Below the pieces are notes generated by a model, which saw only the letters and a program-made list of their open reading frames with translations, made no database searches and had not been told where the DNA came from. Of a DNA stretch of 48,495 nt, positions 1-48,495 are shown one piece after another. Origin of the DNA: Xanthobacteraceae bacterium (GTDB lineage Bacteria; Pseudomonadota; Alphaproteobacteria; Rhizobiales; Xanthobacteraceae); NCBI GenBank assembly GCA_035601615.1, contig DATNNX010000252.1:1-48495 (forward strand), read 5' to 3'. A program made the position numbers and the translations under genes. Numbering within the stretch: the first letter of the stretch is position 1; every line of letters begins with the position of its first letter.

Positions 1-1
1 G

Positions 2-1213
2 GGCGGCCCGGCGCTCATCGAGATTCCCGCCGAGGTGTGGGAGGCAAAGTACGCGGGCGAGCTCGACTACTGGCCCGTGCCGGTGCAGCGCGCAGCTCCC
101 GATCCCGACGCGGTCAAGACGGTGGTGCGCATGCTGCTCAAGGCGAAGGCTCCGTTGCTGTTGGCGGGGCAGGGCGTGCTCTATGCCGAAGCAAGCGACC
201 GTCTCACAGCCTTGGCCGAGCTCATTCCGGCGCCGGTCCTCACCACCAATCCGGGCAAGAGCGCCATTGCCGAAACCCATCCGCTCGCGCTCGGCGCGTC
301 GACGCGCTCGCGGCCGAAAATGGTGACCGACTTCATGGCCAAAGCCGACCTCGTGCTGGCGATTGGATCGAGCCTCACTCGCACCCCGTTCGGCCCTGGC
401 GTACCGCCGGGTAAGACGATCATTCATTCGACCAACGACGCCTCGGATATCAACAAGGAATACCGCGTCGACCATGCGGTGATTGGCGATGCCGCGCTCG
501 TGCTCGACGCCTTCATCGCTGAGGTCGGCCGGCAAAAGGGCGCAGGCGGAGCCAACGCGCTCGCCTCCCTCAAGGAGGACGTGGCCGCCGCCAAGAAAGC
601 CTGGCTCGCGGAATGGGACAAGCAGCTCAATTCCGAGGAAATGCCGATCAACCAGTACCGTGTGATCCGCGATCTCATGCGCAGCGTTGACCGCGACAAC
701 GTCATCATCACTCATGATTCCGGCGGGCCGCGTGAACAGCTCATCCCGTTCTGGGAGACGAGCGCGCCCGGCTCCTACATGGGTTGGGGCAAGTCGACTC
801 AGCTCGGCTACGGGCTGGGCATCACCATGGGGGCAAAGCTCGCCGCGCCGGAGAAGCTTTGCGTCAACATCATGGGAGACGCGTCGATCGGCATGACCGG
901 CATGGACATCGAGACCGCGGCGCGCAATCGCATCGCGATTCTCACCATCGTCTTCAACAACGGCGTGATGGCCGCCGAGCGCGACGTGCTCCAAGTATCG
1001 ACCAAGAAATACGGCGCGCTGACCGTCGGCGGCAACTACGCGAAAGTGGCCGAGGGCCTCAACGTCGCCGCGATGCGGATCGAGAAGCCCGGCGATATCG
1101 CGCCGGCAATCAAGGACGCCGTGCGTGTCACCGAAGGCGGCGCGCCGTTTTTGCTCGAAGTCGTCGTCAAGGAAGGCTACGACTTCTCGCGCTATCCGCT
1201 GGAGGGGTTGTAG
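2..1213 (+). CDS. Thiamine-diphosphate-dependent enzyme (acetolactate-synthase-like), 5' end outside the window
   Basis: The frame is open to the window edge (GGPALIEIPAEVWEAKY...); the ORF track lists 35..1213. It has the central and C-terminal TPP-binding domains, with the GD..NN motif (NIMGDASIGMTGMDIETAARNRIAILTIVFNNG). Confidence 0.85.
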   Translation, partial: GGPALIEIPAEVWEAKYAGELDYWPVPVQRAAPDPDAVKTVVRMLLKAKAPLLLAGQGVLYAEASDRLTALAELIPAPVLTTNPGKSAIAETHPLALGASTRSRPKMVTDFMAKADLVLAIGSSLTRTPFGPGVPPGKTIIHSTNDASDINKEYRVDHAVIGDAALVLDAFIAEVGRQKGAGGANALASLKEDVAAAKKAWLAEWDKQLNSEEMPINQYRVIRDLMRSVDRDNVIITHDSGGPREQLIPFWETSAPGSYMGWGKSTQLGYGLGITMGAKLAAPEKLCVNIMGDASIGMTGMDIETAARNRIAILTIVFNNGVMAAERDVLQVSTKKYGALTVGGNYAKVAEGLNVAAMRIEKPGDIAPAIKDAVRVTEGGAPFLLEVVVKEGYDFSRYPLEGL

Positions 1214-1340
1214 GGTGAGCAAAATCGCATGCCGTGTCGCGAGGCAGTAACCGAGACTGTGGGCGATTTTGCCCACGCGGTATGGACACGTGTAGGCACG
1301 GCGGCGGGTTCGAGCCCCGTGCCGCGCCTTTGCCCACCCG
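1213..1340. repeat. REP-like intergenic palindromic element, family A, copy 1
   Basis: GGGTGAGCAAAATCGC (1213-1228) is roughly the reverse complement of GCGATTTTGCCCAC (1263-1276). CGCGCCTTTGCCCACCC (1323-1339) is the exact reverse complement of 14937-14953. The element lies between two convergent genes. Confidence 0.6.
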
Positions 1341-1355
1341 ACAGGGCCGTCGAAC

Positions 1356-2126
1356 TCACTCCGTCTTCCACGGCACGGCTTTGCGCTCGATTTCCTGGAA
1401 CAGCACCGATGTGATCAGCCCGAGGATGCCGATGGTCACGATGCCCACGAACATCACGTCCACCTGGAGCAGCTCCCACGAATTCCAGATCAGGTAGCCA
1501 ATCCCGCTCTTGGTGGCGACGAATTCTGACGCGACCAGAACGATGAACGAGACTGCGAGCGCAATGCGAAGCCCGGCGAAAATCGTCGGCAACGCGCCGA
1601 AGAATACGATGCGGCTGAATATCACGGTCTGGCTCGCGCCGTAATTCTTCGCCACGTCCCAGTAGATCCGCTCGATATTCGCGCCCCCGACATAAGTGTT
1701 CACGACCACGGGGAAGAACACGGCGATGGCGACGAGGGCGACTTTCGAGGCGTCGCCGAATCCGAACGCGAGCAGCAGAAGCGGCATCAGGGCGATCTTG
1801 GGGATCGGAAACAGCGCGGCGATCAGCGGATCGACGGCGATGCGCACCGGCTTGAACATGGCCATGAGCAGCCCGATCGCCACCGCCGGCACCGCGCCGA
1901 TGATATAGCCGAGAAAGACGCGATAGAGGGTCACGCCCACGTGCCATTCGAGCTCGCCGGTTCCCGCGAGCGTGATGAAACGCTGCGCGATATCGCTGGG
2001 CGCAGGCACGAAGCGGCGGTCGCCGATCCCGGCCATCAGCAGGATTTGCCAGATCACGAGAAAAGCGATTGGCGAGATCAGATAAAGGAATCGCTCGCGC
2101 GTCTTGCTGGACATCTCGATCGTCAT
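1356..2126 (-). CDS. ABC transporter permease, NitT/TauT (nitrate/sulfonate/taurine) type
   Basis: Multi-TM protein with a typical binding-protein-dependent permease core (ALFPIPKIALMPLLLLAFGFGDASKV). I take the start at ATG 2126 (MTIEMSSK), which is preceded by GAGGAG. Confidence 0.85.
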   Translation of the reverse strand: MTIEMSSKTRERFLYLISPIAFLVIWQILLMAGIGDRRFVPAPSDIAQRFITLAGTGELEWHVGVTLYRVFLGYIIGAVPAVAIGLLMAMFKPVRIAVDPLIAALFPIPKIALMPLLLLAFGFGDASKVALVAIAVFFPVVVNTYVGGANIERIYWDVAKNYGASQTVIFSRIVFFGALPTIFAGLRIALAVSFIVLVASEFVATKSGIGYLIWNSWELLQVDVMFVGIVTIGILGLITSVLFQEIERKAVPWKTE

Positions 2127-2245
2127 GAGGGCTCCTCTTTCCAATCCCTGAGGATGCGTTGAGCGCGCACTTTGCGCGCGAAACCCATCGACCCAGCGTT
2201 GACGAGAGACCATGGGTTTCGCTTACGCTCAAGCCATCCTACGGT

Positions 2246-3043
2246 TCATTTCTCCTCGTCGCGGCGCGCGCGTGTGACCTCGTCCTCCAACACCCGCCAG
2301 ATGTCGAGCTTGAGGCGTCCAAACTCCGGCGAGGCCGACAAGGTCATGGGATCTCGCGGCCGCGCAAAGGGCACGTCCACGATCTGCTTGATGCGGCCGG
2401 GCTGGGCGGTCATCACCACGGTGCGATCGCCGAGCAACAACGCTTCCTCGATCGAATGGGTGACGTAGATCACGGTTTTGCGGGTCTGCTCCCAGATGCG
2501 CAGCAGCTCGGCCTGAAGGATGGTGCGGTTCTGGGCATCGAGCGCGGCAAACGGCTCGTCCATCAGCAGCATGCCCGGGTCGGTCACGAAGGCGCGGGCA
2601 ATCGCGCTTCTTTGCCGCATCCCGCCCGAGAGCTGGTGCGGATAGTGCCGGCGGAACTTGGTGAGCCCGACGAGCTTCAGCGCGGCCTCGACCCGTGCGG
2701 CCGCTTCGCCAGCGGGAACGCCGCGCGTCATGAGGCCGAATCTGACATTGGCCTCGACGCTCATCCAGGGAAACAGGCCGCTCTCCTGGAACACCATGGC
2801 GTTCTCGACCGCCCAGCCCGGTGCGTCGACTCTAATCGTGCCACCGCTCGGCGGCGTAAGACCGGCGAGGATGCGCAGCAGGGTCGACTTGCCGCAGCCC
2901 GAGGGACCGACGATGCAGACGAATTCGCCCGGCGCAATGCGCAGGTCGATGTCGTCGAGCGCAAGGACGCGCGCGGAGCCGCTCAGGTAAACCTTGCGCA
3001 AGCCTGCGATGTCGATTGCCGCGCCGCGCCGCTCGCCGGGCAT
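2246..3043 (-). CDS. ABC transporter ATP-binding protein, NitT/TauT type
   Basis: Walker A GPSGCGKST, ABC signature LSGGMRQR and Walker B LLMDEPF are present. Confidence 0.92.
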   Translation of the reverse strand: MPGERRGAAIDIAGLRKVYLSGSARVLALDDIDLRIAPGEFVCIVGPSGCGKSTLLRILAGLTPPSGGTIRVDAPGWAVENAMVFQESGLFPWMSVEANVRFGLMTRGVPAGEAAARVEAALKLVGLTKFRRHYPHQLSGGMRQRSAIARAFVTDPGMLLMDEPFAALDAQNRTILQAELLRIWEQTRKTVIYVTHSIEEALLLGDRTVVMTAQPGRIKQIVDVPFARPRDPMTLSASPEFGRLKLDIWRVLEDEVTRARRDEEK

Positions 3044-3072
3044 TCGTTGTCTCTCCCGCGGGGCGTGTTGCG

Positions 3073-4110
3073 TCAGCGGCAGCCGGCGAGCGTGCTCTCC
3101 TTATTCTCGAGCACGAATGGGTGAAGCTTGCGCAGCGCGTAGTCGACGTAGCTTTTGTCCACCACCCGATCGGCCGGAAACTCGGCATTGCTCATCTTGC
3201 TCCTGTGGAACCAGGCCTGCATGTCGAGCATGCTCGCGATATTGATTTCGCCGTTGGGGCTGCGGGCCGGCCAGGGATATTTGTGCAGCAATTCGGGGCG
3301 AGTTTCGGTGCCGCTGCGGATTGCGAGCTCGATGAAGGCGGCGCGGACCGAGCCGCCGTGATAGGCCTGGCAATAATCGCGGATGGCGCGCAGATAGGCG
3401 AGGTAGTAGTTGCGCATGAGGTCCTGATTGGCGCTGGCGAAATCGGTGTTGATCATGCTCACGGCGATGGTGAGTGGATACGGCTTTACCACGTCGTCGG
3501 GGTCCTTGAAGTTCACGGCATGCCCGCCGTCGAGCAGCTGCGCGGTGAATGGCGGAATCGTGATTGCAGCGTCGATCGCTCTGTTGTTGAAGGCGACGGC
3601 GTATTGTGTGAAGGGAATGACCTTGATCTCGACGTCGTCGAGAGTGAGCCCGTCGCTCTCGAGGAGCTTGCCGACCTCATAGGTCGACACCGCGCCCTGG
3701 CCGTTGGTGGCGATGGTCTTACCCTTGAGCTGCCGCAACCGGGTGATCTGGCCTTTGAGGTCGGGGCGCAGCATCAGGTTGTGGCCGAGCGGGCTCGAGA
3801 CGCGATCGAGCACCATCGTGACCGGCAAATTCTTTTCCAGCGCGTTGAAATAGCCGGCGGAAATCCCTCCCTCTACGAGCTGCAGCTGGTTCTGCGCCAA
3901 AAGCGCGATCGAGTTGGCGGCGGTGTCGAGGTTTTCGGTGACAACCTTGATGCCATGCTCCTTGAAGTAGCCCTTTTCCACGCCCCACAGAATGGTGGCG
4001 GTGGAAATCGAGCGCACCGTGCCGACTTTAACCGTGACCTCCTGCGCATTGGCCGCGAGGGCGGTGGCAACGATGGCGAAAGAGGCGAACAGAGTGCGCC
4101 GAAGCCTCAT
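3073..4110 (-). CDS. ABC transporter periplasmic substrate-binding protein (NMT1/SsuA-like)
   Basis: Sec signal peptide MRLRRTLFASFAIVATALAANAQE. It sits first in an operon with the ATPase and permease, 29 nt upstream of the ATPase. Confidence 0.8.
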   Translation of the reverse strand: MRLRRTLFASFAIVATALAANAQEVTVKVGTVRSISTATILWGVEKGYFKEHGIKVVTENLDTAANSIALLAQNQLQLVEGGISAGYFNALEKNLPVTMVLDRVSSPLGHNLMLRPDLKGQITRLRQLKGKTIATNGQGAVSTYEVGKLLESDGLTLDDVEIKVIPFTQYAVAFNNRAIDAAITIPPFTAQLLDGGHAVNFKDPDDVVKPYPLTIAVSMINTDFASANQDLMRNYYLAYLRAIRDYCQAYHGGSVRAAFIELAIRSGTETRPELLHKYPWPARSPNGEINIASMLDMQAWFHRSKMSNAEFPADRVVDKSYVDYALRKLHPFVLENKESTLAGCR

Positions 4111-4316
4111 GCAGTTTCTCCCTTGGCGCGGATGAACGCGCTCATGTGATTTGCTGAACCCTCGGCCTCGTGTCCGTCACGCGGCGGCGCAGTGGATTAT
4201 AGCGGAAAGTGTTCGGCCGACCACAAATGGCCGCCGCGGCCGATTGGCAACGGCATGCACGCTTGGATAGGGTCGATCGCAGAACAGATGGACTGCTGCA
4301 GCAGGGCGATCGTGCA

Positions 4317-6722
4317 ATGCTGACCAAAGCTTCGGCTCACGCCGGTTCCTTCATCGGGCGCCCCTTGCCGCGGTTCGAGGATCTGCGCTTTGTCCGCGGG
4401 AGCGGCAATTACACCGACGACGTCTCGCTGCCGGATCAGACCTACGCCGTATTCGTGCGCGCTCCGCACGCGCATGCCCGTATCGTGTCGATCGACACGT
4501 CGGCGGCGCGCCGCCGTCCAGGCGTGATCGCCGCGCTCGTCGGAGAGGATTATCTCGCCGACGGCCATATCGGTATGGCGCATCTTCCCAATCCGGCCGA
4601 CGCCCACGACGTGACGATGCCGAGCTTCCAGCCCACGCCGGAGCGCGAGGTCCTCGACCTGCTGCACTTGCCGCTTGCTAACGATTGCGTGCGCTTTGTC
4701 GGCGAGGCGGTCGCAATGGTGGTTGCCGAAACGCTTGCCGCCGCGCGCGATGCTGCCGAGGCGGTCGCGGTCGAGTACCAAGTCCTGCCGGCGGTAACCG
4801 ACGTCATGGAAGCGCTCGCGGACGACGCGCCCAGCATCTGGCCGCAGGCGCCCGGCAACGTCGCACTCGATTGCGCTTTCGGCGACCGCGCCGCCGTCGA
4901 GGCCGTCATGACCTCCGCGCACCTCGTCGTCCACGCGACGATCCGCAATCAGCGTACTTGCAGCGCGTTTATGGAGCCGCGTGCGGCGATCGGCAGCTAC
5001 GAGGCGACGGCAGCACGATATACGTTGATCTCGGGATGCCAGGGCGCGCATCGCCTGCGACACGCGCTGGCCGGCTGCCTCAAAGTGCCGCAAGATCACG
5101 TGCACGTGCTCTGTCCCGATGTGGGCGGCGCGTTCGGCTCGCGATTCAATATTTATCCCGAGCAGGTCGCAGTGGTGTGGGCGGCACGCCGTCTCGGTCG
5201 TCCGGTGAAATGGACGGGCGAGCGCGGCGAAGCGTTCCTCACCGACTATACCGCGCGCGACGTCGTCACTCGCGCGCAGCTCGCTTTCAATCGCCGCGGC
5301 CGCATGCTCGCGCTGGCGCTCGAGCTCACCGCCAATACCGGAGCGCACACCGTCTCATACGTTCCACTCAGCAACGGTTATCGCGTTGCCCCGACGGTCT
5401 ATGACGTTCCGACCGCATGGGTGCGCCTGCGCGGCGTGATGACCAACACCGTGCCGACGGCGCCGTTTCGCGGCGCCGGACGGCCCGAAGCTACCACGGT
5501 CATGGAGCGGCTCATCGACATCGCTGCAAGTCGCTTGAACATCAACCGGGTAGAGCTACGCCGGCGCAATCTGATCCGGCACGAGAACCTGCCCCACCGC
5601 ACGGCAACCGGGCTCACTTACGACAGCGGCGATTTTGCCGGCAATCTCGCCCGCGCGCTTGAAGCTGCCGACTGGGACGGCTTTCCGGCGCGTCGCAAGG
5701 AGGCGAAGAAGCGAGGCCGGCTGCTAGGAATCGGTGTAGCCAATTACGTCGAGACGCCGGTCGGCATGCCGCACGAGCGTGTCGCCATCAAGGTCTCGCC
5801 CGCGGGCCATGTCGCGCTCGTCGTCGGGACCCAGTCGAGTGGGCAGGGCCACGAGACGAGTTTCAGGCAGGTCGTGGCGGATCAGCTCGGCATCGACCCA
5901 CAGGCGATCGAATTCATCAGCGGTGACAGCGCGGCGCTTGCTTCCGGCGGCGGGACTCACTCCGACCGTTCCATGCGGCTCGCCGGATCGCTGATGGTCG
6001 AGACGTCGCGGGCGGTGATCGAAAAGGCTCGCCGCATCGCCGCGGTCGTGCTCGAGGTCGCCGCAGGCGACATTTCCTTCGCGGACGGCCTGTTCGTGGC
6101 GCCGAACAGCAATCGCCGGCTGAGCCTGTTCGATATTGCGCGCGCCGCTGACGAGCTCGCCTCGCTGCCCGACGATCTGCGCGGTCCGCTCGCGGCGGAA
6201 GCGAGCTTTACCGGGCGGATTCCCGCCTATCCGACTGGAGCCGCCGTCTGTGAGGCCGAGGTCGATCCGCAAACCGGCGCCATCGAAATCCGCCGCTACA
6301 CCTCGATCGACGACGGCGGACAGCCGATCAACCCGCTCATTCTGCATGGCCAGGTGCATGGCGGGGTGGCGCAAGGCGTGGGCCAAGCGATGCTGGAGGC
6401 AGCCGTCTACGAGCCCGGATCGGGCCAGCTCATCTCCGCAAGCTTTCTCGACTATGCTGTCCCGCGCGCAGATCACTTTCCGCATCTCGAGGTCGCGCTG
6501 ACGGAAGATCCGACCAAGGGCAACGCGCTGCGCGTCAAGGGCGGCGGCGAGGCCGGCATCACGCCGAGCTCGGCCGTGCTCCTGAATGCCGTCATCGACG
6601 CGCTCTCGGGGCTCGGCATCGAGCACATGGACCCGCCCGCCACGCCGCAGCGCGTGTGGCAGGCGATCCGCGCTGCGCGGGAGACAAAGCGCCTCAGCGC
6701 GGATTCCACGGATTCCAATTGA
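4317..6722 (+). CDS. Xanthine-dehydrogenase-family molybdopterin-binding large subunit (CoxL-like, not a form-I CO dehydrogenase)
   Basis: N-terminal FIGRPLPRFEDLRFVRGSGNYTDD and active-site-loop region TAPFRGAGRPEAT, roughly 800 aa. I take the start at ATG 4317 (MLTKASAH). Confidence 0.85.
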   Translation: MLTKASAHAGSFIGRPLPRFEDLRFVRGSGNYTDDVSLPDQTYAVFVRAPHAHARIVSIDTSAARRRPGVIAALVGEDYLADGHIGMAHLPNPADAHDVTMPSFQPTPEREVLDLLHLPLANDCVRFVGEAVAMVVAETLAAARDAAEAVAVEYQVLPAVTDVMEALADDAPSIWPQAPGNVALDCAFGDRAAVEAVMTSAHLVVHATIRNQRTCSAFMEPRAAIGSYEATAARYTLISGCQGAHRLRHALAGCLKVPQDHVHVLCPDVGGAFGSRFNIYPEQVAVVWAARRLGRPVKWTGERGEAFLTDYTARDVVTRAQLAFNRRGRMLALALELTANTGAHTVSYVPLSNGYRVAPTVYDVPTAWVRLRGVMTNTVPTAPFRGAGRPEATTVMERLIDIAASRLNINRVELRRRNLIRHENLPHRTATGLTYDSGDFAGNLARALEAADWDGFPARRKEAKKRGRLLGIGVANYVETPVGMPHERVAIKVSPAGHVALVVGTQSSGQGHETSFRQVVADQLGIDPQAIEFISGDSAALASGGGTHSDRSMRLAGSLMVETSRAVIEKARRIAAVVLEVAAGDISFADGLFVAPNSNRRLSLFDIARAADELASLPDDLRGPLAAEASFTGRIPAYPTGAAVCEAEVDPQTGAIEIRRYTSIDDGGQPINPLILHGQVHGGVAQGVGQAMLEAAVYEPGSGQLISASFLDYAVPRADHFPHLEVALTEDPTKGNALRVKGGGEAGITPSSAVLLNAVIDALSGLGIEHMDPPATPQRVWQAIRAARETKRLSADSTDSN

Positions 6723-6742
6723 GTTGTGGGAATCGTTCCGTT

Positions 6743-6836
6743 GTCATTCCGGGCCCGCGCGCAGCGAAGAAGCCTGGAATCCATAACGGCTTGATCATGG
6801 ATTTCAGGTTCGCCGCTTTGCGGCGCCCCGCACGAC
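6743..6836. repeat. Composite palindromic intergenic repeat (family B)
   Basis: The left arm GTCATTCCGGGCCCGCGCGCAGCGAAGAAGCCTGGAATCCAT and the right arm ATGGATTTCAGGTTCGCCGCTTTGCGGCGCCCCGCACGAC are imperfect reverse complements. Each arm can also fold on itself. Confidence 0.55.
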
Positions 6837-6860
6837 CGTGTACTTAAGCGCAGACCGAGA

Positions 6861-7439
6861 TCAGTTTGCGGCGGCGCTGCTGCCCTTCGCAGCGGCGGCG
6901 GGAGTCGGACGCGCGGATGCCGCCGGCGCCCGGCCGGGCAGATACTTGGCGACGACCGAGCGATCGAGCTGCGCCATGGCGCTGTCCGGCAAGCGCTTCC
7001 ACACCTCGTCCATGCCGAGCAGCGGAATGCCGAGATAGCCGCGTACGGTCAGCACCTGGCCGTCCGCGCTCAGTGTCATCATCGCGCGGTAGATGGTCCC
7101 ATCGCGCGGATCGAGGATATTGCCGTTCTCATAGCGCAGCCCGTTGCGCCGCATATCTCGGATGAAGGAGAGGCCGAGCAGCGGTGCATTTCTGCGGTCG
7201 TCGGTGCATCGGTCGCAGGTCGGATGAGGACTATCGCCGGGACGCGCAAACAGCTTCGCAAATGCTCCCTCAACGACGCCGTTGCGCTCCACGAAGATGA
7301 ACCATCCGACCGACTTGCCGGCCTCGTCCTTCTTCTCCCATAGCCCGGCAATAGTCGGCTCTGCGGCTTTGCCGGGAAGGGCAGCGCTCGTGAACGCCAC
7401 CACGCCCGCGATGAGCAATATCGAAATCCGCGTTTTCAA
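6861..7439 (-). CDS. Exported DUF2147-family protein
   Basis: Signal peptide [25 protein letters not shown]. Family hallmarks GLW..., [16 protein letters not shown] and [21 protein letters not shown] are present. Confidence 0.8.
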
Positions 7440-7712
7440 GGCGCAATCCCCCCTGTGAGGCTTAGACCGCCATCGCGCAACAATATGCCCATTTCAGGGC
7501 GCGCCACGGCAGCGCGTTCGCTTGCGCCACGCAGAGAGACGCGATTCTGTCGCAATACCCGCCATGGTCCGGAAAAATCTCGCGTCTGACAGCGATTCCA
7601 CCGCTTTTGCTTGTCGCGGCGCTGGGCCGCAGGTCATGAACTCCACCGCGCGCCTCGCGGCGAATGCGGAGAGAGTGGTAGATTGCTAGGCAAGCCCAGG
7701 CACTACTTCCCC

Positions 7713-8846
7713 ATGTCGCTGATTTACCGACTCGCATCCCGCAACTTATTGCACGACCGGCTGCGTTTCATCGCGACCGTCATCGGCATCGTCTTTTCCG
7801 TGGTGCTCGTGACCATCCAGCTGGGACTCTATTTGGGGTTCGGGCGAATCGTCACCACGATGATCGATCACGCATCCGCCGATTTATGGATCATGCCGCC
7901 TGGAACGAAGTGCTTCGAGGATCCCTCGACACTCGACGAGCGCACGCGATTTCAAGCGCTCTCGATTGAGGGCGTGGCGCAAGCCGCTCCGGTCGTCATC
8001 GGCTATGCCGACTGGCGGATACCCGCGGGCGGAACCTTCCCGGTCTTCATCGTCGCGTCGGACCTGAGAGAGGGGGGATTGCTGCCCTGGAATTTGGTCG
8101 AAGGCAGCCTCGAGGCGCTGGCCATCCCCGGCGCGGTTGCGGTCGACCGGTCCTACTTCGACCGGCTCGGCATCCACGGGATCGGGGCAAACGCGGAGAT
8201 TCGCGGCCAGAAGGTGGAGGTGCGGGCGGTCACGAACGGCATCCGCTCATTCACCACAACGCCTTACGTCTTTACGACGCTCGATCGCGGGCGCGCCTTT
8301 ACCGCAACGCCAGCGAATAAAGTCACGTATTTTCTGGTGCGCGTCTCTCCTGGCGCCGACGTGGAGAGCGTGCGCCGTCGCCTCACGGCGAATCTCTCCG
8401 ACGTCGATGTCCTCACGACCGCCGACTTTCGCGACCGCAGCCGCTCCTTCTGGCTGTTCGGCACCGGCGCCGGCTTCGCGCTGTTCGCGGGCGCGTTGCT
8501 CGGGATGGTCGTGGGTACTGTCATCGTCGCACAGACGCTCTATTCCAGCACCAAGGATCACATCAACGAGTTCGCGACGCTGCGTGCCATCGGCTCCTCG
8601 CGGCTCTATATCCACAAGGTCATCGTCTGCCAGGCGCTGATCAGTGCGGTGATCGGATTCTGTCTCGCTGCCGGCGTGGGATTGGTCGTGGTCGCCGCGA
8701 CCGCGGATACCGCGTTGCCCATCGTGATGACGCCCGCACTCACTTTGGTGCTGTTCCTGCTGACGCTTCTGATGTGCGTCATCTCGGCGGTCGCCGCGAT
8801 CGTGCAGGTGACGCGCATCGATCCTGTGATGGTGTTCACGCGATGA
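7713..8846 (+). CDS. FtsX-fold ABC exporter permease (DevC-like)
   Basis: N-terminal MSLIYRLASRNLLHDRLRFIATVIGIVFSV, a large periplasmic loop and a C-terminal 3-TM FtsX domain. Its stop overlaps the next start (ATGA at 8843-8846). Confidence 0.8.
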   Translation: MSLIYRLASRNLLHDRLRFIATVIGIVFSVVLVTIQLGLYLGFGRIVTTMIDHASADLWIMPPGTKCFEDPSTLDERTRFQALSIEGVAQAAPVVIGYADWRIPAGGTFPVFIVASDLREGGLLPWNLVEGSLEALAIPGAVAVDRSYFDRLGIHGIGANAEIRGQKVEVRAVTNGIRSFTTTPYVFTTLDRGRAFTATPANKVTYFLVRVSPGADVESVRRRLTANLSDVDVLTTADFRDRSRSFWLFGTGAGFALFAGALLGMVVGTVIVAQTLYSSTKDHINEFATLRAIGSSRLYIHKVIVCQALISAVIGFCLAAGVGLVVVAATADTALPIVMTPALTLVLFLLTLLMCVISAVAAIVQVTRIDPVMVFTR

Positions 8847-9607
8847 TCGAGCCCGTCGTCCAGGCCGTCGATATCGTGAAGTGGCTGGGAAAGGGGGCGG
8901 CGCAGGTGCAAGCTCTCAAGGGTATCAGCTTGGCGCTCCGGGGCGGCGAATTGACGCTGCTGATGGGCCCCTCCGGCAGCGGCAAGACTACGCTTCTCTC
9001 GATCCTCGGATGCATGCTCACGCCGACGCGCGGCACCGTCCGCATGAGGGGCCGTTCGACGGAAGGTGCTGGGCCCGAGGAGCTGGCGAAACTCCGGCGC
9101 GAGCACGTGGGCTTCATCTTCCAGTCCTATCATCTGTTCCCAACCTTGACGGCCACCGACAACGTGCGTTTGGCGCTCGACGTACGCGGGGACAACTCCG
9201 CCCGCGCCATCGCCAAGTCCAAAGACGCCTTGGCGATGGTCGGCCTGGCGGGCAAGGTCAACGCATTTCCGCTCGAGCTCAGCGGCGGCGAGCAACAGCG
9301 CGTCGCCATTGCGCGGGCGATCGTGGGAGAGCCGTCGGCGGTTCTCGCGGACGAGCCCACGGCTTCGCTGGATGGCGAGAACGGCAACGCAATCATGACC
9401 CTCTTGGCCGAGATCGCCAAGGATTCCTCGCGCGGGGTGTTGGTCGTCGCGCACGACCCGCGTATATTGTGCTTTGCTGATCGCGTAGTTCACATCGAGG
9501 ACGGATGCATCATTCGCGAAGAGCGCGGCGATGCCGCGCTCAAGAAAGACCATGGCGAGTGCGCCGCCCATGATCGCGCCGACAAACCTGACCGGATGGA
9601 AAACTAA
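8843..9607 (+). CDS. ABC exporter ATP-binding protein (DevA/LolD/MacB type)
   Basis: Walker A GPSGSGKTT, signature LSGGEQQRVAIARA and Walker B VLADEPT. ATGA coupling to the permease gene. Confidence 0.9.
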   Translation: MIEPVVQAVDIVKWLGKGAAQVQALKGISLALRGGELTLLMGPSGSGKTTLLSILGCMLTPTRGTVRMRGRSTEGAGPEELAKLRREHVGFIFQSYHLFPTLTATDNVRLALDVRGDNSARAIAKSKDALAMVGLAGKVNAFPLELSGGEQQRVAIARAIVGEPSAVLADEPTASLDGENGNAIMTLLAEIAKDSSRGVLVVAHDPRILCFADRVVHIEDGCIIREERGDAALKKDHGECAAHDRADKPDRMEN

Positions 9608-10709
9608 ATCGGCCGTCCTCGGCGCCGTCGCCGTTGCGTTGGCGCTGGCGGTGCTTGCCGCGAGAACCGGCGAGCAGGAAGGCGCGCGCGCGGGGCGGCC
9701 CGAAGCGGCGGATGGCAAGCGCTGGCAAACGGTGGCACCGGGCCGGGTCGAGCCTGCTTCGGGAACGATCAAGATCGCGGCGCCGGTCATGGGCGTGATC
9801 GCCCAGGTATTGATCAAGGTCGATGACAAGGTCTTCGCGGGCGAGCCGCTGGTCCGGCTAGTGGACACTGAAGCCCGGGCGCGGCTTGCCGCAGCCGAGG
9901 CGCAAGTCGCTTTTCGGCTGCGCGCGCGCAACGACGAGAGCGCGCCGGCGGCCTCGGCCGCGAGACCCTCGCGGCCGGCCACGCCGCGGCGGGGCGAAGT
10001 CGTGGCGGCGAATGTCGATAAGGCTGTCGCGCGGCGGCGCGGCGAGGACGCGGTCGCCGATGCCGACAAAGCTGTGATGGAGGCCCAGGCTGCCCTTGAT
10101 AAAGCCGTGGTCGACAGGCGCGCCGGCGCGGCGTCGAACACCCCGATCGAGATGGCGCGCTCAGGCCTGGCACGGGCGCGCGAGCGCCAGCAGCAGCGGA
10201 AAGCCGAGCTGCGCCGCATCGAAGCCGATCCCAGCACGCCGCTGCCGACCTTTGCCGAGGGCCAAGTCAACGTTGCCCGCGCCGAAGCGGCGGGCGCTGC
10301 GGCGGAAATCGAACGATTGATGATCCGCGCACCCATCGCCGGGACGGTGCTGCAGGTCAACGCCAAGCCGGGGGAGCTCGCCGCCCCCTCCAACGCACAG
10401 CCGTTGCTGGTCATCGGCGACGTCTCCGCGCTGCGCGTGCGCGCAGAACTGGACGAGCGCGATCTCGGCGAGATCAAGATCGGCCAGCCGGCCGTCATCC
10501 GCGCCGATGCCTTTCGCGGACGCGAGTTTGCGGGAAAGGTCTCCTTCATCGCCCCCATCGTCGAGCCGGCACGCATCAACAACGCGCGGGGGCAACGCAA
10601 CGTCACCGACGTTGACGTGGTCGAAGTGCTGGTCGATTTGGCGCAGCCGGACCCGCTCGCAGTCGGCATGAAGGTGGATGTCTACTTCCAGCCTAACGGG
10701 CGTCAGTGA
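9531..10709 (+). CDS. HlyD-family periplasmic adaptor (DevB-like)
   Basis: N-terminal TM anchor (SAVLGAVAVALALAVLAA), a lipoyl-like motif (GVIAQVLIKVDDKVFAGEPLVRL), an Ala/Arg-rich coiled coil and a beta-barrel (IRAPIAGTVLQVN). The start is uncertain (ATG at 9531, 9552 or 9570). All three options overlap the ATPase 3' end. Confidence 0.8.
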   Translation: MPRSRKTMASAPPMIAPTNLTGWKTKSAVLGAVAVALALAVLAARTGEQEGARAGRPEAADGKRWQTVAPGRVEPASGTIKIAAPVMGVIAQVLIKVDDKVFAGEPLVRLVDTEARARLAAAEAQVAFRLRARNDESAPAASAARPSRPATPRRGEVVAANVDKAVARRRGEDAVADADKAVMEAQAALDKAVVDRRAGAASNTPIEMARSGLARARERQQQRKAELRRIEADPSTPLPTFAEGQVNVARAEAAGAAAEIERLMIRAPIAGTVLQVNAKPGELAAPSNAQPLLVIGDVSALRVRAELDERDLGEIKIGQPAVIRADAFRGREFAGKVSFIAPIVEPARINNARGQRNVTDVDVVEVLVDLAQPDPLAVGMKVDVYFQPNGRQ

Positions 10710-10837
10710 GGCTGCAGCAACATTCAAGCTCTATCGAAAGTTGATGTCGCGAAATCGGTGCACTCCCTCTCCCGCTGGGAGCCTAACCGGATTGTCGGAT
10801 AAGGCCGAATTGTTAGGAAGTGCGCAGGCGTTGGCCC

Positions 10838-11188
10838 TTACCGCCGGTAAGCACGGTTCGGAAAAACATCCGCGTCAAATTGGGTTCGAGTGGGCGCCGA
10901 ATTCCTTTTCAACTTGATGCTGGTGGCACCCCAGTCGCTGCAATTTAGCGTCGTATACTTGATCCATTTCCTCAGCCCACGGTGATGTCGCAATGCACGG
11001 CGGATTTGCAGCCCGAAAACTCCTGTATTGGTTTTAACAAAACCCGGTGAGATGCCCCGCATCCGGCCGTGGCCGTGGATCAGCCGAAGCTGTGTTTCAC
11101 CCATTTCCCATGCTTGTTGCACTATCCTTGCGAGCGTGCCGTTCCACACGATTTCAGAGGGGCGGTAACCGTGCAGATCAATGGTCAT
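10838..11188 (-). CDS. Stand-alone Smr (small MutS-related) domain protein
   Basis: MTIDLHGYRP...LRLIHGHGRM matches the LDLHG and HGxG Smr motifs, about 116 aa. Local G+C is about 50% by hand count over 10861-11040, against clearly GC-rich flanks. Confidence 0.7.
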   Translation of the reverse strand: MTIDLHGYRPSEIVWNGTLARIVQQAWEMGETQLRLIHGHGRMRGISPGFVKTNTGVFGLQIRRALRHHRGLRKWIKYTTLNCSDWGATSIKLKRNSAPTRTQFDADVFPNRAYRR

Positions 11189-11231
11189 GGGCTCGATATC
11201 CGTCTGTGGTTCGACATCGACCGATGACGCC

Positions 11232-11444
11232 CTACCGCTGCCGGATCGGGCGCATTGGGGGAGGCGGCGTCGTGGTCGCGGTTCTCGGATCGGCGAGTTG
11301 CAGCGCCTGCAGCGGGTCGATAAGGCCGGAGCCGAAATTGTCGTTGCGCTCGCCGGCACCTGGCGGAACGGCCTGTGCGACGGCGGCGAATGAAACGCTC
11401 GCCATCGCCAAAGCCGCCGCGATGACGCGCGCGCTGGCGAGCAT
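11232..11444 (-). CDS. Small predicted secreted protein (70 aa), unknown function
   Basis: Sec-type signal MLASARVIAAALAMASVSFAAVAQA, then a Gly/Asp/Pro-rich mature part. Third codon positions are strongly G/C, as in real genes here. GAGAGG lies upstream of ATG 11444. No homology is recognised. Confidence 0.45.
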   Translation of the reverse strand: MLASARVIAAALAMASVSFAAVAQAVPPGAGERNDNFGSGLIDPLQALQLADPRTATTTPPPPMRPIRQR

Positions 11445-11657
11445 GCTCCTCGACCTCTCGACCAACGGACGTCAAAACTTTACGTCCGGGGCATACGCCG
11501 AGGCAATCGTCGCAGCAGGCTGTCAACCGCCGGCCTTTGGCAATTTTTCCAGATGTTTCAATAAGGTCACACCGCGAAACGGTTTTGGCGCCTTTCGCCC
11601 TCGCATAGGAAGCCGAAAAGCCATCCGTGGGCGGTTCGACCCTCGCCGACACGCATC

Positions 11658-12095
11658 TCAGTAGGTCAACTGCACCGGAAGCTGGAGCGTGCCGCCATTG
11701 TAGGTGAAAGCGGCGCTGTTGAAGCCCGGCGGCCCGAAGGTGGAAGAGGGGTTGTTCGAAAAGCCGTAGCCCTGCTTGGGCTTGCCGAAGAGACCCGTCT
11801 CCATCTGCGTCTCGTTGTGCTCGGCATGGAAAACGGCGACCGCATAAGTGCCCGCCGGCACTCCGCTGAACATGCAGGTGGCGTGGCCGTTTTTGATCGG
11901 CGCGACTGCCCCGCGCATTTCTCGCCCCGGCTCGCGGAAGCCGTCGGCCGAAGAATAAAGGCCGCAGCGGACCGAGCCGCTGTCGTTGCGCACGCCCTCG
12001 ACCGCTACGCTCAATCTTGCCTGCGATTGCGCGCTCGCGAGAGTCGCGGAGCCGAGCGCAAGCGCGATGAGGAAGGGTGAAACCAGCATCCACAT
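11658..12095 (-). CDS. Exported DUF2141-family protein
   Basis: Signal peptide MWMLVSPFLIALALGSATLASA. Family hallmarks GTYAVAVFHAEHNETQMETGLFGKPKQGYGFSNN are present. Confidence 0.8.
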   Translation of the reverse strand: MWMLVSPFLIALALGSATLASAQSQARLSVAVEGVRNDSGSVRCGLYSSADGFREPGREMRGAVAPIKNGHATCMFSGVPAGTYAVAVFHAEHNETQMETGLFGKPKQGYGFSNNPSSTFGPPGFNSAAFTYNGGTLQLPVQLTY

Positions 12096-12114
12096 TGGAG
12101 AGCTCCTGACTGCG

Positions 12115-12648
12115 TTATTTGGCTTTGTCGAAAGCGAGGCCGAAGCCGAGCAGCGGCAGGGTCAGGTCGATCAGTTTCTTGTTGGCGTCCTGCACGGTGA
12201 TTTTGAGTTCGCCACCGGTTCGCATGGCGGCAATGAGCTTGTCGGAGACCGTCATCGCGACGAAGCACCCGACATTTGTGCAGGTCTGGATCGCCTGCCG
12301 CTCGGGAGTGCCGTTGTCGACCTTGACCAATACCGGCTCGGTGAGATTGAGGCCGAGGGGCAGCGTCATCAGCATGGCGCCGCTCTTGCCGTCCGCCGCC
12401 GGACGCACCGCCACGGATACGAGCAACTGCCGCGTCTCGCGGTGGAAGACCTGCTGCACGGCGCGGCAGTCGAGCGTCTTGCCGTCACCCGTGCACTCGA
12501 CCCGCCATGCGGCGGGCGGGTTCTCGGAGGACTGCTGTGCTCGCGCCGATGGCAAGGGCGCAGCGATTGCGATCATCAATGCCATCGCGCCGGCAGTCGT
12601 TGCGGCGCGCTCGCCCGCCCATAAAGAACTCGCAGACATGGGGCTCAC
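12115..12648 (-). CDS. Invasion-associated locus B (IalB)-like periplasmic protein
   Basis: Signal peptide, W.V.C...C pattern (WRVECTGDGKTLDC), CTNVGCFV and a C-terminal LPLLGFGLAF motif. The exact start is uncertain. Confidence 0.75.
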   Translation of the reverse strand: MSPMSASSLWAGERAATTAGAMALMIAIAAPLPSARAQQSSENPPAAWRVECTGDGKTLDCRAVQQVFHRETRQLLVSVAVRPAADGKSGAMLMTLPLGLNLTEPVLVKVDNGTPERQAIQTCTNVGCFVAMTVSDKLIAAMRTGGELKITVQDANKKLIDLTLPLLGFGLAFDKAK

Positions 12649-12896
12649 TCCTCGCGATTGGGCTTAAAGCACGCCGATCCCGCCCGCGCTATGCCCATGA
12701 ATCCAGCAACCACCTTTAAACGACAGGACAAAACGCGAGATGTGCACTGCGGTCGAAAACAGCCGGACGTGGACTCCTCTTGTGCCAAGAACGCCGGAAC
12801 GACGTTGCGCCGCGCGGGTTGGCGCCATAAACTCGCCGCTGAACACGGGAACCGATCGACCGGAATTACCCGAATCGATCAACGCAGGGTGGAAAC

Positions 12897-14144
12897 ATGA
12901 ATATCCGCGAAACCGCGCCTCGGATTACCGAGCTCGAGAAGATTTCCACGCGTACCGACACCCGCGACTATCTGGCCAAAGCCGCGCCGACCAAGGAGAA
13001 GCTGAAGGACTGGCTCATCGTCGACGTCGATGCCCACGTCAACGAGACTGCGTTCTGGTCGGAAGTCACTGACCGCATCGATAACGAGGTTCTGCGTTAC
13101 ATCGCCGAGGCGTTCCGCGACCGCGGCCCGTTTCCCGGCTTGTTGAACGCCAACGGGCCGCTCTACCAGGACGTGGCCGGCCGCATCATGCACCAGCAGA
13201 AGCTCGCCGAGGCGACGCCGCCCGGACTGCACCGCCAAGTGCAGCTCACCCAACGCGCCATGGACGCGCTCGGCATCGATTACATGGTGGTGTTTCCAAC
13301 CCCGATGCTCTCGCTCGGCATGCACCCGCAGACCGATGCCGAAGTGGCGCTCGGCAATGCGTATAACCGCTGGTTGATCGAGGAGATCCTGCCCCAGGAC
13401 AAGCGCCAGAAGGCGCTGCTCTATCTACCGTTCAACGATCCCGACGCCTGCGTGGAGACGGTCGAGCGTTTCGCCGACGCGCCCGGCGTGGTCGGCTTCT
13501 CCGTCACCTCCACGCGCCACAAGCCGGTTTGGCACAATTCCTATATGCGGCTTTACGCGGCGCTGCAGGAGACGGGCAAGCCGCTCGGCTTCCATGCGGG
13601 CTTCAGCTGGGCCGATCCGTCGTTCCAGCAGCTCAACCGCTTCATCGGCATGCACTCGCTCTCGTTCGTGCACTTCAACATGATCCACATGACCAACTGG
13701 GTGCTCAACGGCCTGCCCGAGCGGTTTCCCAAGCTCAAGGTGATCTGGATCGAGAGCGGGCTTGCTTGGGTTCCTTTCGTCATGCAGCGGCTCGACTCCG
13801 AATACATGATGCGCACCTCGGAGTGCCCGCTGCTCAAGCGCAAGCCGAGCGAGTACATTCAGGAGATGTACTTCACCAGCCAGCCGCTCGAGCGCAGCAA
13901 CATGAAGCTCACCCAAGCCACCTTCGAGGCGATCAGCGCCGACACGCAACTGCTCTACGCTTCGGACTGGCCGCATTGGGATTTCGACGCGCCGAGCTCG
14001 ATCATCAAGCTGCCGTTCCTCAAAGAGGACGCCAAGCGCAACATTCTTGGGCTCAACGCCGCGCGGCTGTTCGGGCTCGAAGTGCCGGCGGCGAAGTCGG
14101 GCGTGAAGGCCTCGCCGCAGCGCGTCGCCGTGCCGGCCGAATGA
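12897..14144 (+). CDS. Amidohydrolase-2 (ACMSD/LigW-type metal-dependent hydrolase/decarboxylase) family protein, paralog 1
   Basis: N-terminal metal motif LIVDVDAHVNE and C-terminal YASDWPHWD, 415 aa. It is clearly paralogous to 24581-25831. Confidence 0.85.
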   Translation: MNIRETAPRITELEKISTRTDTRDYLAKAAPTKEKLKDWLIVDVDAHVNETAFWSEVTDRIDNEVLRYIAEAFRDRGPFPGLLNANGPLYQDVAGRIMHQQKLAEATPPGLHRQVQLTQRAMDALGIDYMVVFPTPMLSLGMHPQTDAEVALGNAYNRWLIEEILPQDKRQKALLYLPFNDPDACVETVERFADAPGVVGFSVTSTRHKPVWHNSYMRLYAALQETGKPLGFHAGFSWADPSFQQLNRFIGMHSLSFVHFNMIHMTNWVLNGLPERFPKLKVIWIESGLAWVPFVMQRLDSEYMMRTSECPLLKRKPSEYIQEMYFTSQPLERSNMKLTQATFEAISADTQLLYASDWPHWDFDAPSSIIKLPFLKEDAKRNILGLNAARLFGLEVPAAKSGVKASPQRVAVPAE

Positions 14145-14175
14145 TGGCCGGGCCAAGCGACTGCGTGGGGTTCGT

Positions 14176-14481
14176 ATGAGTTCATCCGCGGCCACGGATG
14201 CCGGTAGCGAATCCGGTGCGGCGTTCTGCGCATCGGTCGAGGATGCGCTCAAGAACGGCAGGCCGGATGCCGTGCCGGATGAAGCGCTGCAGCGCGTGCT
14301 CTCCGCGGCCGTGCGGCTCTATGCCGCCAAGTCGGAAGACCGCGCGCGAGAGCTTGCGCCATTCGGCGAGCAGCCGGTGAACGCGACCGAGGCGGTGACG
14401 GCGATCTGCGCGATCATGCGCGCGGCCGATCTCAACTTCTTCGATCTGCAAATGTGGTACCGCCGCGGCGAGCGCGAATGA
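14176..14481 (+). CDS. Small conserved hypothetical protein (cassette partner, copy 1)
   Basis: 101 aa with no domain I recognise. It is homologous by eye to 25892-26299 (EALQRVLSAAVRLYAA...ATEAV...AADLNFFDLQMW vs EALQALMAAVCKTYAA...ATEVM...AANLAVFELGMW). It is tightly packed between the amidohydrolase and Rieske genes. Confidence 0.65.
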   Translation: MSSSAATDAGSESGAAFCASVEDALKNGRPDAVPDEALQRVLSAAVRLYAAKSEDRARELAPFGEQPVNATEAVTAICAIMRAADLNFFDLQMWYRRGERE

Positions 14482-14503
14482 TTTACTAGATTCGGGTGAA
14501 GCG

Positions 14504-14878
14504 ATGAACGAGATCATGGTGGGCGAGCTCAGCGAGTTCGCGGAGGGTGGCTACCGCGTGCTGCGGGTCGATAGCTTCGAGTTCGGCATTTTTCGCCAAG
14601 GCGACCGCCTCGTGGCATACGAGAATCATTGCCCCCACGACGGCGGGCCGGTCTGCCAGGGCAAGGTGATCCCGCGCGTCGAGGAAGAGCTCGCGCCGGA
14701 TCAGACCACCCGCGGACTTCGTTTCTCCAAGAAGCGCAACATCGTCTGTCCTTGGCACGGCTGGGAATTCGACATTGAGACCGGCCGCCACTGCGGCGAC
14801 CCGAAATATCGCTTGCGTCCCGTCGACGTGAAGGTGCGTGACAACCGCGTTTATGTCAGCGTCCCGCCGGCAGCCTGA
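14504..14878 (+). CDS. Small Rieske [2Fe-2S] domain protein (124 aa), copy 1
   Basis: Ligand motifs CPH and CPWHG are present. There is no oxygenase catalytic domain. Confidence 0.88.
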   Translation: MNEIMVGELSEFAEGGYRVLRVDSFEFGIFRQGDRLVAYENHCPHDGGPVCQGKVIPRVEEELAPDQTTRGLRFSKKRNIVCPWHGWEFDIETGRHCGDPKYRLRPVDVKVRDNRVYVSVPPAA

Positions 14879-14934
14879 GATCGGCTTCATGCTCGCGACC
14901 GGCCTCATGCCGAGGAGCATCGCGCCGCCGGGCG

Positions 14935-15037
14935 TAGGGTGGGCAAAGGCGCGCTCCGTACCATTACGCGTGGCCAAAATCGCACCGCGCCTTTGCCCGT
15001 GCGGCGACGGTACGCAAAGCGATTTTGCCCACCCTAC
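14935..15037. repeat. REP-like intergenic palindromic element, family A, copy 2
   Basis: GGGTGGGCAAAGGCGCG (14937-14953), GGCCAAAATCGC (14972-14983), CGCGCCTTTGCCCGT (14986-15000) and GCGATTTTGCCCACCCTAC (15019-15037) form interleaved inverted repeats. They share 14-17-nt blocks with 1213-1340. Confidence 0.65.
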
Positions 15038-15049
15038 TGTCGTCCACGC

Positions 15050-16048
15050 ATGACTACGTCCCTGCTTGAGCTGAGCATCGCCCTGTCGGACAACGAGCGC
15101 ACGCGGCCGTTGATCGAAGGCCGCGTCGTTCCGCAAGGAATCAAGCCGGTCGTCACGGTCGTGCATCCCTCCGAGATGTTCTGGCGGCAGCTGCGCTTCG
15201 CCGAATTCGACGTATCGGAAATGTCGATGTCCTCGCTCATCATCGCGACGTCGCGCGGCGATACCCGCTGGGTGGCGATCCCGGTCTTCACCATGCGCAA
15301 GTTCTTCCATACCAGCGTCATCGTGCGCAGGGATTCCGGCATTGCGGCGCCGGCGGACTTGCGCGGCAAGCGCATCGGCGTGCCGGAATATCAGCAGACC
15401 TGGGCGATCTGGTCGCGCGGCGTGCTGCAGGACGAATTCGGCGTGCATGCCCGCGACATCGAATGGTTCATGGAACGCAATCCGGAGAAAAGTCACGGCG
15501 GAGCGACGGGCTTTAACCCGCCGCCGGGCGTGCGGCTGCACCACATCCCCCCCAGCACGAATATCGGCGACATGCTGCTGCGCGGCGAGCTCGACGGGGC
15601 GCTGCTTTATCTCGTCCATCCCAATCTGATCGATCGCAGTACGGTCGATGTGTCGGGGGTGACGCGTCACCTCTTCCCCGATCCCGCGGCCGAAGGCCGG
15701 CGCTTCTACGCCAAGACCGGCTTGTTTCCGATCAACCATACCGTCGTGGTGCGCCGCTCGCTGCTCGAGCGCCATCCCTGGATCGCGCTCAATCTTTATT
15801 CCGCGTTCGTGGGGGCGAAGGAGGAAATCGCGCGCTGCGGCCAATCCCACCTGCAATGGTATTTCGAAACGGGATTGCTCGACGAGAGCGTCAACCGCAC
15901 GCTGGCGGACAACGATCCGCTGGCTTACGGCTTCAAGGCATCCCGCGCCGTGCTCGAAACCATCGCCCAATACGTGCACGAGCAGGGGTTGAGCGTTCGG
16001 CAGGTGAAGCTCGAGGAATTGTTCGCCGCCAGCACGCTCGACATGTGA
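15050..16048 (+). CDS. 4,5-dihydroxyphthalate decarboxylase-like protein (cytoplasmic PBP-fold)
   Basis: No signal peptide. The N-terminus (LSIALSDNERTRPLIEGRVVPQGI...FWRQLRFAEFDVSEMSMSS) matches my recollection of the PhtD-type family. Confidence 0.65.
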   Translation: MTTSLLELSIALSDNERTRPLIEGRVVPQGIKPVVTVVHPSEMFWRQLRFAEFDVSEMSMSSLIIATSRGDTRWVAIPVFTMRKFFHTSVIVRRDSGIAAPADLRGKRIGVPEYQQTWAIWSRGVLQDEFGVHARDIEWFMERNPEKSHGGATGFNPPPGVRLHHIPPSTNIGDMLLRGELDGALLYLVHPNLIDRSTVDVSGVTRHLFPDPAAEGRRFYAKTGLFPINHTVVVRRSLLERHPWIALNLYSAFVGAKEEIARCGQSHLQWYFETGLLDESVNRTLADNDPLAYGFKASRAVLETIAQYVHEQGLSVRQVKLEELFAASTLDM

Positions 16049-16088
16049 TTTGGCCGCGGATGAATCGTCTCATAAACGAGCGGCACGC

Positions 16089-17720
16089 ATGGGCGTGAGC
16101 AAAGGCTACGACTATGTGATCGTCGGCGGCGGCTCGGCCGGCTGCGTGCTGGCCAATCGCCTGAGCGAGGACGGCGCCGGGCGCGTGCTCTTGATCGAAG
16201 CTGGCGGCCGCGACCTCAATCCGCTCATCCATGTCCCGCTCGGTATGGGCAAGATGCACGAATACGACATGTTCAACTGGGGCTATTCCACCGAGCCCGA
16301 GCCGAACATGAACGGCCGCCGGATCGAAGCCATGCGCGGCAAAGTGCTGGGCGGATCGTCCTCGATCAATGTGATGGCCTATACGCGCGGCCATCGCGGC
16401 GACTATGACCGCTGGGCGCAGAAAGGCGCGCGCGGCTGGTCCTATGCCGACGTGCTGCCCTACTTCAAGCGCTGCGAGCGGTGGGAAGCCAGCGAGGATC
16501 GTTGGCGCGGCGGCGCGGGGCCGGTCGGCACGGAATTCGCCAGAACGGCCGACCCGCTCTACGACGCGTGGATCCAAGCGGCGCTCGCGGCCGGCTTCCC
16601 CGTGACCGACGACTATAACGGCAAGCAGCAGGAAGGTTTTGGCCGCGGCCAATACACCATCCGCGACGGATACCGCTCCTCGGCCGCAAGCGCCTATCTC
16701 AGGCCGGCGCGCAAGCGACCAAATCTCGAGGTTGCGACACGGGCGCATGCGACCCGCGTGCTGATGCGAGGGACCCGCGCGAGCGGTGTCGAATACCGCA
16801 AAGGTGGCCGCCTGGTGAGGGCCGAAGCCGAGCGGGAGGTGATCCTCTCGGCTGGCGCGTTCAACACGCCACCGCTGCTCATGCTGTCAGGAATCGGTCC
16901 GGCCGCGCATCTGCGCGAAATGGGCATCGAGCCGGTGATCGATTTGCCGGTCGGCAAGAACCTGCAGGATCACCTCGCGGTCATCGTCTTCTTCCGGCGC
17001 TTGGACGAAAGCACGTTCATCAAGCAGATGCGGTTCGACCGTATGGCGGTCAGCATGATCCGTGCCTACCTCTTCGGCACCGGCCCCGGTACGGTGGTGC
17101 CCGGCGGCTTGCACGCCTTCGTCAAGACGCGGCCGGAGTTTGCGGTGCCGGACATCGAGTTCATGTTCCGCGGCGCGCCGGCGGCGCCGCATTTGTGGTT
17201 TCCACTCATCCGCGCGGCCTATCTCGACGGCTACGGCATCCGCCCCACGCTCTTGCATCCCGACAGCCGCGGCGAAATCCTGCTGCGCTCGGCCGATCCG
17301 CGCGAGCCGCCGCGCATCGTCTACAAGTTCTTCTCCGCGCCGGACGACCTCCCCCGCCTGCGCGAAGGGTTCAAGCGCGCCCGCGATGTCGCCTATCAGA
17401 AGCCGATGATGCCCTATCGCGGCGCCGAGACCGCGCCCGGCGACAAGGTCAAGAGCGATGCTGAGATCGACGCCTGGATCAGGAATACTGCGATCACCGC
17501 GCATCATCCCTGCGGCACCTGTGCCATGGGAATGGGACCCAACACGGTCACCGACCCGCAGCTGCGGGTGCGTGGGATCGAGCACCTGCGCGTCGTCGAC
17601 GCCTCCGTCATGCCCGATCTCATCTCGGCGCACATCAATGCTTGCGTGCTGATGATTGCCGAGAAGGCGGCCGACCTGATCCGCAATAAGCCAGCGCTGC
17701 CGGCCGACTATGACGCATAG
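16089..17720 (+). CDS. GMC-family FAD oxidoreductase (choline/alcohol dehydrogenase-like)
   Basis: FAD fingerprint YDYVIVGGGSAGCVLANRLSED, GMC signature region and a C-terminal catalytic His region (HHPCGTCAMG). Confidence 0.9.
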   Translation: MGVSKGYDYVIVGGGSAGCVLANRLSEDGAGRVLLIEAGGRDLNPLIHVPLGMGKMHEYDMFNWGYSTEPEPNMNGRRIEAMRGKVLGGSSSINVMAYTRGHRGDYDRWAQKGARGWSYADVLPYFKRCERWEASEDRWRGGAGPVGTEFARTADPLYDAWIQAALAAGFPVTDDYNGKQQEGFGRGQYTIRDGYRSSAASAYLRPARKRPNLEVATRAHATRVLMRGTRASGVEYRKGGRLVRAEAEREVILSAGAFNTPPLLMLSGIGPAAHLREMGIEPVIDLPVGKNLQDHLAVIVFFRRLDESTFIKQMRFDRMAVSMIRAYLFGTGPGTVVPGGLHAFVKTRPEFAVPDIEFMFRGAPAAPHLWFPLIRAAYLDGYGIRPTLLHPDSRGEILLRSADPREPPRIVYKFFSAPDDLPRLREGFKRARDVAYQKPMMPYRGAETAPGDKVKSDAEIDAWIRNTAITAHHPCGTCAMGMGPNTVTDPQLRVRGIEHLRVVDASVMPDLISAHINACVLMIAEKAADLIRNKPALPADYDA

Positions 17721-17972
17721 AGAACGAGGCTCCGTGCATTCTCGCTCGAAGCACGCTAGCGCCTTCTCGGGGCTCTGCGGGATCGTTATCGTTAAGTCGG
17801 ATGCAACCCATGCTTGCGCTCCGGAACGACGTTTCTTGCAGGCTGTTAACGCCGTCTATACGGCGCCCAAGGCTTTGCCCCGTGCCGCCGCGAGGATAGT
17901 ATTCACGCAAGCGTTCGCGTCAGCCGACATAGACCGCACGCCACCGCGGCCGACGATTGAGGGAGAAACGTT

Positions 17973-19937
17973 ATGGCGAAAAAACATCTGCCGGTGAGCC
18001 GGCGCAAGTTCCTGGCGGGAGTGGCAGTGGCAGGTGCGGCGTCCGCGGTGCCGCCGGCGCAAGCTGCGACCACGGCCTCTGCGAGCGCTGCGCCCAGACG
18101 GCCCTCCGCGCTGCCGCCCACGGCGCATGTGGCGGCGGCGGAAAGCGGAACCCCGAACGAATTGTCGACATCGCGCATCGGCGGCACTCCCGGCTCCGAT
18201 TTCATGGTCGACGTTATCAAGACGCTCGATATCAAATATGCGCCGTCGAACTGCGCTTCCAGTTACCGGGGCATTCATGAATCCTTGATCAATTACGGCG
18301 GCAACAAGATGCCGGAGTTCCTCACTTGCACGCATGAGGAATCCGGGGTCGGCATGGCGCATGGCTACTTCAAGGCCGCCGGCAAGCCGCTGATGACGTT
18401 CTGCCACGGGACGGTCGGGCTGCAGCACGCGACGATGGCCGTCTACAACGCGTGGTGCGACCGCGTGCCCGTGATCATCGTCGGCGGCAACGATCTCGAC
18501 GCCGCACATCGGCCGCCGGGCGTGCCGACCATCCATTCCGCGCAGGACATCAACGCGTTGGTGCGCGACTTCACCAAGTGGGACGACACGCCTGTTTCGC
18601 TCCAGCATTTCGCGCAATCCTTCGTGCGCGCATACAAGATCGCGATGACGCCGCCCTACGGTCCGGTCGCCATCTCGCTCGATGCTGGCTTGCAGCAAGA
18701 GGCCATGCGCGACCATGGCGAGAAACTCTATATCCCGCGTTACGTTCCGAGCTCGCCGCCGCAGGGCGATTCGGGCGCCGTGAAAGAGGCGGCGCGGCTG
18801 CTTGCCAACGCGCAGAACCCGGTGATCGTCGTGGATCGCGCTGCCCGAGGTGAGAATGGCATTCGACTCCTGGTCGAATTGGCCGAGTTGCTGCAGGCGC
18901 AGGTAGTCGATCAGGGCAGTCGAATGAACTTCCCCAAGACCCACTATCTCGGCCGCCCGCCTACCGCCGTGAACAATGGCGATGTCATCATCGGCCTGGA
19001 GGTGACCGACTTCTGGGGCACGGTGAATGCCTGGATCGACAATGGTGAACGCGGCATCGGCATCAATACGAGCAGGATCAAGCCCGAAACCAAGCTGATC
19101 AGCATCAGCTCCTCCGAACTTCTGACCAAGGCGAATTACCAGGATTTCCAGCGGTTCCAGTCCGTCGACGTATCGATGCCTGCGGACGCCGAAGCGACCT
19201 TGCCTGCGCTGGTCGAGGCGGTGAAGGCGGCAACCCCCACTGATCGCAAAGCTGCGATCGACAAACGCGGCGAGGCGGCGAAGAAAGCTTATGCCGAGCA
19301 GCGCGTGCGCACAAAGCAGGCCGCGGCCCTCGCCTGGGATGCAAGCCCGGTCAGCACCGCTCGTCTCACCATGGAGACGTGGGCGCACATCAAAGATCTC
19401 GATTGGTCCCTGGTCGCCTCTTCAGGCGACATGAGCAATTGGCCGCAGAGGCTCTGGCCGATGGAAAGATACTACCATTGGCTTGGGAGATCGGGCGGCT
19501 CTGGCGAGGGATACGGCGCGCCCGCGTCCATCGGCGCGGCGCTCGCCAATCGCGATCTCGGCCGTTTTTCCGTGAGCATTCAGGCCGACGGCGACCTCAT
19601 GTATGCGCCGGGCGTGCTGTGGACCGCGGCGCGGCACAAAATCCCGCTGCTCGCGGTGATGCACAACAACCGCGGCTATCACCGAGAAGTCATGCACCTC
19701 CAGCGCCTCTCGAATTTCCGCAATCGTGTGGCAAGCCTCGGCGGCGACTTGGGTCCGATCGGCACCCGCATCGAAAATCCCGACATCGAATATCACAAGC
19801 TCGCGGAGTCCATGGGCTGGTGGGCGAAAGGTCCGATCAACGATCCGGCGCAGCTCGGGCCGGCGCTTAAGGAAGCGGTCGCGGTGGTGAAATCGGGACA
19901 GCCCGCGCTCCTCAATGTGTGGACGCAGCCGCGTTAG
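17973..19937 (+). CDS. Tat-exported thiamine-diphosphate-dependent enzyme
   Basis: Twin-arginine signal MAKKHLPVSRRKFLAGVAVAGAASAVPPAQA. Catalytic-Glu region THEESGVGMAHGY and TPP motif ADGDLMYAPGVLWTAARHKIPLLAVMHNNRGY. RBS GAGGGAG lies upstream. Confidence 0.85.
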   Translation: MAKKHLPVSRRKFLAGVAVAGAASAVPPAQAATTASASAAPRRPSALPPTAHVAAAESGTPNELSTSRIGGTPGSDFMVDVIKTLDIKYAPSNCASSYRGIHESLINYGGNKMPEFLTCTHEESGVGMAHGYFKAAGKPLMTFCHGTVGLQHATMAVYNAWCDRVPVIIVGGNDLDAAHRPPGVPTIHSAQDINALVRDFTKWDDTPVSLQHFAQSFVRAYKIAMTPPYGPVAISLDAGLQQEAMRDHGEKLYIPRYVPSSPPQGDSGAVKEAARLLANAQNPVIVVDRAARGENGIRLLVELAELLQAQVVDQGSRMNFPKTHYLGRPPTAVNNGDVIIGLEVTDFWGTVNAWIDNGERGIGINTSRIKPETKLISISSSELLTKANYQDFQRFQSVDVSMPADAEATLPALVEAVKAATPTDRKAAIDKRGEAAKKAYAEQRVRTKQAAALAWDASPVSTARLTMETWAHIKDLDWSLVASSGDMSNWPQRLWPMERYYHWLGRSGGSGEGYGAPASIGAALANRDLGRFSVSIQADGDLMYAPGVLWTAARHKIPLLAVMHNNRGYHREVMHLQRLSNFRNRVASLGGDLGPIGTRIENPDIEYHKLAESMGWWAKGPINDPAQLGPALKEAVAVVKSGQPALLNVWTQPR

Positions 19938-19948
19938 GAGACCCCCCG

Positions 19949-20296
19949 ATGCGCATGCTTCACGTATTCGGGCCGGTGGCGTTTGCCGCCGGCCTACTCT
20001 TGACCTGCGGTGGCGCGTACGCGGCCTCGGCCGAGAAGGGCAAGGCGGCCTACCTGCAGCACGGCTGCTGGCAATGTCACGGCACGCAAGGTCAAGGCGC
20101 CGTCACCGGCCCCAAGCTCGCGCCGGACCCCATGCCGATCGAGACATTCACGGCTTTCGTGCGCACCAGCAATCGCGCCATGCCGCCGTACTCCGAGGCC
20201 ATCTTGTCGAACGACGACCTCGCGGACATTCACGCTTATCTGGAGACGATTCCGAAGCCGGCGGATTACAAGAGCATTCCGTTGCTCAACCAGTAG
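19949..20296 (+). CDS. Monoheme c-type cytochrome (class I), exported
   Basis: Signal peptide, haem motif CWQCH and a distal Met region (NRAMPPY). AGGAG RBS. It starts 11 nt after the TPP enzyme stop. Confidence 0.85.
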   Translation: MRMLHVFGPVAFAAGLLLTCGGAYAASAEKGKAAYLQHGCWQCHGTQGQGAVTGPKLAPDPMPIETFTAFVRTSNRAMPPYSEAILSNDDLADIHAYLETIPKPADYKSIPLLNQ

Positions 20297-20318
20297 CATC
20301 GAATCCAGCTCATGTAAT

Positions 20319-20390
20319 GGTCGTCCCCGCGCAACGGGGACCCATATCCCAGACTCGGTGGTTATGGGTCCTCGCATTCGCGAGGACGAC
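20319..20390. repeat. Composite palindromic repeat / bidirectional terminator-like hairpins (family C)
   Basis: Hairpin 1 is GTCCCCG-cgcaa-CGGGGAC (20323-20341). Hairpin 2 is GTCCTCGC-attc-GCGAGGAC (20368-20387). The two arms are imperfect reverse complements of each other. The element lies between convergent genes. Confidence 0.6.
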
Positions 20391-20393
20391 AGC

Positions 20394-21320
20394 TTACAAA
20401 TCCAGCACCAGCCGCTCGCTCTTGCAGCCGGCGCAGCAGATCATGACCTTGGTGTTGGAGGCCTGCTCCTCCTCGGTGAGGATGGCGTCGTGGTGCTCGG
20501 GGACCCCGGAGATCACCCGCTGCTCGCACGCGCCGCAGATGCCGAGTTCGCAGGAATAGTCGACGTCGACGCCGGCATCCAGCAGCACCTGCAGGATGCT
20601 CTTGCCCTCGGGGATGACGAATTCCTGTCCCGAGCGCGCGAGTTCGACCACGAACCCGCCCTTCTTGTCGGCCCCTTGCTTGGGCGTGAAATATTCGACG
20701 TGGATCTGCGCGCGCGGCCAATCCGCGGTCGCCGCCTCGAATGCCTTGAGCATCGGGGTGGGTCCGCAGCAATAGAGGTGTGCCTCACGTGGCGCCTCGG
20801 TGACGATCGAGTTGACGTCGAGGACTTTGCCGCAGTGCTCGTCGTCGAAATGGAAGTGCGTATGGCCGATCGCTTCGAGCGCTTGCAAGAAGGCCATGTC
20901 GGCGCGCGAGCGACAGGCATAGTAGAGCTGCCAGGAGCGTCCGAGCTTGTGCAAGCGCTGCACCATGCACCAGATCGGGGTGATGCCGATGCCGCCGGCC
21001 AGGAGCACGACATGGCCGGCGTCCTCCCCCAGCGGGAAATTGTTGCGCGGCGCGCTGATCTTGAGCGTCCTGCCGACGCGCAGCTCGTCGTGCACACAGC
21101 GCGAGCCGCCGCGGCTTGCCGGATCGCGCTTGACGGTGACGGTGTAGCTTAAAGGATCGGGCTCCGGCTCGATCAACGAGTACTGACGGATGAGCCCATT
21201 CGGCAAGTGCAGGTCGATATGGGCGCCGGGGTCATAGGGCGGCAACGGCTTTCCGTCCACTGGCGCAAACTCATAGGCGTTTGTGTCGCGCGCCGCGTAG
21301 CGGATCGCGCTCACACGCAT
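20394..21320 (-). CDS. PDR/VanB-family oxidoreductase (FMN/NAD-binding domains plus C-terminal plant-type [2Fe-2S])
   Basis: RQYSL flavin motif, GGIGITP NAD motif and a C-terminal CELGICGACE cluster. I take the start at ATG 21320 (MRVSAIRY, 308 aa). The longer GTG 21449 start is possible. Confidence 0.85.
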   Translation of the reverse strand: MRVSAIRYAARDTNAYEFAPVDGKPLPPYDPGAHIDLHLPNGLIRQYSLIEPEPDPLSYTVTVKRDPASRGGSRCVHDELRVGRTLKISAPRNNFPLGEDAGHVVLLAGGIGITPIWCMVQRLHKLGRSWQLYYACRSRADMAFLQALEAIGHTHFHFDDEHCGKVLDVNSIVTEAPREAHLYCCGPTPMLKAFEAATADWPRAQIHVEYFTPKQGADKKGGFVVELARSGQEFVIPEGKSILQVLLDAGVDVDYSCELGICGACEQRVISGVPEHHDAILTEEEQASNTKVMICCAGCKSERLVLDL

Positions 21321-21604
21321 CTCGATGAGGCCACCCGCCGTGTGTGCCGGCCTCGCCTCGCCCGCTGCGGCCGTCGTTCTATTCACCGATGTGTCTCCCG
21401 CGGCAGCGCCAGCCTCATCGGGCACCGAAGCTCGTTTGTCAATTATCACACCTCAGATATGCTTGCTTCGCGCGCAATCCAACGCGCAGAGAATCGAGTG
21501 GATGCGCGGCGCCGCCCCCGCGCGCTCGAGCACGGCTTCCTCGCGGCGAGGCAAGAGCTGAGCGAAAATGTGACGGGACCCGCCCAGCCCCAAGAGAGAA
21601 GAAA

Positions 21605-22651
21605 TTGAAAGGCTCTCCCAAAGCCATATCCCTCCGAGTTCTGGCGCTTTCTCTGTCGCTCGTTCCGGTTCTTAGAGCCGGACCGGCTGGCGCGCAGGCG
21701 CCGCCCTCTTGGCTCGACCCGGCCTTGCTCACGGCGGCGAAAGCGGAAGGCTCGCTGATCGTCTATTCCTCGACCAACGAGCAAGAGGGTCTGCCGTTGT
21801 TCAAACTGTTCACCGAGGCGACCGGCATCGCGGTCGAATATGTGCGCGCATCGGACGCGGTGCTGATGTCGCGCATGGGAATCGAGTTTCGTGCCGGGCA
21901 GCGGTCCTACGATATCGTGCAGACCGCGACCATCAACAAGATGCCGCCGCAGATGCTGGCGCAATACGAGCCGCCCGAGGCGACCAACATCTCTTCGCAG
22001 GCGCGAGATCCGGGCAAACGCTGGTGGGGCGTTTATGCCAATTACAATTCGCCGGCTTACAACACCGAACGCGTGAAAGCCTCCGAGCTGCCACGCGGCT
22101 ACGAGGAGTTTGCGCAGCGCAAGGAGTGGGCTGGCAAGGTCGCAATCGACGGCACCGACAACGAATGGCTCAAGGCGATGATCGAGCATTTCGGTGAGGG
22201 CGAGGGCGCCGAGCTCGTCAAACGCATCGTGGCAACGCTGCGGCCCGTCGTCACCGACGGCCACCTCGCCATGGCGCGAGCGACCGGCGCTGGCGAATAT
22301 TGGGTGTCGCTGAACAATTACGTGAACCTGTCGATGAACGTCAAACTTGGTGGCGCCCCGATCGACGTCTGGCCTCTCGACCCGGTCACGCTGTTCTTCG
22401 GACAGGTCGGGGTGAATGCGAGGGCGCCGCATCCGAGCGCGGCCCGCCTTGCCGCCAATTTCATGCTCAGCCGCGAATGCCAAGCGTTTCTCGCCAAGTT
22501 TGGACGATTGCCGACGCGTCAGGACGTGCAGTCGAACCCGCCGGGTGTCATCGCGGCGCTGACCCAGAAGAAAGTCATCACCGTGCTGATGAGCCCCGAC
22601 GAGGAGCGCAAATGGCAGCGGCGTTTCGATCAGCTGTTCAAGGGGCGGTGA
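21605..22651 (+). CDS. ABC transporter periplasmic substrate-binding protein (family 1, Fe(III)/polyamine-like)
   Basis: Signal peptide KGSPKAISLRVLALSLSLVPVLRAGPAGAQA, then LIVYSSTNEQE. There is no in-frame ATG before the signal peptide, so I infer a TTG start at 21605 after a purine-rich stretch. Confidence 0.75.
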   Translation: MKGSPKAISLRVLALSLSLVPVLRAGPAGAQAPPSWLDPALLTAAKAEGSLIVYSSTNEQEGLPLFKLFTEATGIAVEYVRASDAVLMSRMGIEFRAGQRSYDIVQTATINKMPPQMLAQYEPPEATNISSQARDPGKRWWGVYANYNSPAYNTERVKASELPRGYEEFAQRKEWAGKVAIDGTDNEWLKAMIEHFGEGEGAELVKRIVATLRPVVTDGHLAMARATGAGEYWVSLNNYVNLSMNVKLGGAPIDVWPLDPVTLFFGQVGVNARAPHPSAARLAANFMLSRECQAFLAKFGRLPTRQDVQSNPPGVIAALTQKKVITVLMSPDEERKWQRRFDQLFKGR

Positions 22652-22703
22652 GTTTTTCTTCTCCTTACCTCGTCTTGCCTCTCCCCGCCTGCCGGGAGCG
22701 CAT

Positions 22704-22727
22704 CCTCTCCCCGCAAGCGGGGAGAGG
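22704..22727. repeat. GC-rich perfect hairpin (CCTCTCCCCGC-aa-GCGGGGAGAGG) within a short repeat-like spacer
   Basis: An 11-bp perfect inverted repeat. A second CTCTCCCCGC half-site lies about 25 nt upstream. The hairpin sits between the SBP and permease genes. Confidence 0.55.
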
Positions 22728-22745
22728 GAGATCGGAGCGTGCTGT

Positions 22746-24512
22746 TTGAGTATTGCCAACGGCCGTCTAGACGATCTACCCGGCGTAGCGGCTGTCGGCC
22801 GCTTGGCTGCTGTCGCGAGCCTGCCAAACCTCATGCTCGTCGGGTGCGTTGTCGTCGTGGTTTGGCTCGTTTTCGTTCCGCTCTCGGCGCTCCTCTACAA
22901 CGCCTTCACTGAGGATACCGGATTCGGGCCGGGCGGCTTGTCGCTCGATAATTTTGTCGAGGCTTATTCGAGTTGGCACATTCCGGGACTGCTCTGGAAT
23001 TCCGTGGTCTTTGCGCTCGGCACGGCCCTGGCGACATTCGTGATGGGCGCGCTCGTCGCCTGGGTTGTCGAGCGCACCGACGCGCCGGGCGGAAGCCTGT
23101 TTCACGTCATGTCGCTGCTGTCTTTCGCGGTGCCCGGATTATTGATGGCGATGGCCTGGATCTTCGTCCTCAGCCCGAACATCGGCTGGGGCAACGCGGC
23201 CCTCAAAACGGCCTTCGGGCTGAGCGAAGCGCCGCTCAATATCTATTCGATGACCGGCATGATTTGGGCGCTGGCAAGCCACTATTTTCCGCTCGCTTAT
23301 CTCATGCTGGGGCCGGCCTTGCGCGCGCTCGACCTGCGCATGGAGGAGGCCGCGCTCATGGCCGGCGCAAGTTACCTGCAAGTCTTCATCAAGGTCACGC
23401 TGCCGTTGCTGCGGCCCGCGATTCTTTCCGCGCTGCTGCTGCTGTTCGTGATGGGCATGGCCTCCTACGAGGTCCCGCGCCTCATCGGCCGGCCGGCGCG
23501 CATCGACGTGTTTACCACAGACATCCAGGGCGCCATCATCGCCGCGCCGCCGGCTTTCGGAGTGGCAAGCGCGCTTGGCCTCGCGCTGCTCGCGATCTGC
23601 GTGCTTGCCGTATTCTTCTATCGTCGCGTCACCCAGCACGCGGAAGCTTTCGCCACTATAACCGGTAAAGGGTACCGGCCGGCGCGTATCAAGCTCGGGC
23701 GCGCCCGCTGGCCCATCGCGCTGGGGGTCGGCGCGATGTTCGTCTTCGCGCTCGGCCTGCCGCTCGTCACGCTCCTTTGGCAGTCCTTCTTCCGCAATCT
23801 GGCGCAGCCGTTCGTCTTCACAGCCGCGCGGGCGACGCTCGAGAACTACGAGTTCATCCTGAGCTATCCGATATTTCTCGCGGCGGTGAAAACGAGCGTG
23901 CTGCTCGCGGCAATGGCCGCGACTATCGTTGCCGGCCTCACCTTCGTCATGGCCTGGATCGCGCAGCGGTCGCTGCCGCGCTACGCCCTCATCCTCGACG
24001 TGCTCGCCTTTGCGCCGATCGCCATACCGGGGGTCATTGTCGGCGCCGGAATCCTCATCGCCTATCTCATGCTGCCGATTCCCATCTACAACACGATCTG
24101 GATCCTGCTGGTTGCCTATGTGACGTTGTATCTTCCCTACGGGATGCGGTTTGCGTCGAGCGGGATCGCGCAAATTCATCGCGAGCTCGAGGAGATGGCG
24201 GCGGTCTCGGGTGCCGGGCTCGCCCAGACTTTCACGCGCATCTTGCTCCCGCTTCTCGCGCCGGTGCTGCTGGCAGGCTGGATCTACGTCTTCGTGCTGG
24301 CGGTGCGCGAGCTCGGCGCGTCGATCTTCTTGGTCGGCCCCGGCACGCACGTGCTGGGCACCATCAGTTTGACGATGTGGGAGGAGGGCGGCAGCTATGG
24401 CGCGGTCGCGGCGCTAGGTGTGATTCAGATCGTTCCCCTCGTCGTGATCGTCGCAGGACTACGATCGATCGAGCTGCGCATCCAGCGGCGCGCGCAAGTA
24501 CAGTCATCGTAG
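22746..24512 (+). CDS. Fused two-domain ABC transporter permease (FbpB/iron(III)-type)
   Basis: About 12 TM segments and two binding-protein-dependent permease modules (EAALMAGASYLQVFIKVTLPLLRPA and EMAAVSGAGLAQTFTRILLPLLAPV). The start is uncertain (TTG 22746, TTG 22803 or ATG 22833). Confidence 0.85.
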   Translation: MSIANGRLDDLPGVAAVGRLAAVASLPNLMLVGCVVVVVWLVFVPLSALLYNAFTEDTGFGPGGLSLDNFVEAYSSWHIPGLLWNSVVFALGTALATFVMGALVAWVVERTDAPGGSLFHVMSLLSFAVPGLLMAMAWIFVLSPNIGWGNAALKTAFGLSEAPLNIYSMTGMIWALASHYFPLAYLMLGPALRALDLRMEEAALMAGASYLQVFIKVTLPLLRPAILSALLLLFVMGMASYEVPRLIGRPARIDVFTTDIQGAIIAAPPAFGVASALGLALLAICVLAVFFYRRVTQHAEAFATITGKGYRPARIKLGRARWPIALGVGAMFVFALGLPLVTLLWQSFFRNLAQPFVFTAARATLENYEFILSYPIFLAAVKTSVLLAAMAATIVAGLTFVMAWIAQRSLPRYALILDVLAFAPIAIPGVIVGAGILIAYLMLPIPIYNTIWILLVAYVTLYLPYGMRFASSGIAQIHRELEEMAAVSGAGLAQTFTRILLPLLAPVLLAGWIYVFVLAVRELGASIFLVGPGTHVLGTISLTMWEEGGSYGAVAALGVIQIVPLVVIVAGLRSIELRIQRRAQVQSS

Positions 24513-24580
24513 CGCCAAGCGCGGGTCCGCCCTATTCGGTCGCCGACCGAGTTCGCGCGCGCCGGCCGCTACTCCGATGG

Positions 24581-25831
24581 CTAAGCCGCGGCGGCGAGAT
24601 TGCCGAAGCGCTTCAGGTTCTCCCGCTGCTTTTCATTGCGCGGCGGCAGCTTGAACAGCCGCGCGGCGGTGCCGCCGAGAATGTTGTGCTTGCCCTTCTC
24701 CGAGAGGAACGGCAAGTCGTAGATCGTGGCCGGCAGGTCGAAGTCCCAGTGCGGATAATCCGACGAGTAGAGGAGCTGCGTCTCGGCGTTGATCATGCGG
24801 AACGTGCATTCCAGCGCCTGGCGGTCCTGGATCTCGATCGGCTGCGAGGAATAGTACATGTCGCGCATATAGTCGGACGGCTTCTTCTTGAGGAGCGGTG
24901 CCTCCGACGGGCGCATCATGAATTCGTGATCGAGCCGCTGCATCAAGAACGGAACCCAAGCGAGCCCGGATTCGATCCAGATCACCGGCAGTTTGGGGAA
25001 GCGCTCGCCCATGCCGTTGATCACCCAATTGGTGCAGTGAAGGATGTTGTAGAAGGTGAAGCCGAGCGCGTGCACCGACAGGAAGCGGTTGCAGGCGCGG
25101 AACACCGGCTCGTTCCAGTTCGGCCCGGAGTGGAATGCGAGCGCGAGCCCGCGCTCCTCCAGCATGCGGTAGAGCCGCATATAGGCGTTATCGTTGACTT
25201 GCAGGTGGCGCACCGTCGTGACCATGAAGCCGGTCACGTGCTTGCGGCTGCCGAAGGTCTCGACCTGGCGCACGCAGGCGGCTGGATCAGAGAACGGCAG
25301 GCACAGCATGGAATACATGCGCCCGTCCGCCTCGGGCAGCACCTTCTCGGTGACCCAGCGGTTGTAGGCCCAGCAGAGGTCCGCCTCCATCTCCTTCTGC
25401 GGATGCATGCCGATGTTGAGCATGCCGGTCGGGAACAGGCAGGAGTAGTCCACGCTCATCGCATCCATCCAGCGCTCGCCGAGCTGCACGTCGCGATGCT
25501 TGCCGTTTTGCTCCGTCTTCTCGGAGCGCCGCAGCGGATAGCGGGTCACGCGCCCGCCCATGTCCTGGATGAAGCCCGCGTTGGTCGGCACGACCGAGCC
25601 GCGATCGGTCAGGCCGCGGCCGCCCATGGTCCACTGCCGGAACACGTCGTTTTCCATGTAGGGCAGGATGTCGCTGTAGTGCTCGTTTTCGTAGTGGTGC
25701 GCGTCCACATCGACGATGAGAATATCGTCGAGCTTGCGCCGCACCGCCTGCTTGCGGGCGTGGGCGAGAAGTCTGCTGGTGTTCAACTCATCGACAGAGA
25801 CGCGTCGACCGCGTTCAGCGAGGAGGTCCAT
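24581..25831 (-). CDS. Amidohydrolase-2 family protein, paralog 2
   Basis: LIVDVDAHHYE and YSSDYPHWD motifs, 416 aa. AGGAGA RBS. Collinear similarity to 12897-14144. Confidence 0.85.
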   Translation of the reverse strand: MDLLAERGRRVSVDELNTSRLLAHARKQAVRRKLDDILIVDVDAHHYENEHYSDILPYMENDVFRQWTMGGRGLTDRGSVVPTNAGFIQDMGGRVTRYPLRRSEKTEQNGKHRDVQLGERWMDAMSVDYSCLFPTGMLNIGMHPQKEMEADLCWAYNRWVTEKVLPEADGRMYSMLCLPFSDPAACVRQVETFGSRKHVTGFMVTTVRHLQVNDNAYMRLYRMLEERGLALAFHSGPNWNEPVFRACNRFLSVHALGFTFYNILHCTNWVINGMGERFPKLPVIWIESGLAWVPFLMQRLDHEFMMRPSEAPLLKKKPSDYMRDMYYSSQPIEIQDRQALECTFRMINAETQLLYSSDYPHWDFDLPATIYDLPFLSEKGKHNILGGTAARLFKLPPRNEKQRENLKRFGNLAAAA

Positions 25832-25891
25832 GGTTCGTCTCCTGGGTTTTCCAAATCCTGCTTGCGTCCTGCAGGCAAAGCCGCGTTCGGC

Positions 25892-26299
25892 CTAACGGCC
25901 GGTCCAGCTCTGCCACATGCCGAGTTCGAATACGGCGAGATTGGCAGCCTTGAGCAGCCCGCTCGCGGTGATCATGACTTCGGTGGCGGTGGCGCCGCCA
26001 CGCTGCGGAAGCGGCAGCACCTCATCGCCCGCCTCGACTTGTGCCGCGTAGGTCTTACACACGGCGGCCATGAGCGCCTGCAGCGCCTCGGTGCTCAGTG
26101 CATCGCGCCGGCCGCTGGCAAGCGCCCGCTCGAGCTCGGCGGCAAGCCGCTTCGCCTGTCCGGAGCCGGCACCGTTCGCGGTTTCACCCGCCGGTTTTGG
26201 TTCTCGCTCGACCGACTTGGCGCCTCTGGTGCGCTTTGCGGCCGGCCGCGCCGTCACTGCCGCGCGCCGCGCGGCCTTTGCCGCCCTAGGTGAGGACAT
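25892..26299 (-). CDS. Small conserved hypothetical protein (cassette partner, copy 2) with a basic Ala/Lys/Arg-rich N-terminal extension
   Basis: The C-terminal 80 aa are homologous to 14176-14481. ATG 26299 overlaps the Rieske gene 3' end by 14 nt. An alternative GTG lies at 26257. Confidence 0.6.
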   Translation of the reverse strand: MSSPRAAKAARRAAVTARPAAKRTRGAKSVEREPKPAGETANGAGSGQAKRLAAELERALASGRRDALSTEALQALMAAVCKTYAAQVEAGDEVLPLPQRGGATATEVMITASGLLKAANLAVFELGMWQSWTGR

Positions 26300-26651
26300 A
26301 AACTTCGTCGCCTTTCTCCAGCACCTTGTACTTGCGCAGCTTGAGCTTGCGATCCGACACGCATTCGCCGGTCTTCATGTCGTATTCGTAGCCGTGCCAC
26401 GGACAGACGAAATGCATTTCGTTCTCGGAGAAGTAGAGTCCCTGCGAGGTCTTGTCGGGCAACAGCCGCTCCTCGACTTTGGCGATGGTGAGGCCTTCGC
26501 AAGCGGGGCCGCCCTGGTGCAGGCAGAAATTGCTGTAGGCGTAGAATTGGCCCTCATGCCGGAAGATGCCGATCTCGTTGTCTCCGGCGAAGATGATCCG
26601 GCGGTCGCCGTCCTTGAACTCGGCGATCTTGCCGACATACTGCTCGGCCAT
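26286..26651 (-). CDS. Small Rieske [2Fe-2S] domain protein (121 aa), copy 2
   Basis: CLH and CPWHG ligand motifs. AAGGAGG RBS before ATG 26651 (MAEQYVGKIAEF). Confidence 0.88.
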   Translation of the reverse strand: MAEQYVGKIAEFKDGDRRIIFAGDNEIGIFRHEGQFYAYSNFCLHQGGPACEGLTIAKVEERLLPDKTSQGLYFSENEMHFVCPWHGYEYDMKTGECVSDRKLKLRKYKVLEKGDEVYVLT

Positions 26652-26739
26652 GCTGCGACGCCTCCTTGACGTTTCCTGCGATTGGTTCGCTTGACTTTGG
26701 GATACCCCTTGTGGCGGCGGAATCGGCATCCATCCGAAT

Positions 26740-26752
26740 TTGTATAATACAA
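26740..26752. promoter_or_regulatory. AT-rich inverted repeat TTGTAT-A-ATACAA (candidate operator / -10-like box)
   Basis: Perfect 6+6 inverted repeat with a 1-nt spacer. It is strikingly AT-rich for this genome and lies about 90 nt upstream of Rieske copy 2. Confidence 0.4.
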
Positions 26753-26831
26753 TTGCTGGAACAGAACCAGCGCCAAGGCGTGGTCCGGCATGTCGAACGG
26801 CATGCCTTTGCGAGGCCGAAGCGCCGCGCAA

Positions 26832-27758
26832 TCACGCCATCTTATTGGTCAGCGTTCCGATTTTCTCGATCCAGATTTTGACGACGTCGCCCGCCTTGAG
26901 GAATTCCCCGCGCGCCGCGCCGACCCCGGCGGGCGTGCCGGTGAGAATGATGTCGCCCGGATGGAGCGTCATCCCGCTCGATAATTGCGCGATCTGCTCG
27001 GCCAGATTGAAGATCATATTCTTGCTGTGGGAGTCCTGCTTGAGGACGTCGTTCACCCACAGCTTGAGGCTGAGCTTTTGCGGGTTGCCGATGTCGCGCG
27101 CCGGCACGATCCAAGGGCCCAGCGGGCAGGACCCGTCGAAGGTCTTGTGCTTGGTCCAATCGGACTTGAACGGGGAGGTGTCGCTGATGTTCGCCCGCCG
27201 CCCGCGGTCGCGCGCGGACAGGTCATTTGCCGCGGTATAGCCGGCAACGTAATCGAGCGCCTTGTCCTGGGGCACGTTTTTGGCCGCTCTGCCGATCACC
27301 GCCGCAAGCTCGACCTCCCAATCCATCTCGCTCGAGTACCCGGAAATCTTCACCGTCGCGCTGGGGTCGGCGAGCGTTCGCGCCGCCTTGATGAAATGCC
27401 ATGCCTTGAGGCCTTGGGTGTGCGGATCTGGCTCGGGCGGCCGGTTCATGCGCCGGGCCATTTCCGCGGCATGATCGGCATAGTTGGCGCCGGCGCAATA
27501 GATCGCCGATGGCCAGCGCACGGGTGCCAATAATTTCGCGCGTCCGAGCGGCAGCGGCTTGATGCGGCTCTTGCCCGCCGCCGCAGCCGCCTTGCGCAGG
27601 ACGCCTTGCGCCGTTCTCCAGTCCTCGAGGATGCCGAGCACCGTTGCATAGGCGGCTTTGCCGGTGAGTTTGGCGGCATCGAACACCTTGTCGTCGATCA
27701 CCAGCCCCGCGCGCGCGCCATCGGAGGCTTGGTAGGTCGCGAGCTTGTAGCCGTCCAT
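26832..27758 (-). CDS. Fumarylacetoacetate hydrolase (FAH) family protein
   Basis: The C-terminal FAH fold matches (DWEVELAAVIG, NDLSARD, GDIILTGTPAGVG). I take the start at ATG 27758 (MDGYKLATY), preceded by GGGGAGA. Confidence 0.88.
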   Translation of the reverse strand: MDGYKLATYQASDGARAGLVIDDKVFDAAKLTGKAAYATVLGILEDWRTAQGVLRKAAAAAGKSRIKPLPLGRAKLLAPVRWPSAIYCAGANYADHAAEMARRMNRPPEPDPHTQGLKAWHFIKAARTLADPSATVKISGYSSEMDWEVELAAVIGRAAKNVPQDKALDYVAGYTAANDLSARDRGRRANISDTSPFKSDWTKHKTFDGSCPLGPWIVPARDIGNPQKLSLKLWVNDVLKQDSHSKNMIFNLAEQIAQLSSGMTLHPGDIILTGTPAGVGAARGEFLKAGDVVKIWIEKIGTLTNKMA

Positions 27759-27789
27759 GTGTGTTTCTCCCCCTGTTCCCTCGGCCGCC

Positions 27790-27805
27790 GGCGAAAGCTT
27801 TCGCC
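27790..27805. promoter_or_regulatory. Perfect 16-bp palindrome GGCGAAAGCTTTCGCC in a divergent promoter region
   Basis: The sequence is self-complementary. It lies 32 nt upstream of the FAH start and about 210 nt upstream of the dioxygenase start. Confidence 0.35.
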
Positions 27806-28013
27806 CAATATATCGATCTTGTCGAGCGCGTCGAACTCCCTCCATCTCATCCGTGCATACATCGGCTACCTGGAGCGCGTGTTGCAGGGCTGGCGAGGAC
27901 GAGCCGAAGGGGTAGGATAAAGCGCGGCGAGAGCCGGCATAGCAGCCATCAGCGGCGATATCACGAGGCTTGGTCCGGCGTGCACGCTCGGAGGACAAAA
28001 AGGAGAAAACGTC

Positions 28014-28901
28014 ATGGTCAAAGCGAGACGCGTCGGTCACGCGACCTTCGAGACGCCCGATCTGGAAAAGGCCATCACTTATTACGGCGAGTTCATGGGA
28101 CTGATCGTCGCCGAGCGCGAAAAGGATCGCGCCTTTCTCGCCACCAAGATCGGGCAGCTGGTGATCGAGCTCAACAAGGCGGATCGGGCCCACTGCATCA
28201 AGCTGTCTTTCGAGGTCGCGGCCAATTCCGATTTCGGCGAATTGGCGCGCGAGCTATCCAAGGACGGCGTACGCAGCGAACTGCGCAACGATTCCGTTCC
28301 CGGCATGGGCCAAGTCCTGTCGTTCAAGGACGACAAAGGAACCATTATCGACCTGTTCAAAGACTGGAGCTATCTCGCCAAGCACGCGCAGGTCGCCGGC
28401 GTCGGGCCGCTCAAGCTCGGGCATGTCGCTTTCTTCACGCCCGACATCCAGCGCACGGTTGCGTTCTACGAGCGGGTCCTCGGCTTTCGCGTCTCCGATT
28501 GGATCGGGGATTTTTTCTGCTTCATGCGCTGCAACACGGATCATCACACCGTGAATTTCTTCACCGGGCCCGACGTGAAGCTGCATCACATCGCCTTCGA
28601 GCTCAAGGATTTCATGCATCTCCAGAACTCTTGCGACGTTATGGGCCAGAAACAGGTGCCGATCATCTGGGGTCCCTTGCGGCATGGGCCGGGGCACAAC
28701 GTCGCCACCTACCATCGCAATCCGGATGACCAGGTCGTTGAATTTTTCTCCGAGCTCGATCAAATGATCGACGAGGAGCTCGGCTATTTCGAGCCGCGGC
28801 CCTGGCACCGCGACACGCCGCAGCGGCCCAAGCGCTGGACGCCGGGCAAGACCAACGTGTGGGGCCCCTCGCCGGAGGAGGATTTCCACCGGACACAGTG
28901 A
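28014..28901 (+). CDS. Two-domain VOC-superfamily extradiol ring-cleavage dioxygenase
   Basis: Two glyoxalase-like modules. Candidate Fe ligands are LGHVAF, LHHIAF and VVEFFSE. AAAGGAGAA RBS. Confidence 0.85.
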   Translation: MVKARRVGHATFETPDLEKAITYYGEFMGLIVAEREKDRAFLATKIGQLVIELNKADRAHCIKLSFEVAANSDFGELARELSKDGVRSELRNDSVPGMGQVLSFKDDKGTIIDLFKDWSYLAKHAQVAGVGPLKLGHVAFFTPDIQRTVAFYERVLGFRVSDWIGDFFCFMRCNTDHHTVNFFTGPDVKLHHIAFELKDFMHLQNSCDVMGQKQVPIIWGPLRHGPGHNVATYHRNPDDQVVEFFSELDQMIDEELGYFEPRPWHRDTPQRPKRWTPGKTNVWGPSPEEDFHRTQ

Positions 28902-28938
28902 TGCCGAGCGGAGCGACTCACAATTTTGGCGATTGCCG

Positions 28939-29715
28939 CTAAGGGCGCACCGCCGGCGTTTCGACCGGCATGCCGCGCGCGCGCCACATCAGGTAAAGCT
29001 CGAGATCGACAAGTTCGCTCGCTCCGTAGGGATAAGAGACCGCGCGCATGCCGAACAGACAGTTGCGCAGCCGCCGCTGCAGCGATCCGAGCGTTTGCCA
29101 CTCGAGGCGATAGAGCGGATATCCGGTCGGATGGCCCTGCGGGATCGCCGCGCCGGCAAGCTTTTGGCCCCAATTGTCGTCGTGGCACTGCGCGCAGGCG
29201 AGATTGAGCTGGCCTTGGCGCTCTATGAACATCGCGCGGCCGGCTTCCAGAAAAGGCCTTATCCGCGCGTCATCCGCGATGTCGATCGGCATGCCGCGCG
29301 ATTGCTCCCCGATATAGGCTGTGAGCGCCAGCAGCTCCTTGCTTTCGAAGGCAAGCGGGGTCGCGCGCTGCTGTTGAGTGCGGCACATATTGATCCGCTG
29401 TTCGAGATCGACCGGGCGGCCGCGCACCGCGTTGAATGCGGGATAGCGCGCCGCCACGCCTTTCATGCTCGTGCCCGCGTCGCCGTGGCAGTCCGCGCAT
29501 GATTTGCCGGCAGAACCCTCCTTACGCTGCCAGAGGGTCTCGCCGTCGAGCACCCACAACGTGGCGGGATTGGCGCTATCGTCGTCCTGCATCGCGCGTG
29601 TCTCTCGCGCCATGAAGTCGTAACCCGACTTGCGCTCCGAAAACGGAATGTCCGCCGCAGCCGCCGCAGCGCCCAAGGCGGCAAGCATGAAAACAGCAGC
29701 GGCCGCCCGCGTCAT
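28939..29715 (-). CDS. soxA: Dihaem cytochrome c SoxA
   Basis: Signal peptide, two haem motifs (CADCH and CAQCH) and the conserved GYPLYRLEWQTLGSLQRRLRNC region. ATGA overlap with soxZ. Confidence 0.9.
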   Translation of the reverse strand: MTRAAAAVFMLAALGAAAAAADIPFSERKSGYDFMARETRAMQDDDSANPATLWVLDGETLWQRKEGSAGKSCADCHGDAGTSMKGVAARYPAFNAVRGRPVDLEQRINMCRTQQQRATPLAFESKELLALTAYIGEQSRGMPIDIADDARIRPFLEAGRAMFIERQGQLNLACAQCHDDNWGQKLAGAAIPQGHPTGYPLYRLEWQTLGSLQRRLRNCLFGMRAVSYPYGASELVDLELYLMWRARGMPVETPAVRP

Positions 29716-30032
29716 TCGACCGTGATATTGACGGACTCGGCCGCCGTAAAGCCGTTGTCGCCGGTCCATTCGAAGCTCAGCGTGCCGCTTTCGCCGGCAA
29801 CGGTGAAAAAGGTCAGAAACGGATTGGCGGCGATAGCCGGGAACAGCTCGGCGCGGAAAATTTCCTCTCCATTATATTTGCAGGTGAATTCGGTGATGAT
29901 GTCGCGCGGCACCGGCTTCCCGGTACTGTCAGGGCGAAAGCCGGTCTCCATGACATGCGAGATCAGCGTCTTGATCTCGATCACTTCGCCGCGCTTGGCC
30001 TTCGCCGGCGCATTGATGAGGGCGCGCGCCAT
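29712..30032 (-). CDS. soxZ: Sulfur-carrier complex subunit SoxZ
   Basis: 106 aa. KRGEVIEIKTLISHVMETGFRPDSTGKPVPRDII matches my recollection of SoxZ closely. Confidence 0.88.
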   Translation of the reverse strand: MARALINAPAKAKRGEVIEIKTLISHVMETGFRPDSTGKPVPRDIITEFTCKYNGEEIFRAELFPAIAANPFLTFFTVAGESGTLSFEWTGDNGFTAAESVNITVE

Positions 30033-30034
30033 GC

Positions 30035-30523
30035 TCAGCTCCCTTCGAGACACGCGGCAAGGGTGACGACAACCTCGACCTCGTCCGACCAGAACGAGCC
30101 GTCGCTCATCTGCGCCACGGCAACGACCTTCTGGGTATCGGCGAGGCGAATGCGGGTCGAGAAGCTCGCCCGCCCGGCGCGTGGGCCGAAACCAGCGCCG
30201 ATGACGTTCGGCTGCGGATTTTTCTCGGTGAAGACGTGGATCGCCTTGACGTGGTCGTCTTGCGTCATCGGGCTTTCGCAGGACACCGTGAGCGGAACGG
30301 CATTGCCGTTCTCGATCAATGCGGGCACGTCGATCTTGACCTTGCCCTTCTTGAGCGGCGCCTCGCCGACGACGTTTCGGATCGCGGCGTGCATCGATGC
30401 CGGCGTGGCGGAGCTTTGCTCGACCGCAAGCGGCAACACGATGCCTGTGGCGCCGGCGAGCGCTGCCGTCTCGAGCAAGAAGCGGCGCCGTGTCCTCTGC
30501 AGCGTGCCGTCGTCGCGGGTCAT
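30035..30523 (-). CDS. soxY: SoxY-related carrier protein with variant C-terminal arm (...VTLAACLEGS instead of ...GGCGG)
   Basis: Tat signal QRTRRRFLLETAALAGA. The SoxY core matches (ENGNAVPLTVS, VKAIHVFTEKNP). I verified the C-terminus by hand translation of 30035-30076. GAGGAG RBS before ATG 30523. Confidence 0.85.
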   Translation of the reverse strand: MTRDDGTLQRTRRRFLLETAALAGATGIVLPLAVEQSSATPASMHAAIRNVVGEAPLKKGKVKIDVPALIENGNAVPLTVSCESPMTQDDHVKAIHVFTEKNPQPNVIGAGFGPRAGRASFSTRIRLADTQKVVAVAQMSDGSFWSDEVEVVVTLAACLEGS

Positions 30524-30528
30524 GGTGC

Positions 30529-31029
30529 TCACTCCTCGCGCAGCGTCGCGAGATAGGCGACGACATCCTCGATCTGTTCCGCGCTCAGCACCGGCTTGCC
30601 TTGAAACGCCGGGGCGACGCGCGTGAGACCATCGACTCGATAATAGGGCGGCATGATCGTGTTCGGGTTGAGCCGGCTCGCATCCACGATCCGCAGCCGC
30701 AGCTGACCTTCAGACCAGCGCGCTCCGCTTCCTTTGAGGTCTGGTGCGAGTGTGCCCTGGAACTTCTCCTTCGGGAAGGGCCCGTTGTGGCAGAGCAGGC
30801 AGAGCCCCTCCTGCCGGTTAACGACGATACTGCGCCCGCGTTCCACATCGCCCTTTGCGCCGGTCAACGAATGCGGGATTGCGTCTCCAACGACGGTATA
30901 AGGACGCAGTTGCTCTTCGGCCCGCGCGCCATCGCATGCTGCGATCATCGCGGCGAGCGCGATCGCCGCGATGCGCGCGCCGCAACGCTCAGCCAAAAAC
31001 TTCGGTGGTGATCGTTTTGAACCAGGCAT
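30529..31029 (-). CDS. soxX: Monohaem cytochrome c SoxX
   Basis: Haem motif CLLCH and the conserved MPPYYR and [13 protein letters not shown] regions. The ATG 31029 start overlaps soxF by 41 nt. A TTG at 30996 is an alternative. Confidence 0.85.
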
Positions 31030-32254
31030 TCGCGAAAGTGGCTTCTAGCGCGCGCGTGGCGTTCGGCGCATCGAGCGGGCTCACGCCGGCCGTCCCTTCG
31101 ATGTCCTTGATCTGACCATCCGCCGGCCGGTACACGCCTTCGATCGAGATGCCGTAGTCGGGCGCCACCAAGCTGTAGCAGGTGTTGATGAGCCTCGGCT
31201 CATCCGGCGTGCCGCCGGCAAGAAGCTTCGCCACCGCGGCGGCGCAGACCTTGGCCTGGGCATTGGCCGAGAACGCGGATTTCGGCATCGCGCCTGCGAT
31301 CGAGGCGTCGCCGACGACGTGGATATTGGGCTGCAATTTGGATTCGAACGTGACAGCGTCGATCGGGCACCAACCGGTGCGATCGGCGACGCCGACGATC
31401 TCGGCGATGCGGCCCGCCTTCTGCGGCGGAATGACGTTTGCGACATCGGCCTTGTGGCGGTCGAAATCCGTGATCAGCGTCATCGCACCAACGTCGACCG
31501 AAGTAACCTTGCCGCCCTTCGATAACGATACCCATTCGAGATTGGGATAGAGCGCTTTCCACGCGTTCTCGAACAGGCGCTGCTTGGAGAAGGCGTCCTT
31601 GGCATCGAGGATGATCAGCTTCGATTTCGGCTTCTTGGTTTTGAGGTAGTAGGCGATCAGGCTTGCCCGCTCGTAAGGACCTGGCGGGCAGCGGAAGGGA
31701 TTGGCGGGCGCCGAGATCACGACGGTGCCGCCGTCCTCCATCGCCTCGAGCTGCCGGCGCAGTAGCAGCGTCTGCTCGCCGGCTTTCCAGGCATGCGGCA
31801 TGCGTTCGGCGGCCGTCTCGGTATAGCCGGGCAGGGCGTCCCAGCGGATGTCGATGCCAGGCGAGAGCACTAGGCGGTCATAGGCAAGCTCCGCGCCATT
31901 GCCAAGCGTCACCGTCCGTCGCTGGGGATCGATGGCGGTCGCGGGCGAAAACTGGACGGCCACCTGATCGGTCGCGAACCGATCGTAGCCGAATTGTTGT
32001 GCGGCGAGCTCACGCAACCCGGCGATCACCAAGTTGCTGAACGGGCAGGCGATGAACGTGCGGTTCGCCTCGACCAGGGTCACGCTGATGCGCGGATCGA
32101 TGCGTTTGATGAAACGGGCGCAGGTCGCGCCCCCAAATCCGCCGCCCACCACGACGACGCGAGCGCCTGCGCCTTGCGCAATGGCCGGGAGCGGCAACAA
32201 GGCCGCGCCGGCAGTGACGGTTTTGAGGAATTCACGCCGGTTTGTGCGCCTCAT
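30989..32254 (-). CDS. fccB: Flavocytochrome c sulfide dehydrogenase flavoprotein subunit (FccB/SoxF)
   Basis: Tat signal [14 protein letters not shown] fingerprint [14 protein letters not shown] and the conserved [13 protein letters not shown] region. GGAGG RBS. Confidence 0.9.
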
Positions 32255-32270
32255 GATCGGCCTCCATTCC

Positions 32271-32576
32271 TCAATCTTTTTGCGCGCCGTACCAGGCTGC
32301 GATTGCTTTGACCTCGTCTTCGGAAAATCCTTTGGCGATTCGCTCCATCACGGTCGATGGAAGCTGTCCCGTCTTGAACGCCTGCATGGCCGCGACGATG
32401 TCCGCGGGATTGCGGCCGATCAGTCCTGGCACGGCGGTGTCCGCCGCGGGCGTACTCGAATGACAGCCGGAACAGGAGAGCGCGCCGGGCGGTGCTTCGG
32501 TCAATCCGGCCGCCGAAACATGACCGGCAAAGATAAATCCTAAGGCGGCAACACTCCCGATGCGTGTGGCGTTCAT
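32271..32576 (-). CDS. Small monohaem c-type cytochrome (FccA/SoxE-like single domain)
   Basis: Signal peptide [23 protein letters not shown], haem motif CSGCH and MQAFKTG...MERIAKG. It ends 16 nt upstream of fccB. Confidence 0.85.
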
Positions 32577-32620
32577 GCCGGGGGCTCCCGATGCGAAGGG
32601 GTGCCGATTGCGCCCGCTCG

Positions 32621-34774
32621 TTATGCGCTGCTGAGATCGTGGTTCTTGAGCGGCAGGGACCGGATGCGCTTGCCGGTCGCCGCGAAGAGGGCGTTGCACA
32701 AGGCGGGGGCGAGCGGCGGCACGGCGGTTTCGCCGATCCCGCCCCAGCCCTCGCCCGGGACGATGACGGTTTCGATCCGCGGCATGTCCGCCAGACGCAG
32801 CATCGGATAGTCGTGGAAATTCGCCTGCTCGACCCGTCCGTCCCTGATGGTGATCTCGCCGTAAAGCGCCGCCGTCAGCGCGAACACGACTGCGCTCTCG
32901 GTCTGCATTTCGATGGTGAGCGGGTTGACCACGTGCCCGGCGTCAATCGCAGAGACGACGCGGTGCACGCGCACTTTGCCGTCGCTGGCGACAGAGGCCT
33001 CGACCACCTGCGCGCAGATGCTGTTTTGCGAGTTATGGAACGCGATGCCGCGGAATGCGCCCCCCGGCGGCGACGTGCCCCATCCGGCACGGGTCGCAAC
33101 GGCGTTGAGCACCGCAAGCTCTCTCGGCTTTCCCGCCAACAGCTTGCGCCTGAACAGATAGGGATCGGCACCGGCCGCAAAGGCCATCTCGTCGACGAAG
33201 CTTTCCTTGAAGAACGCGTTCTGCGAATGGTTGACGCTGCGCCAGACCCCGACAGGAACGTGGGTGTTGCGCATCGCGAAATCGAGGCGATAGTTCGGCA
33301 CGCCATAAGGCATGTCTTCCAAAAGGCCTTGGAGAAAATTCCTGTCGACCCCGAACTGCATCACGCGCGGAGATACCGCCGCAATGATGGACTGGCCGGC
33401 GATGCGGATTGACCAGGCGATCGGCGTGCCGGCGGCGTCGAGCCCGGCGACGAGCCTTGCCATTGCCACCGGACGATAAAAGTCGTGGCGGATGTCCTCT
33501 TCGCGCGTCCAGACGAGCTTCACCGGCTGGCCGACCTCTTTCGCGATCAGCACCGCTTGGCGCACGAAGTCCTGAAAGATCCCCCGTCGGCCGAAGCCCC
33601 CGCCGAGCATCATTTTGTGAATCACGACTTTGCTCGGCGGCACGCCGGCGGCATCGGCCGCGATCGCGAGCGCGGTCTCGCCGTCCTGGGTCGGCGCCCA
33701 GACCTCGACCACATCCGCTGTCACCTGCGCGGTGCAGTTCTGCGGCTCCATCGTGGCGTGAGCGAGAAAGGGCACCTCGTAATCCGCTTCGACCCGCTTG
33801 ATCGTATGCGCGAGCGCGCGCTCGACATCGCCGTCGTTGCGGCCGACGCGCGCATCCGTGGCGGTAAGCCCGGCTTGCAGGTGCGCGCGAATGCTGCCGC
33901 TGGAGACGGTGGAGTTCTCACCAAAATCCCAGCTCACCGGCAGCGCCTGCGCCGCCCGTTGCGCCTGCCACCAGCTGTCTGCGATCACGGCGACAGCATC
34001 CGCGAGCTTCACCACGCGGCGGACGCCTTTCATGCCCGACATCTTGCTCTCGTCGACCCATCTGAGCGAACCCTTGAACACCGGGCATTGGATGATCGCC
34101 GCGTAGAGCATGTTCGGCAGCTGAACGTCGATGGCGTAGATCGGCTTGCCCGCAACCTTGTCGGGAACATCGAGACGCCTTTGCCGCGTGCCGATCAGCT
34201 TCCAGTCCTTCGGGTCCTTCAAGGCGACCTGCGTGGGGGGAGCGATATCGGCCGCCGCCGCTGCGATCCGGCCGAACGTGATCCTGCGGCCGCTCGGGCG
34301 GTGGGTGATCACGCCTTGCGCGGCGGTGCATTCGGCATCGGGTACGTTCCAGCGCGCGGCGGCGGCCGCGATCAGCAACGCGCGCGCGGTAGCGCCGGCG
34401 CGGCGCAAATCATTCTGGGAGGCGCTGACGGAGCGGCTCGCGCCCGTCGACATGTTGCCCCAGACGCGGTCCCGCTTGCGATTCTCGTGCGGTGGCGCAA
34501 ACTCGGCCTTCACCTTGCTCCAGTCGCATTCGAGCTCTTCCGCCACCAGCATCGGCAAGGCGGTAAAGCTGCCTTGACCCATCTCCGATTTGGCGACGCG
34601 GATGATCACGGTCTCGTCGGGCTCGATCACGATCCAGGCGGTGATCTCGCGCGCGGAGGTTGCGGCGTGCGTGGCGCGCGGGCCGAACGGAATGTCGAAG
34701 CCGAGTACCAGCGAGCCGCCGACCGCGGCCACGCTGGCGAGAAAGGAGCGGCGGTCGAGGCGAACGCGGCTCAC
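32621..34774 (-). CDS. Tat-exported molybdopterin-binding large subunit, IorB/aldehyde-oxidoreductase-like (pair 1)
   Basis: Inferred GTG start at 34774, forming a GTGA overlap with the small-subunit stop. Tat motif [16 protein letters not shown]. The family region [40 protein letters not shown] is present. Confidence 0.85.
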
Positions 34775-35244
34775 GGCAGTCTCGCTCCGCTCACGCGCCG
34801 GCCCGCGACGGCGTGGATCGCGGCGCGGATGCGCTGGTAGGTGCCGCAGCGGCAGATATTCGTGATGGCGGCGTCGATCTCCGCGTCGCTCGGATGAGGC
34901 TTCTCCTCGAGCAACGCGGCCACCGCCATCATCATTCCGCTCTGGCAATAGCCGCATTGCGGAACCTCGAGATCGAGCCACGCCTGCTGCACGGGATGGA
35001 GCGCGCCGTTTCGTCCCAGGCCTTCGATGGTGGTGATGTGCTTGTCAGCGGCCGTGCTCACCGGAACCGAACAAGAACGGATCGGCGCGCGGTCGATGTG
35101 GACCGTGCAGGCCCCGCATTGCGCGATCCCGCAGCCGTATTTGGTGCCGAGGAGCCCGAGCGTGTCCCGCAGCACCCAGAGCAGCGGCGTCTCCGGATCG
35201 ACATCGACGTCGTGGGCCCGTCCATTCACTGTAAGACGCGCCAT
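34771..35244 (-). CDS. [2Fe-2S]-binding small subunit, IorA/CoxS-like (pair 1)
   Basis: The two cluster motifs are [12 protein letters not shown] and [10 protein letters not shown]...CRCGTY. GGGAGAG RBS before ATG 35244. Confidence 0.9.
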
Positions 35245-35391
35245 GGGTCTCTCCCGACCGAGCTTCAAAACGGCGGTTCGATCGACCTGAGATTAGTTCA
35301 AAAAAATCGCGCGCGCAAAATTTGCCGACGCGAACGTAAGCGTCAACGCCTCGGGCGCGGGCCGCGCGTCTGAATATCTTTCCACGATGAA

Positions 35392-35416
35392 AGCGGCGGC
35401 CGCATCGGCCGCCGCT
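35392..35416 (-). terminator. GC-rich hairpin between the two IorAB-like pairs (possible terminator or processing site)
   Basis: AGCGGCGGCCG-cat-CGGCCGCCGCT, an 11-bp perfect stem starting 10 nt after the pair-2 large-subunit stop. The downstream U-tract is poor. Confidence 0.45.
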
Positions 35417-35425
35417 TCGTTCTCG

Positions 35426-37606
35426 TTACGCGAACGAGATGTTGTGGCTCTTGAGCGGCATCGAGCGGATGCGCTGGCCCGTGGCGGCAAAGTACGCGTT
35501 GAGCACGGCCGGCGCGGCGACGCAGATCGTCGGCTCGCCGACGCCGCCCCAGAAGCCGCCCGACGGTATGAGGACCGTTTCCACCTTCGGCATCTCGGCA
35601 ATCCGCATGATGTCGTAGCTGTCGAAGTTCTGCTGCTCGATGCGTCCATCCTTGACGGTGCAGACGCCGTTGAATAGCGCGGTCAGCCCATACGCCGCGG
35701 AGCCCGCAACCTGCCGTTCGATTTGGGCCGGATTGACGGCGTATCCCGGGTCGGTGGCGGCAACGATGCGGTGGATCTTGATCTTGCTGCCGCTCACCAC
35801 CGAGATTTCCGCCGCCCCGGCCACATAGCTGCCATAGGCCATCTGCTGGGCAAGCCCGCGATAGACGCCTTGCGGGGCAGGCTGTCCCCAGCCGATCTTC
35901 TCGGCCACGGCATTGAGCACCGCGAGGTGCTTGGGATATTTCGCCATCAGCTTGCGGCGAAACTCGAGCGGATCCTCTCCGGCCGCGTGCGCGAGCTCAT
36001 CCATGAAGCACTCGAGATAGATCGCGTTTTGATTGTTGTTGACGCCGCGCCAGAAGCCCGGCGTGACGTGCGGGTTTCGCATGGCATGATCGATCAGCAG
36101 ATTGGGAACGTCGTAACCGAACGCGCCTTCGGAGCCGCCGGGATTGAGCCCCTGGAAGGTCGCGGGGTCGCGACCGTTCTGCAGCCGCGCAGGAGCGAGG
36201 GTGGCCAGGATCGACTGGCCGGAAATCCGCATGTGCAAGCCGGTGAGATTGCCGTTGGCATCGAGCGCACCGGTGAGCTTGCACTGCGTGATCGGATGGT
36301 ACGTGTCCTGCGTCATATCCTCTTCGCGCGACCAGAGAAGCTTGATCGGGGTGCCCGGCACCTGCTTTGCGATCAGCACCGCTTGGGTGACGTAATCGGT
36401 CCGTCCGCGCCGGCCGAAACCGCCGCCGAGCAGGAACTTGTGCACGTCGCACTTCGCGATCGGCAGCCCCGACGCCTCGGAGGTCGCGGCCAACGCCGCT
36501 TCCGCATTCTGCGAGCTCGTCCACACCTCACATTTGTCGGGCGTGTAGACCGCGGTTGCGTTCATCGGCTCCATGCACGCATGCGCCTGGTACGGATAGC
36601 CGTAGACTGCCTCGACCTTCTTCGCCGCGCCGGCGATCGCTGCTTTCACGTCGCCCTTTTGGTTGCCGACGAAAGCTTCCTGCGCATCGAGTCCGGCCTT
36701 GAGCAGCTCGCCGATCGAGGCGCTGCTGACCTTGGCGTTCTCGCCCTCGTCCCACACGATCGGTAGCGCTTCGAGCGCGGTCTTGGCCCGCCACCAGCTG
36801 TCGCCGACGACGGCGACGGCGGTCTGACCGACCTGCACGACGTGCTTCACGCCCTTGTTGCCGGCGATCTTGGCGGCGTCGAAGCTTTTCACTTTGCCGC
36901 CGTGAACGGGGCACGCCTTCACCGCGGCATACAACATGCCGGGCAGCCTCACGTCGATCGCGTAAGGCGCCTTGCCGGTCAGCTTGTCCGGCGTATCGAG
37001 CCGCTTGGCCGGCTTGCCGGCGATCTTCCAGTCCTTGGGATCCTTGAGCTTGACCTCGGCGGGCGGCTCGAGCTTTGCCGCGGCCTCGGCTACCTTGCCA
37101 TAGGTGGTGGTGCGCCCGGACGGCTTGTGCGTGATGACGCTATTCTCGGCCGTGCACTCGGCGGTCGGCACGTTCCACGTATTGGCGGCGGCCTGGATCA
37201 GCATCATGCGCGCGGCAGCGCCGCCCTTGCGCACGTATTCGTTCGACTCGCGGATGCCGCGGCTGCCGGTAGTCGAGAAATCGCCCCACACGCGCTTGCG
37301 GGCGACGTTCTGGCCCGGCGTCGGCTGATCGGCTGTGACCTTCGACCAGTCGCATTCGAGCTCCTCGGCGACGAGCTGCGCGAGCCCCGTCAGCGTGCCT
37401 TGGCCCATCTCGGCCCGGGCGATGCGAATGGCCACGGTGTCGTCGGGGCGGATCACCACCCAGGCATTGATCTCGGGCGTCGCGTCCTGCGCGCGCGCGA
37501 CCGGCGGGCCAGCGAAGGGAAGCTCGAAGCCGAGCGTCAAGCCGCCGCCCAAGGCGGCTGCGCTCACGACGAAACTGCGGCGATCGATGTTCGCTACGTG
37601 ATTCAT
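35426..37606 (-). CDS. Tat-exported molybdopterin-binding large subunit, IorB-like (pair 2)
   Basis: ATG 37606 (MNHVANIDRRSFVVSAAALGG, Tat motif) is preceded by GGGAGG. Collinear similarity to pair 1 ([40 protein letters not shown]). Confidence 0.87.
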   Translation of the reverse strand: MNHVANIDRRSFVVSAAALGGGLTLGFELPFAGPPVARAQDATPEINAWVVIRPDDTVAIRIARAEMGQGTLTGLAQLVAEELECDWSKVTADQPTPGQNVARKRVWGDFSTTGSRGIRESNEYVRKGGAAARMMLIQAAANTWNVPTAECTAENSVITHKPSGRTTTYGKVAEAAAKLEPPAEVKLKDPKDWKIAGKPAKRLDTPDKLTGKAPYAIDVRLPGMLYAAVKACPVHGGKVKSFDAAKIAGNKGVKHVVQVGQTAVAVVGDSWWRAKTALEALPIVWDEGENAKVSSASIGELLKAGLDAQEAFVGNQKGDVKAAIAGAAKKVEAVYGYPYQAHACMEPMNATAVYTPDKCEVWTSSQNAEAALAATSEASGLPIAKCDVHKFLLGGGFGRRGRTDYVTQAVLIAKQVPGTPIKLLWSREEDMTQDTYHPITQCKLTGALDANGNLTGLHMRISGQSILATLAPARLQNGRDPATFQGLNPGGSEGAFGYDVPNLLIDHAMRNPHVTPGFWRGVNNNQNAIYLECFMDELAHAAGEDPLEFRRKLMAKYPKHLAVLNAVAEKIGWGQPAPQGVYRGLAQQMAYGSYVAGAAEISVVSGSKIKIHRIVAATDPGYAVNPAQIERQVAGSAAYGLTALFNGVCTVKDGRIEQQNFDSYDIMRIAEMPKVETVLIPSGGFWGGVGEPTICVAAPAVLNAYFAATGQRIRSMPLKSHNISFA

Positions 37607-37620
37607 GGCTGCCTCCCCGC

Positions 37621-38073
37621 TCACGCGCTCGCGGCAGCGGCGTGGATCGCCGCGCGCACCTGCTGGTAGGTGCCGCAGCGGCAGATATTGGTGATGTTGC
37701 TGTCGATGTCGGCGTCGGTCGGTTTCGGCTTGTCCTTGAGCAGCGCCGCCACCGCCATGATCATGCCGCACTGGCAATAACCGCATTGCGGCACGTCGTG
37801 ATCGAGCCAGGCCTGCTGCACCTTGTGCAGCACGCCGTTCTGCGCCAATCCCTCGATGGTAGTGATCTGACGGCCCTCGACTGCGCTCAACGGCACCGAG
37901 CACGAGCGCATCGCAATGCCGTCGACATGCACGCTGCAGGCGCCGCACTGGGCGATGCCGCAGCCATATTTGGTGCCGGTCAGTCCAAGCGTGTCGCGCA
38001 ACACCCACAGCAGCGGGGTCTCGGGGTCGACATCGACCTGGTGAGTCCTTCCATTGACGGTGAGTTCAGCCAT
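37621..38073 (-). CDS. [2Fe-2S]-binding small subunit, IorA-like (pair 2)
   Basis: [48 protein letters not shown] is near-identical in its N-terminal third to pair 1. GGAGG RBS. Confidence 0.9.
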
Positions 38074-38372
38074 TTTGCAAACCTCCATGAATCGCCGGCA
38101 TGAAGAGGTAATGATTCGTCCGGCGACCCCTCGGCCCCGCCGCGCATCTTGGGGGAAACCTGTCCGTAGGAACACCGCGCATGGTAGCAAAGTTCCATGG
38201 TGACATGGACCCCTTACCACGAGCGCAGCGGGGCCGCCGCGTAAAATCTGAATAAACTGCGAGCGGTCGCCAATCGCCGCCGATCGAGAGATGCGCGGCG
38301 CCAGAAACCGTTTGAGCCGTCTGCGAACGTCCCCTACCTTTTCGGGGCGGCGGTGGGACGGCAGATTGGATC

Positions 38373-39146
38373 ATGGAGTTTGCTCGGCAGACGATCGAGA
38401 TTAATGGCTGCAAGCTCAGCCTGGCGCGTGGCGGCAAGGGCGCGCCGTTGATCTACCTGCACGGCACCGACGGGCTTGCGGACTGGCCGGGCCTTCTCGA
38501 TACATTGGCAGAGCGCTTCGACGTCATTGCCCCCGATCATCCCGGCTTCGGCGGCTCGGAGGCGCCGGCCTGGATCGATGACATTTCCGATCTCGCCTAT
38601 TGCTATCTCGATGCCATCGAGGTTCTTGGCCTCTCCGGCGTTCACATCGTCGGGCAATCGCTGGGCGGTTGGATTGCGCTTGAAATGGCGGTGCGCTCGA
38701 CGCAGCGCCTGCGCAGCTTGACGCTGGTCTCGGCCGCCGGCATCCACGTCAAGGGCGTAGGCAAGGCTGATATTTTCATCATCGATCCGGAGGAGCAGGC
38801 GCGCCTCGCCTATGCCGACCCCAAGCTCGGCGAGGAAGCGGCGGCTCGCGCCGCCACGGACAAATATCAGGATCTCGCAATCCTCAACCGCATCGCTAGC
38901 GCGCGCTTCGGGTGGCAGCCCCGCTTCTTCAACCCGCGGCTCGAGCGCTGGCTGCACCGGGTGAATGTCCCCACGCACATCGTCTGGGGTGACGACGATC
39001 GCATCATTCCGCCGGCTTACGCCGAGGCGTTCCACCGCCTGATCCCGGGCTCCACGCTGACCATGATTCCCAATGCCGGGCACCTGCCGCACATCGAGCG
39101 CGCCGCCGCCGTCACCGAGGCGATCCGAGGCTTCCTGCGGAACTGA
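38373..39146 (+). CDS. Alpha/beta-fold hydrolase (meta-cleavage-product hydrolase-like)
   Basis: Oxyanion HGT, nucleophile elbow GQSLGG and a C-terminal catalytic His region (NAGHLPHIE). Confidence 0.85.
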   Translation: MEFARQTIEINGCKLSLARGGKGAPLIYLHGTDGLADWPGLLDTLAERFDVIAPDHPGFGGSEAPAWIDDISDLAYCYLDAIEVLGLSGVHIVGQSLGGWIALEMAVRSTQRLRSLTLVSAAGIHVKGVGKADIFIIDPEEQARLAYADPKLGEEAAARAATDKYQDLAILNRIASARFGWQPRFFNPRLERWLHRVNVPTHIVWGDDDRIIPPAYAEAFHRLIPGSTLTMIPNAGHLPHIERAAAVTEAIRGFLRN

Positions 39147-39201
39147 TGTGCCCGCCGTGAAGGTAGTGCGCTTTGCGTGAACTCACGTCCAGGAGACAAC
39201 A

Positions 39202-40041
39202 ATGACAACGAAGAAATACGAGACCGTCCTGATCGAGAAGCAGGATGGCATCACTTGGCTGATCATGAACCGGCCGGACAAGCGCAACGCCATGAGCCCG
39301 CAGCTCCACCTCGAGATGGACGACGCGCTGGCCGAGCTCGCGGTCGATCCGCAGACCCAGGTCCTCGTGCTCACCGGTGCGGGCGATGCCTTCTGCGCGG
39401 GGCAAGACATCAAGCTTTATTTCCGCGCCAACGACGATGCGCCGGCGGCGAGGGCCAAAGCCCGCTACGCCTCCAATCAGTGGCGCTGGCACAGGCTCTC
39501 GAACTTTCCGCAGCCGACCATCGCCATGGTCAACGGCTACTGCTTCGGCGGCGGCTTCACGCAAGTCTGTGCCTGCGATTTCGCGCTGGCAGCCGACGAA
39601 GCGCCGTTCGGCCTTTCAGAGGTCAACTGGGGCATTCTGCCCGGCGGCATCGTGTCATGGAACGTCGCGCAGACATTGAACTTCCGCGACGGCATGTATT
39701 ACGCGCTCACCGGCGACACGTTCGACGGTAAGAAGGCCAAGGAGATCGGATTCGTGAACTTCTCCTATCCCAAGGAGAAGCTGAAAGAGGAGACGATCAA
39801 GCTCGCTAAAAAACTGATGGAGAAGAGCCCGGCCGTGCTGCGCTACACTAAAGAGGCGCTGCGCGCCGTGCGGTTCATGAACGAGCCGCAGGCCGCCGAC
39901 TACCTCAACGCCAAGAGCGATGCCTTGCGTTTCGTCGATAAGGAAGACAGCCGCACGCAAGGCATGAAGCAGTTTCTCGATGAGAAGACCTATCGCCCGG
40001 GTTTTGGCGCCTTCAAACGCCAGAAGGCGGCGCGTCCGTAG
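39202..40041 (+). CDS. Crotonase-superfamily enoyl-CoA hydratase/lyase, hydroxycinnamoyl-CoA hydratase-lyase (HCHL)-like
   Basis: Collinear by-eye similarity to my recollection of Pseudomonas HCHL (NRPDKRNAMSP, VLVLTGAGDAFCAGQDIK, PTIAMVNGYCFGGGF, FGLSEVNWGILPGG, GMKQFLDEKTYRPG). AGGAGA RBS. Confidence 0.72.
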   Translation: MTTKKYETVLIEKQDGITWLIMNRPDKRNAMSPQLHLEMDDALAELAVDPQTQVLVLTGAGDAFCAGQDIKLYFRANDDAPAARAKARYASNQWRWHRLSNFPQPTIAMVNGYCFGGGFTQVCACDFALAADEAPFGLSEVNWGILPGGIVSWNVAQTLNFRDGMYYALTGDTFDGKKAKEIGFVNFSYPKEKLKEETIKLAKKLMEKSPAVLRYTKEALRAVRFMNEPQAADYLNAKSDALRFVDKEDSRTQGMKQFLDEKTYRPGFGAFKRQKAARP

Positions 40042-40098
40042 TAGACGATCCGGCTGATCGGCTTGGGTATCGCCGGCGCACGGCACGGCGTACGCCTA

Positions 40099-41859
40099 CT
40101 ATCGCGGCGCATTCTTGGCCTTCTCGGCCCTCAACTGCGCACGGCGCGCCTGCGTGGCCGCCACATCGATCGCCCATGATCGCCCGGCCGGCCGCAGGAT
40201 CACGCCATAGTCGCGCTCCGCCGCCTCTTTGGAAACGGCGCCCTCGCACACGTCGGCCAGCACGCGTTCGGCCTCGCGCGCGAGCGGATCGCCATATCCG
40301 CCGCCGCCCGGGGTATCGAGTCGAAAGGTGTCTTGCGCCCGCAAGGGATAATCGGCGTAGCGGGTCGGCAAGCGCTTCGCCGCCGCGCGCTCCGGGTTGA
40401 TCCAGATATCGCCGGCACGCCCGCTCTCGCCGCCGACGCAGCCGTTCGGGGGGATTGCATGCTTCATCGAGCGGATGGAGAAGCGCGCATCGGCGAGGTT
40501 GAGATATTCGCGGCGGATGCCGAGCCCGCCGCGGAACTCGCCCGCGCCGCCGGAATCGGTGATCAGCTCGAAGCGGGTGATGCGAGTGGGAAATTCGCTC
40601 TCAATGATCTCCACGGGCGCGATCTTGGCATTGCTTTGATTGACCGTGATGCCGGAGGCCCCATCCTTGCCCACCCGCGCGCCGGCGCCGCCGGCGATGA
40701 TCTCGTATTGCACATAGCCCTTGCCGGTATAGGTGTTGCGCCCGCCTAGGATGATGGAGCGGCTGCCGCTGCCGTCGGCGCGCGCCTTGCCCGGCACGAC
40801 GTGGCTCACGGCGGCGAAGATGGCGTCCACAAGCGCATGGATGGTGGGATTGTAGGTGTTGACCGGGGCGGGAAACCGCGGGTTTAGCACGCTGCCCTCG
40901 CGTGCCGTCATGGTGAAGCCGCGAAGAAGCCCGCTCGATACATACATGTTCGGATCGATCAGCGAGATCAGCGCGTAGGCGCAGGCTGCTTGCACCAAGG
41001 GCGGGCGGATATTCGCGGGGCCCTTGGTTTGGTCCGCCGAGCCGCTGAAATCGAAATGAAGCGCGTCTCCTCTCTTTTCGATGACCACGTGGATGCGCAC
41101 CGGCCGCTCGAGCTCGACGCCGTCGTCGTCGACGAAACGCTCCGCCTCGAAACGGCCGTCCTTCCATTCGGCGATTGCCTGCTTGACCTTTACTTCCGAC
41201 ATTTCGAGTAGGCGATCGAAGCAGGCGAGGATTTCCCGTTTGCCGAATTTGCCGACGAGCTCTCCGAGCCGCCTCTCGCCCAGCCGGTCGGCGCCGAGTT
41301 GGCCGCGGATGTCGCCCAGCACGAGTTCCGGGGTGCGGCTGTTGGCGCCGATCAGCCGCTCGATGTCGCCGTGGCGGCGATAGGCCGTCTCGTAGCGCAC
41401 GGCGGGCAGGTGCAGCCCCTCGTTGAAGATTTCCCGCGCTTGGCCCGAGCAGCTTCCCGGTACCGGGCCGCCGATGTCGCTCTTGTGCGCGATCGAGCCG
41501 CAGAAGCCGAACAGCTCGCCGTCCGCGAAGAACGGCGTAAGGACGGCAATGTCGGGCGCGTGCGGACTGCCGCCCTGGTAGGGATGATTGATCAGGAAGG
41601 CGTCCCCTTGCGCCATGCCGCCGCCGAATGCGTCGATGACGGCGGCGGTAGAGGCCGGGAAGGCGCCGATGTGTAGCGGCAACACCACGTGCTGAGCCAC
41701 CACCTCGCCGCGCGCGTTCATCAGCGCACAGGACGCATCCTGCGACTCCCGCACGATGGTAGAAAAGCCGGTGCGGAACAGCGAGTTCTGCATCTCCTGC
41801 ACGATGCCGGAGAGACTGGCCTTCACCACTTCGAGATCGACGGGATCGATGGCGTGCAC
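40099..41859 (-). CDS. hyuB: Hydantoinase B/oxoprolinase family protein (HyuB-like)
   Basis: DPVDLEVVKASLSGIVQEMQNSLFRTGFSTIVRESQDASCAL and FLINHPYQGGSPHAPDI. I infer a GTG start at 41859 with GGAGAA upstream, 5 nt after the hyuA stop. Confidence 0.85.
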   Translation of the reverse strand: MHAIDPVDLEVVKASLSGIVQEMQNSLFRTGFSTIVRESQDASCALMNARGEVVAQHVVLPLHIGAFPASTAAVIDAFGGGMAQGDAFLINHPYQGGSPHAPDIAVLTPFFADGELFGFCGSIAHKSDIGGPVPGSCSGQAREIFNEGLHLPAVRYETAYRRHGDIERLIGANSRTPELVLGDIRGQLGADRLGERRLGELVGKFGKREILACFDRLLEMSEVKVKQAIAEWKDGRFEAERFVDDDGVELERPVRIHVVIEKRGDALHFDFSGSADQTKGPANIRPPLVQAACAYALISLIDPNMYVSSGLLRGFTMTAREGSVLNPRFPAPVNTYNPTIHALVDAIFAAVSHVVPGKARADGSGSRSIILGGRNTYTGKGYVQYEIIAGGAGARVGKDGASGITVNQSNAKIAPVEIIESEFPTRITRFELITDSGGAGEFRGGLGIRREYLNLADARFSIRSMKHAIPPNGCVGGESGRAGDIWINPERAAAKRLPTRYADYPLRAQDTFRLDTPGGGGYGDPLAREAERVLADVCEGAVSKEAAERDYGVILRPAGRSWAIDVAATQARRAQLRAEKAKNAPR

Positions 41860-41864
41860 GGCGA

Positions 41865-43928
41865 TCAGTTCTCCTGCGTCACGATCAGGTTCTTCCACTC
41901 GTCCACGCGCGCGATATGCCCGGGGCGCACGACGGTCGTGCAATCGAGCTGCTCGAGGATCGCCGGGCCGGCAAAGTTTGCGCCCACATCGAGTTGGTCG
42001 CGCTGATAGATCGGGCAATCACGCTCCGCTCCATCGAAGCGCACGCGCCGCATCCCCCGACGTGCATCCTCGAGTGCCGCGCCGGTGCGCGCGAATTTCG
42101 GCATCTCGACAGGCGGCAGGAGCCCGAGGCCGCGCACCCGGTAGGATACAATCTCGACCGGCTCCTCCGGCGCCATATGCCCGAACATGCGCTGGTGCCG
42201 CTGGTCGAAGCTCACGCGCAGCTCTTTCAGATTGCTCGGCCGCAACGGTTCGGCAGGGCAGGGCACGGCGATCTCGTAGCCCTGGCCGGCGTAGCGCATG
42301 TCGAGCGCCCGTTCGATGCGGATGCGATCGGGCGCGAAGCCATCGCCGCGCAGCTCCGTGAACGCCTGCGCCGACAGCTGCTCGAAGATATGATTCATCT
42401 CTTCGGGCGCGACTTCGGTCAGCGGCGCCAGTTTCGAGCGGATGTAGTCGTGCTTCACGTCGGACATCAGCAAACCGATCGCCGAAAACACCCCTGGATA
42501 AAGCGGTACGATGACGCCTGCCATACCGAGCTCGCGGGCGATGCGGGGCGCATGCAGCGGCCCCGCGCCGCCGAAGGCAAGCAGCATGAAATCGCGCAGG
42601 TCGTGCCCGCGCATGGTGGAGATGGCCTTGATCGCCTCCTGCATCTTCACATCGATGATGCGCACGATGCCTTCGGCCGCCTCGATGAGATCAAGGCCGA
42701 GGGGACGCGCGACCTTGGCCATGATTGCGGCGCGCGCTTTGGACGCCTCGAGAGGCATCCGCCCGCCGAGGAAGCCGTCCTCGCCGAGATAGCCCAGCAC
42801 CAGGTTGCAATCGGTGATGGTCGGCATCTCGCCGTCGCGCCCGTAGCAGGCCGGCCCCGGTACCGCGCCGGCGCTCGCCGGTCCGACTTGCAACATACCG
42901 AAGCCGTCGACCGTCGCGATCGTGCCGCCGCCAGCGCTCACCGTGTTGATGTCCAGCATGGGTACGGCGAGATCGCGCTGCGCAACCTGTCCGCGGCTCG
43001 ACAGCAAAGGCTCGCCGTCCTTGATCAGCGCCACGTCGCATGACGTTCCGCCCATGTCGAAGGTGATGATGTTGGGAAGCCGGATCATGCGGCCGGCGAG
43101 CACGCCCGCGGTGACGCCGCCGGCCGGCCCCGACAGCACCGTGGCGACTGCGCGCCGCGCCGCGGCAGCAAAGGTCGCCATCCCGCCGTTCGATTGCATG
43201 ATGTATTTTTGCCGGGTGGCGACGCCGGCACGGTCCAGGCGCCGGTCGAGCTCGGCGATGTAGCGCGTGAGGATCGGCTGCAGATAGGCGTTGATGACGG
43301 TGCTGCTCAGCCGATAGTACTCACGGATCTGCGGTAGCACCTCGCAGGAGAGCGAGACGTCGCAATCGGGGATCTCTTCGCGCACGATCTCGCGCACGCG
43401 CGCTTCGTGCGCGGGATGAAGGAACGAGAACAGCAGACACACGGCGATCGATTCGACGTCCTCTGCGGCGAGCTGGCGCACCGTTTCGCGCAGCGCCGCC
43501 TCGTCGAGCGCCTGGAGCACATTGCCGCGGAAATCGATGCGCTCCTTCACTTCGCCGGTCAGGCTATGTGGCACCAACGGCGCCGGCTTGTCGTACATGA
43601 CGTCGAAGATCGCCGCGCCGTAGGGCCGTGCCTGCTCGCCGACGGGATAGATGCCGCGAAACCCTTCCGTCACCAACAAGCCGGTCTTGGCGCCTTTGCC
43701 CTCGAGTAGTGCGTTGGTCCCGACCGTCGTGCCATGGCAGAAATATCCGATCTCGGTTGACTCACCGGCCGTTGCGATGAGTTGCTCTACCCCAGCAACG
43801 ATCGCGCGCGAGGGATCGTCGGGCGTCGAAGGCAGCTTGGCGATCGAGAGCTTGCCGGTTTCCTCGTTGAGAGCGACGAAATCCGAAAAGGTTCCTCCGG
43901 TGTCGACCGTAACGCGGTAGCGAGCCAT
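41865..43928 (-). CDS. hyuA: Hydantoinase A/oxoprolinase family protein (HyuA-like)
   Basis: N-terminal MARYRVTVDTGGTFSDFV (ASKHA ATPase fold) and FDMGGTSCDV. I take the start at ATG 43928. Confidence 0.88.
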   Translation of the reverse strand: MARYRVTVDTGGTFSDFVALNEETGKLSIAKLPSTPDDPSRAIVAGVEQLIATAGESTEIGYFCHGTTVGTNALLEGKGAKTGLLVTEGFRGIYPVGEQARPYGAAIFDVMYDKPAPLVPHSLTGEVKERIDFRGNVLQALDEAALRETVRQLAAEDVESIAVCLLFSFLHPAHEARVREIVREEIPDCDVSLSCEVLPQIREYYRLSSTVINAYLQPILTRYIAELDRRLDRAGVATRQKYIMQSNGGMATFAAAARRAVATVLSGPAGGVTAGVLAGRMIRLPNIITFDMGGTSCDVALIKDGEPLLSSRGQVAQRDLAVPMLDINTVSAGGGTIATVDGFGMLQVGPASAGAVPGPACYGRDGEMPTITDCNLVLGYLGEDGFLGGRMPLEASKARAAIMAKVARPLGLDLIEAAEGIVRIIDVKMQEAIKAISTMRGHDLRDFMLLAFGGAGPLHAPRIARELGMAGVIVPLYPGVFSAIGLLMSDVKHDYIRSKLAPLTEVAPEEMNHIFEQLSAQAFTELRGDGFAPDRIRIERALDMRYAGQGYEIAVPCPAEPLRPSNLKELRVSFDQRHQRMFGHMAPEEPVEIVSYRVRGLGLLPPVEMPKFARTGAALEDARRGMRRVRFDGAERDCPIYQRDQLDVGANFAGPAILEQLDCTTVVRPGHIARVDEWKNLIVTQEN

Positions 43929-44109
43929 GCGATCGTTCCACCCGAAGCGAGCAGTGTCCGTATAAGGCCATGGCTCGTGGCAAGGGACAATCGCCGGCGC
44001 AAAAGAGCCGAGCCACGACTGCGCGCCTGCGGATATGACGCAAGAGGGCGAGCCGAGAATGCGGTTGTAATGGCGCTGCGATCCATATGACATAGCGGCA
44101 GCCGCAGGA

Positions 44110-45204
44110 GTGGATATGTCAGCAGAGGCCGCCCCCAACCCCACAGCCTCGAGCGATGCGCCGCGTGTCGCGCCGGCGGCACTGTCGGCTTTCATCATGC
44201 GCGCCTTCGAGGCTGCCGGACTTTCCTCCGATGATGCGGAGATTGTCGCGGGGCTGATGGTCGAGGCCGATTTGCGCGGCAGCGACACGCACGGCGTGAT
44301 CCGGCTGCCGCTCTATCTGCGGCGCCTCAAGGCGGGCGGGATCAACGCGCGTCCGCACATCCGGATCGTGGAGGAGCGTCCGGCCACCGCGCTTGTCGAC
44401 GGCGATAACGGCATGGGCCATCTGGTCATGCGTTTTGCCGCCATGACGGCGATCGAGAAGGCCAAAGCCGCAGGCCTCGCCTGGGTGGGCGCGCGAATGA
44501 GCAACCATGCCGGCCCGGCGGCGCTCTACGCCATGATGCCGCTCGCCCATGACATGATCGGGCTCTATCTCGCCGTCGGCAGCAACAATCACCTGCCGCC
44601 CTGGGGCTCGACCGAGAACTTGCTCGGCACCAACCCGATCGCAATCGCCGTCCCGGCCCAAGACGAGGCGCCGGTCGTCCTCGACATGGCGCCGACCGTT
44701 GCTGCCTTCGGCAAGGTGCGTCTGAAGATGCAGCGCGGAGAAGAGTTGCCGGTCGGCTGGATGATCGGCCGCGACGGCAAGCCGCTCACCGACCCCAAAC
44801 GCGCGGAGCAAGGGCTGCTGCTGCCGATCGGCGATTACAAGGGCTACGGGCTGAGCCTGATGGTGGGACTGCTGGCGGGTGCGCTCAACCAGGCGGCGTT
44901 CGGACGCGAGGTCGTCGATTTCGTCAAGGAGCAGGGCAAGGTCACCAATACCGGCCACGCCATCGTTGCGCTGTCGATCGACGCTTTCGCGCCGGCGGCG
45001 GCATTCAAGCGCCAGGTCGATGCTGCGGTGCGCGTCATGCGCGGCGCCGAGCGATTGCCCGGGGTCGAACGCATCTGGCTGCCCGGAGAGCAGAGCCATC
45101 GCAAGCGGCAGGACCGCACGAAGAACGGCATCCCCGTATCCAAGGCGTTGCGCGAGAGTCTTGACGCGGCCGCGCGCGAACTTGCCATCGCGCCGCTCGG
45201 TTGA
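44110..45204 (+). CDS. Ldh_2-family (malate/L-lactate/sulfolactate dehydrogenase type 2) oxidoreductase
   Basis: EADLRGSDTHGVIRLPLYLRRL, NHAGPAALYA and GTNPIAIAVP are family hallmarks. Confidence 0.85.
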   Translation: MDMSAEAAPNPTASSDAPRVAPAALSAFIMRAFEAAGLSSDDAEIVAGLMVEADLRGSDTHGVIRLPLYLRRLKAGGINARPHIRIVEERPATALVDGDNGMGHLVMRFAAMTAIEKAKAAGLAWVGARMSNHAGPAALYAMMPLAHDMIGLYLAVGSNNHLPPWGSTENLLGTNPIAIAVPAQDEAPVVLDMAPTVAAFGKVRLKMQRGEELPVGWMIGRDGKPLTDPKRAEQGLLLPIGDYKGYGLSLMVGLLAGALNQAAFGREVVDFVKEQGKVTNTGHAIVALSIDAFAPAAAFKRQVDAAVRVMRGAERLPGVERIWLPGEQSHRKRQDRTKNGIPVSKALRESLDAAARELAIAPLG

Positions 45205-45267
45205 TGTCCGCCGCACCGGCCCTTGGGATAAAGTGAACGCTGCTATCGCAGGAACAACAAGCGCCGA

Positions 45268-46155
45268 GTGAGGCTCGTGACACAATCTGTCGGCGTGGTT
45301 GGGCTCGGCCTGCTAGGCCAGGCATTCGTGAGCCGTTTGCTTGGCGCGGGGTTCGAGGTCGTGGGCTTCGACATCGACCGCGCCAAGAATATCAAGCTCG
45401 TGGAGCGAGGCGGCCATCCGGCTGACTCCGTTGGCGATCTCGCGCGGCGCTGCGATCCCATCGTGCTTGCGGTGTTCAGCACCGATCAGGTCGAGGACGT
45501 GATCGAGCGGGAGCTGTTGCCGGCCGCGGGCGACGGCTCCGCCAAAATCGTGCTTTGCGCGAGCACTTGCGACCCAGAGCGTATCGCTCGCTTGGCGCAG
45601 CGCGTCGGCAAGCGCGGGCTGCGCCTTCTGGAAACGCCGGTTTCGGGAGCAAGCGGCCAGGTTGCCCGCGGCGAGGGCGTCGGGCTGATCGGCGGCGATG
45701 CCGAGGTTATCCGCGCAGTGGAAGGCGTATTGCGCGCGCTGTTTGCGCGCCACTTCCACATCGGCAAAATTGGAGATGCCGGGCGCGCCAAACTTGCGAT
45801 CAACCTCATTCTCGGGCTCAACCGCTTGGCCATGGCCGAAGGCCTGGTGTTTGCGGAGCGGCTCGGACTTGATCCGGAGGCGTTTCTCAACCTCGCGCGC
45901 AGCTCGGCGGCTTATTCGCAGGTCATGGACACCAAGGGCGCGAAGATGATCCACGGCGAATTCGCCGCAGAGGGCCGCATCACCCAGCATCTCAAGGACG
46001 TCGACCTCATGCTCGAGCAAGCGCAACGGGCGAAGCAGCAGCTTCCGCTCGCCGAAATTCATGCCGACGTCTTGCGAGCCTGCGTGCGGCAAGGCGAGGG
46101 AGACTTGGACAACAGCGCCGTGATCAAGGAGATCAGGCGGCGCAGACGCAGTTGA
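45268..46155 (+). CDS. NAD(P)-dependent beta-hydroxyacid dehydrogenase-like oxidoreductase (HIBADH/6PGDH-NAD-binding family)
   Basis: GTG start. Rossmann motif VGVVGLGLLGQAFVSRLLGAGFEVVGFD and downstream GKIGDAGRAKLAINL. Confidence 0.82.
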   Translation: MRLVTQSVGVVGLGLLGQAFVSRLLGAGFEVVGFDIDRAKNIKLVERGGHPADSVGDLARRCDPIVLAVFSTDQVEDVIERELLPAAGDGSAKIVLCASTCDPERIARLAQRVGKRGLRLLETPVSGASGQVARGEGVGLIGGDAEVIRAVEGVLRALFARHFHIGKIGDAGRAKLAINLILGLNRLAMAEGLVFAERLGLDPEAFLNLARSSAAYSQVMDTKGAKMIHGEFAAEGRITQHLKDVDLMLEQAQRAKQQLPLAEIHADVLRACVRQGEGDLDNSAVIKEIRRRRRS

Positions 46156-46252
46156 ATTGTTGGATTTCAGCCACAACAATCGGAGGAGCGCGATGGCCAA
46201 GGGAAAAGCGCAAGAATGCTTGCGAGGCGGCGAGACCCCGATCGGATAGGCC

Positions 46253-47086
46253 GTGATCGATTCGCATCATCATTTCTGGTGGAGGAGCCGGCACACCTAT
46301 AGTTGGCCGGATCAGGTCGGTGATCGCCTGGCGCGTGATTTCACGCCCGACGACCTGCGGCCGGAGCTCCACCGCTGCGGCATCAAGGGAACGGTGCTGG
46401 TGCAGGTCCTGCATCAGGTCGGCGGCGAAACCGAGGAGTGTCTCGATCTGAGCAATCAGGTCGAGTTCGTGCGCGGCGTGGTCGGCTGGCTGCCCCTTGC
46501 CGATCCCGACGCGACGGCGGGCGCGCTCGAGCGGCTGCGCTCGCGCGGCAAGCTCGTCGGCGTGCGCCATCTCATCAGCAACGAGCCGGATCCGCGCTGG
46601 CTGCTGCAGGATGGCGTGGTCGAATCCCAAAAGCTCCTTGCGGCGGCGGGGCTCGCCTTCGATGCCATCCCTGTCAACGCGGCGCAGTTCGAATCCGTGC
46701 TCGAGCTGGCGGAGCGCCTGCCGGAGCTGAAAATCGTCATCAACCATCTCGGACGGCCGCCGCTTCCCGAGCGGGGCTGGGAGCCCTGGGCGACCCAAGT
46801 TGCCCGCGCTGCCGAGCACCGCAATGTCTCCATCAAGCTCTCGGTCGGGCTCGACATCATCATACGCTGGCGCTGGTCGACCGACGAGCTACGCCGCTAC
46901 AGCGATCACGTGCTCGACCTCTTCACCTCCAATCGGGTGATGGCGGCGAGCAACTGGCCGGTGATCTTGCTCGGCGCCACTTATGCGCAGACCTGGCAGG
47001 GCATCAGCGATCTCGTCGCCGCGCTTCCCGTCGGCGAGCGCCACGCGATCATGGGTGGCACCGCGGAGCGGATCTATGGGCTCTGA
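46253..47086 (+). CDS. Amidohydrolase-2 family protein, lactonase-like subgroup (IDSHHHFW type)
   Basis: GTG start. N-terminal metal motif IDSHHHFW. At 277 aa it belongs to a different subfamily from the two 415-aa paralogs. Confidence 0.8.
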   Translation: MIDSHHHFWWRSRHTYSWPDQVGDRLARDFTPDDLRPELHRCGIKGTVLVQVLHQVGGETEECLDLSNQVEFVRGVVGWLPLADPDATAGALERLRSRGKLVGVRHLISNEPDPRWLLQDGVVESQKLLAAAGLAFDAIPVNAAQFESVLELAERLPELKIVINHLGRPPLPERGWEPWATQVARAAEHRNVSIKLSVGLDIIIRWRWSTDELRRYSDHVLDLFTSNRVMAASNWPVILLGATYAQTWQGISDLVAALPVGERHAIMGGTAERIYGL

Positions 47087-47090
47087 CGGG

Positions 47091-48495
47091 CTAACGTCCC
47101 GCGAGCGATAGCGGCTTCGCAATCGGCCCGCCGGCTCCCGGCTGGCGTTGCGGACGCGCGGCGGCGTCGGGCGGAAAGATCAGCGACTTGATCACGACGG
47201 GCACGGCGCCGGATTGTGGCAGCATGCCGCCGATGTCGATGTAGTCGAATTCTTTGAGTTCGAGACCGTCGACGGAGACGATCGCGTTGTCGATCCCCAT
47301 TTCCTCGCGCAGGTGAATTCCCATCAAGCCGCCGACATCCCCGTCCCCAGCCAATACCAGCGGATGGCCGTCCGCGAGAATCGGCGCAAGCCCGTTCGTC
47401 AGGCCTTGGCAGAATGCATCGAGCCGCCGGAACGTGGCCGAACCTCGCCACGGCACGAACACGCCGACCGGCGTGCCGGCGTCGGCGAGATCGAGCCGCT
47501 TGAGCAGCGCCTTGATCTCCGCCGCCACGGCCGAGGGCTCGATCTCCTCGGCATCGAGCGGAAACGGAGGCGCGATCACCGGCACGTTGCGCAGCGGCAG
47601 GATCGTCAGCGGGGAAACGTAAATGGTGCTGCCGCTCACCTGCGTGGTGTATTGCGACGCGCCGATCACGGTGGCGCGGATGCCTTCGCTCGCGCGCTCG
47701 ACCTTCGGCCCCCACCGTTCCGCGCGGGCCCGAATTTCTTGCGCCAGCAGCGGGCCGAGATCGCCGTAGCTCTGCGCCTCGCGGCCGTAAACGTATTCGG
47801 CGACGCCGCCGGAAAAGGTCAGTTGCCGCACGAGCGCGCGCGGTGACAGCGGCTCGAGCCGCAGCAGGCTGCGCCCGCTGGCCATGGGCGATCCGCCGGC
47901 CATCGCCTCGAACAAGCAATCCGCCATGCACGCGGCCAAGGCTCGCGCGCTCTGCGGGGAAAGCTGCGCGCCGAGCTCGAGGTCGATGCCGAGCTCGGTC
48001 GCGAAGCCGCGCGCGGCCTCCTCGATCCGCACGATGCGGCCGGCCGGATCGAGGCTGATGAGCCGCGCGCCGACATCGAGCGCCGTGAGCTCGCTCACCC
48101 GCCCGTCGGCGCAGATCGCGATCTTCGACGTGCCCCCACCGATGTCGACATTCATGACGGTTGCGCCCTCGCGGATGGAGCGTGCGGCGGCGCCCGAGCC
48201 GTGCGCGGCCATCACCGCCTCGAGACTGTCGCCGGCCGAGACCGCGACCATTTTGCCGGCCTGGCGCGCAAACAGTTCGCCGATATTCCGGGCGTTGCGC
48301 CGGCCGACCGCGACGCCGGTGAGGATCAGCGCGCCGGTATCGATCTCGTCCGGGTCGACTTTGGCGTCGCGGTATTGGCGCTCGATGAAGGCGCCGAGCG
48401 CTGCGGCGTCGATCTGGTCCTCGCCGCAATAGGGCGTGAGCAGGATGTCGGACTGATAGAACGTCTCGCGGATCGTGACCACGTACCGGCTGTCG
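47091..48495 (-). CDS. eutA: Ethanolamine ammonia-lyase reactivase EutA-like protein, 5' end outside the window
   Basis: Collinear by-eye similarity to my recollection of E. coli EutA (NVDIGGGTSKIA, RATVIGASQYTTQVSGSTIY, LPLRNVPV, DYIDIG...VVIKSLIFP). The frame stays open to the window end. Confidence 0.8.
   Translation of the reverse strand, partial: DSRYVVTIRETFYQSDILLTPYCGEDQIDAAALGAFIERQYRDAKVDPDEIDTGALILTGVAVGRRNARNIGELFARQAGKMVAVSAGDSLEAVMAAHGSGAAARSIREGATVMNVDIGGGTSKIAICADGRVSELTALDVGARLISLDPAGRIVRIEEAARGFATELGIDLELGAQLSPQSARALAACMADCLFEAMAGGSPMASGRSLLRLEPLSPRALVRQLTFSGGVAEYVYGREAQSYGDLGPLLAQEIRARAERWGPKVERASEGIRATVIGASQYTTQVSGSTIYVSPLTILPLRNVPVIAPPFPLDAEEIEPSAVAAEIKALLKRLDLADAGTPVGVFVPWRGSATFRRLDAFCQGLTNGLAPILADGHPLVLAGDGDVGGLMGIHLREEMGIDNAIVSVDGLELKEFDYIDIGGMLPQSGAVPVVIKSLIFPPDAAARPQRQPGAGGPIAKPLSLAGR

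Follow-up and report, generated by a model that had tools for sequence, protein, structure and literature searches.

In the window (the whole stretch of Xanthobacteraceae DNA analysed here, 48,495 nt), two molybdoenzyme gene pairs precede a variant set of sox genes. Judged from comparison with related loci, the pair farther upstream, IorA1B1, is the conserved partner of the Sox proteins, and the cytochrome-adjacent pair, IorA2B2, is accessory. An IorA1B1-type pair is the fixed partner of this variant Sox carrier system in hundreds of soil bacteria. As to function, we favour, with slightly less than even confidence, the reading that IorA1B1 serves the variant Sox module as its own catalytic enzyme and is inherited along with it, with IorA2B2 as an accessory, and that the molybdenum enzyme replaces SoxB and SoxCD on the carrier. 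From upstream to downstream, the locus contains the following features:

37621 to 38073, minus strand: iorA1, small subunit of the conserved Sox-linked enzyme with two [2Fe-2S] clusters, 150 aa (Pfam Fer2_2, 1.6e-28; Fer2, 1.1e-9)
35426 to 37606, minus strand: iorB1, Tat-signalled molybdopterin large subunit, 726 aa, B1 clade (Pfam MoCoBD_1 and MoCoBD_2)
35391 to 35417, minus strand: GC-rich stem-loop, 9 nt past the iorB1 stop, AAGCGGCGGCCG-AUG-CGGCCGCCGCUU, with a weak U tail
35290 to 35306, minus strand: conserved AT-rich motif TTTTTTTGAACTAATCT upstream of iorA2
34771 to 35244, minus strand: iorA2, second small subunit with two [2Fe-2S] clusters, 157 aa, a later copy of iorA1 (Pfam Fer2 and Fer2_2)
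32621 to 34774, minus strand: iorB2, Tat-signalled molybdopterin large subunit, 717 aa, B2 clade, accessory paralogue between iorB1 and fccA (Pfam MoCoBD_1 and MoCoBD_2)
32271 to 32576, minus strand: fccA, monohaem cytochrome c of 101 aa with CSGCH, partner of FccB
30989 to 32254, minus strand: fccB/soxF, Tat-signalled sulfide dehydrogenase flavoprotein (Pfam FCSD_central, 4.4e-48, and FCSD-flav_bind)
30529 to 31029, minus strand: soxX-type monohaem cytochrome (TIGR04485, 81.7 bits, cut-off 61)
30035 to 30532, minus strand: soxY variant with the carrier arm ...VTLAACLEGS (TIGR04487 'AACIE arm', 204 bits, cut-off 172)
29712 to 30032, minus strand: soxZ (Pfam SoxZ, 4.6e-29; TIGR04490, 91 bits, cut-off 76)
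28939 to 29715, minus strand: soxA, dihaem (TIGR04484, 240 bits, cut-off 110)

Both pairs are intact on the minus strand (38073-35426 and 35244-32621), each with a [2Fe-2S] and a Tat-signalled molybdopterin subunit, and are followed by fccA-fccB-soxX-soxY (AACLE arm)-soxZ-soxA. Coordinates and Pfam domains agree with a sequence-only reading of this DNA, which had also described the near identity of the small subunits over about the first 50 residues (44/50 identical; 76% overall), the twin-arginine motifs IDRRSFV and LDRRSFL of the large subunits, the lack of an FAD subunit, and the 44 nt separating iorB2 (TAA at 32621) from the cytochrome gene (ATG at 32576). All of this is borne out: the motifs are present in the sequence, and the contiguous iorAB genes leave no space for the gene of an FAD-binding medium subunit. 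The GTGA junction ascribed to one pair is real at iorA2/iorB2 (34774) and not unique to it, both pairs showing GTGA. The gene iorA1 extends from ATG 38073, with GGAGG upstream, to TGA 37621; iorA2 from ATG 35244 to TGA 34771; and iorB2 from GTG 34774, overlapping the iorA2 stop, to TAA 32621. For iorB1, ATG 37606 is the likelier start over the alternative GTG 37624, because GGGGAGG (37617-37611) lies closely upstream. The start of soxA is likely ATG 29715, in an ATGA overlap with the soxZ stop.

The sequences support the assignment of both pairs to FAD-less, Tat-signalled xanthine-oxidase-family enzymes of the IorAB or membrane aldehyde dehydrogenase (ALDH) type. The eight [2Fe-2S] cysteines are complete in IorA1 and IorA2 (C-x4-C-x2-C-x11-C and C-x2-C-x31-C-x-C). 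Reference systems are the membrane-bound ALDH that acetic acid bacteria possess (PDB 8GY3) and IorAB, the isoquinoline 1-oxidoreductase from Brevundimonas diminuta, FAD-less members of the family with two or three subunits. Shared with them are the small subunit with two [2Fe-2S] clusters, the Tat-signalled large subunit, the domain order, and cytochrome c as the expected electron acceptor. Both large subunits match 8GY3_C over the full length (IorB1, E 1.7e-79; IorB2, E 9.5e-65), which fixes their fold. The alignable similarity is modest. The GGGFGRR motif and the catalytic-Glu motif G-x-G-E near the C-terminus (GVGEP in IorB1, GIGET in IorB2) align with 8GY3_C and PaoC. Unlike ALDH, the cassette has no gene for a trihaem, or any dedicated multihaem, cytochrome c subunit; its sole small cytochrome is FccA-like (best PDB match 5N1T chain B) and was therefore ruled out as an IorAB subunit. 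The name 'isoquinoline 1-oxidoreductase', which databases give to these proteins, comes from homology only, and no NCBIfam equivalog cut-off for this assignment is reached. All ten cassette genes are under purifying selection when compared with locus L052 (dN/dS 0.08-0.37; IorA1 0.15, IorA2 0.12, IorB2 0.15). Nine positions distinguish B1 from B2 large subunits, including His437 in B1, which is Arg in B2, other paralogues and ALDH; this residue is a lead only, the low-identity PaoC alignments being too ambiguous to place it in the active site.

The fcc genes encode a flavocytochrome c sulfide dehydrogenase, with an FccB carrying FCSD domains and a c-type cytochrome that is monohaem as in 5N1T, not dihaem as in 1FCD. 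FccB matches 5N1T_A over its full length (E 6.3e-144), and FccA best matches the 102-aa cytochrome chain 5N1T_B (E 7.7e-12), followed by the FccA chains 3VRD_A and 1FCD_C. In contrast to 5N1T, FccAB of the cassette is embedded in an IorAB-Sox block and is dispensable there: fccA was found in about half of the related loci, the cytochrome is missing from many Bradyrhizobium loci, and fccAB is absent from 4/7 loci outside the family.

With the canonical Sox system (Paracoccus pantotrophus; sox locus I of Bradyrhizobium diazoefficiens) the module shares SoxA, SoxX and SoxZ scoring above the cut-offs of the true families, a carrier cysteine near the C-terminus, periplasmic export and the association with SoxF. 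Canonical Sox comprises SoxXA, SoxYZ, SoxB and SoxCD with a GGCGG arm, whereas the cassette has an AACLE arm and neither SoxB nor SoxCD. Its SoxY belongs to the AACIE-arm family by both its TIGR04487 score and its A-A-C-x-E terminus, and with 114.8 bits stays below the 125-bit cut-off of TIGR04488 (GGCGG SoxY); the SoxY proteins of relatives keep the arm motif VT(L/I)AAC(L/V/T/I)E. SoxB was found neither in the window nor in the 70%-complete MAG, and the window has no sulfite-oxidase-family gene that could encode SoxC, the four PF00174 matches of the MAG all lying on other contigs. Where canonical Sox uses the sulfite-oxidase-family SoxC, the cassette is instead always accompanied by a xanthine-oxidase-family enzyme.

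This association is kept far beyond the window. Loss of synteny in relatives had been named beforehand as the sign of a chance neighbourhood; instead, in 86 of the 87 AAC-x-E soxY loci with enough upstream DNA, many of which come from one family and are hence not independent, soxY is preceded by a same-strand IorB gene, and IorAB precedes the variant sox genes in all seven loci from other proteobacterial families and classes. Since fccB/soxF is missing from four of these seven, the invariant core is IorAB plus SoxXYZA. No other conserved neighbour was found beside the cassette, the flanking genes being variable. Orthologues of IorB1 upstream of AAC-x-E soxY are 66-77% identical to it, and IorA1 is 65-94% identical to the IorA proteins encoded before B1-type iorB in related loci. 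The cassette occurs in 76 of 201 sampled Xanthobacteraceae genomes, Bradyrhizobium isolates included, and a single scan matched more than 580 cassette loci. It is also found whole in four loci of Rokubacteria/Methylomirabilota MAGs, whose IorB is nested inside the Xanthobacteraceae clade, which implies that the cassette moves as a unit. Genome G190 has a cassette with broken sox and fcc genes, in which the IorB match covers only residues 1-701 of 726.

All Sox-linked IorB proteins form one clade, B1 (support 99-100). B1 and B2 large subunits are two old clades, separated by a branch with support 99, and the B2 clade includes orphan large-subunit genes outside sox loci that have no neighbouring iorA. 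The IorA genes preceding B2 form one clade (support 95) nested inside the IorA1 radiation. Thus, the description of the pairs as tandem duplicates holds for the small subunit, iorA2 being a later copy of iorA1, and not for the large ones. A recent tandem duplication of the latter was rejected, as IorB1 and IorB2 are 52% identical, compared with 63% identity to a paralogue on contig C248, and the trees disagree with it as well. Beside this nearest non-Sox paralogue no cytochrome partner gene was found. B2 copies are located before pair 1 in some genomes and after it in others, and two loci (L034 and L080) have the order iorA1-iorB1-iorB2 with the second iorA absent. IorA2B2 may have been added in the present lineage by insertion of an old paralogous large subunit behind iorB1 together with a copy of iorA1. 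The cassette-bearing genomes encode many further Tat-signalled IorAB paralogues.

The 181-nt gap between iorB1 and iorA2 contains a perfect GC hairpin of 12-13 bp, a motif which occurs once in the 3.16-Mb genome. An equivalent stem of at least 9 bp follows iorB1 in 71 of 89 unique flanks of relatives, compared with only 3.3% of shuffled sequences, and the stems of the relatives show 31 different sequences. It is likely an intercistronic attenuator or an RNA-stability hairpin. An Rfam search of 28.5-38.7 kb returned nothing above threshold for the hairpin or for the iorA1 leader. The AT-rich motif TTTTTTTGAACTAATCT, found at the same position in four other loci (L052, L053, L056 and L060), is a candidate for the promoter or operator that controls iorA2B2 and the genes after it; a scan with the sigma-70 consensus found no promoters. 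Because of the conserved stem-loop and the probable promoter in 35244-35426, it is unlikely that the 9-kb same-strand block described in the sequence-only reading is one simple transcript. The two elements would allow pair 1 to be expressed at a level separate from that of pair 2 and the fcc and sox genes. Bradyrhizobium L123 has just 53 nt between iorB and fccB, and as these include the hairpin, there is no space for a separate promoter. The hairpin could also mean that iorAB and sox are transcribed separately, which would count against an action of the enzyme on the carrier.

A linkage of this kind has been recorded before. The second sox cluster of Starkeya novella, soxX2Y2Z2A2F2 (Snov_1982-1977), is accompanied by a xanthine-oxidase-family molybdenum enzyme (Snov_1975/1976) (Kappler and Nouwens 2013, Front Microbiol 4:304, PMC3797975). 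Thus, the earlier statement that no characterised Sox system linked to such hydroxylases is known stands insofar as the linkage is uncharacterised, and needs correction insofar as it was described in 2013. Set beside the published description, the window has the gene content of this cluster type: SoxXA, SoxYZ, a SoxF-type flavocytochrome and a two-subunit xanthine-oxidase-family enzyme, with neither SoxB nor SoxCD, in the same bacterial family. It differs in having two molybdenum enzymes, the second from another clade, where S. novella has one, and in the published gene order. A literature search for AACIE-arm SoxY, for soxY2/soxZ2 and for isoquinoline 1-oxidoreductase with soxY found nothing relevant.

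How the parts might work together can be outlined as follows. The variant module, of the 'second sox cluster' type, consists of SoxXA, SoxYZ with an AAC-x-E instead of a GGCGG arm, and usually FccAB/SoxF. SoxXA would oxidatively couple a sulfur substrate, possibly derived from sulfide by FccAB, to the cysteine of the SoxY arm. Our best guess is that the molybdenum enzyme then acts in place of SoxB/SoxCD and oxidises the carrier-bound sulfur group, with electrons leaving Mo through both [2Fe-2S] clusters and reaching the c-type haems of the co-encoded cytochromes, and the B2 enzyme could widen or alter the range that is processed. To our knowledge, no xanthine-oxidase-family enzyme uses a protein-bound or sulfur-centred substrate, which counts against this reading. 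It is tempting to speculate, and we do so tentatively, that IorA1B1 is the first member of the family with a protein-bound substrate, namely a sulfur adduct carried by the SoxY arm with its AAC-x-E motif. Carrier-based sulfur oxidation in the periplasm would thereby have a third branch, one that needs neither SoxB nor SoxCD. IorA2B2 would then be a second 'head' which uses the same carrier and the same small-subunit type and extends the chemistry; we regard this extended proposal as doubtful rather than probable.

The sequence-only reading had offered a carrier-bound species and, as the other choice, a carbon or heterocyclic substrate feeding the cytochromes. In the latter case, IorAB could oxidise a free small molecule of the periplasm (candidates are aldehydes, N-heterocycles and organosulfur compounds that contain C=S), and the Sox-like proteins would be accessories: SoxXA and FccA as haem acceptors replacing the trihaem subunit of ALDH, SoxYZ and FccB trapping and oxidising a reactive sulfur by-product. 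The dependence is asymmetric in a manner that suits this explanation. The variant Sox genes are almost never found without IorAB, but B1-type IorAB does occur with no sox gene nearby, in three separate parts of the B1 clade (L151-154 and L156-157); one such stand-alone pair (L153) adjoins a cytochrome c gene. This argues that the enzyme can work without the carrier and favours a free substrate, as do the missing dedicated cytochrome subunit gene and the closest solved relative, an aldehyde dehydrogenase which passes electrons to a cytochrome c subunit. However, a free substrate leaves unexplained why SoxYZ and its loading enzyme SoxXA, and not any cytochrome c, stay with IorAB across classes and phyla, and beside the cassette there is no conserved transporter, regulator or additional catabolic gene for an organic substrate. 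We consider this alternative possible, though on the whole not probable.

The Sox-like genes could also be spare isoenzymes of the canonical thiosulfate-oxidising system, using SoxB and SoxCD encoded elsewhere or having no role, as suggested for S. novella, with the molybdenum enzymes as unrelated neighbours. SoxB is indeed present in 53 of the 76 cassette-bearing genomes, SoxA, SoxX and SoxZ score as true Sox proteins, and in S. novella neither SoxAX2 nor SoxYZ2 protein was detected and the transcripts were very low on glucose, methanol and thiosulfate (PMC3797975), an observation that also speaks against the carrier reading. On the other side, SoxB was not found in the remaining 23 cassette-bearing genomes of the family, ten of them 98-100% complete. 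Thiosulfate oxidation by B. diazoefficiens needs only soxY1, and the soxY1 mutant cannot oxidise thiosulfate, so that the second soxY, presumably the AAC-x-E copy soxY2, is no substitute (PMC5748708). The departure of the SoxY arm from GGCGG, the purifying selection on all genes and the near-universal linkage to a single IorB clade, which would be left unexplained, make this explanation very improbable.

Xanthine-oxidase-family enzymes depend on a terminal sulfido ligand, which they receive via a cysteine persulfide. The Sox-like proteins could form a periplasmic persulfide relay that restores the labile Mo=S ligand of the exported hydroxylases and keeps them active outside the cytoplasm. Such a relay would account for the strict combination of IorAB with a cysteine carrier, a loading enzyme and a sulfide dehydrogenase, and for the missing SoxB and SoxCD. 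It has no precedent, though, four to six genes would be a large investment for repair, and neither the stand-alone B1 enzymes nor the many other Tat-signalled IorAB paralogues of the same genomes have one; we consider it very improbable. A coincidental adjacency, or one that close relatives simply inherited from a common ancestor, is hardly conceivable: the family bias of the sampled loci and the terminator-like hairpin between iorB1 and the downstream genes could be cited for it, but the related, outside-family and other-phylum sequences already contradict it, the linkage being kept in other families and classes despite rearranged accessory genes and also in another phylum, the cassette being conserved while its flanking genes are not, and the short gap of Bradyrhizobium L123 having no separate-promoter space.

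The cassette is common in Xanthobacteraceae and extends to other proteobacterial families and to Rokubacteria; nevertheless, the literature mentions it a single time, in passing, and it is uncharacterised. New from the window are the identification of the upstream pair as the conserved partner, the finding that the module can take up a second large subunit whose clade includes 'orphan' genes, and the conserved hairpin that splits the block. The first and the last of these indicate which gene should be deleted first and where transcripts likely end, and with B. diazoefficiens and, by its published gene content, S. novella, genetically tractable carriers of such cassettes exist. Action of the molybdenum enzyme on the carrier would be a new chemistry for xanthine-oxidase-family enzymes and would add a route to the sulfur cycle of soils; if its substrate is free, Sox proteins would gain an unrecognised role as partners of hydroxylases.

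The window spans the complete contig C252, and its source, a metagenome-assembled genome (MAG) of 3.16 Mb, is 70% complete. Pfam and NCBIfam bore out all of the gene assignments. The genes of interest and the gaps around them are, in the order of transcription:

38073-37621, minus strand: iorA1, small subunit with Fer2 and Fer2_2 domains and all eight cluster cysteines
37606-35426, minus strand: iorB1, large subunit with two molybdopterin-binding domains and a twin-arginine motif
between iorB1 and iorA2, minus strand: intergenic gap of 181 nt
35244-34771, minus strand: iorA2, small subunit with Fer2 and Fer2_2 domains and all eight cluster cysteines
34774-32621, minus strand: iorB2, GTGA overlap with iorA2, two molybdopterin-binding domains and a twin-arginine motif
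between iorB2 and the cytochrome c gene, minus strand: intergenic gap of 44 nt
32576-32271, minus strand: fccA, cytochrome c of 101 aa, best PDB match 5N1T_B (E 7.7e-12)
32254-30989, minus strand: fccB, best PDB match 5N1T_A (E 6.3e-144)
31029-30529, minus strand: soxX, passes the true-Sox family cut-off
30532-30035, minus strand: soxY, TIGR04487 'AACIE arm' family, 204 bits (cut-off 172)
30032-29712, minus strand: soxZ, passes the true-Sox family cut-off
29715-28939, minus strand: soxA, ATGA overlap, passes the true-Sox family cut-off

The sequence-only reading had described two exported IorAB pairs lacking a FAD subunit in front of Sox genes, and with minor corrections this description stands, since genes, domains and motifs could all be read; nowhere among the iorAB genes of the window is there a place for a FAD subunit gene. 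The likelier iorB1 start is the ATG at 37606, with GGGGAGG just 5' of it (37617-37611), and an alternative GTG start at 37624 gives a GTGA overlap with the iorA1 stop. SoxY ends with VTLAACLEGS and does not reach the GGCGG SoxY family cut-off. Because the best PDB matches of the small cytochrome and of FccB are the two chains of 5N1T, the cytochrome's partner is FccB, and judged by sequence the two proteins form a flavocytochrome c sulfide dehydrogenase of the monohaem type.

The linkage between IorAB and the variant Sox genes was followed through related genomes. Of 201 genomes sampled from the family, 76 have a soxY that scores above the TIGR04487 cut-off, and in most of these carriers a search with IorB2 located a same-strand IorB approximately 2.1 kb 5' of this soxY. 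Neighbourhoods of 20 kb were then fetched as loci (L numbers below) and the window proteins mapped onto each. Where at least 4.6 kb of upstream DNA was available, a same-strand IorB preceded soxY in 86/87 loci (median distance 2054 nt; the exception is L112), a count that is not independent, as a few genomes were fetched twice and many loci are close kin. Bradyrhizobium isolates are among the carriers (L103, L118, L120, L123 and L128). De novo ORF clustering of 101 loci revealed no conserved neighbours beyond iorA, iorB, the cytochrome c gene, fccB and soxXYZA. Outside the family, 400 genomes sampled from the phylum yielded seven further loci, which belong to other families and classes, and in all seven iorA-iorB directly adjoin soxX-soxY-soxZ-soxA with the variant soxY. 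Since fccAB is missing from four of these and lies 3' of soxA in one, the invariant core consists of IorAB and SoxXYZA. Lack of conserved synteny in relatives would have spoken for a coincidental adjacency; the synteny is conserved within and outside the family, and comparative genomics strongly supports a functional IorAB-Sox link.

Genes for an extradiol dioxygenase, an FAH-family hydrolase, a Rieske protein and an 'amidohydrolase' follow soxA (window 24581-28901). This position is retained only inside the window's subclade, where about 15-18 loci show it (L033, L052-L069, L080, L083, L094, L098), probably by shared ancestry and not by shared function.

The full iorAB-fccAB-soxXYZA cassette was also found in four Rokubacteria/Methylomirabilota MAG loci (L087, L096, L101, L104), one of them on a 1.6-Mb contig, while a fifth (L117) shows the fccB-soxA part only on a contig too short for iorAB. 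The IorB sequences of these loci form one clade nested among those of Xanthobacteraceae, so the cassette has moved as a unit. Both IorA and IorB of these loci are nested among alphaproteobacterial sequences, a pattern that speaks for inter-phylum transfer of the block.

The two pairs of the window had been read as a tandem duplication, a claim that the large subunits do not bear out. IorB1 and IorB2 share 52% identity, whereas IorB1 is 63% identical to a paralogue on C248, another contig of the same MAG. In trees built with FastTree (up to 115 sequences) and with IQ-TREE under a mixture model (38 sequences), a branch with support of 99 splits two IorB lineages. Clade B1 contains IorB1 and every single-copy Sox-linked IorB, including those of other classes and of Rokubacteria, and the C248 paralogue is its sister, just outside. 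Clade B2 contains IorB2, the copies that relatives of the window have 3' of pair 1, those that other genomes have 5' of pair 1 (L091, L141, L142) and orphan large-subunit genes distant from sox (L132-L139, 59-66% identity to IorB2), within 8 kb of which no small-subunit gene was found. The C248 pair (C248:13277-15942; L140:8278-10934) is a third IorAB pair and pair 1's closest relative outside Sox loci. Upstream of it are genes for a histidine kinase, a response regulator and an ECF sigma factor, and its vicinity has no cytochrome gene. Orphan copies lie, for example, at L132:8102-10354, next to a response-regulator gene, and at L136:8038-10209.

The small subunits have a different history. 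The IorA proteins preceding B2 form a single clade (support 95; few columns, moderate support) inside the IorA1 radiation, consistent with the 76% identity between IorA1 and IorA2, and so iorA2 arose later, by copying of iorA1, and was joined to a large subunit that is itself old and captured. The order iorA1-iorB1-iorB2 without a second iorA occurs in L034 and L080. Loci with at least 7.5 kb upstream carry a single IorB in 64 cases, two in 10 and three in four. Purifying selection acts on all ten genes (dN/dS 0.08-0.37 against the closest relative, L052), so both molybdenum enzymes are in use. Tandem duplication should be replaced by a reading in which pair 1 would be the conserved partner and pair 2 a captured accessory paralogue. 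Residue 437 of IorB1 (..EEDMTQDTYHPIT..), one of only nine positions cleanly dividing B1 from B2, is His in all B1 sequences, and its equivalent is Arg in B2, the C248 paralogue, two further paralogues and the aldehyde dehydrogenase 8GY3.

Nine nt past the iorB1 stop, at 35391-35417, lies a perfect GC stem of 12-13 bp whose loop is 3 nt long and whose U tail is weak. Its commonest form, GCGGCGG(C/G)C-N3-8-G(C/G)CCGCCGC, occurs once in the whole MAG, and no Rfam family matches the hairpin. In relatives, B1-type iorB is followed by a GC-rich stem (9 bp or longer, starting no more than 30 nt past the stop) in 71 of 89 unique flanks, compared to 3.3% of dinucleotide shuffles, and since 31 different stem sequences occur, the structure and not only its letters is kept. 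The stem-loop is retained across Xanthobacteraceae and Rokubacteria, in about 70 loci besides the window and L123. In L123 (Bradyrhizobium) it lies at about 8030-8065 inside the 53-nt iorB/fccB gap, which has no space for a promoter; here the predicted stem-loop has to work inside a single transcript, as an attenuator or a 3'-end protector. No comparable stem follows iorB2, where the 44-nt gap contains only the fccA ribosome-binding site. Upstream of iorA2, at 35306-35290, TTTTTTTGAACTAATCT is common to the window, L052, L053, L056 and L060 and may be a promoter or operator. We infer the layout iorA1B1, hairpin, putative promoter and then iorA2B2-fccAB-soxXYZA.

Other motifs recur 5' of iorA in many loci, for example L123 (about 5290-5320), L036, L120 and L053 (about 2230): TTGATTTGAAC-N-GTTCCA in Bradyrhizobium and GATTTCCATATTAGAATTGAACCAAGCT in the window's clade. 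A conserved leader of ~70 nt precedes iorA1 (window 38074-38150, compared with L052, L053 and L055). These elements may represent a leader RNA or a site for a common regulator.

What the enzymes do can be approached from their relatives. Database names such as 'isoquinoline 1-oxidoreductase' or 'xanthine dehydrogenase family protein' are given by homology only. Among solved structures, the membrane-bound aldehyde dehydrogenase 8GY3 is nearest to both large subunits; it aligns end to end with IorB1 and IorB2 (E 1.7e-79 and 9.5e-65) and shares the GGGFGRR and G-x-G-E motifs with both. Its trihaem subunit is without counterpart in the cassette. We tentatively favour a mechanism in which the molybdenum enzyme would oxidise a carrier-bound species, although we hold this to be a little less than an even chance. 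That IorAB is a dehydrogenase of free substrates which the Sox proteins would serve seems less likely to us; its main argument is that the two parts depend on each other unequally. B1-type IorAB without sox neighbours was found by the IorB1 search in two genera (L151-L154, one with an adjoining cytochrome c gene) and as second copies (L156, L157), and because these are placed at three separate points within B1, they are secondary escapes. A decayed cassette in the sampled genome G190 (L155; G190:C11:99000-118900) has soxY and soxZ split across frames and a partial fccB; its IorB aligns over residues 1-701 of 726 only and is possibly truncated. By this evidence, the variant Sox genes seem to depend on IorAB, whereas IorAB can exist by itself.

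Linkage of a molybdenum enzyme to sox genes is already on record, uncharacterised, in S. novella, whose second cluster soxX2Y2Z2A2F2 lacks soxB and soxCD (Kappler and Nouwens 2013, PMC3797975). SoxAX2 and SoxYZ2 were undetected in proteomes, and transcript levels on glucose, methanol and thiosulfate were very low; the authors suggested that the cluster has no role, or one under untested conditions (PMC3797975). None of the papers retrieved by our literature search was found to describe the double-enzyme form, the two-clade history or the conserved hairpin.

SoxB was found neither in the window nor in the 70%-complete MAG, and at E 1e-100 a SoxB match is missing from 23 of the 76 cassette genomes in the family sample, ten of which are 98-100% complete (G014, G021, G077, G085, G115, G123, G128, G147 and G195 among them). 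The cassette also occurs in Bradyrhizobium genomes, including B. diazoefficiens proteins that share the same 90% clusters. Thiosulfate oxidation in B. diazoefficiens needs only soxY1 of locus I (PMC5748708). The AAC-x-E copy of this species would be soxY2. In summary, the association of pair 1 and pair 2 with Sox is real and, given the SoxB-less hosts and the soxY1-only thiosulfate oxidation, the cassette is no spare part of an ordinary Sox system.
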